Below, piece after piece: positions 1-64,000 of a stretch of DNA of 64,000 nucleotides. The stretch is taken from the NCBI GenBank assembly GCA_938028745.1, contig CALIZL010000019.1, forward strand, positions 47,193 through 111,192, in the 5' to 3' direction. Under the pieces are notes generated by a model. The model made no database searches. It had not been told where the DNA came from and was given only the letters and a program-made list of their open reading frames with translations. Origin of the DNA: an uncultured Prevotella sp. GTDB taxonomy: Bacteria > Bacteroidota > Bacteroidia > Bacteroidales > Bacteroidaceae. Each line of letters starts with the position of its first letter. Positions within the stretch are counted from its first letter, which is position 1. A program made the translations under genes and the position numbers.

Positions 1-1752
1 AAAGCGTTGGTTGTTGATGTCTTTACTTAACGGCGTTGGCTTGCGGAAATCCATTGGCGTGCCAGCAACTTTCAGCATTTGACCAGTAGGCATATAGGTA
101 GTGTCGGCAGGCGTATAGCGGTCGGCGTTGATGTAAAGCACTTGGTTCTCGCCATGTTGCGAAGGATTGCCGTTGAGGTTAAAGTACGAGTGGTTGGTCA
201 TGTTGATAACCGTTTTCTTATCTGTTGTGGCATCATAACGAATGTCAATGGCGTTGTCGGCCGTGAGTGTATAACGCACAGTGGCACGAACAGTGCCAGG
301 AAAACCATTGTCGCCATCGGGCGAAACAAGGCTCATCTCCACCGTTGAGTCGTTAAGTTGCTTACCATCATACACTTGATATTGCCAACCCGTAAAGCCT
401 CCATGCAGGCAATGCCCATAATTGTTGCGGGGCAGTTGCACTGTTTTGCCGTCTACAACGATGCGTCCCTGGTTAATTCGGTTGGCGTAACGTCCGATTG
501 CCGCACCAAAATCCGACCCGAAATGCTGATAGTCGGCATACTGGGCAATGTTGTCGTAACCTAAAACCACATCGCGCAGTGTGCCACGCCTGTCGGGAAC
601 CATGATAGAAACAATGCGCGCACCAAAGTTTGTCAGGCAAACTTCCATGCCTTTATTGTTAACCAACGTGTAAAGACGTGTGCGTTTACCATTGATGCTG
701 GCCTCGAAATCGTTGGGATATAGTCCTGAACGCGTAGCCACACCACGACTACCAGACTTCACTGTTGGCGCTGTGCCCGTCTTCGAAGGTTCGTTTCCCG
801 ACACCAAAGGCCACCCTTCGGCCCACTCTATGCGGTCGAGCCACACCACCCGACCATCATCGGGGTTGGATGCCTTAAAGCCATGATAAAACATATAGTC
901 GTTGCCCGCATCGTCGGTAATCAGTCCTGCGTTGTGCCCAGGGCCAACAACATTGCCATTCTTACTCAACAACACATCGTAATGGTTATCGAGCAGACGC
1001 TGGCCAGCTTTGTTTAAGTAGGGTCCGAAAAGACTCTTAGAGCGGCCAATGGTTATTCGGTACGTGCTACGAGCCCCCTCGCAGCAAGTGCCTGCCGACC
1101 CGAAGAGGTAATAATATCCCCCACGCCGCCTGATGTAAGTTGCCTCCATAAACGTTCCTGCAACCTTGCGTGGCTTAACGCCCTGCTTTACATGCAAGCC
1201 ATCGGCACTCAACTCTACACCGTAAATGCCATGAAACGAACCGAAGAAAAGATATTTCTTGCCCCCGTCTTCGATATAAAAGGGGTCGATACAGTTTTGA
1301 ATGCCAATCTGTTTGCTTGTAAACATACAGCCGCGGTCGACAAAGGGACCGGCAGGACCATTGCTCACAGCAACGCCGATACCTGCATCCCATTCACCGC
1401 CCCATACCGATTTAGAATAGTACAGGTGGTATTTACCGCCAACGCGCTGAATGTCGGGCGCCCAAATACCGCCTTTCGGTAGCCATTTGGGGCGCGAATT
1501 GTCGGTAAAAGCCGTGCCCACCAACTTCCAATCAACAAGGTTAGTCGAGTGGTATATGGGTACGTTGCGCGTATCTTCTGTGGCATAAAGATAGTATGTG
1601 CCGTCTTCGGCGCGTATCACCGTAGGGTCGGGCGCACTTTTGTCTATCACGGGGTTACTGTAAGTCGACGTCTGTGCCAACGAAAATTGGGCTGACAGCG
1701 ACAGCCATGCAAGCAATGTCGCCGTAAGAATGGGTTTTACTGAATGTCTCAT
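1..1752 (-). CDS. Secreted GH43 glycoside hydrolase fused to a C-terminal aldose 1-epimerase (galactose-mutarotase-like) domain. Partial: the C-terminus runs off the window start.
   Basis: Manual minus-strand translation from the ATG at 1750-1752 is open all the way to position 1 (584 codons). The ORF track does not list it because there is no stop within the window. The N-terminus is MRHSVKPILTATLLAWLSLSAQ (signal peptide). GH43 motifs are present (NPVIDKSAPDPTVIRAEDGTYYLYATED, GGIWAPDIQRVGGKYHLYYS). The C-terminal half has mutarotase motifs (FGSDFGAAIGRYANRI, GTPMDFRKPT). Confidence 0.8.
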   Translation of the reverse strand, partial: MRHSVKPILTATLLAWLSLSAQFSLAQTSTYSNPVIDKSAPDPTVIRAEDGTYYLYATEDTRNVPIYHSTNLVDWKLVGTAFTDNSRPKWLPKGGIWAPDIQRVGGKYHLYYSKSVWGGEWDAGIGVAVSNGPAGPFVDRGCMFTSKQIGIQNCIDPFYIEDGGKKYLFFGSFHGIYGVELSADGLHVKQGVKPRKVAGTFMEATYIRRRGGYYYLFGSAGTCCEGARSTYRITIGRSKSLFGPYLNKAGQRLLDNHYDVLLSKNGNVVGPGHNAGLITDDAGNDYMFYHGFKASNPDDGRVVWLDRIEWAEGWPLVSGNEPSKTGTAPTVKSGSRGVATRSGLYPNDFEASINGKRTRLYTLVNNKGMEVCLTNFGARIVSIMVPDRRGTLRDVVLGYDNIAQYADYQHFGSDFGAAIGRYANRINQGRIVVDGKTVQLPRNNYGHCLHGGFTGWQYQVYDGKQLNDSTVEMSLVSPDGDNGFPGTVRATVRYTLTADNAIDIRYDATTDKKTVINMTNHSYFNLNGNPSQHGENQVLYINADRYTPADTTYMPTGQMLKVAGTPMDFRKPTPLSKDINNQRF

Positions 1753-4700
1753 TGTTCTTTATTAAATTCTTTGGGCAAAATGCCAAACTGTTCGTAAAAA
1801 CATTTGGTGAAATAACTTGGACTAGAAAAGCCCACGTTGTAACACACTTCGTTCACTTTCTTATCGCCTGTTTTAAGCATTTCGGCTGCTGCTTTAAGTC
1901 TTTCTATACGTATATAGTTGTTGGGCGACTGGTCTAGCGTGCCGCGCACCTTGCGGTTAAGGCTCGTGCGGCTCATGTTCATCTCAGCCGCCAAGAGGTC
2001 TACGTTAAAGTCGCTGTTGCCGATATTGCGCATAACAGCCGCCTTTAACCTTTCCAAGAACTCGGCGTCGGCAGGACTGATAGAGGCAGATGACGCCGAA
2101 ACAAATGGCGAAGTGGCATACATCTTTTTTATTTCCTCGCGCTGCCGCAATAGGTTTTGCACAGTTTGAGAAAGGAAGTTCATGGAGAATGGTTTCACGA
2201 TGTAGGCATCGGCACCGCTTTCCATTCCTTCCATCTTACCTCGTTCGGAGGTGACGGCCGTTAATATGATTACGGGAATGTGCGAAAGGTCGACGTTGTA
2301 CTTAATGCGACGACACAGTTCCATGCCGTCCATCGGTTCCATCATCACGTCTGTAACCACAAGGTTCACGTTGTTACGCTCCATTTGCAACAAAGCCTCT
2401 TCGCCGTCGGTGGCTGTAACGATGTTGTATTCTTTTTCCAAGCACCGCTTTTCGTACTCCAACATCTGCACATTATCCTCTACAAGCAGCAGCGTGTAGG
2501 GTTTGGTCTGCGCCTCTTGCGTGGTTGCGAGTTCGGTTTTCGCAGGCGTTATGTCCCCTATTCCATTGCCTCCCAACCTTACGGGCACTTCTTGCACCAA
2601 GGGCAAGGTAAGCACAAACACATTCATATCCGCCTCATCGCCCATGCGCAAATGACCATTGTGCAGTTCGGCCAGCGAACGAGCAAGGGCTAAGCCAATG
2701 CCCGTGCCCGATGTAGAGTGTTCGGCCGTGTCGATATGGAAGAAAGGCTCGAATATCTTTTCACGCAAATCCAAAGGTATGATGTTGCCATCGTTGGCCA
2801 CGGTGAGGAAAAGTTGCGTATCGTCGGTCTTCAATGTCACCGAGATATACGACAGACAGTACTTCACTGCATTGTTAATCAGGTTGCTTACAATCTTGGT
2901 AAAGCCCTCGTGGTCTACATAGCCATGCAGGTTGTTGCCTTGCAACGATAACGTGGCGTTGATGTTTTTCTCGCGCATTGCCGAACGGAAACGGTTATAT
3001 ATGTCGGTAACCAGTTTCGTGAGGTTGCAATATTCGAAGTTGAGGCGTAGGCCGTCTTTCTCTGTTTTGCGAAAATCCAGCAGTTGGTTTATTAGGTCGG
3101 TAAGCCTTTGCGTATTCTCGTACATGATGTTGAGGTCGTCTCTCACATCATTGTCTTTCACCTTCTGCGTGCCGAGAATGTTTTCCAACGGCCCTAAAAT
3201 CAGCGTAAGCGGTGTGCGTATCTCGTGCGCCACGTTGGTAAAGAAGTGTATCTTGCTTTGATATAGTTCTTGTTCTTTGCGCGTTTCGAAGGCCTCCATA
3301 GCCTGTCGGCGGCGCATTTCGGCACGGCGATTCCAATAACGCATCATCAACCACACCAAAACGGCGAGCAAAACCACATAAAATAGTTTGGCCCAAATGG
3401 AGAATAGGAAGAATGGGCGCACATCGATGTCTAGCTTATACTCGCCAGGATAAGCCTTTCCGTTTTGGTCTTTCATGCGCACAATTAGCTGATAAGAGCC
3501 AGCAGGGAGGTTGGCGTAGGTCATAAAGAAGTCTGCCCCCATAGGTTGCCAACTCTTGTCGAACCCTTCGAGCTTGTATTCTAACGCTCCCCAATTTTGC
3601 CTTGAATAGCTTAGGGGTACAACATGCAACCTAAATGAATTTTGGTTGTAAGCCAACGATAGCTTACGAGTAAACACAATGTTTTGTTCCAAGGGTGTGC
3701 CCTTTGTGAAGTTATCAACGTGTTCGTTACCTATATATAAATCGGTGGCCACAAGTTGGGGCATGCGCTGTTCTTTTTTCAATGCCGAAGGCGAAAAGCG
3801 CACAATGCCGCTAAGACTTCCAAAGTAAACGCGTCCACGCTTGTCGATGAGCGACGAGTTATAGTTAAACTGGTTGTCGAGCAGCATCGTGCTGTTATTA
3901 TAGGTGCGTACGTCGCCGCTATGGGGGTCGTAGCGCACAAAACCAGCATAGCCTGAAAGCCAAAGCACACCATCGCCATCTTCTTCCATGCGGAAAAACG
4001 TAGACGTACTGTTAAGTACACCTTGCTGTAAAGGTTTGAAACGGCGAGTGGAAAAGTTGAACCTGCACACGCCACCGCCCTGCGTTGTCACCCAAATAGT
4101 GCCTTCGCTATCTTCGAAAATGCTCAGGGCCTTGTTTGAAGTAAGCCCCGATTGGGTTGCTTTAAAGTTTGTCCAGCGGCCATTGTGCCGCATAAATACG
4201 CCATTGGTTTGTGTGGCTAGCCATAGGTTTCCGTGCGAATCGAAACTTACATCGTTGATGAGCACGGGCGGCACGGCTTTATCGTAGACAAAAGATTGGG
4301 TGTTGGCATCGTAGGTACATAGTCCACGTATGGTTCCAAGGTACATTACGCCCTGCGGCGAACGCGCTATACTAAATATGGTGTTATCGTGGAGCGACCC
4401 CAAACGGCCGTCGGCCTTGAACGATTTCACTACTTGGTGGGTGCGCGTATCAATAACTTTTAGGCCCGAAGCAAAGGTGCCCACCCACAATTCGTTGCCA
4501 TCCACACAAAGTCCATGCACGTTTGGGAAGGCGTTGCTGGCCGCAATATGGCTAAATGTTTCGCTGTCGGGTTCCATACAGTTCAGTCCGCCGTCTTCTG
4601 TTCCTATCCATATTCTCCCTTGTTTGTCCATAACCATCTCGCGCACGCGCCGCCCATGCAGTCCGTTTCCGCTACCTTGTGGCACAAAACGTTCGAAAAC

Positions 4701-5741
4701 GGGGTGTATGGCAGGCAAGTAATTCAGTCCGCCAAAATAAGAACCAGCCCACAAACCACCCTCGCGGTCTTTGTAGAGGCAATAAAGCGGATTATCGGAT
4801 ATGGAGAAAGGGTCTGTGGGATTATAGGTAAAGTGTTGGGTGGCGTGGGTATCTAGGTTGTAAACCAGCATGCCTTGCTCGGTTGCCGCCCATATCTCAC
4901 GATGACTTAGTATAAGGTTACGCACGAAAAGTTCCTTTCCTTCGATACTGGTTACTAGGGGCTCGAAACTGTGGCGTGCAGCATCTATAAGCGAAAGTCC
5001 TTGTCGGTCGGTGCCAATGGCGTAGCGCCCGTTGCCCAAGGGCAGTATGGCCGAAACAATGTTTCCTGCAAAGGGCGTTTGCCCATCTTGTGTGCGAAAG
5101 GGCGTAAGCGTGCGAAAGGCGTGGTCGGTGGTGTATAGTCCGCCTCCGAAAAGGCCGAGCCACACCGCCCCATTGTCGCCAATGGCCATGCCTGCAACGT
5201 TGGGATACCCCTTCAAGCGGAAGTGTGAAAGGTGGTTGCGACGTAAGTCGTAGCAGAAAACTCCCTGTTCGTTAGCCGTGATGTATATCTTATCGCCATG
5301 ACCTTTTATCACGTTCACCATGTTGGTGATGCTCACACCGTCGGCACTTCGTTTGTCGAAACGGCTGAAAGAGTCGGTCAATGGACTGTAAATCCACACG
5401 CCACAATCAGTTCCCACCCATATTCGGCCGTTCGCGTCTTCAAAAAGCGCGTTGATATAGCTACTGCCTAGGCTATGTCCGTCGGGATAGCTGTAATACC
5501 ATTTAAATAAGGTGCCGTCGTAACGGTTTAGTCCTGATTTCGTTCCAATCCACATCAGGCCTGTTCGGTCTTGCAAAATGGCGAGCACGGTGCTTTGCGA
5601 CAGTCCCGACTCCACGCCGATATGCCTGAACAGGATGTTGCTCCTGCCTGTCATGCCGACAAGCAGAAGCAACGCTGCTATCATCAATCTTATTCTCCTC
5701 ATTTGCATTAGTTTGTTGCGTAAAGGTACGAAATTATTCAA
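1749..5741 (-). CDS. Hybrid two-component system sensor histidine kinase / response regulator with an AraC-type HTH (HTCS), the usual regulator type for a polysaccharide utilization locus (PUL)
   Basis: The 1330-aa ORF has an N-terminal signal/TM, periplasmic β-propeller/Y_Y_Y-type repeats, a HisKA motif (FFTNVAHEIRTPLTLI), an HATPase region, a receiver domain (LLLVEDNVQMLEY...VTDVMMEPMDG) and a C-terminal AraC HTH (YNVGFSSPSYFTKCF). Its stop (TGA at 1749-1751) overlaps the ATG of the downstream GH43-mutarotase gene (ATGA). Confidence 0.9.
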   Translation of the reverse strand: MNNFVPLRNKLMQMRRIRLMIAALLLLVGMTGRSNILFRHIGVESGLSQSTVLAILQDRTGLMWIGTKSGLNRYDGTLFKWYYSYPDGHSLGSSYINALFEDANGRIWVGTDCGVWIYSPLTDSFSRFDKRSADGVSITNMVNVIKGHGDKIYITANEQGVFCYDLRRNHLSHFRLKGYPNVAGMAIGDNGAVWLGLFGGGLYTTDHAFRTLTPFRTQDGQTPFAGNIVSAILPLGNGRYAIGTDRQGLSLIDAARHSFEPLVTSIEGKELFVRNLILSHREIWAATEQGMLVYNLDTHATQHFTYNPTDPFSISDNPLYCLYKDREGGLWAGSYFGGLNYLPAIHPVFERFVPQGSGNGLHGRRVREMVMDKQGRIWIGTEDGGLNCMEPDSETFSHIAASNAFPNVHGLCVDGNELWVGTFASGLKVIDTRTHQVVKSFKADGRLGSLHDNTIFSIARSPQGVMYLGTIRGLCTYDANTQSFVYDKAVPPVLINDVSFDSHGNLWLATQTNGVFMRHNGRWTNFKATQSGLTSNKALSIFEDSEGTIWVTTQGGGVCRFNFSTRRFKPLQQGVLNSTSTFFRMEEDGDGVLWLSGYAGFVRYDPHSGDVRTYNNSTMLLDNQFNYNSSLIDKRGRVYFGSLSGIVRFSPSALKKEQRMPQLVATDLYIGNEHVDNFTKGTPLEQNIVFTRKLSLAYNQNSFRLHVVPLSYSRQNWGALEYKLEGFDKSWQPMGADFFMTYANLPAGSYQLIVRMKDQNGKAYPGEYKLDIDVRPFFLFSIWAKLFYVVLLAVLVWLMMRYWNRRAEMRRRQAMEAFETRKEQELYQSKIHFFTNVAHEIRTPLTLILGPLENILGTQKVKDNDVRDDLNIMYENTQRLTDLINQLLDFRKTEKDGLRLNFEYCNLTKLVTDIYNRFRSAMREKNINATLSLQGNNLHGYVDHEGFTKIVSNLINNAVKYCLSYISVTLKTDDTQLFLTVANDGNIIPLDLREKIFEPFFHIDTAEHSTSGTGIGLALARSLAELHNGHLRMGDEADMNVFVLTLPLVQEVPVRLGGNGIGDITPAKTELATTQEAQTKPYTLLLVEDNVQMLEYEKRCLEKEYNIVTATDGEEALLQMERNNVNLVVTDVMMEPMDGMELCRRIKYNVDLSHIPVIILTAVTSERGKMEGMESGADAYIVKPFSMNFLSQTVQNLLRQREEIKKMYATSPFVSASSASISPADAEFLERLKAAVMRNIGNSDFNVDLLAAEMNMSRTSLNRKVRGTLDQSPNNYIRIERLKAAAEMLKTGDKKVNEVCYNVGFSSPSYFTKCFYEQFGILPKEFNKEQ

Positions 5742-5762
5742 ACAAACCGAAAAACGGCTATA

Positions 5763-7757
5763 TTATTTCAAGAAATCTGTTGTACGATTAGGCGAATATA
5801 GTTCCCAAAGGGAGGCAATCGTCCAGCCAGGCGCAAAGATGTCGTTATAAAATCCTTTGCCATTGTGTCCGTAATCCCACGTGGTATGCTGCACCACTTC
5901 GGGGTAGAAACCCTGCTTACCCACGCCGCAAAGGTTGTTGGCAACAGGCAACAGCTGACTAAGCGAAGACGTAATAACATCGTACATGCCCTTAAAACGC
6001 TGCTCGCCGGTTTGCTGAGCCAGCCAGCTAAGGATGTGGGGAAGTTCGAAAACAAACACGTCTATATGGTTATTCTCTACCGAAACATTACCCCATCCGC
6101 GTGTTTTCAGTCCCAGTTCGCCTGTCATCTGCCCAGGCGCAAAAGGCACATCCCACGTGTAATACCACGAGATGGCGAAGTATGCGGCTTGCTTACACAG
6201 GTCGATATAATGCTTTCGCTCCTCGCCCTTAGTAACCATAGCCAGATAATAGGCGGCTGTTACGGCGGCTATGGCGGCCTCCTTGTCTTCGCAATTGGCA
6301 TCGAGCGTAGACGAGAAGTAGTCGCTTTGCGAGATAATGTTCTTCTCCACATATCTTACCGTTCGGCGAGCGGCTTGCAAATAGTTCTTGTTGCCGAAGT
6401 ATTTCCAACCCATCACCAATGCAGAGGTAGCCGAAGGAGTGCTACCTCCCGATGCGTCGACGTCCGTTCCATCAGACTTAAACTTACGAGCGAAGTGACC
6501 ATCATCTTTTATTAAGGCAACGAAGTTATCGAGAATGGTACGTATGCGCCGCTCCCATTCTACGTGGCGACGACCGCGGCTCTTCTCGTATTTTAAATAA
6601 TGTAGTACAGCATACACGGCCTCGCTTTGCTGACGAATGGAATGGATGCTTTCTTTTGGGAAACCGTCGCGGAAGTTTACGAAGTCGTGCAGGTAGCCGC
6701 CTTCCCCAAATCCGTTGCTCAGAAAACTGTCGAAGATGGCTTGTCCCTTGTTAACTAGCTCTTCGTCTTTTGTTTCGACACCGTATTCTATCTCGTTGAA
6801 GGCATTAAGCAACACACGTCCGCAAAAGCCTATCTGCATTTCTGTTTCCGGTAGGCAGTCGTTAACCCGAAGTGAGAGCCCCGAATTGTATTTCAATGGG
6901 TAGCGGTCTACGAACGAATGGCGGAAGTAATCGCTGAGGGCAGCTTTCACTTCTGCACCCGTGTAGGCACTTTTCAAGGGTTGTGGCTGCATGCGGTCGT
7001 AGCTATACTGCCACACTTGCGTAACAAAGCTGCCGAAATCATTGGCTTTATAGCGACGTATGCGCCAACGCAAGGTTTGCTGTTCACCCTTTTCTAGCTT
7101 GGCAAAAGCCGTTACGGGGTCTATGAGCGTTAGTTTGCGGATATATCGTTTGGGAGTTTCCTTATAAGGATAGCCAAACTTTAAGGCCACGGTGTTTGCC
7201 TCGCCGTCGAAACCTGCATAACCCACGGATGTGCGCCCAGGAAGTATTATCTCGCCCGTAGTTAGCTGAACTTGTACGTCGCAAGGTGTGTCTAACACGC
7301 GCAATACAGATATGCCTTGCCCATCATGTGGGTTAAAAGCACTAGTTAAGGGTGTAGACATACGGTCTTCTCTAAAACACCAATGCTTACTGGTTTTGAA
7401 GGAAGGGGCCTCTTGGGGTGAGCGCATGTTGCGATGATACCAGAAACCAGGTATGTAAAACTCAGTCTCGCTAGACGACAAGCCTGTGTTGAGGCTGAGC
7501 TCAAGATGGAAATACACCTTTTCGCGCGCCGAGAGGGTGACGGTCAGCAGTTCGTCGTCGCCGTCTTTTGTAGTAGAAGACACAATGCCTAATGGTCCAT
7601 CGGTCGCCCAATGCTGCCCTTGTTGTTGCAATTGGCGCGTTTCAGACGGATTGCCTGGCGTTTTTAGGCTAAGCGACATCGACAAGCCTTGCGCTTGTAA
7701 CGGACCAATGTTCGCTACAAACGCCCAACCTAGCAGAATGACTTTTATTCGTTTCAT
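5763..7757 (-). CDS. Secreted 664-aa protein of unrecognised family, with an N-terminal β-rich region and a C-terminal α-rich region. Possibly an (α/α)6-toroid glycoside hydrolase/lyase-like enzyme.
   Basis: This is a long ORF with a signal peptide (MKRIKVILLGWAFVANIGPLQAQ). It sits between the HTCS and the IPT/TIG gene in the same orientation. I could not find a diagnostic catalytic motif by eye. Confidence 0.5.
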   Translation of the reverse strand: MKRIKVILLGWAFVANIGPLQAQGLSMSLSLKTPGNPSETRQLQQQGQHWATDGPLGIVSSTTKDGDDELLTVTLSAREKVYFHLELSLNTGLSSSETEFYIPGFWYHRNMRSPQEAPSFKTSKHWCFREDRMSTPLTSAFNPHDGQGISVLRVLDTPCDVQVQLTTGEIILPGRTSVGYAGFDGEANTVALKFGYPYKETPKRYIRKLTLIDPVTAFAKLEKGEQQTLRWRIRRYKANDFGSFVTQVWQYSYDRMQPQPLKSAYTGAEVKAALSDYFRHSFVDRYPLKYNSGLSLRVNDCLPETEMQIGFCGRVLLNAFNEIEYGVETKDEELVNKGQAIFDSFLSNGFGEGGYLHDFVNFRDGFPKESIHSIRQQSEAVYAVLHYLKYEKSRGRRHVEWERRIRTILDNFVALIKDDGHFARKFKSDGTDVDASGGSTPSATSALVMGWKYFGNKNYLQAARRTVRYVEKNIISQSDYFSSTLDANCEDKEAAIAAVTAAYYLAMVTKGEERKHYIDLCKQAAYFAISWYYTWDVPFAPGQMTGELGLKTRGWGNVSVENNHIDVFVFELPHILSWLAQQTGEQRFKGMYDVITSSLSQLLPVANNLCGVGKQGFYPEVVQHTTWDYGHNGKGFYNDIFAPGWTIASLWELYSPNRTTDFLK

Positions 7758-7939
7758 CGTTTTCTCTGTTGTTTTTATGCTGTGAATATCGTCAATAACA
7801 GTTGACGTTATCTATCTTCAGGCCATACCGTCTCTCTATGCGAAAGACGCCAAACAAGTAACCTACCGTGGCATCGCCAACCATTTGGCCATGCAACCTA
7901 AAAGGCTTGGCGACGCCACGTATGGTTAAAGGTGTGTTT

Positions 7940-9430
7940 TCAACGGCTTATTGTTCTCACACTCTTATAATAGGTGTCGAAAACGTAGAATGTTTCGGTA
8001 CGCTCATCATAGGCAATGCCCGTAGGACTTCCAAAGCGTGCCGTCTCTCGTAAGTCGCCATCATCAGGCCCCCAAGTGTTGCCATCGCCCATGGCCGATG
8101 TTGCTCCACGCCCTGCAAAGGTGCAAACACGACCTTCGGGTGTGAGGTAACGCACGCAATAGTTATCGTAATCGCAGAAGTAGAAGTCGTAAACATCTTC
8201 CTTGCCCTGTGCCGCGTAGTCTGCATTCTTCACAAATATGCCTTGATAGGGGAAGTTCATTAACGTGCCGTCGCCCTTACCATCGGCCCATCCCTTCACG
8301 CCTTGCTGCCCCGAAACGAGGTAAGGCTGCTTGAAACGCTTGGTGGCCTCATCGTAATCCATACGATAGATACAGTGTTGGTTCAGTGCTATTACGTAAG
8401 CGTACTTGCCTGTGGGGTGCATGGTGATGTTAAAGTTCCAACGACTAGCACCAAGGGTGAGCATTTGCTCATAGTTGTTGCCCGTGAGATATGGGTCCCA
8501 AGGAGTTGTTTCCGAGGCATTGGCATAATATTTGGCCACGTCAAGGCGATAAATCGCATTGTTGCCGTAGCTGTTAAAGTATAGTTCTCCGCTGACAGGG
8601 TGCACGGCAACGGTGTTACATTGCTTGTAAGCGGCCAGCACCTCGCACTTAGACCCGTCTGTAAAGCTGCCATCGGCGTTGCGTTTAACAATCCATACGC
8701 TTGTAGAACGCTCTCCGCTGTCGTCGCGGTCGGTAGCAACCACCATGTCGCCCTTTGCCGTAAAGTCTATTGCACGTAAGCGCTTACCTTCGAAACACTT
8801 ACTGCCGTGCATCACGGTAGTAACAGTCTTCGCCTTTAAGTCGAAGAGTTGCACACCATAGCCACTATAATCGAAGTCTTCGTATGCAACATATAGGTGG
8901 TCGTGGTTCTGCGGGTCGAACTTCATAAAGGCGGCTTGCTTGCCGAAAGTGGCCGAACCGTCGTCCTTGCCCGTACCAAATTTACCATCGTTCCACCCTG
9001 GGTCGCCGTCGCTTATGCGGTAACCTATCAGCGTGCGCACCATCAACGGACTGGCGTATGCAAACATTGTAGTGGCCTTGGCTGATTGTTGAGCCACCTT
9101 CACCTCCACTTCAAACCGTCCCGACTCGGTCCAATAGGGCACGATACAGCCAATACTGTCGGCCTTTACGTACGTTAGCTTAGCAGTCTTTCCGCCAATC
9201 GTTACGTTTACCTGTTTAGAGTCGAGTCCGAAGTTTGTGCCATAGATAACCATTTCTTGGCCTTCGCTGCCCTCGGCAGGCGTAAAACGACTGATAGTTA
9301 CAGGCACATTGGGGTTGTAACTCGGAGTGTTGTCTTCGTCTTTATCGCCGCAAGCAGCAATATTGCCACACAAAGCGGCTATGAAGAGCGCGTATATCCA
9401 ACGCCTCATTGTGGGTTTATTCCTTTTCAT
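7940..9430 (-). CDS. IPT/TIG-domain plus NHL/β-propeller surface lipoprotein (PUL-associated)
   Basis: It has a lipoprotein signal (LFIAALCGNIAACGDKD) and an IPT/TIG-like N-terminal region (VTISRFTPAEGSEGQEMVIYGTNFG). It is about 50% identical over its full length to the IPT/TIG protein at 19632-21116. Confidence 0.75.
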   Translation of the reverse strand: MKRNKPTMRRWIYALFIAALCGNIAACGDKDEDNTPSYNPNVPVTISRFTPAEGSEGQEMVIYGTNFGLDSKQVNVTIGGKTAKLTYVKADSIGCIVPYWTESGRFEVEVKVAQQSAKATTMFAYASPLMVRTLIGYRISDGDPGWNDGKFGTGKDDGSATFGKQAAFMKFDPQNHDHLYVAYEDFDYSGYGVQLFDLKAKTVTTVMHGSKCFEGKRLRAIDFTAKGDMVVATDRDDSGERSTSVWIVKRNADGSFTDGSKCEVLAAYKQCNTVAVHPVSGELYFNSYGNNAIYRLDVAKYYANASETTPWDPYLTGNNYEQMLTLGASRWNFNITMHPTGKYAYVIALNQHCIYRMDYDEATKRFKQPYLVSGQQGVKGWADGKGDGTLMNFPYQGIFVKNADYAAQGKEDVYDFYFCDYDNYCVRYLTPEGRVCTFAGRGATSAMGDGNTWGPDDGDLRETARFGSPTGIAYDERTETFYVFDTYYKSVRTISR

Positions 9431-9481
9431 ATTGTGGTTTCGTCTTAATGTTAACTATGTGTTTACAATCTTATGCCGCGC

Positions 9482-10618
9482 CTATTTCTTCACGCGAATT
9501 TTAAGTGTGGTAAGGTTTCCCTTATGATCTGTGGGCCACGTTCCTGTTGGCTCGATAAAGATATCTTTCGAATCGTTGGCTCCACGCTTGCCAAAATAGA
9601 TGGAACCAGACGGTCCGACGAGTTCGGCTTTCAGCAATTCAACAGGTTGCGACTTGTTGTAATACACAAAATCGATACGGTCGCGCTCGTCGTATTCGGG
9701 GCAGAAAGACAGCTGGCCAATGTTGGCATCCTTGTTATCGGCAGGGAATGTGAAACCCGGATGTGTAACGGGGTTGGGGAATTTCTCGCGATAAGTGTCT
9801 ACGAAACCAGCCTTTCTCAACATTACAGAGCAATCCCAGTTGGCCACTACACCGTTATGACTGTACAAATCTTTGGTGTTGGCCTGCCAATCAAGGTCAG
9901 ACGGTTCGTTAAAGTCGCCACCTAAGACAACGATACGCCCCTTATTCATCTCGCCTTGGGCATCGTCAAGAAACATTTCCATCGCCTCGTCGCGCGTACT
10001 CAGTCGGTTGTCTTTCATTATCCGTTCGCTATCGGTAATGGGATTGGGCAGTTTCGACCAATCAGGACCACTGTTATAGCCTCTCGGCAGATAGCAGGCA
10101 TAGTGCTTATAGTCGAGGTGTGCAGAATAGAAGGTCATCTCTTGACCACGAACTTCCACCGTTACCTTTATCATATAGTTGTCGGTGGGCGTGGGAAGAA
10201 CCTTGAAACTCTTTATTTCGTATTTCGACAGCACGCCAACAAACGTGCCATGATTCTTACCATAGTAGTCTTTTTGGTGCTTTGTCTTTAACGATTGGCA
10301 CAGACGATGTGTGTACTCGCCGTCGCCATCGGGGATTTTCTTCAACAAGAGGTCGTTACGCAACTCGCACAACAGCACTACATCGGGGTCCACTTGGTTA
10401 ATAACGTCTACTAATCCATTATAGGCGTTGTTCACTTGCGTTGCTCCAAACCATGTGTTTAGTTGGAAAACTTTCAGGTCTTGATACACTTCCACGGGCT
10501 TTGGAGGCTCAGGAGTGGGATTGTTGTCCTCTTTGCTGCACGCTATGGAGCAACAGCCAAACAGCATCATCAATGCTGCATTCAGACAACTGCGTTTAAA
10601 AAGATGTTCTCTTTTCAT
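9482..10618 (-). CDS. Endonuclease/exonuclease/phosphatase (EEP) family lipoprotein
   Basis: It has a lipoprotein signal (MMLFGCCSIACSKED) and EEP-type motifs (VFQLNTW, VVLLCEL, GGDFNEP). Confidence 0.75.
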   Translation of the reverse strand: MKREHLFKRSCLNAALMMLFGCCSIACSKEDNNPTPEPPKPVEVYQDLKVFQLNTWFGATQVNNAYNGLVDVINQVDPDVVLLCELRNDLLLKKIPDGDGEYTHRLCQSLKTKHQKDYYGKNHGTFVGVLSKYEIKSFKVLPTPTDNYMIKVTVEVRGQEMTFYSAHLDYKHYACYLPRGYNSGPDWSKLPNPITDSERIMKDNRLSTRDEAMEMFLDDAQGEMNKGRIVVLGGDFNEPSDLDWQANTKDLYSHNGVVANWDCSVMLRKAGFVDTYREKFPNPVTHPGFTFPADNKDANIGQLSFCPEYDERDRIDFVYYNKSQPVELLKAELVGPSGSIYFGKRGANDSKDIFIEPTGTWPTDHKGNLTTLKIRVKK

Positions 10619-10757
10619 TGTTCTTGGTTTTAATAAATACTATTCTAGGTTTCTAGTTACTCTTAGTCCACACCTTAATATGATGTTTGGGGTGTGGCAT
10701 TAGGTTGGTTCTGCTGCACGTCTGACGTAAGACGTGTGCCTCAATACAGAGACATTT

Positions 10758-12044
10758 CTACTGAACCTTTACGATTTTCTGATTAACACTGCCGCTATTT
10801 CCCCACACCTTTACCACATATATGCCCACGGGCACATCGTTCAGCCACAAGTCTTGTGCGTTTATGGCTCTGCCTGCTTTTACCTTTTCGCCGCTTATGG
10901 CGTAGAGTTCCCAAGTGAAGGCAGAGTTATCGGGGCTTGAAATCTGATAATAATTGTCGCCGCCGCGGGCAATGGTGTAGGTATCTTGCGTGGCATCCAC
11001 ATCAGCAATGCCGCTAAGTTCGCCATCTTTAAAGAAGGGAACCGCCCCTCCTTTCGACGGATGCTTGCCCGCTATATAGGGCCAACCATCAGCATCCCAT
11101 AACACCTTGTCCACGAAAAGTTTCCTACCAGCATCTATATCTGTCTTATCAAACCCGTGATAAAGCATCCAATAATCGCCGTTATCGTCGATAATCAGTT
11201 GCGAGCAATGGCCAGGACCAGCCACAAATTCGTTACCCGACAGTACACTTTCATACGAACCGCCCACATCCATTATCTTCTTACCGCGCTTATTGACGTA
11301 TGGGCCACGCAAGTCTTTACTTCGCGACACCACAACTCGGTAGGTGCTGTTGGCTCCTTCGCAACAATTGCCCAGCGAACCCAGGAAGTAATAATAGCCT
11401 TTGCGTTTAACAATCATCGTGGCCTCTGTGCCATGATGCATCCAATTGTGGTTCGGACCAATCTGAAACTTCTCTGCCCCAGGCTTTAAAGCCAGTCCAT
11501 CGGCAGACAGTTCTATGCCCCAGACACCGCGAAAGCTACCCCAGAAGAGGTATTTCTTGCCGTCGCCGTCTTGAAAGAAACAAGGGTCGATGCTGTTTTG
11601 CACGCCTATTTCGGTGCTGGTAAAGAGTTTTCCCTTGTCTACAAATCCTCCGCGAGGCGAAGAAGACGTGGCTACACCGATTCCGCAGTTCCATTCTTTC
11701 CCCCATTCGGCCATCGAATAGTAAAGAACGAATTGCCCATTGATGTAATTAATGTCGGGCGCCCAAATGTTTCCACCTTTTATAAAGGTGGGACGAGTTG
11801 AGCTATTGAAAGCCGAACCCGCAAATCGCCATCGCGTGGCGAGGTCGCGCGACTTATAAATAGGTACACACAGCCCACCTCCCTCTGTGGCATAAACATA
11901 GAATTGGCCATCGGGTGCGCGTACAACGCTTGGGTCGGGCATGTCTTTGTTTAAGACGGGGTTGGCGTATTGCCCACGCACAACTGTGCCCAACATCAGC
12001 AGATTGGCTACAAGGGCTATTCTTTTTATCGCGTCTATTTTCAT
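10758..12044 (-). CDS. GH43 glycoside hydrolase (arabinanase/xylosidase-type) with a T9SS C-terminal sorting domain
   Basis: It has a signal peptide and GH43 motifs (NPVLNKDMPDPSVVRAPDGQFYVYATEG; GGNIWAPDINYINGQFVLYYS). The C-terminal ~80 aa (GIYVVKVWGNSGSVNQKIVKVQ) resemble a Por/T9SS CTD. Confidence 0.85.
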   Translation of the reverse strand: MKIDAIKRIALVANLLMLGTVVRGQYANPVLNKDMPDPSVVRAPDGQFYVYATEGGGLCVPIYKSRDLATRWRFAGSAFNSSTRPTFIKGGNIWAPDINYINGQFVLYYSMAEWGKEWNCGIGVATSSSPRGGFVDKGKLFTSTEIGVQNSIDPCFFQDGDGKKYLFWGSFRGVWGIELSADGLALKPGAEKFQIGPNHNWMHHGTEATMIVKRKGYYYFLGSLGNCCEGANSTYRVVVSRSKDLRGPYVNKRGKKIMDVGGSYESVLSGNEFVAGPGHCSQLIIDDNGDYWMLYHGFDKTDIDAGRKLFVDKVLWDADGWPYIAGKHPSKGGAVPFFKDGELSGIADVDATQDTYTIARGGDNYYQISSPDNSAFTWELYAISGEKVKAGRAINAQDLWLNDVPVGIYVVKVWGNSGSVNQKIVKVQ

Positions 12045-12129
12045 AAATAGGGGTTATCAACTTTTAGTTACATTGAAATCTTCGTGAGTTGGAGGGTTGG
12101 TGAGTTGGTGAACTCAAAACCTCATACAC

Positions 12130-14850
12130 TCACCTCACCACCACCTTCTTCACCGTCTTGTCCTTGTACCGAACAACGTTTATTCCACGTTTCGGAGTAG
12201 ATAGTCGCCGTCCGTCTACATCGTATCGTCCCACTTCTTTCTTCGAGGCATCGGGTGTTTGAGGTTCATTCTCAATGTCTGTCGAAAACTTCTTATTCTT
12301 CAAGAAGTTGTCCATCAGCACCTTCATCCAATGTCCGCCAAGTACAGAGCGACCTTTGAATATCTGATAGTCGCCACTGTTCACCCAATACCAGTCGCTA
12401 AACGGCACTCGGTTCTTTGTTTTGTTGGCAAACTCCCACACTAGGTCGGCAATGCGTGCAAAGCCCTCTTGGTTCTCAGCCAAACATGCAGTCCACATCT
12501 CCCAGTCTGATTTCGTATATCTTTCGCGATTATCCAAAGGTATGCCGTATGGTTCTGCCTTTGTAAGATAATAGCTATACTCCTTCTGTTTCATTTGTTT
12601 GGAAAAGAGGTTAAGCCCCCACATCTTATCCCACACCATATTATACTTCATGCTCCACGTGCCACTGCGGTCGTAAGCCAATCGGTAATGGTCGCCATCG
12701 TTAGCCGTTCGTTCCAACGTCGCAGCCATTTGGCGCGCCTTGTCCATATAAGTGCGGTATGTGGCGTTCTCTCCTTGCATCTGTGCCATCAGTGCATAGC
12801 CGGCAATTCCCATAATGGCCTTTACCGAAAGGTTTACGTTGTGGGCCAAATGTCCGGCAAAGTCGTCGGTGCAAAGTTGGTTGGCTGGGTCTTGTCCATT
12901 AGCCACCAAATAGTTTGTCCACATCGTCAGCAAGTCCCAATACTTCTTGGCAAAGTCGGCTTTTCCTTCTCTCAAACAGGCCATTGCCGTGAGTATAACC
13001 ATGTTTCCTGCCTCTTCCACAGGCATGTTCTTGCCAAAATCGCCCTTGGCACCTGGAAAACAAGAGGCATACGTCTGCTTGTCGGCTATGGGATAGAAAC
13101 CCAAATCGTGTGCAGGGAAATGAAATCCCCAGCGCGAGCTGTCGGCGCAATACTTGAATACGCCCTCTAATGCACCTTTCTCCAACTGCGTGTTATAGGT
13201 AAAAAGCAGTGGTGCGGCAGGGTAAGTAACGTCTACCGTGTTGATAAATCCGCCCGAACTGTTCTCTTTCGAGAAGTACATCAGGTCGCCATCCTTATCC
13301 ATAAACAGCTTATGGGCGGCCAACGTTTGCCGATAAGAGGCTGCCAAGGTCTCGGCATACTTCTTGTTTCCTGCTGCTAAGGCATCGTCGTAGATCATCT
13401 TGTCCCATCGGCGCGCACGTTGCATGTACGACTTATAATTATCGCGGAAGTTTTCGAAGGCATCAGTGAGCTGCTGCCCATCTTTCGCCCAATAGGCTTT
13501 GTAGCGCGTTCCAAGGAATTGCACGTCTTGAACTTCGTCGTAACCTATCATCATATAACTAGAATCGCGCTCCGTCAACCCGAAATTGTGCAAGTAAGCC
13601 AACATGGGCATCTCGCTTTCGTTATTGCTCTTGATACGCAGTGCATCACGTTGGGCCAGCGTCCCCTTACTAATGAATTGGCTTTCCACAACATTTTGGT
13701 CGGCCATCGTAACGTTTCCGTTCACGTTGGGCATCATCAGATAACCCCAATCAATACAAATGATGTCGCCCGTTTTCCCCAACACGTTCTGTTCTACACT
13801 TCCCGTTCGCACATAGTCAATGTTGTTCACGTTTTGTATGCGCGAAATGGTGGGTTGAGTGTTCTTCATCACCGCTAGTTCGGGTGTCGTTCCGAAGAAT
13901 ATCTGCACATCATGCTTTCGCTTATCGTTGGAGCAAACCTGATAAGATATGTAGTTAATGGGTGTAGAAAGCAAGTTCAGGTCGTCGAGAAACATCGGTG
14001 CGGTGAAAACCAAACATAGGTCTACGCCTCCGCAACGAAATGTATAGTAAGTGTTGGTGGCCATAACGTCGCAGCCCGTTTGTACGGCATTACGCATGTT
14101 GTTGTGTTTCTCTTTCACGTTGGCAAATAGTCCGATGTCGGCATTGGCCCCACCTGTGGTGTTATGCACATGGTACGCGATAACATTGTCGCCAACACGC
14201 AAACTTTGTTTTACATTAGCAGGCAACATCAACTCCTCGTTCTGCACCCACGTTTCGCCCGTTTCGGTTGCCAAAACACCATTTACGTACACCTCACACT
14301 TATCGTCGTGCGAGTAAATCAGCCACAAGTCGCGCGCCAAGTCTTCTTTGGTCAGCGTCACATGCCTACGTATATAGATGTCCGAATTGGTGTCCGTCCA
14401 AGCCGTACGTATGTTAGGATATTCTTTGGGAGTGCCAAACGCCGCCTGTTGTGTTTGCCATTTGCTGTCGTTAAAATCGCGTTGCATCCAGTTCGCAGCT
14501 GGTTTTGCATAGCTAACCTTTGCCTTCCACGCGCCCATGTCGGCCATTGGTGCCACGGGTTTCAGTAGTCGGCCTTTCTCCTTTCCCATAAATCGGTAGG
14601 TCGTTCCGTCAACGCGCAACAGGCCGTCAATGGCTTTCTGCTGTCCCGTCCAATGGCGCGTGGTGCCGTCGTATAGGTTATCGTAAGGCGACCAAATGGA
14701 GAAATAGGGGTCGTTCACTATCAGTGGGACAGACGGCAAGCGAAGGCTAGTGCGCCGATAAGGTTCGAAAAACGAACCGCCCTGCGCCTCTGCCGCCAGC
14801 ATATTTGCCACACCAACCAAACAAAGTAATAGCTTTTTCATATTGAACAA
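12130..14850 (-). CDS. Glutaminase-A-like (DUF4964/DUF5127/DUF4965/DUF1793-type) putative glycoside hydrolase with a T9SS-like C-terminal domain
   Basis: The 906-aa ORF has a signal peptide. Its N-terminal region (SVPLIVNDPYFSIWSPYDNLYDG) is characteristic of the bacterial glutaminase-A-like family. The C-terminus (GRYDVDGRRLSTPKRGINVVRYKDKTVKKVVVR) is CTD-like. The family call is from memory and not verified. Confidence 0.65.
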   Translation of the reverse strand: MFNMKKLLLCLVGVANMLAAEAQGGSFFEPYRRTSLRLPSVPLIVNDPYFSIWSPYDNLYDGTTRHWTGQQKAIDGLLRVDGTTYRFMGKEKGRLLKPVAPMADMGAWKAKVSYAKPAANWMQRDFNDSKWQTQQAAFGTPKEYPNIRTAWTDTNSDIYIRRHVTLTKEDLARDLWLIYSHDDKCEVYVNGVLATETGETWVQNEELMLPANVKQSLRVGDNVIAYHVHNTTGGANADIGLFANVKEKHNNMRNAVQTGCDVMATNTYYTFRCGGVDLCLVFTAPMFLDDLNLLSTPINYISYQVCSNDKRKHDVQIFFGTTPELAVMKNTQPTISRIQNVNNIDYVRTGSVEQNVLGKTGDIICIDWGYLMMPNVNGNVTMADQNVVESQFISKGTLAQRDALRIKSNNESEMPMLAYLHNFGLTERDSSYMMIGYDEVQDVQFLGTRYKAYWAKDGQQLTDAFENFRDNYKSYMQRARRWDKMIYDDALAAGNKKYAETLAASYRQTLAAHKLFMDKDGDLMYFSKENSSGGFINTVDVTYPAAPLLFTYNTQLEKGALEGVFKYCADSSRWGFHFPAHDLGFYPIADKQTYASCFPGAKGDFGKNMPVEEAGNMVILTAMACLREGKADFAKKYWDLLTMWTNYLVANGQDPANQLCTDDFAGHLAHNVNLSVKAIMGIAGYALMAQMQGENATYRTYMDKARQMAATLERTANDGDHYRLAYDRSGTWSMKYNMVWDKMWGLNLFSKQMKQKEYSYYLTKAEPYGIPLDNRERYTKSDWEMWTACLAENQEGFARIADLVWEFANKTKNRVPFSDWYWVNSGDYQIFKGRSVLGGHWMKVLMDNFLKNKKFSTDIENEPQTPDASKKEVGRYDVDGRRLSTPKRGINVVRYKDKTVKKVVVR

Positions 14851-15180
14851 AATACTATGGTATTGTTTTAAACATTATTTCTGATTGCATTGCAAAATTA
14901 CTCGTCCCTTTTAGATAAGGGTACGACAATCACCCCAAATAATAACAAAATCGGACCAACAAGCCCCATTGGTTCTTTTTTGCTATACTCTGAACGGATT
15001 TTACGCATCAGTACTTAAAATAAAGTCTATCTTTGCAGCGTAAACAATCGGCAACAAATAGTTCAAGTTTCTATATATAATATGGTGTAAGCACCCAACC
15101 CCATGCAGGGTTGTATCTATATTTGATATATGCCGAAACCTTAACGAACATAGAGTAATTATTTTAACTAAAAACAACTT

Positions 15181-17940
15181 ATGAAAAAGCAAGTACTATC
15201 ATTAGGTCTAGGATTGTTGAGCGCAACCCTGCTCAACGCCCAAACCACGCCTTGGCCAGGACATGCTATCGGCAATGGAGGGGAATATTATCTCTATAAT
15301 GTCGCCACGGGCTTGTGGCTTCAAAACAACAACACCGTGAAAGACGGATGGGCAACGGCCGTTAACGTGGGTACGCGCGGCCTACCCATCACCTTTGAAA
15401 AAGCAGGAGCAAAGACGTTTAGGTTGAGTTCCATCTTTTACAAAGGCAACTGCGTATCGAAAAAAATTGGAGATGCTGGCTTGCTTTATTGGGACATGCC
15501 CGCCGATAACGTTGGGGATTGGGAGCTATCGCCTGCCGACAACATGCAATCCATACACGGATACTGGCTAGAATGCGATGCCTTGGTGCTAGGGGCAGAC
15601 AATAACCTGCTCACAGTAGATAAGGAGAAGAACAGCGTTTGGCAGCTTGTTACACGAGAAGAACGTATTGCCGATGCAAAGGCGAAGGCCTCTGCCGACC
15701 ATCCCGTGGACGTAACGTGGCTTATCGGCGCATCCGACCTCGTGACGAAGAACAACCTTTTCAAAATGGATTGTACGGCTGCACCTAACACCGAGCATTC
15801 TACTTATCGCGGCGGATGGGACATTGTGAGGGCAAACACCATCCAAGAGTTCTGGAACACGCAAACATTCGATTTCTATCAAACAATCAGCGGGTTGCCC
15901 AACGGCACCTATAAGTTCAGCGTACGCGGATATTATCGAGACGGTTCAAGCGAAACACGCGATTATACGATGTACGGATATGGTGCCGACAAGTTTATCA
16001 ATGGCACCGAACAACTTCGCGCCACCTATTATGCCAACGGCACTTCTGCCCCCATCATGTCTCTTTACGCAGGTGCGAAAAAAGCTCCCGAAGAGGGATT
16101 TAGTTTCCAAGCCGAACGCGAGAACAAGCAAAATAGCGGGTTATACGTGCCCAATACAACCCACGAGGCCAACTGCGCCTTATGGAAGGGTAATTACCAA
16201 AACCCCGAAATAACCATTACCGTTACAGATGGAACACTGAAATTGGGCGTTAAAAAGGAGGCTGGCGTTGTCGACGATTGGTGCGTAATCTCCAACTTCT
16301 CTTTAAAATACCTTGGTTCGAAAGTTCTTCAAACCGCCGAAGAGGCACTGAAAGGCCTTAAAGCGATACTTGCCACAACAAAAGCGTTTAAAGGTGCCGT
16401 CGCCCCTGCATTGAGCAAGCAATACACAGATGCCATTGCAGCAGCCAACAAAACCCTCACCTCTACCGACCCTGTGGCCATTATCGCCGCAACCTCTAAC
16501 TTACAAAAGGCTTACGATGCCGTTGCTGCCTGCTCAGAGAACTATTCTGCTTTGGTAAAAACGACTGAAATTTGCAAGAACATCAATAAGAACAACGATG
16601 CACAGCTTAATGCCGCCACGGTAAAGGCCGAGAAGGTGGCCAAAACCGCCACGACCAATGCCGACATGAAGGCGGCTCTTGTAGACCTGCGCGTGGCTCG
16701 TAAGATTGTTGCTGCCGACAAGATGCCCGACATTTACAAGGGAGCCAAAGCCGGTGCAGGCGAATTCTATTTCTACAACGTGGCCTCTCAGAAGTTCCTT
16801 ATGGGCGGTTCCGATTGGAATACGCATGCTGCCGTAGACGTTCCCGGTTTGCTCTTTACCGTTGCAGCCGAAGGAAATGGTTTCACCATCAATCGCTTTG
16901 GTGGTAAAGCAGGCAATTACCTGGGTTATAATGGCTATACCGACATTCCAGACAAAGCTGTTTGGGCGTTCGTTCCCGTCGCAGGCAAGGCCAACGTCTA
17001 CAACATCGTGAAGGGCGACAACCATGCCCAAGGATTGGCTTTTGCGCCACAATCCAACACCGATGCCGACGAGGCTATGGATAAGGAGTTTTGGAATACC
17101 GTTTCTGTTGAGGCTGCCGTGGCCAAGAATGCCAACGCCGAATGGAAACTCGTTACCAAGGCCGAACGTGATGCGCTGCTCGCAACGGCTACCGAGAAAC
17201 GTCCTGTCGATGCAACATACCTGCTTGCCAACCCTGGTTTTAACCGCCCCGACCTCTTTGAAAAATGGAATAGCGACAAAAAAGGCGACTTTAAGGATGC
17301 CAACCTTGGCGTTATCGACCGCGGCAGACGCACCAACCCCGTGTGCGAAGCATACTATCTAAACTCATTCGAGGTAAACCAAACTGTAAGCAACTTGCCC
17401 GAAGGTTATTATCAGGTAAACATGACGGGCTATTATCGCGATGGCAGCCGAGAGAACTTGCAACAAAAGGTTGCCAAAGGAACGGCTCCTGCACGTCATG
17501 CCACGTTCTATATCGAATACAAAGGCAAGGGCGACGAGGTCGCACTGCCCTCTATCGCAGCAGGAATGAACCAATGCCCAGGTATCGGATGGACTGGTAC
17601 TGCTGGCGAACAACCCGACAACGTGATGGATGCAGCCGAATATTTCGAATGCGGACTATATAAGGTGTACACCCACATCATTAAGGTTGGTCCAGAAGGC
17701 GAACTTACCATCGGCGTAACCAAAGACAAACAAGTGGATGGCGATTGGGCCGTGTTCGACAACTTCCGCCTTACCTATTTCGGTAAGAAGGTTTCTCAAG
17801 ACATTATCAACGGCATCGAGAACGTTAAAAACAATGTCGTTGAAGATGGAAAGATTTACAACCTGCAAGGTATGGAAGTGAAACGCCCACTTAAAAGAGG
17901 CATTTACATCAGTAATGGAAAGAAATTCATCGTTAAGTAA
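15181..17940 (+). CDS. Secreted 919-aa protein of unknown function with two internal ~390-aa repeats and a T9SS C-terminal sorting domain
   Basis: It has a signal peptide (MKKQVLSLGLGLLSATLLNAQ). The two halves share YYRDGS, W.LVT.EER/AER, PVD.T.L and NLP.G.Y motifs. The C-terminus (KIYNLQGMEVKRPLKRGIYISNGKKFIVK) is a typical T9SS CTD. Confidence 0.7.
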   Translation: MKKQVLSLGLGLLSATLLNAQTTPWPGHAIGNGGEYYLYNVATGLWLQNNNTVKDGWATAVNVGTRGLPITFEKAGAKTFRLSSIFYKGNCVSKKIGDAGLLYWDMPADNVGDWELSPADNMQSIHGYWLECDALVLGADNNLLTVDKEKNSVWQLVTREERIADAKAKASADHPVDVTWLIGASDLVTKNNLFKMDCTAAPNTEHSTYRGGWDIVRANTIQEFWNTQTFDFYQTISGLPNGTYKFSVRGYYRDGSSETRDYTMYGYGADKFINGTEQLRATYYANGTSAPIMSLYAGAKKAPEEGFSFQAERENKQNSGLYVPNTTHEANCALWKGNYQNPEITITVTDGTLKLGVKKEAGVVDDWCVISNFSLKYLGSKVLQTAEEALKGLKAILATTKAFKGAVAPALSKQYTDAIAAANKTLTSTDPVAIIAATSNLQKAYDAVAACSENYSALVKTTEICKNINKNNDAQLNAATVKAEKVAKTATTNADMKAALVDLRVARKIVAADKMPDIYKGAKAGAGEFYFYNVASQKFLMGGSDWNTHAAVDVPGLLFTVAAEGNGFTINRFGGKAGNYLGYNGYTDIPDKAVWAFVPVAGKANVYNIVKGDNHAQGLAFAPQSNTDADEAMDKEFWNTVSVEAAVAKNANAEWKLVTKAERDALLATATEKRPVDATYLLANPGFNRPDLFEKWNSDKKGDFKDANLGVIDRGRRTNPVCEAYYLNSFEVNQTVSNLPEGYYQVNMTGYYRDGSRENLQQKVAKGTAPARHATFYIEYKGKGDEVALPSIAAGMNQCPGIGWTGTAGEQPDNVMDAAEYFECGLYKVYTHIIKVGPEGELTIGVTKDKQVDGDWAVFDNFRLTYFGKKVSQDIINGIENVKNNVVEDGKIYNLQGMEVKRPLKRGIYISNGKKFIVK

Positions 17941-17999
17941 GATTTAGGTTTAATTTTTTTTAGCGGCCAAGGTTCAAACATATTTGTGTTTAACCTTGG

Positions 18000-19190
18000 C
18001 CATTTTTATAACAGAGAAAGAGGGAAAGGTGAAAAGGTGAAAGGGTGAAAAGGTGAAAAGGTGAAAAGGTGAAAAAATGGCTGCGCCCGCTGATGAACGA
18101 GTAGGGCTAGTATAATCAGGAAACCTAGTGATTCTAGGAGAACTAGAATAACTAGGAGAACTAGAATAACTAGAAAAACTAGAAAAACTAGAATAACTAG
18201 AAACCCCAAAGAACTAGCCCAAAAACTAGAAGATCTAAAAGAACTAGTACATCTAAACTGGCTAGCCACCTTCAGCTTACTAAGCCAAATGCTTATTAAC
18301 TAATTAACTGGCAAACCCGTAAAGTTCTCGCCCCACACCTCATCTTTTGTAATATTTTAAGCATAAATTTTAACATTATGAGTGCCCTTGCAATCCACCA
18401 ATCGCCCGCTCGACCGCAAAAAAACGATTCTCGCGAAGGTTTGTTATGATGCAAAAAGGGCTAGTATGTAAATGCAAGCAAAATGAATACGCATTGCATA
18501 AAACCGCAATCGGTACCAGATTTAGGCCTGTTTGCAGCTAGATGGAGTGCATTTTGGTGCTAAACGCATTGCATTTTGGTGCTAATCGCACTGCATTTTG
18601 GTGCTAAACGCACTGCATTTTGGTGCTAAACGCACTGCATTTTGGTGCTAAATGCAAGGCGTTTTGGTGCTAAACGCAAGGCAAAATGCTGCTAAACGCG
18701 AGATGAAAAGCATAAAAATGCACATCTAAGAGGTGGACAAAACCCTTCCGAACCATTAAAAACATGGTTCAAAAGGGGCAAAACATATATCAAAAAGTGG
18801 GGTTTTAGCGGCTAAAAGCAGAGAATGGAGCACAAAAAAACTACGAGCCGGTAACCAACTAGAAAGGCAAAATGATACTAAATGCAGATGATTTTCTTAA
18901 AAGAGGACAAGAAGAAGAGTGGGTAAGGCTGCAATTTCTTGCTAAAAGCATGTGTTTTGGCCATTATTTTTGCTAGAATGGATTGGCCTGCAGTGTGTGT
19001 TTTGTAAATTTTTTAGTAGAATTGTGAGTTGATAAGTTTATGAGTTGATAAGTTTATGAGTTGATAAGTTTATGAGTTGATAAGTTTGTGAGTTTATGAG
19101 TTTGTGAGTTTGTAAGTTGATAAGTTTGTGAGTTGATAAGTTTGTGAGTTGATAAGTTTGTGAGTTCATCAGCCGATGGATTATACTGAT
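18000..19190. repeat. Composite intergenic repeat element, copy 1. Order: (GGTGAAAAG)n 18021-18076; (AACTAGAA-like 8-mer)n 18121-18270; conserved core A; (GCATTTTGGTGCTAAACGCACT 22-mer)n about 18548-18700; conserved core B; (GAGTTGATAAGTTTGT 16-mer / GAGTTTGT 8-mer)n 19015-19185.
   Basis: Tandem periodicity is read directly from the sequence. Cores A and B recur at 34590-35375 and, inverted, at 50566-51230. Confidence 0.85.
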
Positions 19191-19631
19191 ATGAGCAGGG
19201 AAAGATAACATTCTTCTTGAACGACACAAAAAGGGAATCAACAGATTTTATGCCAACCACCGCGTTATGTTTGTTACCTCACAAACTAACAATCGCTTTG
19301 TTGTAAGTAGCTCAATTTACAAAGCAACCTTGCAAAAGTATGCAACGAACCAACCTTCAACAACAAAATTTGCTCCCAATAAGTGCAGTGCCATATACTA
19401 ACCCTGTTTAGCAAGCACAGCAAGTTTTGTTCTCCATTTTTGCAATTATCGGTTAAAAAACAAGCAAATGCCCTGTTTTTTTTATCTTTTGAATGGTTTG
19501 TTTTATCCTCACATTACATTTCTCAGTAATTTTGCTGATGAGTTTAACACAATCTGCATCGGAAAGTAGCCTTTCGAAAGGCGTAATACCGTGGATAAGA
19601 AAGTAGGAATTAAAATACAACTATTATATTT

Positions 19632-21116
19632 ATGAAGAAAAATAATCTAAACATCTATGGCCAAAGGTTCGCATGGGGAGCCTTGCTGTTTTTCGTTGCT
19701 TGCATGTCGGCATGCCGAAGCGACAATGGAGACGTTTCCTCTGCAGAATACGACCCATCTCGACCTGTCACCGTGACAGACTTCATCCCCAAAGAGGGCG
19801 GAGTGGACCAAAAGTTGGTTGTTTACGGCAGCAACTTCGGCAACGACACTGGCAATGTCAAAGTCACCATTGGCGGACAGCGCGCCGTTCTCATCAGTGT
19901 TAAGGGCGATTGCCTTTACTGCTTGGTGCCTGCCAAGGCCTATTCGGGCGAGGTGGTGGTGTCTGTTGGCGGCAAAACAGCCAACGAACAGAGCGCAACG
20001 GCCAGCAGCAAGTTTAACTATGAACGAAAAATGGTTGTGGGAACGCTCAGTGGCGTACGTAACCAATTCGACGACCAAGGTTGGCACGACGGCCCTTTCA
20101 ACACGGCAACAGGCTATGCCGGCGAAGGATGCCTTACCTTCGACCCCCTAAACCACAACATTCTGTATGCCGTTTACGATGAAAACGCACACGGCATACA
20201 AGCACTTGACATGGAAAAGAAGGAGGTAAAAACCATACTCTCTATGTCTAAGTTCGACAACCACCGACTACGCTCCATCGATTTTTCGAACGACGGGCAA
20301 TATATGCTCATCTCCACCGACCGCGACGACCGCCAGTTGCAAAGTCCTAGCGTGTGGATTGTTAAGCGCAACGCCGATGGGACCTTCACCGACGCATCAA
20401 AATCGCAAATCTTAGCTGCCTACAAGCAGTGCAACGGAGCCGCCGTGCATCCCAAAAACGGCGAGCTTTACTTCAACAGTTACGAGCGCGGACAGGTTTT
20501 CCGCCTAGACATGAACAACTACTTCAACACCGTTGCAAGCGGCGGAACATGGTATCCCAACTGGACCGACGGCAACTTTAAGGAGCTGTTTACCATTCAA
20601 GATGTGAGTTGGGAGTTTAAAATCTTCATCCACCCCACTGGCAAGTACTGCTATATCGTGGTTATAAACAAGCATTACATTCTGCGTTCCGACTATAACG
20701 AAACCACCAAGAGCTTTGCTCCCCCATACGTTGTGGCCGGACAAGCGCGAAACGACGGATGGGTAGACGGTGTTGGCACCGGTGCACGAGTAAACAGGCC
20801 CTACCAAGGCTGTTTCGTGAAGAACAAGAAATACGTTGCCGAGAACCGCGATGATGTGTACGATTTCTACTTCTGCGACAACCGTAACCACTGTATACGT
20901 TATCTCACCCCCGACGGCATCGTCCGCACATACGCAGGACGCGGCACTTCGTCGCAAGCCGGCGATGGAAACGCATGGGGAACGGAAGACGGAGACCTGC
21001 GAGAAGTGGCTCGTTTTAACAGTCCTACGGGAATTGCCTACGACGAAAACGCTAACACCTTCTACATCCTAGATACCCAAGGACGAAAGATACGCACCAT
21101 TTCAATGGAAAAATAG
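19632..21116 (+). CDS. IPT/TIG-domain plus NHL/β-propeller surface lipoprotein, first gene of the Sus-like operon
   Basis: It has a lipoprotein signal (FFVACMSACRSDN) and a TIG-like region (VTVTDFIPKEGGVDQKLVVYGSNFG). It lies immediately upstream of SusC. It is a paralogue of the protein at 7940-9430. Confidence 0.8.
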   Translation: MKKNNLNIYGQRFAWGALLFFVACMSACRSDNGDVSSAEYDPSRPVTVTDFIPKEGGVDQKLVVYGSNFGNDTGNVKVTIGGQRAVLISVKGDCLYCLVPAKAYSGEVVVSVGGKTANEQSATASSKFNYERKMVVGTLSGVRNQFDDQGWHDGPFNTATGYAGEGCLTFDPLNHNILYAVYDENAHGIQALDMEKKEVKTILSMSKFDNHRLRSIDFSNDGQYMLISTDRDDRQLQSPSVWIVKRNADGTFTDASKSQILAAYKQCNGAAVHPKNGELYFNSYERGQVFRLDMNNYFNTVASGGTWYPNWTDGNFKELFTIQDVSWEFKIFIHPTGKYCYIVVINKHYILRSDYNETTKSFAPPYVVAGQARNDGWVDGVGTGARVNRPYQGCFVKNKKYVAENRDDVYDFYFCDNRNHCIRYLTPDGIVRTYAGRGTSSQAGDGNAWGTEDGDLREVARFNSPTGIAYDENANTFYILDTQGRKIRTISMEK

Positions 21117-21140
21117 AACTCCAAATAGAGCCATAAGACA

Positions 21141-24100
21141 ATGAAAAAGATATTTATATTATTCTGGATGTTGTGCGGCATTACGCTTAACGCCTTAGCA
21201 CAAGAACAGCTGGAAATATCGGGAACAGTAACCGACGCCACAGGAGAAGCCCTTATTGGCGTTAGCGTCACCGTGAAAGATGCCAAGGGATTGGGTACCA
21301 TCACCAACATCGACGGTAAATACACCATCAAGATGCAGCAATACCAAACGCTGGTGTTCTCTTACCTGGGCTACAAACCCGTAAGCGTGCTGGTTAAAGG
21401 CGACAGAAGGGTTATCGACGTACAGATGGCCGAGGAGAAACTCAACACCATCGACGAGGTTGTCATCACGGGTCTTGGCGCGCAAAAGAAACTCACCGTT
21501 ACGGGAGCCATCACCAATGTCGACCTCGGACAAATGAAACAATTCCCCTCATCCAACTTCACCAACGCCTTGGCAGGTAATGTTCCCGGCATCATCGCCA
21601 TGCAATCTTCGGGTCAGCCGGGTAAAAGCACATCGCGCTTTTGGGTTCGCGGCATCTCAACCTTCGGCGCCAGTTCCGATGCGATGATACTAGTAGACGG
21701 TTTCGAACGGTCGAACATCAACGACCTGAACATTGAAGACATCGAGAGTTTCTCGGTTTTGAAAGACGCTTCGGCAACGGCCATCTATGGCTCGAAGGGT
21801 GCCAACGGCGTTATTCTCATCACCACCAAACACGGTAAGGAAGGAAAGATAAACATCAACGCCAAAGGCGAGGTAGCGTATAACACCCGTACCATCACCC
21901 CGAAGTTTGTTGATGCGCCCACGTATGCCACTCTGCTCAACGAGGCACGCATAACGCGCAACCTCCCTCCGCAGTATCAACCCGAAGAGCTGGCACTAAT
22001 CAGGTCGGGACTAGACCCCGACTTCTACCCCAACGTAGACTGGTCGAAACTTCTTCTTAAAGATGGTGCAATGAGCTATCGTGCCGACTTGAGTTTGAGT
22101 GGCGGTGGAAACACAGCCCGCTACTTCGCATCCCTATCGTATGTAGAAGACCAAGGCATGTACAACACCGACGAGACATTGCGCAACAGGTACAACACCA
22201 ACGCCAATTTCAAACGCTGGAACTATCGTATGAATGTGGACATAGACGTTACGCCCACAACGGTTATCAAGCTGGGCGTATCGGGCAACCTCAACAAGCG
22301 CAACAGTCCTGGTCTTGGCGACCAATATGTATGGGGCGAACTCTTTGGTTTCAACGCCCTAAGTTCTCCCGTCCTCTATTCCAATGGCTATGTTCCGGCC
22401 TACGGTCGCCAAAAATATCAAATGAACCCTTGGGTTTCTGCCACACGCACAGGTTACAACCAAGAATGGGACAACAACATACAGACAAACGTAACGGTAG
22501 ACCAAAAGCTGGATTTCATTACCCGTGGCCTTTCGTTTACAGGTAGGTTCGGATACGACACCTATAATAGCAACCACATATACCATCGCCTTTGGCCAGC
22601 CATGTATCGCGCCAACAGCCGCGATTCGCAAGGCAACATCATTTGGGATAAGCTTTTCGAAGAGTCGCCCATGGCCCAAACATCAGGCGGAGAAGGTTCG
22701 CGCCGCGAGTTTTTGGAGGCTTTACTACGTTGGAACCGCACCTTCAACAAGCAACACAACTTTGGTGCTACTGCCCGTTTTACGCAAGACGAGCGGATAC
22801 AGACACAAAATATAGGCACAGACATTAAAAACTCTGTCAGCCAAAAGAACCAAGGCGTTGCAGGGCAGATAACCTATAACTACGCCCTACGCTATTTTGC
22901 CGACTTCAACTTCGGCTATAACGGTTCCGAAAACTTTGCCGACCACCATCGCTTTGGTTTCTTCCCTGCCTTCTCCCTAGCTTGGAACGTAGCCGAAGAA
23001 CCCCTCGTAAAGAAGGCATTACCCTGGCTCAACATGTTCAAGCTACGTTACTCGTGGGGCATGGTGGGCAACGACAATGCGGGAAGAAGCCATCGTTTCC
23101 CCTACCTTTACACTATCGATTTTACTAAAGAAGGCTACAATTGGGGGTCGAACCTTACCACAGCCACCACCACAGGCATGCACTACACGCAGGTGGCATC
23201 GCCAAACGTTACATGGGAGATTGCACGCAAAACCGACGTTGGCTTTGACTTCGTGGCGTTCGACAACAAGTTCTCGCTCACGATGGACTACTTCTACGAG
23301 AAGAGAACGGGCATCTTCATGCAACGCAACTTCTTACCCGACATCACAGGACTTGAAAGTCGCCCTTGGGCAAACGTTGGCGCCGTAAAATCTAGCGGTT
23401 TCGATGGTAACTTCCAATACAAGGACCACATCGGTGAGATAAACTGGACGGTGCGCGGAAACATCACTTACAGTAAAAACACCATCCTAGAACGCGACGA
23501 CGAAAACAACGTTTACGCCTATCAGTACGAAAAAGGCTACCGCATTGGCCAACAAAGGGGGCTTATTGCCCAGGGCCTCTTCCGCGATTACGACGACATT
23601 CGCAACTCGCCCAAGCAAAGTTGGGGAGCCGTACAACCTGGCGACATCAAATATAAAGACGTTAACGGCGACGGCGTTGTGAACGATGGCGACCGCGTGG
23701 CCATAGGTGCAACCAGCACCCCTAGCCTCATCTACGGGCTTGGAGCCTCTATTAGCTGGCGCGGTTTCGACTTTAACTTCCACTTCCAAGGAGCTGGCAA
23801 ATACACGTTCCTCATCAACGGCGGTACGGTTAACGCCTTCAGCAATGGCCGCTGGGGAAATATCCTTAAAGGGATAACCGACAACCGATGGATTTCATCA
23901 GACATTTCGGGCACCAAGGAAACAGAAAATCCCAATGCCCCCTACCCCCGTTTGAGCTACGGCAGCAATAGTAACAACGAGCAGGCATCTACCTTTTGGT
24001 TACGCAACGGCCGTTTCTTGCGCCTCAAAAACCTCGACATTGGCTACACAATGCCCAAACCCTGGGTCAACGCCATACACTTGGAGAGCGCACGAATCTA

Positions 24101-24230
24101 CATTTCGGGGCAAAACCTCATCACGTGGTCGGCCTTCGACCTTTGGGATCCCGAACTCGACAGCAGCAGGCGAGGCGAAGAATACCCCATCACTCGTTCG
24201 TTTACGGCAGGCATACAAATTAGTTTATAA
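21141..24230 (+). CDS. SusC/RagA-family TonB-dependent outer-membrane transporter
   Basis: The 1029-aa ORF has a signal peptide, a carboxypeptidase-regulatory-like N-terminal domain (LEISGTVTDATGEALIGVSVTVKDAKG), a TonB box (DEVVITGLG), a plug and a barrel. A SusD gene follows 15 bp downstream. Confidence 0.95.
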   Translation: MKKIFILFWMLCGITLNALAQEQLEISGTVTDATGEALIGVSVTVKDAKGLGTITNIDGKYTIKMQQYQTLVFSYLGYKPVSVLVKGDRRVIDVQMAEEKLNTIDEVVITGLGAQKKLTVTGAITNVDLGQMKQFPSSNFTNALAGNVPGIIAMQSSGQPGKSTSRFWVRGISTFGASSDAMILVDGFERSNINDLNIEDIESFSVLKDASATAIYGSKGANGVILITTKHGKEGKININAKGEVAYNTRTITPKFVDAPTYATLLNEARITRNLPPQYQPEELALIRSGLDPDFYPNVDWSKLLLKDGAMSYRADLSLSGGGNTARYFASLSYVEDQGMYNTDETLRNRYNTNANFKRWNYRMNVDIDVTPTTVIKLGVSGNLNKRNSPGLGDQYVWGELFGFNALSSPVLYSNGYVPAYGRQKYQMNPWVSATRTGYNQEWDNNIQTNVTVDQKLDFITRGLSFTGRFGYDTYNSNHIYHRLWPAMYRANSRDSQGNIIWDKLFEESPMAQTSGGEGSRREFLEALLRWNRTFNKQHNFGATARFTQDERIQTQNIGTDIKNSVSQKNQGVAGQITYNYALRYFADFNFGYNGSENFADHHRFGFFPAFSLAWNVAEEPLVKKALPWLNMFKLRYSWGMVGNDNAGRSHRFPYLYTIDFTKEGYNWGSNLTTATTTGMHYTQVASPNVTWEIARKTDVGFDFVAFDNKFSLTMDYFYEKRTGIFMQRNFLPDITGLESRPWANVGAVKSSGFDGNFQYKDHIGEINWTVRGNITYSKNTILERDDENNVYAYQYEKGYRIGQQRGLIAQGLFRDYDDIRNSPKQSWGAVQPGDIKYKDVNGDGVVNDGDRVAIGATSTPSLIYGLGASISWRGFDFNFHFQGAGKYTFLINGGTVNAFSNGRWGNILKGITDNRWISSDISGTKETENPNAPYPRLSYGSNSNNEQASTFWLRNGRFLRLKNLDIGYTMPKPWVNAIHLESARIYISGQNLITWSAFDLWDPELDSSRRGEEYPITRSFTAGIQISL

Positions 24231-24245
24231 CCACAGACATACAAC

Positions 24246-26318
24246 ATGAAACGTAAAAATATTGCCCTGATAACGTTGGCGTTGGGCATCGGAATACTCT
24301 TTTCCGCTTGCAACGACTATCTGGACTCCGACAAATACTTTGAAGACCGTACCACGATTGAAAAGGTCTTCACCAGCAGAATACGCTCCCAACAATGGCT
24401 TGCCTACGCCTATTCGTTCTTGAAAGACGAGAACGCCGACGTTGTTGGCAAGGAGAAAGAAACCAATTCGTTTACCTTTGCCGACGACATGTACTATGGC
24501 GACCGCGACGTTAACTACGACTCAAAGGAGGCTGATGAGCTTTCGTACAACACGTTCATGCAAGGCGAATACGACGAAAACGACTTTAACCAAGGCTGGA
24601 CAATGTGTTACAAGGGCATTTATCAGGCCTCAGTGTTCATCGCCAACATTTACAGGAACACCGAAATGACCGAAAAAGAACGGCTCGACTTTAAAGGGCA
24701 GGCACGTTTTGTGCGCGCCTACTTCTATTGGCTGTTGCTCCGCCGTTACGGTCCTGTGCCAATCATGCCCGACGAAGGTGTTGATTACACCCTTAGTTAC
24801 GAACAGATAGCCACGCCGCGCAGCTCGTACGAAGAGGTGGCCAACTATATTAGCCGTGAAATGGTGCAAGCCGCCAAGGAAATACAATACACCAGGCGCG
24901 ACGGCGAAAACATCGCACGCCCCACAAAGGGCGCTTGCCTGGCCACACGCGCCCTGGCATTGGCTTTCGCAGCCAGTCCGTTGGCCAACGGTAACACCGA
25001 TGCCTACGCCAAGCAGCTGGTAGACGACAAAGGCCGGACATTGCTCAACACCGACTATCAAGAGGAGAAATGGGCGCGCGCCGCCGCCGCCTGCAAAGAC
25101 GTTATGCAGCTTGGTGTGTACGACCTCTATCACGCCTCGTTCAGCACAACAGATGCAGCAGGCGACCCAGCCACCATCGTACCGGCCGACTCTACTTGCC
25201 AATTTGCCCAAAGCGACTGGCCAACGGGCTGGAAAAACATCGACCCCTTCAAGTCTTACCGTGTTTTGTTCAACGGAGACGTTGCCCCAGAAGACAATCC
25301 CGAACTGATATTCTCGCGTATAGACCAAAATGCCACACGCATAAACCACAGCATGATGTCGTTTGCACGCCATTCCATGCCTCGCGACTTTGGCGGATGG
25401 AACACACATGGCCTTACCCAGAAGATGGTAGACGCCTATTATATGAACGACGGCACAGACTGTCCTGGCAAAGACAGCGAGCTGAACGGCGGGAACGGTG
25501 CTGAACGTCTCAAAGGATTTACCACCGCACGCGACTATCGCCGCGGAAAATACAAGCCCTTGGCCGCCAACGTGTCGTTGCAATATGCCAACCGCGAACC
25601 GCGTTTCTACGCCTCGGTGGGCTATAACGGCTCTGTTTGGGAGTATTTGGGCGACCCCGAAAGCACCCACCACAACCGCCAAACCTTCTATTATCGCGGT
25701 AGTGGCAACGGCTACAACAACTCGCAGTTCTACCTCCGCACGGGTATCAGCGTGAAAAAGTACGTCAATCCCACCGACGTTCCCGACCGCGAAGACTATA
25801 AGAACATCAAGAACAGGGCCGAACCCGCCATTCGCTATGCCGACATACTTTTGCTCTACGCCGAGGCGCTCAACGAGCTTGATGGCACATACACCATCCC
25901 ATCGTGGGACGAAAGCACCACTTACAACGTTCGCCGCGACATTGCCGAGATACAAAAAGGCATACACCCCATACGCATACGCGGCGGAGTGCCCGACTAT
26001 TCGACAGACGTCTATGCCAACAAAGACCTCTTGCGTGCCAAGATTAAACGCGAACGCATGATTGAATTCATGGGCGAGGGCAAGCGTTACTTCGACCTGC
26101 GCCGTTGGAAAGACGCGCCACGAGAACTGAACCAACGCATTTATGGCTGCAACGTAATGATGGATGCCAACCACGCAGCAGAGTTCCAGCAGGTTATCCC
26201 CATCAACAACCTGCGCAGCACATTCTCAGACAAGATGTACTTTTGGCCCATCCGCCACAGCGAACTGAAACATAACTCGCGCCTGACACAGAACCCAGGA
26301 TGGACTTATAACGATTAA
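24246..26318 (+). CDS. SusD/RagB-family nutrient-binding outer-membrane lipoprotein
   Basis: It has a lipoprotein signal (LFSACNDYLD). Its size, position after SusC and TPR-like SusD signatures (RAYFYWLL, ILLLYAEALNE) fit the family. Confidence 0.95.
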   Translation: MKRKNIALITLALGIGILFSACNDYLDSDKYFEDRTTIEKVFTSRIRSQQWLAYAYSFLKDENADVVGKEKETNSFTFADDMYYGDRDVNYDSKEADELSYNTFMQGEYDENDFNQGWTMCYKGIYQASVFIANIYRNTEMTEKERLDFKGQARFVRAYFYWLLLRRYGPVPIMPDEGVDYTLSYEQIATPRSSYEEVANYISREMVQAAKEIQYTRRDGENIARPTKGACLATRALALAFAASPLANGNTDAYAKQLVDDKGRTLLNTDYQEEKWARAAAACKDVMQLGVYDLYHASFSTTDAAGDPATIVPADSTCQFAQSDWPTGWKNIDPFKSYRVLFNGDVAPEDNPELIFSRIDQNATRINHSMMSFARHSMPRDFGGWNTHGLTQKMVDAYYMNDGTDCPGKDSELNGGNGAERLKGFTTARDYRRGKYKPLAANVSLQYANREPRFYASVGYNGSVWEYLGDPESTHHNRQTFYYRGSGNGYNNSQFYLRTGISVKKYVNPTDVPDREDYKNIKNRAEPAIRYADILLLYAEALNELDGTYTIPSWDESTTYNVRRDIAEIQKGIHPIRIRGGVPDYSTDVYANKDLLRAKIKRERMIEFMGEGKRYFDLRRWKDAPRELNQRIYGCNVMMDANHAAEFQQVIPINNLRSTFSDKMYFWPIRHSELKHNSRLTQNPGWTYND

Positions 26319-26341
26319 CCTACCCTTTAAGTGACAAGAAA

Positions 26342-27364
26342 ATGAAAGTAAAACATCTTCCGATATATGCGGCGATGCTCGCAAGCGCACTCGCCACGCT
26401 TACCGCCTGTAACGACGAATGGAAAGAAGAGCAATACACGCAGTACGTTAGTTTCCGCGCACCGCTTGGCAAACTAGGCGTTACCGACGTTTACGTGCCA
26501 TACAGCAGGCGCAATGCCGACAAGACTTTTGTCGAGGGTAGCGGACTCTCATCGTATAAACTACCCGTAATCGTTAGCGGTTCGCTGCAAAACAAGAACA
26601 ATATCACCGTTCATGTTGCGCACGATGGCGACACGCTTAACGTGCTAAACCAAGCCCGTTTCTTAAATCGCACCGAACTGTGGTACACCGACATGAAGGA
26701 TTATGCCACTGTTCCAGAGACGACGACCATCGCATCGGGCGAGAATGTGGGGCTGCTTAACATAAAATTCAACTTCAATGGCATCGACATGAGCAACAAA
26801 TGGGTGTTGCCGCTTACCATCGTAAACGGCGAAAACTATGGCTACACAGCCCATCCACGTAAGAACTACGCCAAGGCGCTGCTCCGCATCTTCCCCTTTA
26901 ACGACTATTCGGGCGACTATTCGGGCAGTACAATGAAGATTTTCGTTACAGGCGACGAGGCTAACGCCACCGCTAAATCTATCATTCGCGGATATGTGGT
27001 GGACGATAAGACCATCTTTTTCTACGCAGGCGACATAGACGAGAGCCGCACCGACCGTGCCAAGTACAAGGTTTTTGCTCGTTTCAACGGCGAAAAGGAA
27101 GGCACGGTAGACTTCTATACCACCAACAACGACCTGAAATTAAAGGTGAACAAGCAGGCCTCGTTTCACATTATCGAGCAAAAAGACGATGTGAAGCCTT
27201 ATCTCGTGCACCGCTACGTTATCATCAACAACATTAGTTACGATTACGTAGACTACACCTCGGCTCCTGGAACAGAGTTTAATTGGTCTGTTAGCGGTAC
27301 GCTCACACTAGAACGACAGATAAATACACAAATACCCGACGAGGACCAAGCCATCGAATGGTAA
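26342..27364 (+). CDS. Surface lipoprotein in the SusE/SusF position (probably a DUF1735/DUF4361-like glycan-binding accessory protein)
   Basis: It has a lipoprotein signal (ALATLTACNDEW) and sits immediately after SusD in the same operon. Confidence 0.65.
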   Translation: MKVKHLPIYAAMLASALATLTACNDEWKEEQYTQYVSFRAPLGKLGVTDVYVPYSRRNADKTFVEGSGLSSYKLPVIVSGSLQNKNNITVHVAHDGDTLNVLNQARFLNRTELWYTDMKDYATVPETTTIASGENVGLLNIKFNFNGIDMSNKWVLPLTIVNGENYGYTAHPRKNYAKALLRIFPFNDYSGDYSGSTMKIFVTGDEANATAKSIIRGYVVDDKTIFFYAGDIDESRTDRAKYKVFARFNGEKEGTVDFYTTNNDLKLKVNKQASFHIIEQKDDVKPYLVHRYVIINNISYDYVDYTSAPGTEFNWSVSGTLTLERQINTQIPDEDQAIEW

Positions 27365-27990
27365 CGTTCCTAGTTGCCTAAACACATTTAGGCGTGTCTT
27401 ATCAACCGCATGCCTCAACACAGACCCAATCTGTTAAGGCAGGTTCTAAAGATAACCTCCACAGGATTTTTAGGCATTACTTAAACCCAAATCGGCCGTT
27501 AGAGCCTGTGCAGATTTTGTGTATTGTTGAGCATCTTACCTGTTTTATTCTCTTGACGTAGCCCGCTACGCCTTCAAGAATAAGACAGGCAATATGCCGA
27601 CAAGCATAAGAAAGATGAATGGGAAGCGATGGAAACAACCTAAAAATATTTGATAAGCAACCTAACAACAGATTGGGGTTAAATCTTTCTTAACCTTCCA
27701 ACTCTCTTAAAAATAAAATGGTTGATTGTTGTTATAGTAGTAGTCAGAAAGCCATGCTTTATCTCTCAATGGGATGTAAGCATGGCTTTCCCTTGTCACC
27801 CCCTAATCTTCCACTGAGCCCAGAATAGTGCGAAATTTGAAGATTCTTAGCATCCATCTTAAACGAGCAAACGCCCACCCCATTATCGAGTGAGCGTTTG
27901 TTTGACTTTCGCTTAGCTGGGCAACAATAGGCAAAGATGCCCGTTTGTGCCCATGCGTTACTTGTTTTTTCCCCTAAGAAAGGGAAAAGT

Positions 27991-28390
27991 TGTGGAGCTG
28001 GTGGGATTCGAACCCACGTCCAAACAGGGAAACCATACGCTTTCTACACGCTTATTCCAGCCTTCGGTTTTCGTGCATTGGCAAGACCTGGACCACCAAC
28101 CAATGCCTTATCCCCTAAAATTTCATTCGGCGAGCGGGGCCACGCCAAACTATTTCCGATTTCTCTGCACCGCTATATCAGCTGGCTTCGGAACAACAGC
28201 CTCTGAGCGATGTCTCGTTCCATCACCTAGTGACGGAATAAAGCCCAAAACCTACTATGCTTCGGTTAGGCAGCGAGAGCGTAATTTCTTTCGCCAATTA
28301 AATTGTCGATAACTGGGATTATGGAGCCAGCCACCTACGCTCCGCGTGCTTACATACCATTTCATCCCGCTGTCAAATCCAGTCAACCCC
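27991..28390 (-). ncRNA. ssrA: tmRNA (ssrA)
   Basis: The minus-strand 5' end is GGGGTTGACTGGATTTGACAGCGGG (tRNA-like acceptor/D region). The tag-peptide reading frame ...GCGAAAGAAATTACGCTCTCGCTGCCTAA encodes GENNYALAA-stop, the Bacteroidetes-type tag. The 3' end is GGACGTGGGTTCGAATCCCACCAGCTCCAC (T-arm plus acceptor), with CCA not encoded. Confidence 0.85.
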
Positions 28391-28507
28391 GATTTTGTTT
28401 GCCCACGTACGGCGTTTAATAATTGCCTAACATATACAAACGGCGGCATACAAGTATGCGATATTAATTTGCAAAGTTAATAAAAAGGGTTCACATCACC
28501 AAATTTT

Positions 28508-30061
28508 TCAATCAATATCGTTCTTTTCTTTCTTTCTCCGCAAGCGTATTTTCTGCAGCAGCTGTACAAACAAGGCACGTTCGTTTGAAGACAATCCCAC
28601 AAAAAATAAGGCAACGCAGAAGGTAAGCATGCTAAGCAGAAGCACAATAACAAGGCGCAGCATACCTTGTGCCATGAAATAAAGCGGAACGAGGTCTATC
28701 GCGAACACAATCAGCGTGAGCCCAATAACAGGTAAAGCCACACGATAGAAGAAATCGGAATAGGCCATTCCGCAATTGGCGTGCATATAATAGATGTGTA
28801 CGGCCGAGAACATCAGCCCGTAAGTAACAATGCCTACAATATACATCCAAATGGGCGAGAAACCGAAATAGAAGAGTACATAAGACAGGACAAGCGGCAG
28901 CAACTCTACAAAGCAAACCCACTTGTTAAGTGCCTTTATGCGCCCTTCTGCTGCCAAAGACGAAGAGAAGACAATAGTTGTCTGCTCAATCAAACTTCTT
29001 ATCAACAGCAAACGAGAGATTACCACCGTCCATTGCGGCACATTTTTTAGCCATATCTCCAATATATAGGGCATTTCTACCATTGCAGGGATGGCGAAGA
29101 AAGCCAAGATAAAGTACGAAAATTTGCATCCCATCAACGAGGCGGTTATCATTTGCTGCCTATTCCCAGCCCCCTCGCTTTTGGCTATCACGGGGTTTAA
29201 TGCCTTCAACATGTGTCTGGCAAAGGCCATAAGTTGCCCGATAACCTGTATGCCGATGCCATGTGCGGCGTTGAGCAGCGTTCCAAAGAAATGGTTAAGC
29301 ACCAGTCCGGCTCCATAATTGCTTACAACGGCACTTGAAGTGCCAACAAAGCTCCACCCTGCAAAGCCAAGCAATTCTTTCATCAGACCCTTATCCCAAT
29401 ATCGCTTGATGCCCATCTCGCACTCTTCGTAATGCCTATGGCAATAAATGAGCGACACGCCAAAAGTAAAGAAAGGTAAGAAAGCCATCAGAAAGCCGTA
29501 GGTGATAAGCTTATCGCCCGACGAATAGATGGTGACATAGGCGATAATAAGTTTCAACACCGAATCGGCCACACCGAGAATGGCATAGAATTTCATGTTC
29601 TCGTGGGCGTTGATGGCTGCCTCGTAAGGCGCGGTCATGATGGTGCCGATAACGCTCACGATAAGACTAGCAAACACTACCTGGGCGGCGAAGGTGCGTT
29701 CGGGAGGGATGTTGAGCACATGTTTGAAACAAAAGTACCCCACAACAAGTAAGCAAACCACCATGACAGCCGACACCAACAGATGAAGTGCAAGACTTAC
29801 ATTAAATATGCGCTTCTGCATAAGCAGGTTGCCCGCCCCTTCATGGTAGTTGAGGTAACGCTGGGTAGAGGCCGAAACAGACGCGCTGACAAAGCTCAAC
29901 AAGGCTATAACGCCACCAACGACGTTGAAAATACCAAAATCGGACTCGCCAAGCGTGTTGAGAACCAAACGCGTGGTATACAGGATGATGAATATGGAGA
30001 TGAGCATCCGCCCATACAGGAAACCCGTATTTTGTATTACTCGTTTTGCAACTTCGTTCAT
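28508..30061 (-). CDS. wzx: Polysaccharide (O-antigen/capsule) flippase Wzx of the MOP superfamily
   Basis: The 517-aa ORF is a multi-TM protein with a typical Wzx N-terminus (KRVIQNTGFLYGRMLISIFIILYTTRLVLNTLGESDFGIF). Confidence 0.85.
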   Translation of the reverse strand: MNEVAKRVIQNTGFLYGRMLISIFIILYTTRLVLNTLGESDFGIFNVVGGVIALLSFVSASVSASTQRYLNYHEGAGNLLMQKRIFNVSLALHLLVSAVMVVCLLVVGYFCFKHVLNIPPERTFAAQVVFASLIVSVIGTIMTAPYEAAINAHENMKFYAILGVADSVLKLIIAYVTIYSSGDKLITYGFLMAFLPFFTFGVSLIYCHRHYEECEMGIKRYWDKGLMKELLGFAGWSFVGTSSAVVSNYGAGLVLNHFFGTLLNAAHGIGIQVIGQLMAFARHMLKALNPVIAKSEGAGNRQQMITASLMGCKFSYFILAFFAIPAMVEMPYILEIWLKNVPQWTVVISRLLLIRSLIEQTTIVFSSSLAAEGRIKALNKWVCFVELLPLVLSYVLFYFGFSPIWMYIVGIVTYGLMFSAVHIYYMHANCGMAYSDFFYRVALPVIGLTLIVFAIDLVPLYFMAQGMLRLVIVLLLSMLTFCVALFFVGLSSNERALFVQLLQKIRLRRKKEKNDID

Positions 30062-30073
30062 GTAGCGTTGTTG

Positions 30074-31276
30074 TTATAGGTTGGAAACGATGGTATCTAT
30101 CACCTTCTCCTTTTGGAAATGTGCCAGATAGTAACGTTTGCCGTTCTCGCCCATCGCTTCAAGCTGTTGGGCAGACATCTCACTAAGCCTCAACACATTC
30201 TTGGCAAGTGCCTCATAGTCCGAGGCAGGTGCCGTAAGGCCACATTCGGCCGTTTCAATCACTTCGTTGCCAATGCCGTTGAGCATAGACACGATGGGCT
30301 TGCCAAAGGCCATGTACGATTGTGTTTTAGAAGGAATGGTAAGGGCGAAGATGGGTTCGTCGCGCAGCGACACAAGTAGCGCGTCGGCATGAACAAAAAG
30401 CGAGGGCATGTCTTCTAAGGGGTATCGCCCCAGAAAATGCACATTGCCATTCAGCCCCATAGCCTTAACCTTACGTTGAGCCGCTTCGCGTTTTCGGCCA
30501 TCGCCCACAACAACCCAATGAATGTGCGCGCAGGCCTTTGTTTCTGCCGCGGCCATCACAACAGCATCGAAATCTTGCGCCGCGCCAACATTGCCGGCAA
30601 ACACAACGATAAAGCCTTTCGGCATCAAAGCCTTGTGTTTCTCTTTATTGATAAGTGCCTTATCGAGAAACAAGTCTTCGGCCCAATTGGGGGCATACAC
30701 ATACTTTGCCTTGAAATTTCCTTTCTCTTCCACAGACTGCTTGAAGGCTGGCGACTGCAAGAACAAAGTATCCATGCTGGCGTAGATTTGCCTAACCATC
30801 TTGGTGAGCCACTTCTGCATACGCGGCCCTAGTTTCTTGCCCGTGGCCTCAACGCTTTCGGGCCAGAGGTCTTGCACCCAATACGAGGTGTTGACACGTT
30901 GGCGGCGTTTTAAAACCAAGCCTGCGTAGGCCTGCAATATGGGCGACGTTCCCCAACAAAACACCCTGTCGGCGGGTAAACGATGAAAAAGTACGTACGC
31001 ACATGAAAAGAAAATGAACGAGAAATAGTTGACAAAAAGAGCCAAGCTGCCACCTTTGCCGCGTGGAATGACGGGTACGCGTATCACGTCGGCACCAAAT
31101 AGCCGTTCGCGCTGTATGCCCCATTGCCTGTATCCCTTAAAGATTGTTCCGAAAGGATAGTTGGGCTTACCCGTAAGCACGGTTACCTGGTGTCCGCGCT
31201 CAACAAATCCCTTCACCAAATCGTTTACCTTAAAGTCTTCGGGATAAAAGTATTGCGTAACGACAACAATCTTCAT
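30074..31276 (-). CDS. wbuB: GT4 glycosyltransferase, WbuB-like (L-FucNAc/L-QuiNAc transferase type)
   Basis: The probable true start is MKIVVVTQYFYPEDFKVNDL, internal to the tracked ORF 30074-31333. Its ATG overlaps the stop of the upstream reductase (ATGA). GT4 C-terminal signatures are present. Confidence 0.8.
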   Translation of the reverse strand: MKIVVVTQYFYPEDFKVNDLVKGFVERGHQVTVLTGKPNYPFGTIFKGYRQWGIQRERLFGADVIRVPVIPRGKGGSLALFVNYFSFIFFSCAYVLFHRLPADRVFCWGTSPILQAYAGLVLKRRQRVNTSYWVQDLWPESVEATGKKLGPRMQKWLTKMVRQIYASMDTLFLQSPAFKQSVEEKGNFKAKYVYAPNWAEDLFLDKALINKEKHKALMPKGFIVVFAGNVGAAQDFDAVVMAAAETKACAHIHWVVVGDGRKREAAQRKVKAMGLNGNVHFLGRYPLEDMPSLFVHADALLVSLRDEPIFALTIPSKTQSYMAFGKPIVSMLNGIGNEVIETAECGLTAPASDYEALAKNVLRLSEMSAQQLEAMGENGKRYYLAHFQKEKVIDTIVSNL

Positions 31277-32148
31277 CGGCTTTGTTCCATGGGATAATTG
31301 GCTGCGTAGAGCGAGGCATGCCCGTCCATCCACTGTTTAAGCTCCGTGAGCATCTGCTTGTACGAGGGCACATCGTAGGCTAAACGTTGCGAGCGTGCAA
31401 TGCTCTTGTCCACGCCGTTCTTATCAACGGGAACGATTTCGATGGCCTTATGCCATATTTCCTTAAAGAGTTGCAAAAGGTCGAACTTGTTTATGCCTTC
31501 GCCATTGCTCACTTGCACAAGCCCCATAATGGGGTTTTGTATCACGTAATCAATGACCTTAGCCAATTCGAGTGTGGTTACTCCGCCCCAAATGGCCGTC
31601 TTATACCCCAAACATTGCTTTTCTTGGTGCATGAACCAATGGAACAAGCCCTCGCCATTGGCTTTAAGTTCGGGGCCCACAATTGATGTGCGCAATGTAA
31701 GGTGATTGTCGTCCACAATCTCGCCCAAGGCCTTGCTACGCCCATAAGTGTCGTCGGCATCTTTAAAGTCGTCCTCGGTGTAGTTGCCTTTCTTGCCAGA
31801 AAATACGCAATCTGTGCTGATGTGTATCAGCTTAGCCCCCACTTCGTCGGCCAGTGTTTTTAGGCGATGGGGCAAACAGGCGTTAATGTAGATGGCATTG
31901 GCAGGGTCTTTCTTCGCCCCTGCAATCAAAATGCCAATGCAATTTAAGATGATGTCGGGCTTTTGCGCCTTTACCACCTCCACCACATTGTTCCAATTGT
32001 TCACGTCTACCACGATGCTGCCGGGCGTTAGCGGCGTTCTATAAACCACGTCGACAAGCTTATAGCGTCCCGTTTCCTTTAAATAGTGGTAGGCAACATG
32101 GCCGGCCATCCCGGTTGCGCCCAGTAAAAGAATTTTCTTCATGTCCAT
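31273..32148 (-). CDS. RmlD-like NAD(P)-dependent sugar 4-reductase (UDP-6-deoxy-hexosamine reductase, WbvR/FnlB role)
   Basis: The 291-aa ORF has a Rossmann N-terminus (KILLLGATGMAGHVAYHYL) and a dTDP-4-dehydrorhamnose-reductase-like fold. It lies between the 2-epimerase and WbuB. Confidence 0.75.
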   Translation of the reverse strand: MDMKKILLLGATGMAGHVAYHYLKETGRYKLVDVVYRTPLTPGSIVVDVNNWNNVVEVVKAQKPDIILNCIGILIAGAKKDPANAIYINACLPHRLKTLADEVGAKLIHISTDCVFSGKKGNYTEDDFKDADDTYGRSKALGEIVDDNHLTLRTSIVGPELKANGEGLFHWFMHQEKQCLGYKTAIWGGVTTLELAKVIDYVIQNPIMGLVQVSNGEGINKFDLLQLFKEIWHKAIEIVPVDKNGVDKSIARSQRLAYDVPSYKQMLTELKQWMDGHASLYAANYPMEQSR

Positions 32149-32149
32149 A

Positions 32150-33274
32150 TTATGCTTTGTGCCAAACGGTACGGTTTATGTAATCGGTGTACGACAGAAT
32201 TATTCTAACCACCTTCGTAGATACGTTGTCGGCGGCATAGTCGGGTATGGGGTGTATGTTGGCTTTGCTTTCAGCATGTTGGGCCGTAACCACTTCTATG
32301 GCATCGAGTATTCGCTGCTGTTTAAGTCCGCTCATAACTACCGTTGCCTCGTCCATACCCTCTGGCCTTTCGTGTGCTTGCCTAATGGTAATGGCAGGGA
32401 AACTCATGATAGACGATTCTTCGGTGATTGTTCCGCTATCAGATATAACGCAGAAGGCGTTTTGTTGCAGCTTGTTGTAGTCCATAAAACCAAATGGTTT
32501 CATAAACTCGATAAGCGGATTTTCGTTGGCAAAACCTATGCTTTCAAGCTTTTTGCGCGTTCGGGGATGTGTGGAAACGATAACCCGTTTGTTGTACTTT
32601 TGCGTAATGGCGTTGAGCGATTGCAGCAAATCGTCAAGGTTTTCGGGCGAGTCTACATTCTCTTCCCGATGTGCACTGACGATGAAATACTCGCCGGCGC
32701 GCAGTTTTTCTTGTTCAAGAATGTTGGATTGTTCAATCTTGGCAGCGTAATAGGCCAGCACCTCGGTCATGGGCGAACCAGTTTTGATAATGGTTTCGGG
32801 CCTTATGCCCTCTGACATGAGGTAACGCCGAGCATGTTCGGACAACGGCATGTTGATGTCGCTTAGGTGATCTACAATCTTTCGGTTCACTTCTTCGGGC
32901 ACACGTTGGTCGAAACAGCGGTTGCCTGCCTCCATGTGGAAGATGGGAATCTTTCTTTTCTTAGCCGATATAACGGCCATGCAGCTATTAGTGTCGCCGT
33001 ATAGCAACACGGCATCGGGCTTTACTGTTTCCAACAGCTCATCGGTTTTCTTCACCACGTTGGCAATGGTTTGTGCGGCAGTCTGTCCTGCGGCATCCAA
33101 GAAATAGTCGGGCTTTCTCAACTCCAGCTCTTTAAAGAATATCTCATTGAGTTCGTAATCAAAGTTTTGCCCAGTATGTACCAAGGTCTGCTGGGTATAT
33201 TTGTCTAGTTCGGCAATAACCCTGCTCAGTTTAATTATTTCGGGGCGAGTGCCCACGATGGTCATTATCTTCAT
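32150..33274 (-). CDS. Non-hydrolysing UDP-N-acetylglucosamine 2-epimerase (FnlC/WbvD/WecB family)
   Basis: The 374-aa ORF has the N-terminus MKIMTIVGTRPEIIKLSRVIAELDKY and the motifs HTGQNFDYELNEIFF and VLLYGDTNS. Confidence 0.9.
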   Translation of the reverse strand: MKIMTIVGTRPEIIKLSRVIAELDKYTQQTLVHTGQNFDYELNEIFFKELELRKPDYFLDAAGQTAAQTIANVVKKTDELLETVKPDAVLLYGDTNSCMAVISAKKRKIPIFHMEAGNRCFDQRVPEEVNRKIVDHLSDINMPLSEHARRYLMSEGIRPETIIKTGSPMTEVLAYYAAKIEQSNILEQEKLRAGEYFIVSAHREENVDSPENLDDLLQSLNAITQKYNKRVIVSTHPRTRKKLESIGFANENPLIEFMKPFGFMDYNKLQQNAFCVISDSGTITEESSIMSFPAITIRQAHERPEGMDEATVVMSGLKQQRILDAIEVVTAQHAESKANIHPIPDYAADNVSTKVVRIILSYTDYINRTVWHKA

Positions 33275-33300
33275 TTGTGTTTAGTTTAGGACTTTGCTGG

Positions 33301-34374
33301 TTACTCACTTCTTATTTCTTTTGTTTTCTGTCGTGGTTCCAAGCCAAGGTCTTCCCTGATAAAGCGCAACTTCATCAACAACGTTTCCATCTCTTCTACC
33401 GATAGCTGGTGCGTGTTATGCGAGTTGTAATCCTCTGAAACGGATATGGCCTCGTTGCCTTCGGTAAAAAACTTATCGTAGTTCAAGTCGCGCGTATCAA
33501 CGGGAATGCGGAAGTATCTGCCCATGTCTACCGCCCTAACCATCTCTTCGCGTGTAACCAACGTTTCTGAAAGCTTTTCGCCATGACGTGTGCCAATAAC
33601 CTTAATGGGTGTTTGCAGATACTTAGGGTCTACCTTTGCATATACCTTTCTTAGTGCATGCGCAAGCACGTCAAGGGTTGCCGCAGGTGCTTTTTGCACA
33701 AAGAGGTCGCCATTCTTGGCATTGGTAAAGGCATAAATAACCAAGTCTACGGCATCGTCTAGGGTCATCATAAAGCGCGTCATATTCGGGTCGGTAATGG
33801 TAATGGGGTTTCCTGCAACCATCTGTTCTACCCAAAGCGGTATCACCGACCCCCTGCTGGCCATCACATTGCCATATCTTGTGCAGCAAACCGTGGTTTT
33901 AGTGTTTTCGCCCAACTCCCTACCCTTAGCACAAACAACCTTTTCCATCAGTGCTTTGCTCATGCCCATAGCATTGACGGGATAGGCCGCCTTATCGGTA
34001 GACAGCACCACAACCCTACTAACGCCATGCTCTATGGCCGAAAGCAGCACGTTGTTTGTACCTAGTATATTGGTATGAACGGCCTCTATGGGAAAGAACT
34101 CGCACGAAGGAACTTGTTTTAGTGCGGCCGCACTATACACATAATCCACCCCTTGCATGGCAACATCAACGCTCTGCTTGTCGCGAACGTTACCAATATA
34201 GTATTTCACTTTGGGATTTTGCAGGGTGTGTCGCATGTCGTCTTGCTTTTTTTCATCGCGCGAGAAGATGCGTATTTCCTTTATGTCAGAGTCTAGGAAC
34301 CTGCGTAGAACGGCGTTTCCAAACGAACCCGTGCCACCAGTTATCAGTAAGGTTTTATCTTTAAATACAGACAT
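33301..34374 (-). CDS. UDP-GlcNAc 4,6-dehydratase/5-epimerase (FnlA/CapE/WbvB family)
   Basis: The true start is the internal MSVFKDKTLLITGGTGSFGNAVLRRFL (ATG at 34372-34374). The track ORF 33301-34893 has a spurious 173-aa N-terminal extension. A CapE-type extended SDR motif, AAALKQVP, is present. Confidence 0.85.
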   Translation of the reverse strand: MSVFKDKTLLITGGTGSFGNAVLRRFLDSDIKEIRIFSRDEKKQDDMRHTLQNPKVKYYIGNVRDKQSVDVAMQGVDYVYSAAALKQVPSCEFFPIEAVHTNILGTNNVLLSAIEHGVSRVVVLSTDKAAYPVNAMGMSKALMEKVVCAKGRELGENTKTTVCCTRYGNVMASRGSVIPLWVEQMVAGNPITITDPNMTRFMMTLDDAVDLVIYAFTNAKNGDLFVQKAPAATLDVLAHALRKVYAKVDPKYLQTPIKVIGTRHGEKLSETLVTREEMVRAVDMGRYFRIPVDTRDLNYDKFFTEGNEAISVSEDYNSHNTHQLSVEEMETLLMKLRFIREDLGLEPRQKTKEIRSE

Positions 34375-34589
34375 AATACATATTATATATATACTTATAT
34401 TGAAGTCGTCTTGCCTTTTTTGTTTCTTTAAATTAAGAGGGGGGCTATCTCTGTGTTGCGAAAAAACGAGATACTCTCCCCTTTCATGTACAAAGTTCTT
34501 GACAAAGATACGATAAAAATTGAAAAATACACCATTTATACGTGGTAAAACGTGGATATACCCCAAAAACAGAGGCAAACTTATAAATC

Positions 34590-35375
34590 GACTCACGCAC
34601 AAACTCACCAAGTAGCCAACACATAAACCTACCAACACACCCACTCCTTCACTCACCAGAGTGCCGCATTTTGTCTTATTTTCGGCATTAATTTTAACAT
34701 TGTGAGTGCCTTTGTAATCCACCAATCGTCCATTCGACCGCAAAAAATCGATTCTCGCGAAGGTTTGTTTAGGTGCTAAAAGAAGATGGTTGTTAATGCA
34801 TGCAAAATGAATGTACATTGCATAAAACTGCAATTTGCACCTACTTTTGGGCTGTTTACAGCAAAATGTTGTGCAATATGCTGCAAAACGCACTGCATTT
34901 TGGTGCTAAACGCAAGCCATTTTGGTGCAAAACGCAAGCCATTTTGGTGCAAAACACGAGGCATTTTGGTGCTAAACGCAAGGCAAAACGCTGCAAAACG
35001 CAAGGCGAAACGCATAAAAATACGCATCAAAGCGATAGAAAAACCCTTTCGAACCATTAAAAACAGGGCTCAAAAGGGGTAAAACATACATCAAAAAGTG
35101 GGGTTTTAGCGGCTAAAAGCAGGAAATTTGGGGTGAGAAAAAGACGAATCAGCAACCAAATAGAAAGGTAAAATGCAGCTAAATGCGGACAATTTTCTCG
35201 AAAGAAGACAAAATGAGGAAGGCATAAGGCCGCAATTTCTTGCTAAAAGCATACATTTTGGCCATTATTTTCGCTAGAAGGGGTTGGTCAGAAGTGTGCG
35301 TTTTGTAAAGTTTATGGTAAGTTTGTGAGTTGTTAAGTTTGTGAGGTTGTGAGCTTAGAAGTTGATGGGTTGATG
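34590..35375. repeat. Composite intergenic repeat element, copy 2. It has core A, a 22-mer array at 34893-35010, core B and degenerate GAGTTNNT 8-mers, but no 9-mer array. It is inserted inside the polysaccharide locus between fnlA and the downstream GT genes.
   Basis: It is about 85-90% identical to the copy 1 cores, for example aattttaacattgtgagtgcctttgtaatccaccaatcg...cgattctcgcgaaggtttg and ccattaaaaaca...gtggggttttagcggctaaaagcag. Confidence 0.85.
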
Positions 35376-35535
35376 CCACTTTTCGAGATAACCACATTTA
35401 TGCACTTACAGATGGTTCTGAATTTTAAATTTCATCGCACCTTTATCAAGTACTTCGCACACGAGCGAAAGCCTTATCGTGTATGCTTAAAACATAAGTT
35501 CGTTGCAAAGTTATGCCTTGACATACATTACAGCT

Positions 35536-36624
35536 TCATTGCAAGATATTGAAAAGAATATCCCAAGAATTGTTTTCTTCTGGCTTAAACAAGGGGTATC
35601 TGATACGCATGTTACATCTCCGTTCTATTGCATTCTTCCACCCTGCTACATCATCCTTTGCAACGTATTCAACCCCTTCATAGCCATCAAGTGCCTCATG
35701 AGCATAGGCTTCGTCGCTAGCAATGATGGGAAGACCATACGAGGCGGCCTCGACAAGGGGTAGCCCCAGGGTTTCTAACCAGCTGGGAAAAACCAAGGCG
35801 TGGGCATGCTGGTACATACTTTGTAAGTGAGTATGCGAAACCAAGCCTAAGAATTCTATATTGGAAGAAAGCCCATTGTCTTCAATCTGCCGTTGAAGAA
35901 CTTTGTTAATACCCTCTCTTAAAGTGAAATGTAGTTTAATTTGGGACACCATTTCAGGTTTTTCGCGTTGAAGTTCAACAAGTGCTTGTAGCAATATCGC
36001 GTGGTTTTTGTAGCAGAAATCTGTTGCAGGATAAATAAAATGGTAGTACTTGCTATCAAACAGTTGTGTGTATTGTTTTTCGTCACCATTTTCTTTTAAT
36101 ATCGTTGGACGTATAACATGTATTTGCTGCTCTGGTATTCTAAAACGCCTGACAAACATTCTTTTTATAAAGTTAGCCTGCACAACCACAAGCACGTCTC
36201 TTTTTAAGAGTAGACGAAGATAATGCGGATACAGCGATGTATAGAAAAAGAGTGTACGTTCGTTACGTTTAAAAGGATTCCAACAGACCTCTATCAACGA
36301 CAGCGCATTGTGAAAATACACAATCTGCTTGGCATTGGTACCCCTCACACAAGTGTTTTGAAAAGAAAGAATCCAGTCTGGGCTTATTCCCAATTGCTTG
36401 GTCAAGCATCGAAATCCAAAAAAATCGAAGAAAACACGACGCAGCCCACGTGTATTTACTACCACATATTGTACCTGTGGAATGTTAGGTTGTGGCATTG
36501 AGGGGTCTACGAACACAAAATAGTGGTCGTTATCGATTCTTGTTGCAAGCTGTTCTATGAATTGTTTGTAAATGACCAACGCACCTGATGCGCGTGACGC
36601 TGTTGCTATAACGAAAACATTCAT
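35536..36624 (-). CDS. GT4-family glycosyltransferase
   Basis: The 362-aa ORF has a C-terminal GT4 signature (FPSWLETLGLPLVEAASYGLPIIASD). Confidence 0.8.
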   Translation of the reverse strand: MNVFVIATASRASGALVIYKQFIEQLATRIDNDHYFVFVDPSMPQPNIPQVQYVVVNTRGLRRVFFDFFGFRCLTKQLGISPDWILSFQNTCVRGTNAKQIVYFHNALSLIEVCWNPFKRNERTLFFYTSLYPHYLRLLLKRDVLVVVQANFIKRMFVRRFRIPEQQIHVIRPTILKENGDEKQYTQLFDSKYYHFIYPATDFCYKNHAILLQALVELQREKPEMVSQIKLHFTLREGINKVLQRQIEDNGLSSNIEFLGLVSHTHLQSMYQHAHALVFPSWLETLGLPLVEAASYGLPIIASDEAYAHEALDGYEGVEYVAKDDVAGWKNAIERRCNMRIRYPLFKPEENNSWDILFNILQ

Positions 36625-36888
36625 GGGATAACATGTTTTAATTTATTCTTTAACGAGTTCGTGCTTTGAGCTTTTGTAAACAAACTGCCGTATTCTTCTT
36701 GCCTTGTCTTCTACAAATTTATTAAGTATCTTATCATACAATCTTTAATTTTCGCTTTCTATTGTTAACATTGTCCTTTCCTACTGATTGTTTATTCATC
36801 TATTTTGCTGCAAGAGAATCTTTATCTGCATAACCCGTCCAGCTATGCCGCTTTTTGCTTGCCTACACACAGATTGGCTTATACTTAT

Positions 36889-37893
36889 TTAGAAAGTGGC
36901 GTTAAGCAAGTAAAGGACAAGATGGTCGTATGTATAATTCTCCATAAAGTGCCGATAAACCTTGTCAGCAATTTCATGTCGTTCAGTTGGGTGTGCAAGA
37001 TAATATCTCAGCTTGTCTATCCCCTCATCAATGCTTCTGAAACTGACTAACTCAGGGTCGACGGGTAATAAATCCTTTAGAATAGGCCGATAGTCAGACA
37101 ATTGAAAAGCCCCACAACCGTTAACTTCAAAGAAACGATTGTTTACGGATTCTATCTCTGCATAGTGCATTTGATTAAAAACAACCTTTGCACCAAAAAG
37201 TGATTTTGCTTTCTCGTTTCCTGAAAGGTATCGGTTCTGATATGCGGCACTCAGTCTTGAGTCAAAAAAACGATTTGGTTTTGTTCCATAGACCTGAAGG
37301 CTAATCCCTGATTTAATAACTTCATACAACATTCGAGAGCGATAAGGATATATTGTGCCGTAAGTCATCACATCGACTTGTGCCTTCTCTTCTGCTGCAA
37401 CTTTAGAGATTTCAGGTTTCGTGTGAACGCGTGGATTAAAGGCTTCATGATACAATTTTACCTTCAACTTCATATTATCTTGCATGAACCGAACAATATA
37501 GGGATCTTTTGTGAAATACAAATCATAGTCGGAAGCAAAAATTTGTTGATACTCAAAAGTGGTTAGAGCATCAGGGTTAACTTGTATTACCATACACTCG
37601 CAATTTGCTTTGAGATAACTTACAAAGCAAGGATGGATGAAACGATACACGCAGATAACGAGATTAGGTTGCATGGCAGACACTTTCTGAGCATATTTAA
37701 GAAAAAGTTTCTTATCGTAAGTATCGCTGTATCGGCGTGCAAGATTGTCGATAACATTTCCATATCTTCCCTTAACCCACGCCCTGTCCAACGGATCGAC
37801 AATTGAACAAAGGTGTCCTGCATGGATAAATGCATCATGTAGATGGTATTCCATCGAATCAAATGCGCAAGAACCTATAATAATGACATTCAT
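36889..37893 (-). CDS. CgeB-family / DUF3880-like glycosyltransferase
   Basis: The 334-aa ORF has the C-terminal motif FFEVNGCGAFQLSD, which is typical of CgeB-like GT4 relatives. The call is from memory. Confidence 0.55.
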   Translation of the reverse strand: MNVIIIGSCAFDSMEYHLHDAFIHAGHLCSIVDPLDRAWVKGRYGNVIDNLARRYSDTYDKKLFLKYAQKVSAMQPNLVICVYRFIHPCFVSYLKANCECMVIQVNPDALTTFEYQQIFASDYDLYFTKDPYIVRFMQDNMKLKVKLYHEAFNPRVHTKPEISKVAAEEKAQVDVMTYGTIYPYRSRMLYEVIKSGISLQVYGTKPNRFFDSRLSAAYQNRYLSGNEKAKSLFGAKVVFNQMHYAEIESVNNRFFEVNGCGAFQLSDYRPILKDLLPVDPELVSFRSIDEGIDKLRYYLAHPTERHEIADKVYRHFMENYTYDHLVLYLLNATF

Positions 37894-37902
37894 AAGTTGT
37901 TT

Positions 37903-38970
37903 TTATATTCCTTGATATATCTCTTGATATTGAGTTACAATTCTTTCAACATTGAAACGCTGTACGTTCTGCAAGCCTTGTGCGATGCAGTTTTCTCTAA
38001 ACCTTGGATTGGTTATGACGTTACAGAATGCAGCGTGTATGTTTTCTACCGAAGTCGGGTCTACTAAACATGCGCCTTTGCCTGCTATCTCGCACATAGG
38101 GGTTAGAAGGGAAGTAACCACTGCTCGCCCAGTGGCTTGGGCCTCAATGATGGGCATCCCGAAACCTTCGAAGATGGAAGGAAACGAAACTAAGTCGCAT
38201 TGACGATAGCAATCCAACAGTTCGTCGTCGCTAATGTTCACCTTATTTTCATAGCTCACGCCATGCTCTTGCAATTGTTGCTTGGCAGCATCGCTCAGTG
38301 CGCCCACTATTATCAGCTTGCAGTTTATGCCTTTCAAGGCCAATGCTACACGTTCGAGGTTCTTGTTCCAGCCCGTCCCGATGTGTAATATCGTGGGGCA
38401 GTGCTCGTCAAACACTTTTGGCGCAGGGGTAAAGAGTGGGTCTATGGGGTTATGCACCGTGAAAACCTTACTGGGATTGAGCCAAGGAAAGGCAGAAAGC
38501 AACTCGGCCTTCGTGGTTTCGGATATGCAGGTAATTCTGCCAACACGTCGAAGTGGCCAATCGAACCATAGCTTTCGCCACAAATACTTCTTTATGGGGT
38601 TGCCACCAAGCCTCAAAGTAACGAGGTCGTGTATGGTGAGCACCGTGTTGCGGGCGGGCAGAGCCAAGGCCAAGTAGTGCAAGTCGCCCGTTATGTGGTT
38701 TATTCCTCTACGATTTCTGTTTTTGTAAGCCCACCACAAGTTGCGCAAGATGCTCCAGGGCAACGCCCTATAATCGGGTGCCGATATGCCAATTGCGCGC
38801 TTGGGGCCGAGGGCTTGCACGATGGGCGAGAACACTCGGTGCATGCTAAACCCCGCTTTCTTGTTTCTGAAAAAGAAAGTTATGTGCTGGTTATTATTGG
38901 TCTTGTCGTGCATAATTGGTGTTGATAAATATTCCCTTATAGGGTTCAAAATAGTCTGTTCCTTCTCCAT
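37903..38970 (-). CDS. GT4-family glycosyltransferase
   Basis: The 355-aa ORF has the motif FPSIFEGFGMPIIEAQATGRAVVTS. It overlaps the upstream Wzy-like gene by 77 bp if the first ATG is used. The true start may be the internal Met at 38844 or 38913. Confidence 0.75.
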   Translation of the reverse strand: MEKEQTILNPIREYLSTPIMHDKTNNNQHITFFFRNKKAGFSMHRVFSPIVQALGPKRAIGISAPDYRALPWSILRNLWWAYKNRNRRGINHITGDLHYLALALPARNTVLTIHDLVTLRLGGNPIKKYLWRKLWFDWPLRRVGRITCISETTKAELLSAFPWLNPSKVFTVHNPIDPLFTPAPKVFDEHCPTILHIGTGWNKNLERVALALKGINCKLIIVGALSDAAKQQLQEHGVSYENKVNISDDELLDCYRQCDLVSFPSIFEGFGMPIIEAQATGRAVVTSLLTPMCEIAGKGACLVDPTSVENIHAAFCNVITNPRFRENCIAQGLQNVQRFNVERIVTQYQEIYQGI

Positions 38971-40006
38971 AGTTCAAAAAGCCCTTGCTAATGTTTATCC
39001 AACAATAGGCGGTTAGGGTGAACATGATGGCCAACTTGCCGTAGTTGGGGCGGAAAAGCGTGAGCACGTATGGAACAATGAATATCTCCATCAAGTTGTA
39101 ATACAACAGGGCACGGCTTACGAACACTTGCAACATGGTGCCGTTGAACAGCACATAGAAGATGGAACCGAGGAAGTAGAGGTTGAAAAAGGTGTAATAC
39201 AATTTCGACTTATGCTCTACATACTTGTCGAAAATCATCAGCAAAGCTATCCATATCAGCTTTCTGAACAATGAAAAGAGCGTGGAGACGACAGAGACGT
39301 CGTAATTAAAATTCATGTATGTGTCCATTCTCTTCAAGTCGTCTTCGCTACTTACAAATACGGAGAGCAGTGGAGCCACCTTGTTTACTATCCCCGACAT
39401 CGAGATAAGTATGGCTATGCCCAACACGGCGATGAGATATTTGTTGCTTATCTTGCGCGAAAGGAACAAGGCGAAAATACATACGACGGCCGATTTGTGG
39501 AAGAAACAGGCCAAGACCACGCACAGAAAAAAGGACCAACGCCTGTCTTTTACGAGGAAAAGAAAGCCGAAGGCGTAGATGGCCAATGCCAAAAACTGCC
39601 TGTTGGTGCCCATGTAGGGAACAATCACCATATAAAGCAGCAGCAAAGACACAAAGGGTGAGGTGGACAACTTAAACACAGCATAGAACATCAGGGTATA
39701 GAACACCAGGGCATGAATGATGAGGTAAGCCGTGTAATTGTCTGTTACCACGCGTATGGGCAGCATAAATAAGTAATAACCCACCTCAAAAAGCGGTTCG
39801 GTTATGCTGAAATCTACCAGCAGCTTGTCGAAATAGCTCGTGTATGGAATCCAGTCGCAACCCGTTTCCCAACGAAAACCATCGTGAAATATCAAGAATG
39901 CGTAGCAGATGAAGGCAAAGAGCATTCTGTATTTCTTAACCGTATCTTGATTGAACACTTCAAGATAGGCGAACACGGAGAGGAAAAGGGTGGCAAACAA
40001 ATACAT
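38894..40006 (-). CDS. EpsG-family / Wzy-like polysaccharide polymerase (multi-TM)
   Basis: The 370-aa protein is highly hydrophobic with about 10 predicted TM segments and an EpsG-like composition. It sits between Wzz and the GTs. Confidence 0.7.
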   Translation of the reverse strand: MYLFATLFLSVFAYLEVFNQDTVKKYRMLFAFICYAFLIFHDGFRWETGCDWIPYTSYFDKLLVDFSITEPLFEVGYYLFMLPIRVVTDNYTAYLIIHALVFYTLMFYAVFKLSTSPFVSLLLLYMVIVPYMGTNRQFLALAIYAFGFLFLVKDRRWSFFLCVVLACFFHKSAVVCIFALFLSRKISNKYLIAVLGIAILISMSGIVNKVAPLLSVFVSSEDDLKRMDTYMNFNYDVSVVSTLFSLFRKLIWIALLMIFDKYVEHKSKLYYTFFNLYFLGSIFYVLFNGTMLQVFVSRALLYYNLMEIFIVPYVLTLFRPNYGKLAIMFTLTAYCWINISKGFLNYGEGTDYFEPYKGIFINTNYARQDQ

Positions 40007-40017
40007 CGTTGGATTTG

Positions 40018-41070
40018 TTAGGCGTTATTCTTCTTAGCGTCTTGGATAAGTACGTGGATGCTGGTAAGTACGATAGCAAAGAACATAAAACCCAAAACGA
40101 TGGTCATACGCTTAGGCCCATCCTTCTTCAACGGCACGGTTGCGGGCTGTATCTGCGTAAAGGCGGGTGTGCGTTCTTGCACTTTGGCACGTGCCATCTG
40201 CAACTGCTGGCTCGTTTGGTTGTAGATGTTGTATCGCAGTTGCATCTCGTTTTCCAGCTCGTCTTGCTTTGCCTTGAACGATTGGAGAATGAGATCGGTG
40301 TTGGCATCCGAGTAATTACCGAACGTTTGCTGTGCCTTAATGTACTGCGCCTTCGCCTCGGAGAACAGCTTTTGCGAGTAGACCAAGTCGTTACGGGCTT
40401 TCTTGGTTCGGTAATTGGTTACATACTGCTGCATCTTAGTCTGCACGGTGTCTGCAAGCGAGGCAGAGATGAGCGCATCCTGTGCCGTTACAGATATGGT
40501 AATGATGTTCGTTTTCTTATCTACGCTGCATGTAACCATGTTCTCCACTTGGTGCAATATGCCCTCTTGTTCTTCCGTCAAGCGAAAGTTATTCACCTTT
40601 ATCTGGGCCTCACCTGAGCCCTTGGAAGAGAACAAACCCAAAATGCCTTGCAGGATTTTGTCCCACCAAGGCACCTTTTGGTGCGAGAGCAGATAGTTGT
40701 AAAGGGGCATTTCTTTTACTTCTCCATCCAAAGAAGTAACCTTCACGTTGAACATGCTCGTGAGAAAAGGGGTGGAATTGATGATTTGCGGATATATTTC
40801 AGGGTATATGGCGTCTACGGAGCTGCCGCCTTTACCCAAATTTACGCCCACCATTGATGCAATGTCGCTTAGACTTTCGGACATGCTGCTACTGTTGGAT
40901 ATTTCAGGAGCGAGTACAACTTTTGTTTTATAGGTCTTGGGTATGCTGAAAGCCACCACAGCCCCAACCACAAAGGCAACGCCGCACGACAATCCAAACA
41001 GCCGTTTGTTCTTCCAAAGGGTCTTCATGATAGCCAAAAGGTCTATCTTGTCTTTTGTATTATTCTCCAT
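40018..41070 (-). CDS. Wzz-like polysaccharide chain-length determinant protein
   Basis: The 350-aa ORF has an N-terminal TM (LFGLSCGVAFVVGAVVAFSIP), a coiled-coil periplasmic region and a C-terminal TM (IVLGFMFFAIVLTSIHVLI). Confidence 0.8.
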   Translation of the reverse strand: MENNTKDKIDLLAIMKTLWKNKRLFGLSCGVAFVVGAVVAFSIPKTYKTKVVLAPEISNSSSMSESLSDIASMVGVNLGKGGSSVDAIYPEIYPQIINSTPFLTSMFNVKVTSLDGEVKEMPLYNYLLSHQKVPWWDKILQGILGLFSSKGSGEAQIKVNNFRLTEEQEGILHQVENMVTCSVDKKTNIITISVTAQDALISASLADTVQTKMQQYVTNYRTKKARNDLVYSQKLFSEAKAQYIKAQQTFGNYSDANTDLILQSFKAKQDELENEMQLRYNIYNQTSQQLQMARAKVQERTPAFTQIQPATVPLKKDGPKRMTIVLGFMFFAIVLTSIHVLIQDAKKNNA

Positions 41071-41082
41071 TGCCTATATACT

Positions 41083-43620
41083 TTACTTCATCAAATTAGC
41101 AATCGTGGCTATCAGCGTGGCCAGGCCGGCCATAGTTGTACCTACGGAGAGCCATTGGGTAAGTGCCTTGCCGTTGTTTTCGGGTTTGGTGGGCACCACT
41201 ATCTCGCAACCGGGAAGTATCTTGGCGTTATGCCCCACGCGAGCCACGGTTCCGTTCATATATATAATATAGGTGTTGCTTTTCTTAGAACGGTTTCCAA
41301 AGCCACCTGCTTGATTGATGTACCATGCAGGACGACGGCCTTTCTCGTAGGCCACCGTATTGGGATACATCACGTTTCCGCTAATCTTCACCGTTCCGTT
41401 GTATTCGGGAACGATAAGCTTATCGCCTTCGCGCAACACAAGGTCGGCATCGCCACCCGGTTCTGCCAATGCCTTTTCCAGTTCGATACCCACATAATAG
41501 GTGTCGCCAAGGTCTAGGCGTTTCTTTTCCACCGAGTCTTTCTTGCCGCTTTGCATCTCGGCCAAGCGCAAAACGGTTTCCATGCGAAGCCGTTCATCGG
41601 GCGTAATGCGTCGTTCTAGCCGCGCACCGCGAACATAAGCCAAGTCGGTTACGCCGCCAGCTCGCCTAATGGCATCGCTAAGGCGTTCGTTCTTGCTCGT
41701 AAGCGTGTAGGTTCCTGCGAACATCACCTGACCTTGCACGGCAATATTCTTCTGTACATTGTAGCCGGGGCTCTTTCGTACATACACTTCGTCGAAGGGT
41801 TGCAGCGTAAATCCTGTTTCGCCGTCTACCACAAAGCCGTCTTTAAGGGCGAAAGTGTAGGTGCGCGAAATCACGGAATCGGTACTCAGAGCCTTAGGGT
41901 TGACGATGCGCCGAGCCACATCCACCTTAGTTGTAGATGCCGACTCTTTCAGTCCGCCCGCTTGCAGTACCAAGTCTTCTAGCGTTTCGTTGGCGGCAAA
42001 CTTGTATATGCCAGGATACATCACCTCGCCATGTATGGTTACCGTTTGTTGTTGCATCATCTCGCCCTTTGTGGGAACAAACAGCACGTCGTTCTTTTGC
42101 AGGGGAATGTCGGCCACCTTGCCGCTCATAATGCCTTCAATGTCTACGGGTATTACCTCCAAAGTGCGGTCGGGGCGCATGCGATGCATCACCGCGCGTG
42201 CCGTAAAAGCCTCTTCGGTGATACCTTCGGCGTGTTCAATCAGCGTGCGAACGCTGTTGATAGAACCGCCAACCTGGTACATGCCAGGGCGGAACACGGC
42301 TCCTTTCACTTCGGCCATATTCGAAAAGCGCGGCAAAATGGAGTCGACACTAACCGAATCTTCATCGGCTAAGTGAAAGGTATTAAGGTCGAACTCGTCT
42401 ACATTAAACACCGAATACTCGCGCCCTGTCTTTCTCACCAGCCTAACTGTCTTAGTATAGGCATCGCCCGTAAAGCCGCCAGCGTATTTCAGCAGCGTTC
42501 CCACACTCTCGTTACGTTTCATTTCATAGAACATGGGGCGTTTCACCTTACCCGTAATGTTCACCAAACAGTCGTATGCGCCAACCACAACCACGTCGTT
42601 GTCGGCCAATCGCACGTTACCCGTTAGTTTGCCGTTCAATATATAGTCGTAGATGTCTACTACCGTAACCAGCTTGTTTTGCCGATACACTTTGATGTTA
42701 CGCAGCGTTCCTAAGTCGTTTATGCCGCCAGCCATGTATAAGGCGTGGAAAACCGATGCAAAAGCCGATAGTGTATAGGTACCCGGCTGTTTCACTTCGC
42801 CCATCACGTTCACCATGATGGTGCGCGTTTGACCCACAGTTAAGCGCACACGCGAACTGCTATAACGCGACCCCAGCGTAGAACGCAGGCGCGCATTGGC
42901 CTCGGCCACGGTAAGTCCGCTCACCTGTACAGGCCCGAAACCTTCGATAATTACGTCGCCATCGGGCGAAATAGTAGTCTGTTCCGACTTCTGCGATGCA
43001 CCATAGATGTCGATGTTAACCGCATCGCCAGGCCCCAGCCGATAGTTTTGGGGTGTGGCGATATTCATATTGGGTTCAAACGACAGGTCTTTGCGATTGA
43101 AGATGTCGCGCCCGAACACTTTCTTGGGCATCTTGCCCACGTATATTTTCAGTTTCTCACGGTCTCGTTGTGTGGCCGAGTCGGGCAAAAAATCGTCCAA
43201 CTCTTGCTGCATCAGCCTATGTTCGGCCGTGTTGCGTTGTTTTGTTGGCAGGTCGCGCTCATCTTGTTGCACGCCTTTCACCATCATATTGTTTTTCTCG
43301 TTCTTCTCTTCTTTCTTGTTTTCGCCGTTATTCTTTCGCATACGGCCGTCTTCAAGTTTGCTTTCCTTGTCGGTGCTATTGCTCACTTGCCCTAGTCCCT
43401 TATCTTTGGCCACACGTTCGTATGCTTTCTTAACGCGCCTTATCTGCTGAATATCTACGCCACGCTGCATCAGCTTGGTTACTATTTGGGTCTGCGAGGT
43501 GCCTGCCTCGTGCTCTTTAAGTACAAATTGCATCACTTGCGAGTCGGTCATAGACGATTGCGCCCTTAGCCCAAGCGAGCAAAGGGTCATCAGCAGCACA
43601 AGTAAAAGACTTCTTTTCAT
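41083..43620 (-). CDS. Wza-like polysaccharide export outer-membrane protein (multi-SLBB/Poly_export domain, Bacteroidetes long form)
   Basis: The 845-aa ORF has a signal peptide and repeated SLBB-like units (LGPGDAVNIDIYG..., DVVVVGAY..., NDVLFVP...). The C-terminal TM helix (TMAGLATLIATIANLM) is typical for Wza. Confidence 0.85.
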   Translation of the reverse strand: MKRSLLLVLLMTLCSLGLRAQSSMTDSQVMQFVLKEHEAGTSQTQIVTKLMQRGVDIQQIRRVKKAYERVAKDKGLGQVSNSTDKESKLEDGRMRKNNGENKKEEKNEKNNMMVKGVQQDERDLPTKQRNTAEHRLMQQELDDFLPDSATQRDREKLKIYVGKMPKKVFGRDIFNRKDLSFEPNMNIATPQNYRLGPGDAVNIDIYGASQKSEQTTISPDGDVIIEGFGPVQVSGLTVAEANARLRSTLGSRYSSSRVRLTVGQTRTIMVNVMGEVKQPGTYTLSAFASVFHALYMAGGINDLGTLRNIKVYRQNKLVTVVDIYDYILNGKLTGNVRLADNDVVVVGAYDCLVNITGKVKRPMFYEMKRNESVGTLLKYAGGFTGDAYTKTVRLVRKTGREYSVFNVDEFDLNTFHLADEDSVSVDSILPRFSNMAEVKGAVFRPGMYQVGGSINSVRTLIEHAEGITEEAFTARAVMHRMRPDRTLEVIPVDIEGIMSGKVADIPLQKNDVLFVPTKGEMMQQQTVTIHGEVMYPGIYKFAANETLEDLVLQAGGLKESASTTKVDVARRIVNPKALSTDSVISRTYTFALKDGFVVDGETGFTLQPFDEVYVRKSPGYNVQKNIAVQGQVMFAGTYTLTSKNERLSDAIRRAGGVTDLAYVRGARLERRITPDERLRMETVLRLAEMQSGKKDSVEKKRLDLGDTYYVGIELEKALAEPGGDADLVLREGDKLIVPEYNGTVKISGNVMYPNTVAYEKGRRPAWYINQAGGFGNRSKKSNTYIIYMNGTVARVGHNAKILPGCEIVVPTKPENNGKALTQWLSVGTTMAGLATLIATIANLMK

Positions 43621-43996
43621 CTCCCGTTTTTATATTTTACTTCATAAGCAAGCGGTCGTGCCTTGGGGTCACACATATATATAATAATGTGCGCCCCCAT
43701 TTTCGGCTGCCACTGCAACGTATTTTTGTTTGTCCTAATTGTAAAAGCTCTTTGGCTTGTTTCTATCTGTGTTGGCTAGTGCATAGCCTTTATTTAAACT
43801 CGTTATGAGGTGTTTTATTGCATGCCCCACTCATAAAAAATGTTTGTCTGGCGTTTCTTACTCCTTACAGATAACCGTCAAGGCACTTGCCTTGTACTTT
43901 TCGCAGACAATGCAAAGATACGAATAAAAAGTTGCTTTCCTATTCCTTAACCTGCATTTTTGCATTTGTCGCAACGTCTATACACAGGCCATGGGC

Positions 43997-44488
43997 CTAA
44001 AACTTAACGAAATGCAACCTACATTTGCGCGAACTTAGAACCATCCGCGAAGTAGTTAGATTATCAATCTTGAAATGTTCGTTAAGGCTGTTTACACCAT
44101 AGTGCAGCAGGATTTCTGTATTTTCTAATGGTTTGTCTCCATTCTCGCGGTCGTAAAGATAGGGTTCCGAAAGCAACAAGCTGTCGCCCTGCCTTTCAAA
44201 GCGCAGCAAACATTTGCTTATTTTTCCGTCAACATCTCTCAATTCAATCAGTTTGTGTTGAATGGCCCAAAACAGACGCTTACCCTGCATCGTATTTACG
44301 CCGCCCGTGCCAATGCTATCTATCTGTTGCAAACGCCAATAGCCGTCTAGTTTCTTGTTGCGCGAAGTTTCTAACTCGCAACTGCCAAGCAAAGCCAGCA
44401 TCATCAGTGCCATGCCAACAAATTGCATCAAGCCCTTACGCCTGCGTATCTTCGTATTCTGTGTCATGTTGTTTGTCTTACCTTTCAT
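43997..44488 (-). CDS. Lipocalin-like domain lipoprotein (hypothetical)
   Basis: The 163-aa ORF has a lipoprotein signal (LMMLALLGSCELE) followed by DGYWRLQQID, which is typical of Bacteroidales lipocalin-like proteins. Confidence 0.55.
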   Translation of the reverse strand: MKGKTNNMTQNTKIRRRKGLMQFVGMALMMLALLGSCELETSRNKKLDGYWRLQQIDSIGTGGVNTMQGKRLFWAIQHKLIELRDVDGKISKCLLRFERQGDSLLLSEPYLYDRENGDKPLENTEILLHYGVNSLNEHFKIDNLTTSRMVLSSRKCRLHFVKF

Positions 44489-46068
44489 TTAAACAGCCCT
44501 TTCTTAGCCACGGTTAGCTGCACGCCCCACTTGTTACCCAATATCCGTCCCATGTCTGCGCCCACTGCGGCAGCCACATTCCAGTCGTTGCGCAGTTCGT
44601 ACTTGCCTTCTAGCATCAGGCTAACGTTATGTTCTTTCTTCTCGAAGGGGTCAGAATAAGTGCCAAGTCCATTTTGATAAGTGGCAAGGAAACGATAACT
44701 CAATTCGTCTGTGGGCTTTCCCCCGATGCCAAGATGCCAAGCCACAAAGCGGTTGTTGGCCACATTGATGTTGCCATTGGTGTTATAAATGGGCGAACGA
44801 TAAAGCGGATTGCCCATTACCTGCCCCCAATGCTGCCAGCCCGTATAGATGTAGTGGTTGTAATAATTGTCTTGTCCGCCCAAGTGGTCGGCAATGGTGT
44901 TGGTGTGGTCGTGGTAGATAGGGCCGCTTTGGTATTTGGTGTAAAGGTATTCAAGCACCACATCGGTAATCCATCGTCCGTATTTAAAGTTCAGTTCCGC
45001 CCCAAGCATCCAGTCTTTAAGGTCGTAAACAAAAAAGCGGCGTTTCTTTTTCTGTAACCATTCGTCGCCCGTACCATATCCGTCATAGTCTAGTTGCAAC
45101 ATCGACGAATGGTCTTCGAAGTACTTGTCGGCATAAACAGAAAACCGCCATGTGTCTGCATCGTAGTTCACCCGTGCCAACCATGCGCCAAGTTGGTTGC
45201 CTTCGGCGTTTTGGTAGGTTGTTTCACCAACATCGGCGCCACCTGGCAAGAAGGCCTTTACAAACGATTTAAGCCCCGTTCTGCCACGAATAATCCTCAC
45301 CTTGCCATCGTCCAGCAGCTCATAAGACGTGCCACCAAAGGTGGATGCCATTTCCAAGCCCAGTTCTAACGACAGCGGAGCGAACCGTTCGGGGTTGCCA
45401 ATCATAATATAGCCTGCCTTACTGTGGTAAAGCACGTTCTCGGTATATAGGTGCTGTTGACCTGTAAAACGTTTCTGCCAATTGTCGTCGGTCGTTTCTC
45501 CGTATGCCACGTGGCCTTTAAGGTGCAACCATCCATTGCCAAAAGGCAGTGTCCAATAATTGGGTAAAGCCAAACGCACCTGCGGAACGGGGCGCGCATT
45601 GATGCCAAGCAACTGCGAACCACTGCTTAAAGCATTGTTTTTCAATTCCATGTTGTGGCGTTTGCTGCCGATGGTGAGCGTGGCATGCAGCCAACGAGCC
45701 TGCACAAAGGCTTGGTCTACTACTATCCTGCTTGTGAAGCCTTGCGTTAGTGCCACATTCAGCCCATAACCCATCCCCCACCTGCGAACAGAGTCGGTGC
45801 TTAGCGGGCGTTCGATACCAGCCAGTAAATATCCATTGGTCTTTTCCAGCGAACTTAGTCCGTGTTTGTTGGCGTTTAGCCAAAGGGGTGTTTGTCCACT
45901 CGATTGCGTGGCTTGCACCTCAACGCTATACCCCAGCCCCTTGCCAAGCTTTATCTTTCCGTGCTCGTTTCCCTCGCGCCATGCCTGGGCCTGTGCAGTG
46001 AACGCAGGCGTAATGCACGCCAACAGGAAAGCGGTAAAATAATGTTTCATACTTTCTAAGTAACGCAA
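44485..46068 (-). CDS. Capsule-assembly Wzi-family-like outer-membrane β-barrel protein (tentative)
   Basis: The 527-aa ORF has a signal peptide (FTAFLLACITPAFTAQAQA) and an aromatic-rich β-barrel-like composition. It lies adjacent to the polysaccharide locus. The call is tentative. Confidence 0.45.
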   Translation of the reverse strand: MRYLESMKHYFTAFLLACITPAFTAQAQAWREGNEHGKIKLGKGLGYSVEVQATQSSGQTPLWLNANKHGLSSLEKTNGYLLAGIERPLSTDSVRRWGMGYGLNVALTQGFTSRIVVDQAFVQARWLHATLTIGSKRHNMELKNNALSSGSQLLGINARPVPQVRLALPNYWTLPFGNGWLHLKGHVAYGETTDDNWQKRFTGQQHLYTENVLYHSKAGYIMIGNPERFAPLSLELGLEMASTFGGTSYELLDDGKVRIIRGRTGLKSFVKAFLPGGADVGETTYQNAEGNQLGAWLARVNYDADTWRFSVYADKYFEDHSSMLQLDYDGYGTGDEWLQKKKRRFFVYDLKDWMLGAELNFKYGRWITDVVLEYLYTKYQSGPIYHDHTNTIADHLGGQDNYYNHYIYTGWQHWGQVMGNPLYRSPIYNTNGNINVANNRFVAWHLGIGGKPTDELSYRFLATYQNGLGTYSDPFEKKEHNVSLMLEGKYELRNDWNVAAAVGADMGRILGNKWGVQLTVAKKGLFK

Positions 46069-46287
46069 AACGTTTAATATTATTTTATAACTCTTGCATT
46101 TTCTTGCCTAATATTAAGCATCAGACGCATTCTAGCATCATTCCATAATCTGCCATTGATGGATTTCTAACCCCACTCCACAACTTCGTTCTATACGCAA
46201 TGCATTCCACAAAACTGCGAAAACGGCTGTACCACAGAACAAAAGTCGCCTCCTTTTGGCCATCAACACTGGTTATGGACGCGTACC

Positions 46288-47790
46288 TCACTTTCTTGCT
46301 ATGCTATCAAGCCAATCAAATAGCTCATGCAAAGCATAATCACCGCTGTGCGGACGGTTCCAAGCCAGCAGATAATTAACGTTTCTGCCAGCGTTTTTCA
46401 ACTTCATGGCCAAATTAAGGGGTATGGGGAATGCCGTGTCGCGATCTATTGCCCCATGCCGTATATACCAATATGGGGCATTGGTGGCTTTCTCGGAGCC
46501 AATCTGCTGCATGGGATTGAGCAACAGTTCATTGGCAACAACGCCCTCAGAGAGTTTCGAACCGCCCTTTGATGCCGAATAAGTTGTGAAATTGGCTGGT
46601 TTGTTGCTGGTATCACCAAACTCATCATTCTCACCAGTTGCCACCCCATTTGCTACACCAAGAGCATCAAACGCAGGAACACCCTTCAATGGTGTTTTCT
46701 TGGTCACATAATTCAAGTATTTAGACAAGTCTAGGTCAACCACATACTCCCCCATGTGCATAGGTGCTGGCATACGTCTGGGCGACCCTTGCGCCATGCC
46801 ATCAGCAATTTTCTGAGTAGGCATCACCCCACCATCCAGTGGTGCAAACGTCCCTTTTTCTTTATTAAACGAGAATCCGATGCTGTCTGGAATCTCTGCC
46901 CCGGCATCTTTGGCCAATTGTGCCGAACGGATAAGTTCGCTTTTGATAAAATCACGGTAGTTGTCAGCCGTAAGAGGCGTACCATCTTCTAGTTTCAACC
47001 CGAGTGACTTTTGATATTCAGGGAACAATAAGGCCAGTTCTTTGCTTACCTCGCGATGAATTTCGTCGTTACCTTGACGTGATTTAGTGTCACTATACAG
47101 CCACTCGTAAGCCATATCGGCATGGGCAAGGTCGGTTATGGGACAGAAACACACGGCTGCAAAAATGTCATCACGTTCTTTGGCTGCCCCCATCTCGTCG
47201 AGCAACGGTTCATACACAGCGTTGTTACCCGATGCACCAAGCAAGGCCGACAACGCCCCACCTGCCGAAGTGCCATCAGAAATAATCTTCTCGGCATCTC
47301 CTGGCATTTGCTCGTCGAAATGTCGAAGGTAGCGTACAGCAGCTTTCAGGTCAAGTATAGCAGCGGGAGCTTTGCCATTATACACTTTTTTCTTACCATA
47401 CATAACGAACGAAGTGCGCCCCCTTACCCCCGGAAGGGCTACCACATAGCCACGAAACAACGCCATGCCTGTGGCATCTCCAGCCGAAACGTTGCCTGGG
47501 CGAGCAGGCATATAACCACCCACATTGTTTTTAAGAAAGATAGGCGAATGCTGATTGGCACCCTCTGGCACATATACGTTCATATATTGATAAGTGGTAT
47601 CGGCCACACAAGTAACATAGCATAAGCCTTCGTAAGCCTTATACTTCACCGTCTGGCCTGTGGCCAAGGTCAAAGTGCGCTCCACTCCCTTACTCGCATC
47701 AAAGTTCAATGCATTATTTACTTGACGCTTAGCTCCTGTTGCACTTGCTGCACAAGCAGCGAATGCCATCGTTAAAAACATTTCTTTCAT
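46288..47790 (-). CDS. Secreted α/β-hydrolase-fold esterase
   Basis: The 500-aa ORF has a signal peptide and the nucleophile elbow DGTSAGG of α/β hydrolases. Confidence 0.7.
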   Translation of the reverse strand: MKEMFLTMAFAACAASATGAKRQVNNALNFDASKGVERTLTLATGQTVKYKAYEGLCYVTCVADTTYQYMNVYVPEGANQHSPIFLKNNVGGYMPARPGNVSAGDATGMALFRGYVVALPGVRGRTSFVMYGKKKVYNGKAPAAILDLKAAVRYLRHFDEQMPGDAEKIISDGTSAGGALSALLGASGNNAVYEPLLDEMGAAKERDDIFAAVCFCPITDLAHADMAYEWLYSDTKSRQGNDEIHREVSKELALLFPEYQKSLGLKLEDGTPLTADNYRDFIKSELIRSAQLAKDAGAEIPDSIGFSFNKEKGTFAPLDGGVMPTQKIADGMAQGSPRRMPAPMHMGEYVVDLDLSKYLNYVTKKTPLKGVPAFDALGVANGVATGENDEFGDTSNKPANFTTYSASKGGSKLSEGVVANELLLNPMQQIGSEKATNAPYWYIRHGAIDRDTAFPIPLNLAMKLKNAGRNVNYLLAWNRPHSGDYALHELFDWLDSIARK

Positions 47791-48227
47791 TGTCCTCGCA
47801 GTTTACTGTTGGTTTTGTTGTTGGCCTTTGATGCACATGCTAGCGATACATTCTACTCATCTTTTGTTTTGTAGTACGACATTTTATTATCCTATTCATA
47901 CTGCGCATAACCAATCAAATGCAAATTTACGAATAAATAATGAAGGGAATGGCAAGGGCAAAGAAAACGTTTGAAGTTCCCAAAAAAACAAAACGATGAA
48001 CGCATGTATATGCCTATACCCCACCCTTTCAATCACCATGCAGCGTTAAAATGAAGAAAAAGTCCAGCTTTTTGTTGCGTTTTCAGAAATAATCAACTAA
48101 ATTTGCAGTGTCGGTATAGAATGCCGATACAGCCTTTACCTTGTCGCACAGATGCCTAATCTAGAAGAAGACATCGCGCCCTTGGCCTAGCTAAAAATGA
48201 ATTCACATAACTAAAAACCACATTACC

Positions 48228-49712
48228 ATGCCTGAACAATTCTCGCTTTACGTAATTATCGGCATTGCCGCTATTATTCTTGTACTTTTCTTGTTCGCGT
48301 CGTATGTCAAGGCTCCGCCCTCGTATGCTTACATCATATCGGGTCTTAGCCGCGAACCACGTGTGCTCATTGGTTCCGGAGGCTTCCGCATTCCATTCTT
48401 CGAGCGACTCGACCGCGTGTACCTAGGACAGATAACGGTAGACATTAAAACTGAAGAGAGCGTGCCAACAACCGACTTTATCAACGTTGATGTCGATGCG
48501 GTGGCAAAAATCAGAGTAACACCAAACGCAGAAGGTACACGCTTGGCTGCCAAAAACTTCCTCAACATGACGCCCATGATGATTGCCGAACAGCTGCAAG
48601 ACTCGCTGCAAGGCAACATGCGTGAGATTATCGGTACGCTAGACCTGCGCTCGCTAAACACCGACCGAGATGGTTTTTCAGACCAGGTGATGCAGAAAGC
48701 ACAACACGACATGGCCAAATTGGGTATCGAAATCATTTCGTGCAACATACAGAACGTTACCGATAAGGAAGGTCTGATACACGATTTGGGTGCCGACAAT
48801 ACCGCCAAGATTAAGAAAGACGCATCAATTAACCGCGCTATCGCCGAACGCGACGTGAAGATACAAGTGGCTCATGCCGACAAAGACGCCAACGACGCAC
48901 GCGTGGATGCCGATACGGCCATTGCGATGAAGAACAACGACTTGGCCTTGAAACGTGCCGAACTAAAACGACAGGCCGACACGGCGCAGGCCGATGCCGA
49001 TGCTGCATACTCCATCCAACAGCAAGAACAGCAGAAAACCATCAACATTAAGACGGTTGAGGCTGAGATTGAAAAGACCAAACGCCAACAAATTCTTTCG
49101 CAAGAACAAATCGTTATCCGCCAAAACGAACTGTCTGCCGAAGTGGAAAAACGTGCTGATGCGGAGAAATATCAAGTGCAGAAGAATGCAGAGGCCGACT
49201 TAGAACAGCGCAAGCGTATAGCCGAGGCCCAACGCTACGAGGCCGAACAGCAGGCTATGGCTCAAAACGCCGCATCGGATGCCACGCGCTATAAGCTGGA
49301 ACAAGAGGCACAAGGTATCAAGGCCAAGGGCGAGGCCGAGGCTTATGCCATCTTGAAGAAGGGTGAGGCCGAGGCACAAGCGATGGACAAGAAGGCCGAA
49401 GCCTATAAGAAGTATAACAATGCTGCCGTTGCCCAGATGATGATTGAGGTGTTGCCGCAGATTGTAGAGAATGTGGCCAAGCCCATCAGTGCAATTAAAG
49501 ACGTTAACATTTACAGCGGCGACGGCAACGGCATCAGCGCCATGAGCGGCAATGTGCCTGTGGCCATCAAGCAAGCGTTCGACGTATTGAAGTCGGCAAC
49601 TGGCGTAGACATGGCCGACATCATGAAGGCTGGTTCGATACAAGCCAAGACTACGAGGAACATCAACCTCAATGGTGAGGCACAAGAAGTGGTAGACGGG
49701 TTGAAAGATTAA
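48228..49712 (+). CDS. Flotillin-family (SPFH/band-7) membrane protein
   Basis: The 494-aa ORF has an N-terminal TM, an SPFH domain, and a long Ala/Glu/Lys/Gln-rich coiled-coil (EAEAQAMDKKAEAYKKY) typical of bacterial flotillin (YqiK/FloT). Confidence 0.85.
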   Translation: MPEQFSLYVIIGIAAIILVLFLFASYVKAPPSYAYIISGLSREPRVLIGSGGFRIPFFERLDRVYLGQITVDIKTEESVPTTDFINVDVDAVAKIRVTPNAEGTRLAAKNFLNMTPMMIAEQLQDSLQGNMREIIGTLDLRSLNTDRDGFSDQVMQKAQHDMAKLGIEIISCNIQNVTDKEGLIHDLGADNTAKIKKDASINRAIAERDVKIQVAHADKDANDARVDADTAIAMKNNDLALKRAELKRQADTAQADADAAYSIQQQEQQKTINIKTVEAEIEKTKRQQILSQEQIVIRQNELSAEVEKRADAEKYQVQKNAEADLEQRKRIAEAQRYEAEQQAMAQNAASDATRYKLEQEAQGIKAKGEAEAYAILKKGEAEAQAMDKKAEAYKKYNNAAVAQMMIEVLPQIVENVAKPISAIKDVNIYSGDGNGISAMSGNVPVAIKQAFDVLKSATGVDMADIMKAGSIQAKTTRNINLNGEAQEVVDGLKD

Positions 49713-49794
49713 CCATCACCACACCCTTTTTCACGTTCTTTTGAAAGTTGGCAGCTTTTGTTTCCAACGTTCAAAAGAACGTTTTTTGTTGAAT

Positions 49795-51611
49795 GAATTA
49801 GTGAGTTCATGAGTTAGAGAGTTAGTGAGTTCATGAGTCTATGAGTTTGTGAGTTTGTGAGTTTGTGAGTTCATGAGTTCATGAGTTAGTGAGTTTATGA
49901 GTTGGTGAGTTAGTTAGTTCATGAGTCTATGAGTCTATGAGTTGGTGAGTTCATGAGTTGGTGAGTTCATGAGTTTGTGAGTTCATGAGTTTGTGAGTTT
50001 GTGAGTTCATGAGTTCATGAGTTTGTGAGTTTGTGAGTTTGTGAGTTTGTGAGTTTGTGAGTTCATGAGTTAGTGAGTTAGTGAGTTAGTGAGTTAGTGA
50101 GTTAGTGAGTTAGTGAGTTCATGAGTTAGTGAGTTTATGAGTTCATGAGTTGGTGAGTTAGTGGGTGCATGAGTTCATGAGTTGGTGAGTCCATGAGTTT
50201 GTGAGTTCATGAGTTCATGAGTTAGTGAGTTGATGAATTTATGGGTTTGTGAGTTCATGGGTTTGTGAGTTCATGAGTTTATGAGTTCATGAGTTTATGA
50301 GTTCATGAGTTAGTGAGTTTATGAGTTGATGAATTTATGGGTTTGTGAGTTCATGAGTTAGTGAGTTTATGAGTTTATGAGTTTATGAGTTTATGAGTTG
50401 GTGAGTTGGTGAGTTGATGAGTTGATGAATTTATGGGTTTGTGAGTTCATGAGTTCATGAGTTCATGAGTTGGTGAGTTCATGAGTTAGTGAGTTTATGA
50501 GTTTATGAGTTGGTGAGTTCATGAGTTGGTGAGTTGGTAGTTCATAAGTTCATGAGTCTATAAGTTAAAAAACACCACAAACTTTACAAAACGCGCACTA
50601 TTGGCCAACCCCTTCTAGCGAAAATAATGGCCAGAATGTGGGCTTTTAGCAAGAAATTGCAGCCTTACGCGCCCCTCCTTTTGTCTCCTTTTAAGAAAAT
50701 TGTCTGCATTTAGCACCATTCAGCCTTTCTAGTTTCTTGCCGATTCGTCTTTTTCTCAACCCCAAATTCCTGCTTTTAGCCGCTAAAACCCCACTTTTTT
50801 ATGTATGTTTTGCCCCTTTTGAACCCCTTTGTTAATGGTTCGAAAGGGTTTTGCCTACCTCTTCGATGTGTATTTTTATGCGTTCCGCCTTGCGTTTTGC
50901 AGCATTTCACCTTGCATTTAGCACCAAAACGGCTTGCGTTTTGCACCAAAATAGCCTGCATTTTGTAGCAAAATAGCCTGCGTTTTACACCAAAATGCAG
51001 TGCGTTTTGCAGCATATTGCACTGTTTTTTGCAGCAAATAGCCCAAAAGGTGGTGCAAATTGCAGTTTTATGCAATGCAAATTCATATTTCCTGCATTAA
51101 CAATCATCCCCTTTTAGCATCAAAACCAACTTTCGCGAGAATCGTTATTTTGCGGTCGAGTGGGCGATTGGTGGATTGCAAGGGCACTCACACTGTTAAA
51201 ATTTGCGCCGAAAATATTACAAACTAAATCATTGATAAGTTGACGAGTTGACAAGTTAACGAATTAACGAGATAACAAGATAACAAGATAACGAGATAAT
51301 GAGATAACAAGATAACGAGACAACAAGATAACGAGACAACGAGATAACGAGATAACGAGATAACAAGATAACAAGATAACGAGATAATGAGAGAACAAGA
51401 GAACAAGATAACGAGAGAACGAGAGAACGAGAGAACGAGATAACAAGTTAATAGGCGCAGCCATTTTTTCACCTTTTCACCCTTTCACCTTTAAAAGCCA
51501 TTTTTTCACCTTTTCACCTTTTCACCCTTTCACCTTTTCACCCTTTCACCTTTTCACCCTTTCACCTTTTCACCCTTTCACCTTTAAAAGCCCTTTCACC
51601 TTTAAAAGCCA
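49795..51611. repeat. Composite intergenic repeat element, copy 3, the largest and in inverted orientation. Order: ~97-unit (GAGTTNNT)n array 49795-50565; core B and core A inverted, with the 22-mer array between them, 50566-51230; (GATAACGA/GTTGACGA-like 8-mer)n 51231-51455; (CCTTTTCAC)n 51466-51611. The last array abuts the stop codon of the lipoprotein gene at 51612.
   Basis: The cores are about 85-90% identical to the reverse complement of copies 1 and 2. The tandem arrays are read directly from the sequence. Confidence 0.9.
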
Positions 51612-52454
51612 TCATTCGTTGGAAAAATCACCCCAATTCAGCTTGTCAATGTCGGCTATTTCAGACAGTTTGATAAGCTTTTTACGCCTTATTTTGCTCT
51701 TAGTCACCTTAAAACGTTCCTCCTTTTCATCATCGTCTGCGTTAAGATTCTCTTCGTACACCCTTGTGCGTGTAGAGAAATTGATGTCTAAGTTATAATA
51801 AGTAACACACCTAATGCGGCGATTATGGTAATAACCAATCAACTCAAAATCGTTGTTTTGGTATCTAAATATATAGTTCCAACACCCATATCTACCATGT
51901 GCAAAATAAATGTGTAATGTGTTTTTTATGATATACAACTCAAGTTCGGGTGCATCATAAATGCCTCCGTCCTCGTTTTCGGAAGAAAAACAAGTGTCGT
52001 TCCTTAATATCTGCTCGTAACCATTCTTACGTTTAAAGAGGATGATCAGTCCGCGGCGATTGCGATCGAGCCGACCGCGGTTTTCATCATCCACCCATTT
52101 GCTCTCCTCGGTTCCCTTTATCATCAGCACCACGTCGGGCTTACCGTCTTTATTAAGGTCGCCCTTGTATTGTTGAAAAAGCGTATATCCGTTGGGAACA
52201 AACTCCTTAGGATCTGTTTTCAACTCCATTTTGGGTGCTGTGGCAAGCCTCACGCTGTTTTGCACGAGGCCTTGTTTGGACGTTGTAACCTTTAAACTTT
52301 CTTTTCTCGTTCCTCGAAAAGTGTGTTTTCTCGCCATGACAATGTTCGAGCAAACTCGACATTGTTCATTGGGCTTACGAAAACTTTCGTTTTTCGCTTG
52401 CTTGCAGCCCATTGTAAAGACCACAACTAGCAATAAATGATATTTCCTTAACAT
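51612..52454 (-). CDS. Lipoprotein, paralogue 1 of a tandem three-gene family of unknown function
   Basis: It has a lipobox (VVFTMGCKQAKNES). The conserved core is GDLNKDGKPDVVLMIKGTEESKWVD..RGRLDRNRRGLIILFK...FSSENEDGG.Y.APEL...HGRYG.W.YIFRYQNNDFELIGY, with a charged C-terminal tail. Confidence 0.7.
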   Translation of the reverse strand: MLRKYHLLLVVVFTMGCKQAKNESFRKPNEQCRVCSNIVMARKHTFRGTRKESLKVTTSKQGLVQNSVRLATAPKMELKTDPKEFVPNGYTLFQQYKGDLNKDGKPDVVLMIKGTEESKWVDDENRGRLDRNRRGLIILFKRKNGYEQILRNDTCFSSENEDGGIYDAPELELYIIKNTLHIYFAHGRYGCWNYIFRYQNNDFELIGYYHNRRIRCVTYYNLDINFSTRTRVYEENLNADDDEKEERFKVTKSKIRRKKLIKLSEIADIDKLNWGDFSNE

Positions 52455-52466
52455 AACAATAGAGCG

Positions 52467-53222
52467 TCAATCATCCTTTGGCAAATCCAAATCAAGTTCG
52501 TCGAAGTCGGTTATCTCCGATAATTTGATGAGGTTTTTCCGCTTAAACTTGATAGTTTTCACCTTAAATTTCTCTTCCGCCTCATCATCATCTGCGTTAA
52601 TATTCTCTTTATATACACAGGTGCGTGTAGAGAAATTAACATCCGTGATATAAAGAACAACTGGCCCGCGATCGTAACTACCAAAATAACCAATGAGTTC
52701 GAAATCGTTATTTTGGTATCTAAAAATGTATTTCCAATAGCCATAACGCCCATGGGCATAATGCAATATCAGGGTGTTATTCTTGATATAGAAGTCTAAT
52801 TCGGGTGCGTAATACACACCTCCATCCTCGTTTTCGGAAGAAAAACACTCGTCGTTCTCGGCTATCAACTCGTATCCGCCATCGCGTTTAAAAAGGATGA
52901 TAAGTCCACGGCGATTGCGATCGAGCCGACCACGGTATTCATGGTCCACCCATTTGCTTTCCTCGGTCCCCTTTATCATCAGCACCACGTCAGGTTTGCC
53001 ATCCTTATTAAGATCGCCTTCGCATCCTGAAAACAAGACATACCCATCGGGAATAAATTCCTCGGGATCTGCTTTCAGCTCCATTTGAGCCACAGCCACG
53101 GGTTTCACACTTGCTTGCACGGTGTCTTTTGTCGGCACCGTGTCCTTTCCGCTTTCGTTTTTCGCTTGCTTGCAGCCCGTTATCAGGGCAACGGCAAACA
53201 ACAAATAAAAAATCCTTAACAT
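52467..53222 (-). CDS. Lipoprotein, paralogue 2 of the tandem three-gene family
   Basis: It has a lipobox (FAVALITGCKQAKNES). Long DNA stretches are near-identical to paralogue 3. Confidence 0.7.
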   Translation of the reverse strand: MLRIFYLLFAVALITGCKQAKNESGKDTVPTKDTVQASVKPVAVAQMELKADPEEFIPDGYVLFSGCEGDLNKDGKPDVVLMIKGTEESKWVDHEYRGRLDRNRRGLIILFKRDGGYELIAENDECFSSENEDGGVYYAPELDFYIKNNTLILHYAHGRYGYWKYIFRYQNNDFELIGYFGSYDRGPVVLYITDVNFSTRTCVYKENINADDDEAEEKFKVKTIKFKRKNLIKLSEITDFDELDLDLPKDD

Positions 53223-53234
53223 CATATACACCTG

Positions 53235-53990
53235 CTATTCATCGTCTGGCAAACCTAAATCAAGTTCGTCGAAGTCGGTTATCTCCGATAATTTGATGAG
53301 GTTTTTCCTTTTAAATTTGATTGTTTTCACCTTAAATTCCTCTTCCGCCTCATCGTCATCTGCGTTAATATTCTCTTTATATACACAAGTACGCGTAGAA
53401 TAGTTGACTTCGAGAATCCTAAGAGTAACAGGCCCTCTACTAGAATAACCATCATAACCTATCAGTTCGAAGTCGTTATTTTGGTATCTAAAGATATAGC
53501 TCCAATACCCATATCGTCCATGCAGGTAGCTTATTATCAGTCTGTTTTTGTTTATCTCCAAACTTAATTCGGGTGCGTAATACACACCTCCATCCTCGTT
53601 TTCGGAAGAAAAACACTCGTCGTTCTCGGCTATCAACTCGTATCCGCCATCGCGTTTAAAAAGGATGATAAGTCCACGGCGATTACGATCGAGTCGACCA
53701 CGGTATTCATCATCCACCCATTTACTTTTATCGGTTCCCTTTATCATCAGCACCACGTCGGGCTTACCGTCCTTATTAAGGTCGCCTTCGTACCGAGAAA
53801 ACAAATCATACCCTTCGGGAATAAATGCCAAAGGGTTGGTTTTCAAGTCTGTTTGAGCCACAGCCGCGGGTTTCACACTTGCTTGCACGGTGTCTTTTGT
53901 TGGCACCGTGTCTTTCCCACTTTCGTTTTTCGCTTGCTTGCAGCCCATCATCAAGGCCACAACAAATAATAGGTAGAACGTTCGTTGCAT
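53235..53990 (-). CDS. Lipoprotein, paralogue 3 of the tandem three-gene family
   Basis: It has a lipobox (FVVALMMGCKQAKNES). The probable start is the internal Met (MQRTFYLLF). The track ORF extends to 54044. Confidence 0.7.
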   Translation of the reverse strand: MQRTFYLLFVVALMMGCKQAKNESGKDTVPTKDTVQASVKPAAVAQTDLKTNPLAFIPEGYDLFSRYEGDLNKDGKPDVVLMIKGTDKSKWVDDEYRGRLDRNRRGLIILFKRDGGYELIAENDECFSSENEDGGVYYAPELSLEINKNRLIISYLHGRYGYWSYIFRYQNNDFELIGYDGYSSRGPVTLRILEVNYSTRTCVYKENINADDDEAEEEFKVKTIKFKRKNLIKLSEITDFDELDLGLPDDE

Positions 53991-54789
53991 AACTGGGGTT
54001 AGGTAATTGGTTGTTTCAAACGCGGTGGAGAGGGTAAAGGCCACTTGTAATTACGCCATGTAGTGACAGAAAATACGGCTCTTAGTGCTATACGTACGAT
54101 GCACTTAACATCTCCCATCCATGCAAAGATAATATATTTCTTTGTTTTTTACGTTTCAAATCCACATTCTTTTTGTCATCAAGGTATAATGATTGTCCGA
54201 TACGCCGTGTATTAATGCTGCTTAGCATGTCTTCATGCGCTTTGCCAACAGCGTATGTTTAAATGTTATTTGTATTACAAATTGTTGCTGTCTCGCTAAA
54301 AGGTTTGAAACAGCAAATGTGGTGTTCAGGTTGCCGACAAATAGAAAAATGGTTTCACCTCCCACCAAAAGCTGACCCCTCTCTGGTCTTCATAAGCGCG
54401 ATATGGCGGACTGCCGATTGGGGTTAAAGGTGCAACAGGGTGAAACGTGAACGCCATACGCGCCTCGTAGTCCTATATCATTACGTCAGTAAAGGCTTAA
54501 AATTGTTCGCATCATTGCGCCCATCCTGTTCAGCCTTATCGCTTGTGCGGGCGCATAGCAGTTGTTCTTATCTCACAAAGTACATATTAACGATTTATTA
54601 AATACGGTAAATACATTTTACAAATCACGTTCTTCGGCCGAACCATTCTAGAAGAAAATAACCGCTAAAAGCCATATAAAATGCGCCCAAACGATAAAAT
54701 TTCGGCATTTTTTGAGTGCTTATCCCCTCCGTTTTTGGCCATTTGCTATGCTTTTGCATTTCTCTTTGAAGAAAAATTCTCCCAAATTT

Positions 54790-55230
54790 GCATCCGCAAC
54801 TACTAGAAAATGGAAGTTAATTGCTAGTTGTTGCAACGCATTTTGCATCAAAACGCATTGCATTTTGCACCAAAACGCACTGCAATATGCACCAAAACGC
54901 AAGGCAAAATGCACCAAAACGCAAGGCAAAATGCAACGAAACGCAAGGTAAAATGCTACAAAATGTAACCAAAACCCACCAGAAACACCATATTATGCGT
55001 TATTTATAGGTATTTTGACCAATTGGAATGAAAAACTGCTTGGTGGCGTTTGGTTGAGCGTTTCATGTCGTTTTGCCTCCCTAATACGTGCTAAAAAGTA
55101 TGTTTTTGTGCCTTATTTCTCGTAAGCACCAATGAGTCAAGTGGTTACAAACTTTAAAAATACGCGCGAAAATCCGCCCAATGCCTGGAAATTTTACGGC
55201 GAGGGCACTCATAATGTTAAATTTTGGTAC
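54790..55230. repeat. Composite repeat element, copy 4 (partial and degenerate). It has AACTAGAA-like units, a 22-mer-like array (GCATTTTGCACCAAAACGCA...) and a core A remnant at 55164-55230.
   Basis: The fragment cgcgcgaaaatccgcccaatgcctggaaattttacggcgagggcactcataatgttaaattttg aligns to core A of copy 3. Confidence 0.6.
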
Positions 55231-55616
55231 AAATGTTTTACAATCTTATGGATGTTATTCAGAGCCATTGCATGACTTTGTTGAGTTTAATCCTTGTGCC
55301 AGTAAAAAAGCACTTACACGGAAGAACTTTTGGGATGAATGATAGTCTGAAAGGGAAACTTACCTTTCGAAAACGAATTCCGCAACGCCTATTGATGAGC
55401 ATTGCGGATAGAGAAACCGAGCCGATTTGAAGTTTAGCGGACAGCAATAATTACAATTAAGCCAAACCTACATCACGTGGCCACCTTCCCAACAGGTCTA
55501 CTACATCATAATCCACTATGTACCACCGCATGGGCACGCGCCCCAATCCTGTAAAATAATATAAAATTAACGCTTTAAATTTGCTTTCACATGCAATATA
55601 ATCGCACAAACAGAGT

Positions 55617-56750
55617 TTGTTACTATATAAAAGACTAACAACTATGATGATGAATGAGGCATTGCCAATAATCATTGCTTTTCTACTAAGCGTGTGTTTT
55701 GGGTTCGTTTTCATCCCTGGAATACTGAATTTCTGCAAGGAGAAGAACATCTACGACATACCTAACCAACGAAAGGTGCACAAAACGTTGGTGCCCCGAC
55801 TGGGCGGTTTGGCGTTCGTTCCTGCCATAACCTTGTCGATAATAGTAGCTGTTGGCGTAATGAGCGTTGGCTTTACCGAACCAAAGATACAAGTAAGCCT
55901 ATGGAGCATGGCATTCTTGGCCAGTTTGTTGCTGGTTTATGCCACAGGCGTTGTAGACGATCTCATTGGGCTTAACGCACACGTGAAGTTTGCTGTGCAA
56001 GTGATTACAGCTTGCGCACTACCCCTTTGTGGTCTTTACGTAAACAACCTTTATGGTTTTATGGGCGTACACGAAGTGCCTTATTGGCTGGGATTTCCCC
56101 TCACTGTATTCATCATCGTGTTTATAGACAACGCCATGAACCTCATTGATGGTATCGACGGGTTGGCCGCAGGCTTGTCTATATTAGCCCTTTTGGGCTT
56201 TCTGTTCGTCTTTGGTAATGCACAACTTATACCATACGCCGTTGTCGTGGCCTCGGCTATCGGCATACTGATACCCTACATGCGCTTTAACATCTGGGGT
56301 AAAGCCGATCAAAACCGCAAGATTTTCATGGGCGATTCGGGTAGCCTAACGCTGGGTTTCATCCTCGGTTTCCTCTTTGTGAAGTCGGCCATGCACAATC
56401 CACCGCTCATGGCAGCATCTCCCGAACGCTTTGTACTGGCTTACAGCCTGCTTGTTGTGCCAGTTTTCGATGTGGTTCGGGTTGTTTTGCATAGGCTCCG
56501 CACCCGTCGGCCCTTGTTCTCTGCCGACAAAAATCACATTCACCATAAGCTAATGCGCTTGGGTATGACCCAGCATCAAGCCCTCATATTTATCCTTGCG
56601 CTTGCCATTGCCTATGTTGCCATGAACCTTTTGCTCTTCCCCCTAGTCTCGATAACGGGCATCGTACTGATAGATGTGGCCACTTTCACCCTCTTTCAGC
56701 TTTTGCTTACTCGCAAGGTAGAACGAAAAGAATTGAAGATTGCAGCATGA
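55617..56750 (+). CDS. WecA/TagO-type UDP-GlcNAc:undecaprenyl-phosphate GlcNAc-1-phosphate transferase (MraY/WecA family)
   Basis: The 377-aa ORF is multi-TM with MraY/WecA motifs (NLIDGIDGLAAG, FMGDSGS). Confidence 0.85.
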   Translation: MLLYKRLTTMMMNEALPIIIAFLLSVCFGFVFIPGILNFCKEKNIYDIPNQRKVHKTLVPRLGGLAFVPAITLSIIVAVGVMSVGFTEPKIQVSLWSMAFLASLLLVYATGVVDDLIGLNAHVKFAVQVITACALPLCGLYVNNLYGFMGVHEVPYWLGFPLTVFIIVFIDNAMNLIDGIDGLAAGLSILALLGFLFVFGNAQLIPYAVVVASAIGILIPYMRFNIWGKADQNRKIFMGDSGSLTLGFILGFLFVKSAMHNPPLMAASPERFVLAYSLLVVPVFDVVRVVLHRLRTRRPLFSADKNHIHHKLMRLGMTQHQALIFILALAIAYVAMNLLLFPLVSITGIVLIDVATFTLFQLLLTRKVERKELKIAA

Positions 56751-57319
56751 AAAGACTGTTCGACCTCATCGTTTCGGCTCTTTGCCTCGTGATATTCTCA
56801 CCGCTTATCTTGCTTTGTGCCATCGCTATAAGACTAGACGATGGCCTACCTGTTATCTATACGCAAGAGCGTATCGGGCGTAAAGGAAAGCCTTTCTTTA
56901 TCTATAAGTTCAGAACAATGCGCATGGATGCCGAAGAAAACGGCCCTATGGTACTGGAAGTAGACGGTGACGACCGACTTACACGTGTGGGTAAGTTTCT
57001 TCGCGAGCACCATCTCGACGAGTTGCCGCAGCTTTGGAACGTGTTTAAGGGCGATATGTCTTTCATTGGACCACGCCCCGAACGCCGTTTTTACATCGAA
57101 CAGATTATGGCAAAAGATGCTCGTTACGAACAACTTTACGCCTTACGCCCAGGTGTAACGTCGTATGCCACGCTATATAACGGTTATGCCGACAGCATCG
57201 AAAAGATGCTTAAACGCCTGGAACTCGACTTATACTACCTGCAAAACCGCTCTTGGTGGATGGACACGCGCATTTTAGCCTGCACGTTCTTTAAGATTGC
57301 GGGCGGTAAGAAATTTTAG
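56747..57319 (+). CDS. Small PglC/WbaP-C-terminal-type phosphoglycosyl ('bacterial sugar') transferase
   Basis: The 190-aa ORF has an N-terminal TM (LIVSALCLVIFSPLILLCAIAI) and motifs KFRTM and DELPQLWNV, FIGPRPERRFYIEQ. It overlaps the WecA stop by 4 bp. Confidence 0.85.
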   Translation: MKRLFDLIVSALCLVIFSPLILLCAIAIRLDDGLPVIYTQERIGRKGKPFFIYKFRTMRMDAEENGPMVLEVDGDDRLTRVGKFLREHHLDELPQLWNVFKGDMSFIGPRPERRFYIEQIMAKDARYEQLYALRPGVTSYATLYNGYADSIEKMLKRLELDLYYLQNRSWWMDTRILACTFFKIAGGKKF

Positions 57320-57536
57320 TTTCCTCTCCTCGGCAGCCCTCCTCGGTTTCATCTGCCAGCCATCCTTTGTTTCGTCCGCCAACTTCCATCGGCTTAGTAG
57401 GCCACAACTTATTCCAAATAAGTAGCATATTAACTAGCAACCAGCACATTCCCCACCCATCTTCTTTGTTACAAAAACATCTCGCGGCAAAACTCCATTT
57501 TATTTTGCCTGCAAATAAGATTGAAAAATCGTAACT

Positions 57537-59729
57537 TTGCAATTACACAACAATCTAACCCCACGTATGCAAAAGTTCATATCCCTAACATTGATAACAC
57601 TTTCATGTCTTTCATCTTATGCTCAGGTGGAACAACAAAGTTCGTTACCCACAAAAGAGGACACAACAGCCATAGACAGTGCGGACTATTGGAGAAAACT
57701 CGACTTAAACGAGGTTATAGTCATTGCCGAAAAAACAGTGATTGACCATAAGCCCGACCGCATAGTTTATTATACTAAGAACGACCCATATGCAAAAGGG
57801 CTAAACGGAGTGGAAGTAATGCGCCGTCTTCCGCGTGTGTCTGTCGTAAACGAGGCAGTAAACGTTGCAGGTAAAGCCAACGTTCGATACATCATTGACG
57901 GGCGATTGCTGGAAACTTCCGAAAGCGAAACCTTGATGAAACTAAAATCCCTGCGTGCAGACAACATCGAACGAATAGAACTTTTCACCCTAGCTCCTGC
58001 CAAATATCCTGCTGCCGACAACGTGTGTTATATCGCCATCAAGACAAAACGCGACGAAACACTTGGGGTAAGCGGCAACGTAGACGCCAACCTCATCGTC
58101 AAAGAAAGCCTCAATAGCTATTTTGGAGGCGGCATTAGGCAAGCAACAAAACGCGTGGACTACTCCATAGACCTTAATTTCAACCGAAACAAGGGTATCA
58201 ACGACATCATTAGAGAGTACACTTTTGCCGACCACACCAAGCTGTCGCAACGTAGAAACGATTTCACCAACAAGCTTTTTAACCTTAACGCCTTGCTGAA
58301 ATACAGGCCAACCGCTACAATTGAAACAGGCCTTATGCTTAACCTTGGCACAGAACGACTGAAAAGCGAATTGCAAGACCTAACCATCGATCGCGGACTT
58401 AGCTATCGTTCGTATGCTCATTCACCATCCAACCCCATTAATGCCACGACTCTAACAGGGTATGCCGATTGGAATTTAGACAACAAAGGCAAACTGTTGA
58501 GCCTAACATACAACTACTTTAACAAGACAACCAAGTCCACCTCGCACATTAGCACCACCGAAGGCGCATCGTCATCGATGATGAACAATTCAGGAAATAA
58601 CAGCTACAAGATACACGCTGTCAAGCTAGACGCTACGCTCCCTTTCAATGCCTTCAACATGGAAATAGGGGCAGCCTATACGTCTATTAGCAACACATCT
58701 GCCATAAGCACAGAAACTCTTACAGGTGGTGTGTGGACTAAGCTACTAGGACAAAACAATAACTTCCGTTATACAGAGAAAACAAACGCCGCTTACGTAA
58801 GCCTTTCGAAAGATCTTAGTCCCAAATGGTATGTTCAAGCTGGTCTTAGATTTGAGCACACCCACCTTACGGGAAGGAATGTAGCCGAGCATAACAAGCA
58901 ATCTTACAACCGTCTTTTCCCCACACTCAACCTAAGTTATAGGGCGGAAATAGGCTATTCCCTATCCGCTGCTTATTCCATGGGGATTAACCGACCACGA
59001 TTTAGCGACCTTAACCCATTTAGATATTACACCACAACTACCGATTATGTATCGGGTAACGCCTATCTGTCGGCAAGTATCACTCACAATGCCGAACTTT
59101 CTTTTAGCCATAAAGGACTGTATGCCGTTGCTTATGCCTACCAGTTGAAAGACGGCGTAGGCTATGTAACACGATTTACCCCAGACAACTCACAATACAC
59201 AACTCCCCAAAACTACATCGACTATCGAAAATATGGTGTATATGCCAGCTATCAAAAGAACTTTACTGCATGGTGGAACGTGAAAGTGGGTGGCGAAATA
59301 TTTTATGCCAAGTCCAAATCTAGCATTGACGACAGTCAACCTTCCAACTCCACGAGTTGGAGTGGAAAACTAGAAGGAACTAGCGACGTCGCTTTCAACA
59401 GTCAACGCACGTTGCTTTTCACCATACAATATCTCCACATGTTTCCCCACGATGAAGATTTAGTCAGGTATAAAGCCCTTAGTTTACTCAACGCAAGCCT
59501 GCGTTGGCAGCTTATTAACGGCCGCCTCCAATTAAACCTCTCTGCAAGTGACCCCTTCTTACAAAACATTACGCGAGCCACAAAACATTACTCCACTTAC
59601 GAGGAATATATGGAAACAAACGCGCATGTACGCAACGTATCGCTCAAAATAACTTACCTATTCGGCGGAAAGAGCGTGAGAGACGTATATAAGGATAACA
59701 AAGAGACTGAGTCTAACAGAAGTTATTAG
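57537..59729 (+). CDS. Outer-membrane β-barrel protein (TonB-dependent-receptor-like)
   Basis: The 730-aa ORF has a signal peptide (the probable start is the Met at 57567, MQKFISLTLITLSCLSSYAQ). A TonB-box-like motif NEVIVIAEK is present. The C-terminus ends in an aromatic residue (SNRSY). Confidence 0.65.
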   Translation: MQLHNNLTPRMQKFISLTLITLSCLSSYAQVEQQSSLPTKEDTTAIDSADYWRKLDLNEVIVIAEKTVIDHKPDRIVYYTKNDPYAKGLNGVEVMRRLPRVSVVNEAVNVAGKANVRYIIDGRLLETSESETLMKLKSLRADNIERIELFTLAPAKYPAADNVCYIAIKTKRDETLGVSGNVDANLIVKESLNSYFGGGIRQATKRVDYSIDLNFNRNKGINDIIREYTFADHTKLSQRRNDFTNKLFNLNALLKYRPTATIETGLMLNLGTERLKSELQDLTIDRGLSYRSYAHSPSNPINATTLTGYADWNLDNKGKLLSLTYNYFNKTTKSTSHISTTEGASSSMMNNSGNNSYKIHAVKLDATLPFNAFNMEIGAAYTSISNTSAISTETLTGGVWTKLLGQNNNFRYTEKTNAAYVSLSKDLSPKWYVQAGLRFEHTHLTGRNVAEHNKQSYNRLFPTLNLSYRAEIGYSLSAAYSMGINRPRFSDLNPFRYYTTTTDYVSGNAYLSASITHNAELSFSHKGLYAVAYAYQLKDGVGYVTRFTPDNSQYTTPQNYIDYRKYGVYASYQKNFTAWWNVKVGGEIFYAKSKSSIDDSQPSNSTSWSGKLEGTSDVAFNSQRTLLFTIQYLHMFPHDEDLVRYKALSLLNASLRWQLINGRLQLNLSASDPFLQNITRATKHYSTYEEYMETNAHVRNVSLKITYLFGGKSVRDVYKDNKETESNRSY

Positions 59730-59890
59730 GCCGTTTTTGGGCGAAACGAAAGAAAGACTTCCTTTACCAGCCTCTCCATTTCTTTTCATTGTCTCTGTTT
59801 CTCAAAACCATTAATCTTCCATCAACTTGCTTTTATTACGTATATTTTTTGTAAGTTTGCATCAATAATAACTAAACCTGTTTTTGCGAT

Positions 59891-60877
59891 ATGGAAATTA
59901 AAGACGGCCAAGGCACAACCAAAGCCCCAGAAGTGCAAGGCCAAGACATATTGAACCGCTTTTTTGAAGAACAATTGCAAGTGTGGCCCGATGCCCAACA
60001 GCGTTTCAACGACTTGAAGGGCGTGTTGTTCAAAGCCGTAACATGCGCAGGCATGCCATTTTACGTGCAATGCAATCCTGCGCGCCTTGTTTCCACTGGC
60101 GCAAAGATTGATAAAGCAGCGCTGGCACAACGTCCCTGCTTTCTATGCGAGGAAAATAGGCCAGCGGTTCAAACGCAAATACCCATCGACAACGACTTCG
60201 AGTTGTTGGTTAACCCTTTCCCCATCCTGCCATTGCATTTCACCATACCCGCAAAAGTTCACCAACCGCAACTTATTCGCGAACACTATGGCAAGATGCG
60301 CCGACTACTTGAATGTTTCGAACACCTTACCGTGTTTTATAATGGGCCAAAATGCGGCGCATCTGCACCCGACCACATGCACCTGCAAGCAGGAACAGGC
60401 ACCCATCTGCCCTTGCGCGACAACTGGGAACAGCTTTACAGCAGTCGCCAAACACTGCTATCCACACCCGACGGCTCTGAACTAGTGGCCATCAACAACT
60501 ATGCTTGCCCTGTATTTGCTATTGTGGGGCGCGACGCCAAGGCCGACATCACACTCTTCGAAACCCTTTATGTGGCCTTACCACAGCGCGAAGACGAAAC
60601 CGAACCGATGTTTAACATCTTGAAATGGCGCGAAGGCGAGATGTATATCACTGCGGTGATACCACGCGACAAACACCGCCCTGCCTGCTATTCGGCCGAA
60701 GGCGACGCGCAAATGCTCATCAGTCCGGGGGCGTTAGACATGGCAGGACTGGTTATTACGCCCCGAAAGGAAGACTTCGAACGCCTAAACACGCCCCTAC
60801 TTGAATCTCTATATAAAGAGGTGGGCATGCCAACGACAACTTTCGAAGACGTGAAACGAAAAATAATGGGAGTATAA
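59891..60877 (+). CDS. DUF4922-like protein with a HIT/GalT-like HxHxQ motif
   Basis: The 328-aa ORF contains APDHMHLQAG (an H-x-H-x-Q histidine-triad-like motif). It lies in a conserved gene order with the downstream SpoIID/LytB and AmpG genes. Confidence 0.65.
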   Translation: MEIKDGQGTTKAPEVQGQDILNRFFEEQLQVWPDAQQRFNDLKGVLFKAVTCAGMPFYVQCNPARLVSTGAKIDKAALAQRPCFLCEENRPAVQTQIPIDNDFELLVNPFPILPLHFTIPAKVHQPQLIREHYGKMRRLLECFEHLTVFYNGPKCGASAPDHMHLQAGTGTHLPLRDNWEQLYSSRQTLLSTPDGSELVAINNYACPVFAIVGRDAKADITLFETLYVALPQREDETEPMFNILKWREGEMYITAVIPRDKHRPACYSAEGDAQMLISPGALDMAGLVITPRKEDFERLNTPLLESLYKEVGMPTTTFEDVKRKIMGV

Positions 60878-61145
60878 TAGAGGAGTTAAGGAGTTAAGGA
60901 GTTAAGCCAAATGCCCGTGAGGCTTTAAGGTTATTTGTTCGTTAGTTAACGAGTAGACAAGTTAACAAGTAGACAAGTAGACAAGTAGACAAGTTAACAA
61001 GTAGACAAGTTAACAAGTAGACAAGTTGACAAGCCAGCAAATAGACGAGATAACGAGATAACAAATTTATATGCGCAGCCATTTTTTCACCTTTTCACCT
61101 TTTCACTCTTTCACCTTTAAAAGCCCTTTCACCTTTAAATAACAA
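60878..61145. repeat. Composite repeat element, copy 5, a short form without cores. Order: (GGAGTTAA)3; (GTAGACAA/GTTAACAA)n; (GATAACGA)2; the conserved GCGCAGCCATTTTTTCACC junction; then (CCTTTTCAC)n running into the SpoIID start codon.
   Basis: The junction sequence gcgcagccattttttcaccttttcac is shared with copies 1 and 3. Confidence 0.85.
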
Positions 61146-61148
61146 CTT

Positions 61149-62477
61149 ATGAACCCAGAATACAACGAAACGCCCCAAGTATCGGTGGGCATTATGAACG
61201 GTACAGAAATCTTTTTTGTGCTAAACACCCCATATAAGGTTAACAACAGCGAAGCACAAGGTCAGCAAACGGTTTGCCTTAACAAAGGCCGCATCGTTTG
61301 GAACGGACAAGAATACGACCAGCTTACCTTCGAACCAACCTCAGCCGAGGCCAATTTCTCGCTCCACAACGTCACCATCGGTGTTAATTTTCATTGGGAA
61401 CAGCAACAAACGCAAACCTTTAAGGGTGCACTGCGCTTTGTGATAGATGACAACAAGATTGTGGCCATCAACCAATTGTCGGTAGAAGACTATCTCGAAA
61501 GCGTCATTTCTAGTGAAATGAGTGCCACATCAAGCCCCGAATTACTGAAAGCCCACGCCGTTATATCGCGCAGTTGGCTATTGGCACAGATACAAAACCG
61601 CGATAAGAAAACCACAACAACAGGTGCTGCGGCCTTTGTAATGAACGAAAACGAAATAGTGAAATGGTACGACCGCGAAGATCACACCCTCTTCGACGTG
61701 TGTGCCGACGACCATTGCCAACGCTACCAAGGCATAACTAAGGCTACAAGCAAGCACGTTGCAGAGGCTGTGCAGGCCACACGCGGACAAGTGTTGCTGT
61801 CAGAAGAGGGAATTTGCGATGCCCGTTTTAGCAAATGCTGCGGCGGAATGGTAGAAGAATACCGCTATTGCTGGGAAGACGAAGACAAGCCTTACCTTAA
61901 AGTGGTGCGCGACTTGCCTAACCCTGCCGTAGACTTAGACCTAACCAACGAAACCAACAGCGAGGCTTGGATACGCTCTACCCCCGATGCGTTCTGCAAT
62001 ACGCGCGATACACGCATCCTCTCGCAGGTGCTTAACGACTTCGACCAAACCACAAAGGACTTCTATCGCTGGCGTTTGGAATATACACAAGCGCAGGTTG
62101 GCGAACTGCTAAAAAAGAAGTTGGGCATTGATTTTGGCCTGATTACGGCCTTCGAACCCATCGAAAGGGGTAAGAGTGGGCGTTTGTCGCGCTTGAAAAT
62201 CGTTGGAACAAAGCGCACACTAACGCTTGGCAAGGAACTGGAAATACGCCGCGCACTTAGCGAAAGCCACCTTTATAGTTCGGCATTCGTGGTAGACGTG
62301 GCCGAACGTGATGCCGAAGGAGTTCCACTTCGTTTCGTCTTCACGGGCGCAGGATGGGGACATGGCGTGGGCTTATGCCAGATTGGGGCGGCTGTGATGG
62401 GCGAAAAAGGGTACGCCTACCATGAGATTTTGACGCATTACTACCCAGGAGCCGAACAAAAACGCCTCTATCCATAG
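61149..62477 (+). CDS. SpoIID/LytB-domain protein (amidase enhancer / lytic transglycosylase-like)
   Basis: The 442-aa ORF has the SpoIID signature region LSVEDYLESVISSEMSATSSPELLKAHAVISRSWLL and the C-terminal motif GHGVGLCQIGA. Confidence 0.85.
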   Translation: MNPEYNETPQVSVGIMNGTEIFFVLNTPYKVNNSEAQGQQTVCLNKGRIVWNGQEYDQLTFEPTSAEANFSLHNVTIGVNFHWEQQQTQTFKGALRFVIDDNKIVAINQLSVEDYLESVISSEMSATSSPELLKAHAVISRSWLLAQIQNRDKKTTTTGAAAFVMNENEIVKWYDREDHTLFDVCADDHCQRYQGITKATSKHVAEAVQATRGQVLLSEEGICDARFSKCCGGMVEEYRYCWEDEDKPYLKVVRDLPNPAVDLDLTNETNSEAWIRSTPDAFCNTRDTRILSQVLNDFDQTTKDFYRWRLEYTQAQVGELLKKKLGIDFGLITAFEPIERGKSGRLSRLKIVGTKRTLTLGKELEIRRALSESHLYSSAFVVDVAERDAEGVPLRFVFTGAGWGHGVGLCQIGAAVMGEKGYAYHEILTHYYPGAEQKRLYP

Positions 62478-62479
62478 AT

Positions 62480-62650
62480 AGATGTTTAAGGATATGAGTT
62501 GTTGAGGTTGCTGAATTGCTGAGTTGTTGAGTTCGTGAGGTATTGAATTGTAGAACTCAATGTTGTTCACAATAAAACTCACAGACTAAACAACTCACAA
62601 ACTCAGCAACTCACGTACTCAGCAACTCACGAGCTTATAAACTCATAAAC
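62480..62650. repeat. Composite repeat element, copy 6, a short inverted form. GAGTTGNT-type 8-mers run 62495-62560 and their reverse complement (AACTCACA/AACTCAGC) runs 62565-62650. Together they form a long imperfect palindrome.
   Basis: This is read directly: gagttgttgaggttgctgaattgctgagttgttgagttcgtgag ... ctcacaaactcagcaactcacgtactcagcaactcacgag. Confidence 0.75.
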
Positions 62651-62654
62651 TAAC

Positions 62655-63989
62655 ATGACCACAGGCAAAGAAACACCGTGGAGATGGGTGCCATCAATAT
62701 ACTTCGGCACAGGAACAGCACAAGCCGCCATCGCCACACTTGCGCTTTTGCTCTACAAACAACTGGGATTGAGCAACGCAGAGATAACCCTCTATACGGG
62801 GTTGTTGTTTCTGCCGTGGCTGTTACGCCCGCTGTGGTCGCCGTTCTTAGGCCTATTACGCACCCCACGTTGGTGGATTGTGTCCATGCAACTGATGCTT
62901 GGCGTTGCCTTGGGTGGTGTTGCCTTCACCATTCCCACCGCCCATTGGCTGCAAGGTACGTTCGCTTTTCTGGGGCTATTGTCCCTCGCCTTAGCCGTTC
63001 ACGAGACAGAAGCCGACGTGTTTTACCACGATACGGTTATGGGCAGCACGCGTTCGGGCCTTTCTAGCATGCCAAACACATTCCGTTTGCTGGCCTTTAT
63101 CTTCGTTCAAGGTTTCTTGGTGATGGTGGCAGGCAACCTACAACTGCTCTATCGCAATAGCATCAGCCTATCGTGGAGCCTTATTTTCTATTCCGTTGCA
63201 GGCCTTTTCATTCTTTCATGGCTATGGCACCGCACGGCGTTGCCCAGTCCTTATAACGAGTCCATCCACCTTTTAAGGCGGCAACAGCGGCGCGAACAAT
63301 TTGCAGAACGTTGGCAAGAGGTGAAGAAAGACATCTTTTCGCTCTTCGCCCAACATCCACGCCAACAACTTGCAGCCACGTTTTGTTTCACGTTCTGTTT
63401 TTTATTGCCCGAAACACTCACGTCGAAAGTGGCCATGCTCTTTCTTGTAGACTCCAATCACAATGGCGGACTGGGACTGTCGCCACAAGAATTTGGCCTT
63501 ACTTGTGGCACTGTGGGCGTTGTAGGACTTATCGCCGGCAGCTTGTTGGGCAAGGCTATCATTGCCGCAAAAGGCTTACGAACCATCGTTTTGCCCTTAT
63601 CTGTGGCCATTTTACTGCCCAATGCACTATATGTTTTGCTTAGCGAGACCCAGCCAACAAGCCTAGGCATTATTAACCTTTGCATCTTTATCGGACAAAC
63701 GAGCTTAGGTTTGGCCTTAGTTACCTATTGGACGGCTTTGAAAACCATCAGCAAAGCTTTGGGCAACCATTCCGTTTACATCTTCCTTACAGCCGTTTTG
63801 GCGTTGGCCCAAATGGTTCCCGGCATGTTTTCGGGTGCATTTCAAGAGTGGCTTGGCTACAACAACCTCTTCTTAATAGCCCTCGCTTGCGGCGTTCTCT
63901 CGCTAACGGGATGCGTTTGGATAAGGCCCATGTTGCTAAACAAAAGCAAAGCCGATACAGAAAACAACAAAAACATAGACTTCTCTTAA
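62655..63989 (+). CDS. ampG: AmpG-family MFS transporter (muropeptide permease-like)
   Basis: The 444-aa ORF has 12-14 TM segments and an AmpG-like N-terminus (IYFGTGTAQAAIATLALLLYKQLGLSNAEITLYTGLLFLPWLLRPLWSPFLG). Confidence 0.75.
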   Translation: MTTGKETPWRWVPSIYFGTGTAQAAIATLALLLYKQLGLSNAEITLYTGLLFLPWLLRPLWSPFLGLLRTPRWWIVSMQLMLGVALGGVAFTIPTAHWLQGTFAFLGLLSLALAVHETEADVFYHDTVMGSTRSGLSSMPNTFRLLAFIFVQGFLVMVAGNLQLLYRNSISLSWSLIFYSVAGLFILSWLWHRTALPSPYNESIHLLRRQQRREQFAERWQEVKKDIFSLFAQHPRQQLAATFCFTFCFLLPETLTSKVAMLFLVDSNHNGGLGLSPQEFGLTCGTVGVVGLIAGSLLGKAIIAAKGLRTIVLPLSVAILLPNALYVLLSETQPTSLGIINLCIFIGQTSLGLALVTYWTALKTISKALGNHSVYIFLTAVLALAQMVPGMFSGAFQEWLGYNNLFLIALACGVLSLTGCVWIRPMLLNKSKADTENNKNIDFS

Positions 63990-64000
63990 ACCCAAATCGG

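Follow-up and report, generated by a model that had tools for sequence, protein, structure and literature searches.

Modular repeat blocks in intergenic regions

The window, i.e. the whole stretch of 64,000 nucleotides that was analysed, contains three full copies (c1–c3) and a degenerate fourth one (c4) of a repeat family, as well as two array blocks that lack a core (c5, c6). A full copy consists of a ~650-bp non-coding core, made up of a leader, an array of 22-mers and a tail, with short-period tandem arrays on both sides (Table 1). Including these arrays the window copies measure 0.8–1.9 kb. All copies, in the window as well as in the relatives described below, are intergenic, and c5 occupies an entire intergenic spacer. 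Alignment of the window cores using blastn and MAFFT extended over ~650–730 bp and yielded 78% identity for c1 (18345–19074) versus c2 (34669–35375) as well as for c1 (18346–19012) versus c3 (51223–50579). The 22-mer motif matched the window 19 times versus 0.38 matches expected, and the junction GCGCAGCCATTTTTTCACC was found exactly three times versus an expectation of 0. The TRF arrays, the core alignments and this motif excess bear out the sequence-only reading of the locus, which had proposed a multi-copy, modular, non-coding and strictly intergenic family. Its six copies were all confirmed by TRF arrays, but c4 is degenerate and c5 and c6 have no core. Some details required correction: pairwise core identity in the window is 76–81% instead of 85–90%; c4 spans ~54612–55244 and not 54790–55230; and the supposed 9-mer GGTGAAAAG has a period of 8 within a ~43–51-bp higher-order repeat. 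A period of 9 is present in the AACTAGAA block of c1.

Table 1. Positions of the modules of c1 to c6 in the window.
Copy	Feature	Position	Strand	Evidence and remarks
c1	(GGTGAAAR)n block ending in junction AAAATGGCTGCGC	18016-18087	+	TRF, period 8 at 18025-18075; exact junction match at 18068-18086
c1	inner-left array (AACTAGRAN)n, period 9/18	18134-18246	+	TRF
c1	core leader	18345-18547	+	blastn, MAFFT, family conservation; AATTTTAACA, CGATTCTCGCGAAGGTTTG and a single isolated 22-mer-like site are present
c1	22-mer minisatellite, 6.9 units of TGCATTTTGGTGCTAAACGCAC	18548-18699	+	TRF (score 220), motif matches
c1	core tail	18700-19012	+	alignment, family conservation; minus strand has a terminator-like hairpin (18777->18743); also a single isolated 22-mer-like site
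c1	right array (GAGTTGATAAGTTTGT)n, 16-mer x9.6	19022-19166	+	TRF
c2	left terminal inverted repeat GAAGTCGTCTTGCCTTTTTTGTTTCTTTAAATTAAGAGGGG	34402-34442	+	nhmmer with TIR profile, E=1.8e-5; also aligns to relatives
c2	IS 5' UTR and decayed start of IS5-family orfA (ATGTACAAAGTTCTTGACAAAGATACGATAAAA...)	34443-34580	+	alignment with L089, L036, L049 and orfA-bearing locus L093
c2	core leader	34669-34881	+	blastn, MAFFT, profile search
c2	22-mer array, ~6 units	34882-35020	+	TRF, motif matches
c2	core tail	35021-35305	+	blastn, MAFFT
c2	short right array (GTGAGTTGTTAAGTTT)	35306-35375	+	TRF (35318-35350), blastn
c3	(GGTGAAAR)n higher-order block and junction	51454-51603	-	TRF, TTTTCACC repeats at 51466-51603; junction at 51455-51473
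c3	inner-left 8/16/24-mer array (TTATCTYG, element strand)	51238-51451	-	TRF
c3	core leader	51039-51223	-	blastn, MAFFT, profile search
c3	22-mer array	50888-51038	-	TRF, minus-strand motif matches
c3	core tail	50579-50887	-	blastn, MAFFT; orthologous in 9/10 strain contigs
c3	right array, ~96 units of TGAGTTTA (window + strand)	49793-50566	-	TRF, (TGAGTTTA)x95.8 at 49802-50566
c4	degenerate copy (leader start, 22-mer array, tail end)	54612-55244	-	nhmmer partial matches; 22-mer array at 54837-54986 (TRF 54844-54986, minus-strand motif matches)
c5	core-less left module, (GGTGAAAR)n-junction-(8/16-mer)n	60878-61148	-	TRF arrays 60881-61136
c6	core-less inverted 8-mer pair, (TGAGTTGT)7 + (AAACTCAC)10	62478-62654	.	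TRF arrays 62495-62655; folds to a long hairpin (dG -63 kcal/mol, z -6.9)

The flanking modules recur in other species. The (GGTGAAAR)n-junction module is also present in Prevotella conceptionensis and in a Prevotella MAG, and the inner-left array of c1 is the counterpart of (AACTNGTN)n arrays located left of the cores in other species. On the other side, almost all cores of P. conceptionensis, Hoylesella shahii and the MAG are succeeded by an (GAGTTNNT)n array, located interior to the right inverted repeat described below. Relative to the core, the terminal right array of c3 is inverted in comparison to that of c1.

Absence of coding capacity and of recognisable RNA genes

No ORF of 100 aa or more was present in the c1 interval, and only short ORFs, none of them conserved between copies, were detected. 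Column conservation lacked 3-nt periodicity, as period-3 power ranked 31–120 of 104–326 frequencies. Both results agree with the initial claim that the elements are non-coding and that their substitutions show no such periodicity. The minus strand is rich in stop-free segments, yet the lack of periodicity led us to reject hidden coding capacity. A small ORF starting from the conserved ATGGCTGCGCC was likewise discarded upon inspection; it stops after 12 codons in c1 and the frame downstream is not conserved.

We also considered that the core might specify one or several non-coding RNAs, i.e. a structured RNA of ~650 nt or an sRNA from the tail, forming a multigene ncRNA family. The consensus folds are indeed fairly stable on both strands, the tail provides a terminator-like hairpin on the minus strand, and regions of BrickBuilt, a comparable element of Porphyromonas gingivalis discussed below, are transcribed with one of them overlapping a reported sRNA (PMC4596501). 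However, the Rfam search that had been suggested along with the sequence-only reading retrieved no known ncRNA family for the elements: at the gathering score the whole window returned the tmRNA only, and c2 had no match even at E<=1. In the leader stem and the GAACCAT hairpin, most variation consists of one-sided changes, which are divided between the strands, and compensatory pairs are nearly absent; the variable positions of the 22-mer units favour A-C mismatches over A-T, so that no convincing covariation was detectable in the leader palindrome, the GAACCAT hairpin or the 22-mer hairpins. Moreover, the core contains no conserved promoter of the TAnnTTTG/C type (with optional upstream TTTG); the best position for a Bacteroidota -7/-33 promoter is occupied in 17 out of 63 copies. 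A minus-strand promoter match, TAATTTTCA, is confined to one subfamily and not found in the window copies. Finally, apart from the tmRNA primers, the probe primers of validated S. copri sRNAs had no match in the window. We therefore regard an RNA gene family as unlikely.

Relatives of the elements possess IS5-type ends

The exact core 21-mer GGGGTTTTAGCGGCTAAAAGC had no matches in GTDB representatives. As this sequence is overly specific, the wider family was located by a genome scan with a pattern of two 22-mer units. At least 81 matches were listed, which reside in P. conceptionensis, H. shahii and a Prevotella MAG. P. conceptionensis harbors at least 54 core copies, and the core was also found in the other two genomes. 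Among the loci listed in the three genomes, a profile of the window cores recognized 60 near full-length copies.

In the relatives, cores are bounded by ~45-bp terminal inverted repeats (TIRs) beginning with GAAGTCGTCTTGACTTTTAAT, which were found as a 20-mer and could be extended to ~45–60 bp. At least one repeat was present at 31 of the 60 cores and both at 10, and all of them face inward. Their distance to the core is ~250–400 bp on the upstream side and 130–440 bp on the downstream side, where it increases with the length of the array. A decayed ORF (MYEVLDKDTIK...LYKLKTGCQW) is situated between left repeat and core; it matches PF13340 and the IS5-family transposase model NF033580. One locus, L098, is an internally deleted IS that has the same ends and retains both termini of the transposase; homologues of the C-terminal part carry DDE_Tnp_1 domains (PF01609 / PF13586) and IS5 names.

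In a complete member, the left inverted repeat of ~45 bp (GAAGTCGTCTTGACTTTTAATGTTTCTATAAATTGAGAGG) comes first, then the IS 5' UTR and the truncated start of orfA. This is followed by ~650 bp of non-coding cargo, comprising a ~200-bp leader, 5–7 tandem 22-mers, each with the dyad GCGTTT-N7-AAACGC, and a tail of ~320 bp. The GAGTTNNT 8-mer array and then the right inverted repeat come last. Most complete relatives measure 0.9–1.6 kb (one pairing gives 2.0 kb) and exceed the size usual for MITEs, which is under ~600 bp. A second type of left end has the (GGTGAAAR)n-ATGGCTGCGCC and (AACTNGTN)n arrays in place of inverted repeat and orfA remnant.

The 3-bp flanks are identical in three of the ten complete pairs (CTT, ATA, AAT), compared to ~0.16 pairs expected, and five further pairs agree at two of three positions; the pairs are few, and their flanks are old. 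Insertion of the element probably generated 3-bp target duplications. Short duplications of this size are in keeping with the IS5 family.

Within the window, c2 is the only copy with inverted repeat and orfA remnant (34402–34580), and its left repeat is the sole significant match of the TIR profile. The same search detected no terminal inverted repeats at c1, c3 and c4. The sequence-only reading had stated that IS or MITE features are absent; the TIRs, the probable 3-bp duplications and the 5' end of an IS5-type transposase in the relatives, together with the left end of c2, contradict this statement.

On the basis of these TIRs, the likely target duplications and the decayed transposase 5' end, we classify the family as a non-autonomous IS5 derivative containing a minisatellite. 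Very probably, the blocks are old and largely decayed copies of an IS5-derived non-autonomous element family that is distributed over at least Segatella, Prevotella and Hoylesella. The element would have been moved by an IS5-family DDE transposase acting in trans, leaving the 3-bp duplications behind, and its ends would have decayed once inserted. In the window, a recognisable end is retained only in c2; c1, c3 and c4 represent fossils, and nothing but arrays is left of c5 and c6. Several observations weigh against an IS5 origin. An inverted repeat exists at only one of the four window cores and none was within reach at 29 of the 60 cores in relatives. The signal for target duplication stems from ten pairs only. 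Lastly, protein searches and contig look-ups retrieved orfA and orfB homologues that are all truncated or alone, with no intact autonomous parent IS among them.

Alternatively, the cores could have spread by another route, and the IS5-type ends would belong to an unrelated element that inserted beside or around them. The cores devoid of a detectable inverted repeat, about half of the total, and the second left-end type without IS remnant would be compatible with such a scenario. Against it stand the inward-facing repeats at consistent distances on both sides, the junction between orfA remnant and core that is shared by many copies from two genera, and the inner edge of the right repeat, which continues straight into the GAGTT array. 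We consider this alternative improbable and retain the IS5-derived origin.

Other types of origin were rejected. Searches with blastn against phage and plasmid collections were empty except for a single stray IMG/VR match. The units are arranged head-to-tail without spacers, which excludes a CRISPR array. An iteron-type origin was dismissed despite the 22-bp phasing, given the number of copies in one genome (at least 54), the absence of an adjacent rep gene and the lack of plasmid or phage similarity.

Copies are old and their flanking arrays are hypervariable

Copies within P. conceptionensis share a mean identity of 71.5% and a maximum of 92.5%, i.e. near-identical copies are absent. Among strain contigs encoding an identical neighbouring protein, c1 was missing in 8 out of 11, and c3 was missing in one out of 10 strain contigs, showing that individual copies are dispensable. 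Clean empty sites were found at neither c1 nor c3; the element-less alleles hold unrelated filler. As near-identical copies and clean empty sites are both absent, mobility is deduced solely from the anatomy of the elements. The copies are old and mostly immobile.

Comparison of array unit numbers between strains, a further suggestion of the sequence-only reading, was informative at c3. The core length was steady (626–641 bp) and the flanking arrays differed several-fold: the (GGTGAAAR)n block ranged from 44 to 163 bp, the inner-left array from 79 to 255 bp and the right array from 125 to 793 bp, all as given by short-read assemblies. The short-period arrays would grow and shrink, most simply through replication slippage, which would explain the large length differences between strains. 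Recombination is also evident, as pairs with 0.5% four-fold divergence differ by 3–6% in the element.

Arrays of up to 96 units are difficult to assemble and their lengths vary among assemblies, raising the question whether collapsed or expanded arrays or chimeric joins have produced the family. Yet assemblies made independently in several studies place these cores at identical loci, and the family also exists in isolate genomes of other genera. Moreover, the main arrays are imperfect (64–95% matches), which makes them easier to assemble. An assembly artefact is therefore extremely improbable.

The closest described analogue is BrickBuilt of Porphyromonas gingivalis

BrickBuilt is a MITE/minisatellite of P. 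gingivalis (Klein et al. 2015, PMC4596501). Its non-repetitive leader measures up to 285 nt and its tail up to 318 nt, and the two are connected by a tandem array of 22–23-nt units without spacers; at up to 991 nt, the element has been termed a MITE. It is reported only from P. gingivalis and P. gulae, where its copies are highly similar (PMC4596501). BrickBuilt and the family described here share the leader/array/tail build, intergenic location, tens of copies and lack of coding capacity. Both include many copies without one or both ends, and in both the TIRs are tied to IS5-family IS. However, the repeat units (AGACCATAGTATCCTCTCATATG in BrickBuilt, TGCGTTTTGGTGCTAAATGCAG in the window family) are unrelated by direct comparison, and the 12-bp ends of BrickBuilt, GAGACCTTTGCA, differ from the ~45-bp ends starting with GAAGTCGTCTTGAC... 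of our family, which rules out membership in BrickBuilt. The window family has the wider range, at least Segatella, Prevotella and Hoylesella, with copies 65–80% identical, and unlike BrickBuilt possesses hypervariable 8-mer arrays between core and ends and a retained orfA remnant. Hence, BrickBuilt is the closest described analogue, alike in build and unrelated in sequence.

These comparisons qualify the novelty that had been claimed for the family. The elements match no Rfam family and we found no description of them in the searchable literature, but an equivalent architecture had already been reported from another Bacteroidales genus in the form of BrickBuilt. Thus, the family is not a wholly new kind of element.

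In comparison to IS5-family IS, which are characterized by the PF13340/DUF4096 N-terminal region, DDE_Tnp_1 and NF033580, the left-end remnant encodes the same N-terminus. The elements differ in that no functional transposase and no long ORFs within the cores were found; ~650 bp of unrelated cargo plus arrays replace the gene. PINSR, another intergenic non-coding repeat of Prevotella, has 177–184 copies whose position is mostly conserved between strains; it measures 188 bp, reportedly lacks terminal inverted repeats and is PCR-restricted to the P. intermedia group (PMC4755523). The window family resembles PINSR in being intergenic, non-coding, high-copy and present in Prevotella, and is set apart from it, by description only, through its size and inverted repeats.

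The ends of eukaryotic foldback-type transposons (FB) are inverted arrays of short tandem repeats. Inverted arrays are likewise found in c1 and in most P. conceptionensis copies, where (AACTNGTN)n is the left and (NACNAGTT)n the right array. This is an analogy only, as hosts and transposases are unrelated. Unlike in foldback elements, the arrays reside inside separate, unique inverted repeats, and the right array of c3 is in direct orientation.

Constraint on the core and a possible host role

Across 63 copies from four species, individual blocks of the core are at least 95% conserved, in spite of an overall identity of ~65–72%. At the c3 locus (seven alleles), 9.1% of the columns conserved in the family were variable as compared to 22.8% of the family-variable columns (Fisher p=6e-5), and 19.4% of the four-fold degenerate sites in the adjoining gene were variable. 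Conserved core columns at c3 thus evolve ~2.5x slower than variable columns and at approximately half the neighbouring four-fold rate, in a test that addresses one locus and whose signal would be mimicked by gene conversion from paralogues. The slow rate of the conserved blocks is compatible with a possible acquired host role, for instance as putative protein-binding array or one-way terminator.

Such exaptation, in which the core is kept as a regulatory or architectural site at the DNA level, is compatible with a transposon origin. The phased dyad-symmetric 22-bp sites, along with the single sites in leader and tail, would bind a putative dimeric protein, and a one-way terminator in the tail would insulate operons. 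In favor of this idea, conservation in leader and tail shows periodicities of ~11–12 and 22–23 bp, and 22-mer-like sites follow one another in a phase of exactly 22 bp, while consensus positions 192 and 595 hold conserved sites apart from the array (PWM match at position 192 in 50 of 63 copies). Furthermore, the hairpin with U-tract is canonical in 86% of cases on the minus strand versus 76% on the plus strand. The sequence-only reading had put forward insulators or terminators, protein-binding arrays, a small-RNA locus and phase variation as possible roles, for which the hairpin and the dyad of the 22-mer are weak leads. For the hairpin, homopolymer runs cause high values also in the slid-pair controls. 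The elements have no preferred orientation towards flanking genes and occur in all four gene arrangements including between convergent genes. The dispensability of c1 and c3 in strains also speaks against a host role, and the rate heterogeneity could reflect constraint on a master copy plus gene conversion. On balance, retention of the core as a host element is conceivable, though we would not expect it. More doubtful is the specific proposal that the core has been domesticated, with the 22-bp array as a putative protein platform that combines with the tail terminator to an intergenic insulator, and with 8-mer arrays tuning expression of the flanking operons. If true, the hypervariable 8-mer arrays would alter spacing and thereby tune polysaccharide-utilisation and capsule operons between strains. 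The difference in rate between conserved and variable blocks provides a concrete hint, amenable to testing, that an old transposon has in part taken on a function.

Relevance for genome analysis of Segatella and Prevotella

Segatella and Prevotella are major bacteria of the human gut and oral cavity for which few repeat families have been described. The present family is dense, with four cores in the 64-kb window and at least 54 in a single Prevotella genome. Beside loci for polysaccharide utilisation and capsules it gives rise to large length differences between strains. Assemblies from short reads will be broken or distorted by the elements, whose 8-mer arrays are potential strain markers. 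Profiles of core and inverted repeat would allow annotators to mask the elements, which mislead gene calling. In the window, a CapD-like ORF is spuriously over-extended by ~165 codons into c2.

Anatomy of the elements in the window

The repeat family is real and abundant. Three full copies (c1-c3) share a core, i.e. a ~650-bp non-coding unit of leader, 22-mer array and tail, which is flanked by short-period arrays; c4 is degenerate, and c5 and c6 are array blocks. When the c1 interval was compared with the window by blastn, c1 18345-19074 matched c2 34669-35375 contiguously and outside repetitive sequence, and c1 18346-19012 matched c3 51223-50579 in inverted orientation, each with 78% identity. 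Long invariant blocks were apparent in a MAFFT alignment of c1-c3, and a profile built from these copies detected c4 at 54612-55244 on the minus strand. The 22-mer motif occurs 19 times in the window (0.38 matches expected) and the 19-nt junction GCGCAGCCATTTTTTCACC recurs exactly at three positions (0 expected), excluding chance origin. A small array, (GTGAGTTG)x3.5, is located in another intergenic spacer (12084-12111), suggesting that remnants consisting of arrays alone occur at more places than the six listed loci.

Positions of tandem arrays and GGTGAAAR blocks (window coordinates unless a comparison locus outside the window, L-number, is named)
Copy or locus	Feature	Position	Source
c1	period-8 array	18025-18075	Tandem Repeats Finder
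c1	period-9/18 array	18134-18246	Tandem Repeats Finder
c1	22-mer array, x6.9	18548-18699	Tandem Repeats Finder
c1	16-mer array, x9.6	19022-19166	Tandem Repeats Finder
c2	22-mer array	34882-35020	Tandem Repeats Finder
c2	short 16-mer array	35318-35350	Tandem Repeats Finder
c3	(TGAGTTTA)x95.8 array	49802-50566	Tandem Repeats Finder
c3	22-mer array	50888-51038	Tandem Repeats Finder
c3	8/16/24-mer array	51238-51451	Tandem Repeats Finder
c3	TTTTCACC repeats	51466-51603	Tandem Repeats Finder
c4	22-mer array	54844-54986	Tandem Repeats Finder
c5	arrays without core	60881-61136	Tandem Repeats Finder
c6	arrays without core	62495-62655	Tandem Repeats Finder
window	GGTGAAAR block	18016-18087, 51454-51603, 61073-61145	
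L063	GGTGAAAR block	3760-3920	
L090	GGTGAAAR block	830-980	
L084	GGTGAAAR block	370-575	

Every tandem array named in the sequence-only reading was recovered by Tandem Repeats Finder. Its statements that long ORFs are absent and that substitutions lack 3-nt periodicity were borne out as well, by the lack of any ORF ≥100 aa in the c1 interval and by column conservation, respectively. Core identity, put at 85-90%, measured 76-81% in pairwise comparison. The supposed 9-mer GGTGAAAAG has a true period of 8 and is nested in a ~43-51-bp higher-order repeat, the AACTAGAA block of c1 has a corrected period of 9, and the terminal array of c3 is oriented relative to the core oppositely to that of c1.

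The core is conserved across genera

An exact 21-mer from the core tail had no match in GTDB representative genomes. A two-unit 22-mer pattern yielded at least 81 matches, those listed falling in three assemblies, namely Prevotella conceptionensis, Hoylesella shahii and an uncultured Prevotella MAG. In these loci the window-core profile matched at least 60 distinct, near full-length cores, at least 54 of them from P. conceptionensis, and thus the leader/22-mer/tail unit is conserved across genera. Identity averages 71.5% within P. conceptionensis, is 65-70% between species and reaches 92.5% for the most similar pair of cores; despite these low overall values the blocks AATTTTAACA, CGATTCTCGCGAAGGTTTGTTTTG, ACTAGAAAGGCAAAATGGTGCAAAATGCAG and TTTTCGCTAGAA are conserved to at least 95%. 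In the relatives, a (GAGTTNNT)n array follows almost all cores, and (AACTNGTN)n arrays as well as a (GGTGAAAR)n-ATGGCTGCGCC module come before many of them. The GGTGAAAR block is itself a higher-order repeat of ~43-51 bp, TTTAAAGGTGAAAGGGTGAAAAGGTGAAAAGATGGCTGCGCC, which is conserved across genera and forms up to four tandem units in P. conceptionensis; its conserved ATG opens no conserved ORF. Phage and plasmid collections contained nothing similar to the core, and IMG/VR gave a single core match.

Probable descent from an IS5-family insertion sequence

Alignment of the left flanks of the cores uncovered a second conserved module. It holds decayed frames following the pattern MYEVLGKDTIKSKILPHLSLAKRGYVSKSCLAEVIQYILYKLKTGCRWQ, with weak matches to PF13340 (putative transposase, IS4/5 family) and to NCBIfam NF033580 (IS5 family transposase). 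Database relatives of these frames are short ORFs, many carrying PF13340, and the longer among them (130-148 aa) reach 1e-12 to 1e-13 against NF033580. The module has a sharp outer edge, GAAGTCGTCTTGACTTTTAATGTTTCTATAAATTGAGAGG, of which ~45-60 bp recur inverted past the other end of the cores, beyond the GAGTT array. At least one such inverted repeat (IR) is present at 31 of 60 cores and both at 10, all facing inwards at consistent distances from the core and delimiting elements of mostly 0.9-1.6 kb (2.0 kb for one pairing). Identical 3-bp flanks border three of the ten complete pairs, a small sample, compared to ~0.16 expected, and in five further pairs the flanks agree at two of three positions. 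At the metagenomic locus L098 the same ends enclose an internally deleted transposase, which keeps residues 14-105 and 210-257 of the 258-residue model and whose C-terminus has homologues with DDE_Tnp_1 domains and IS5-family names. The sole significant IR-profile match in the window (34402-34442, E=1.8e-5) is located 250 bp left of the c2 core, and in alignment 34402-34580 corresponds base by base to the left IR, 5' UTR and start of orfA (the transposase 5' end) of the relatives. With IR and orfA remnants found in relatives and at c2, the earlier statement that IS and MITE features are missing is incorrect. Taken together, the IRs, the 3-bp flanks, the transposase remnants and the left end of c2 point to a non-autonomous derivative of an IS5-family insertion sequence, in which non-coding cargo with an internal minisatellite would have replaced most of the transposase gene.

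The left 8-mer unit AACTCGTC is one base off the IR terminus AAGTCGTC (element ends of L011-L091; period-9/18 and 16-mer arrays of c1), and the right arrays are its inverse. The inner edge of the right IR continues straight into the array; the short-period arrays may have grown out of end-proximal sequence.

Strain variation and spread

The family consists of old copies, and most of their ends have decayed. Of 10 contigs encoding an identical flotillin, 9 carry the element at the c3 site; of 11 sequences (window included) encoding an identical TIG protein, 3 carry it at the c1 site. Element-free strains show no clean empty site at c1 or c3 but unrelated filler, which at c1 measures 293-360 bp and has its own short duplicated motif CTACAAGCCTTTTGTAATGAC (L099 2535-2828, L101, L108). 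TTTTGTAA occurs in c1-site filler and is found at either boundary of the element core, too. Among c3 orthologues the core is fixed in length (626-641 bp), while in short-read assemblies the right array spans 125-793 bp, the inner-left array 79-255 bp and the (GGTGAAAR)n block 44-163 bp. We infer that the element owes its spread to an IS5-type transposase supplied in trans, that replication slippage would alter array length, and that intergenic alleles could be swapped by homologous recombination in flanking genes. No orientation preference relative to flanking genes was observed; all four arrangements occur, convergent genes included, and therefore the element is not an obligate promoter or terminator of its neighbours.

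Apparent constraint on the core and possible host function

Rates were compared in situ using seven c3 alleles. Family-conserved columns are variable in 9.1% and family-variable columns in 22.8% (Fisher p=6e-5), compared to 19.4% of four-fold degenerate sites in the adjacent flotillin gene; thus, at this single locus the conserved blocks change roughly half as fast as neutral sites, a difference that gene conversion from paralogues would mimic. Recombination is evident at c3: between pairs whose four-fold divergence is 0.5%, the element sequences differ by 3-6%.

The 22-mer unit contains the dyad GCGTTT-N7-AAACGC, phased at exactly 22 bp. Isolated 22-mer-like sites are conserved in the leader (50/63 copies) and in the tail (59/63), and outside the array conservation has periodicities of ~11-12 and 22-23 bp. 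Dyad, phasing and periodicity would suit a putative DNA-binding protein. An RNA gene, the alternative reading of the core, is argued against by several observations: Rfam gave the elements no match at gathering score in a search of the whole window and none at E≤1 for c2, compensatory changes are almost absent from the leader palindrome and the GAACCAT hairpin, and no Bacteroidota promoter is conserved in the core. Moreover, the 22-mer varies in all copies only at positions 4 (G/A) and 18 (C/T), its two CpG sites, where A is accompanied by C more frequently than by T (31 vs 13), which looks like CpG-to-TpG decay rather than stem maintenance. A hairpin followed by a U-tract on the element minus strand (c1 18777->18743) is a possible terminator. 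Over 63 copies its pairing is 86% canonical on this strand and 76% on the opposite one; homopolymer runs keep the slid-pair controls high.

Relation to described elements

Among described elements, BrickBuilt of Porphyromonas gingivalis comes closest; it is intergenic, has 19 copies, many of them partial, and is reported only from P. gingivalis and P. gulae (PMC4596501). It likewise comprises a leader, a spacer-less minisatellite (23 nt), a tail and IS5-like IRs, but neither its repeat unit AGACCATAGTATCCTCTCATATG nor its 12-bp ends are related to those of the window family, which works like BrickBuilt without being a member. PINSR of P. intermedia, set beside the family by description only, is a 188-bp repeat without inverted repeats (PMC4755523). 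No literature description was found in Prevotella or Segatella, and the family apparently lacks a description of its own; fragments of it may be included in a large automated MITE catalogue for Bacteroidota (PMC11602168). Its kind, an IS-derived non-autonomous element with a minisatellite, is already known. The interest lies in its density and conservation across genera, in hypervariable 8-mer arrays beside polysaccharide-utilisation and capsule loci, and in the hint of constraint on core blocks, with a possible role in the host.

Neighbouring genes and spacers

Genes around the elements are typical of Bacteroidota (TIG-domain protein with SusC-like receptor, capsule, glycosyltransferase, flotillin). 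The elements are positioned just outside existing terminators: the flotillin's own intrinsic terminator (AACGTTCTTTTGAA...TTCAAAAGAACGTTTTTT, 49733-49786) directly precedes the c3 array, and a GGCCAAGGTT...AACCTTGGCC hairpin precedes c1. The CapD-like ORF 33301-34893 (-) is over-extended by ~165 codons into c2; its Pfam domain begins only at residue 182, and the c2 left IR (34402-34442) is inside the ORF. Automatic gene calls show the same over-extension at L109, where gene 4807-6324 overlaps the core. c6 (62478-62654), an inverted pair of 8-mer arrays, takes up the entire spacer separating two co-directional genes. Folding gives a 177-nt hairpin (dG -63 kcal/mol, z -6.9), and c6 could act as internal attenuator or RNA-processing site. 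The tmRNA gene (27990-28390, minus strand) encodes the tag peptide GERNYALAA and has 1-3 mismatches to published S. copri HDD04 tmRNA primers. By this primer match the window belongs to the Segatella copri complex, and its host is probably a Segatella near S. copri HDD04 but distinct from it. A ~200-bp intergenic repeat with internal palindrome adjoins it (27481-27683; also L010 7632-7833), is 77% identical to the filler replacing c3 in one strain contig and probably represents a second repeat family distinct from c1-c6.
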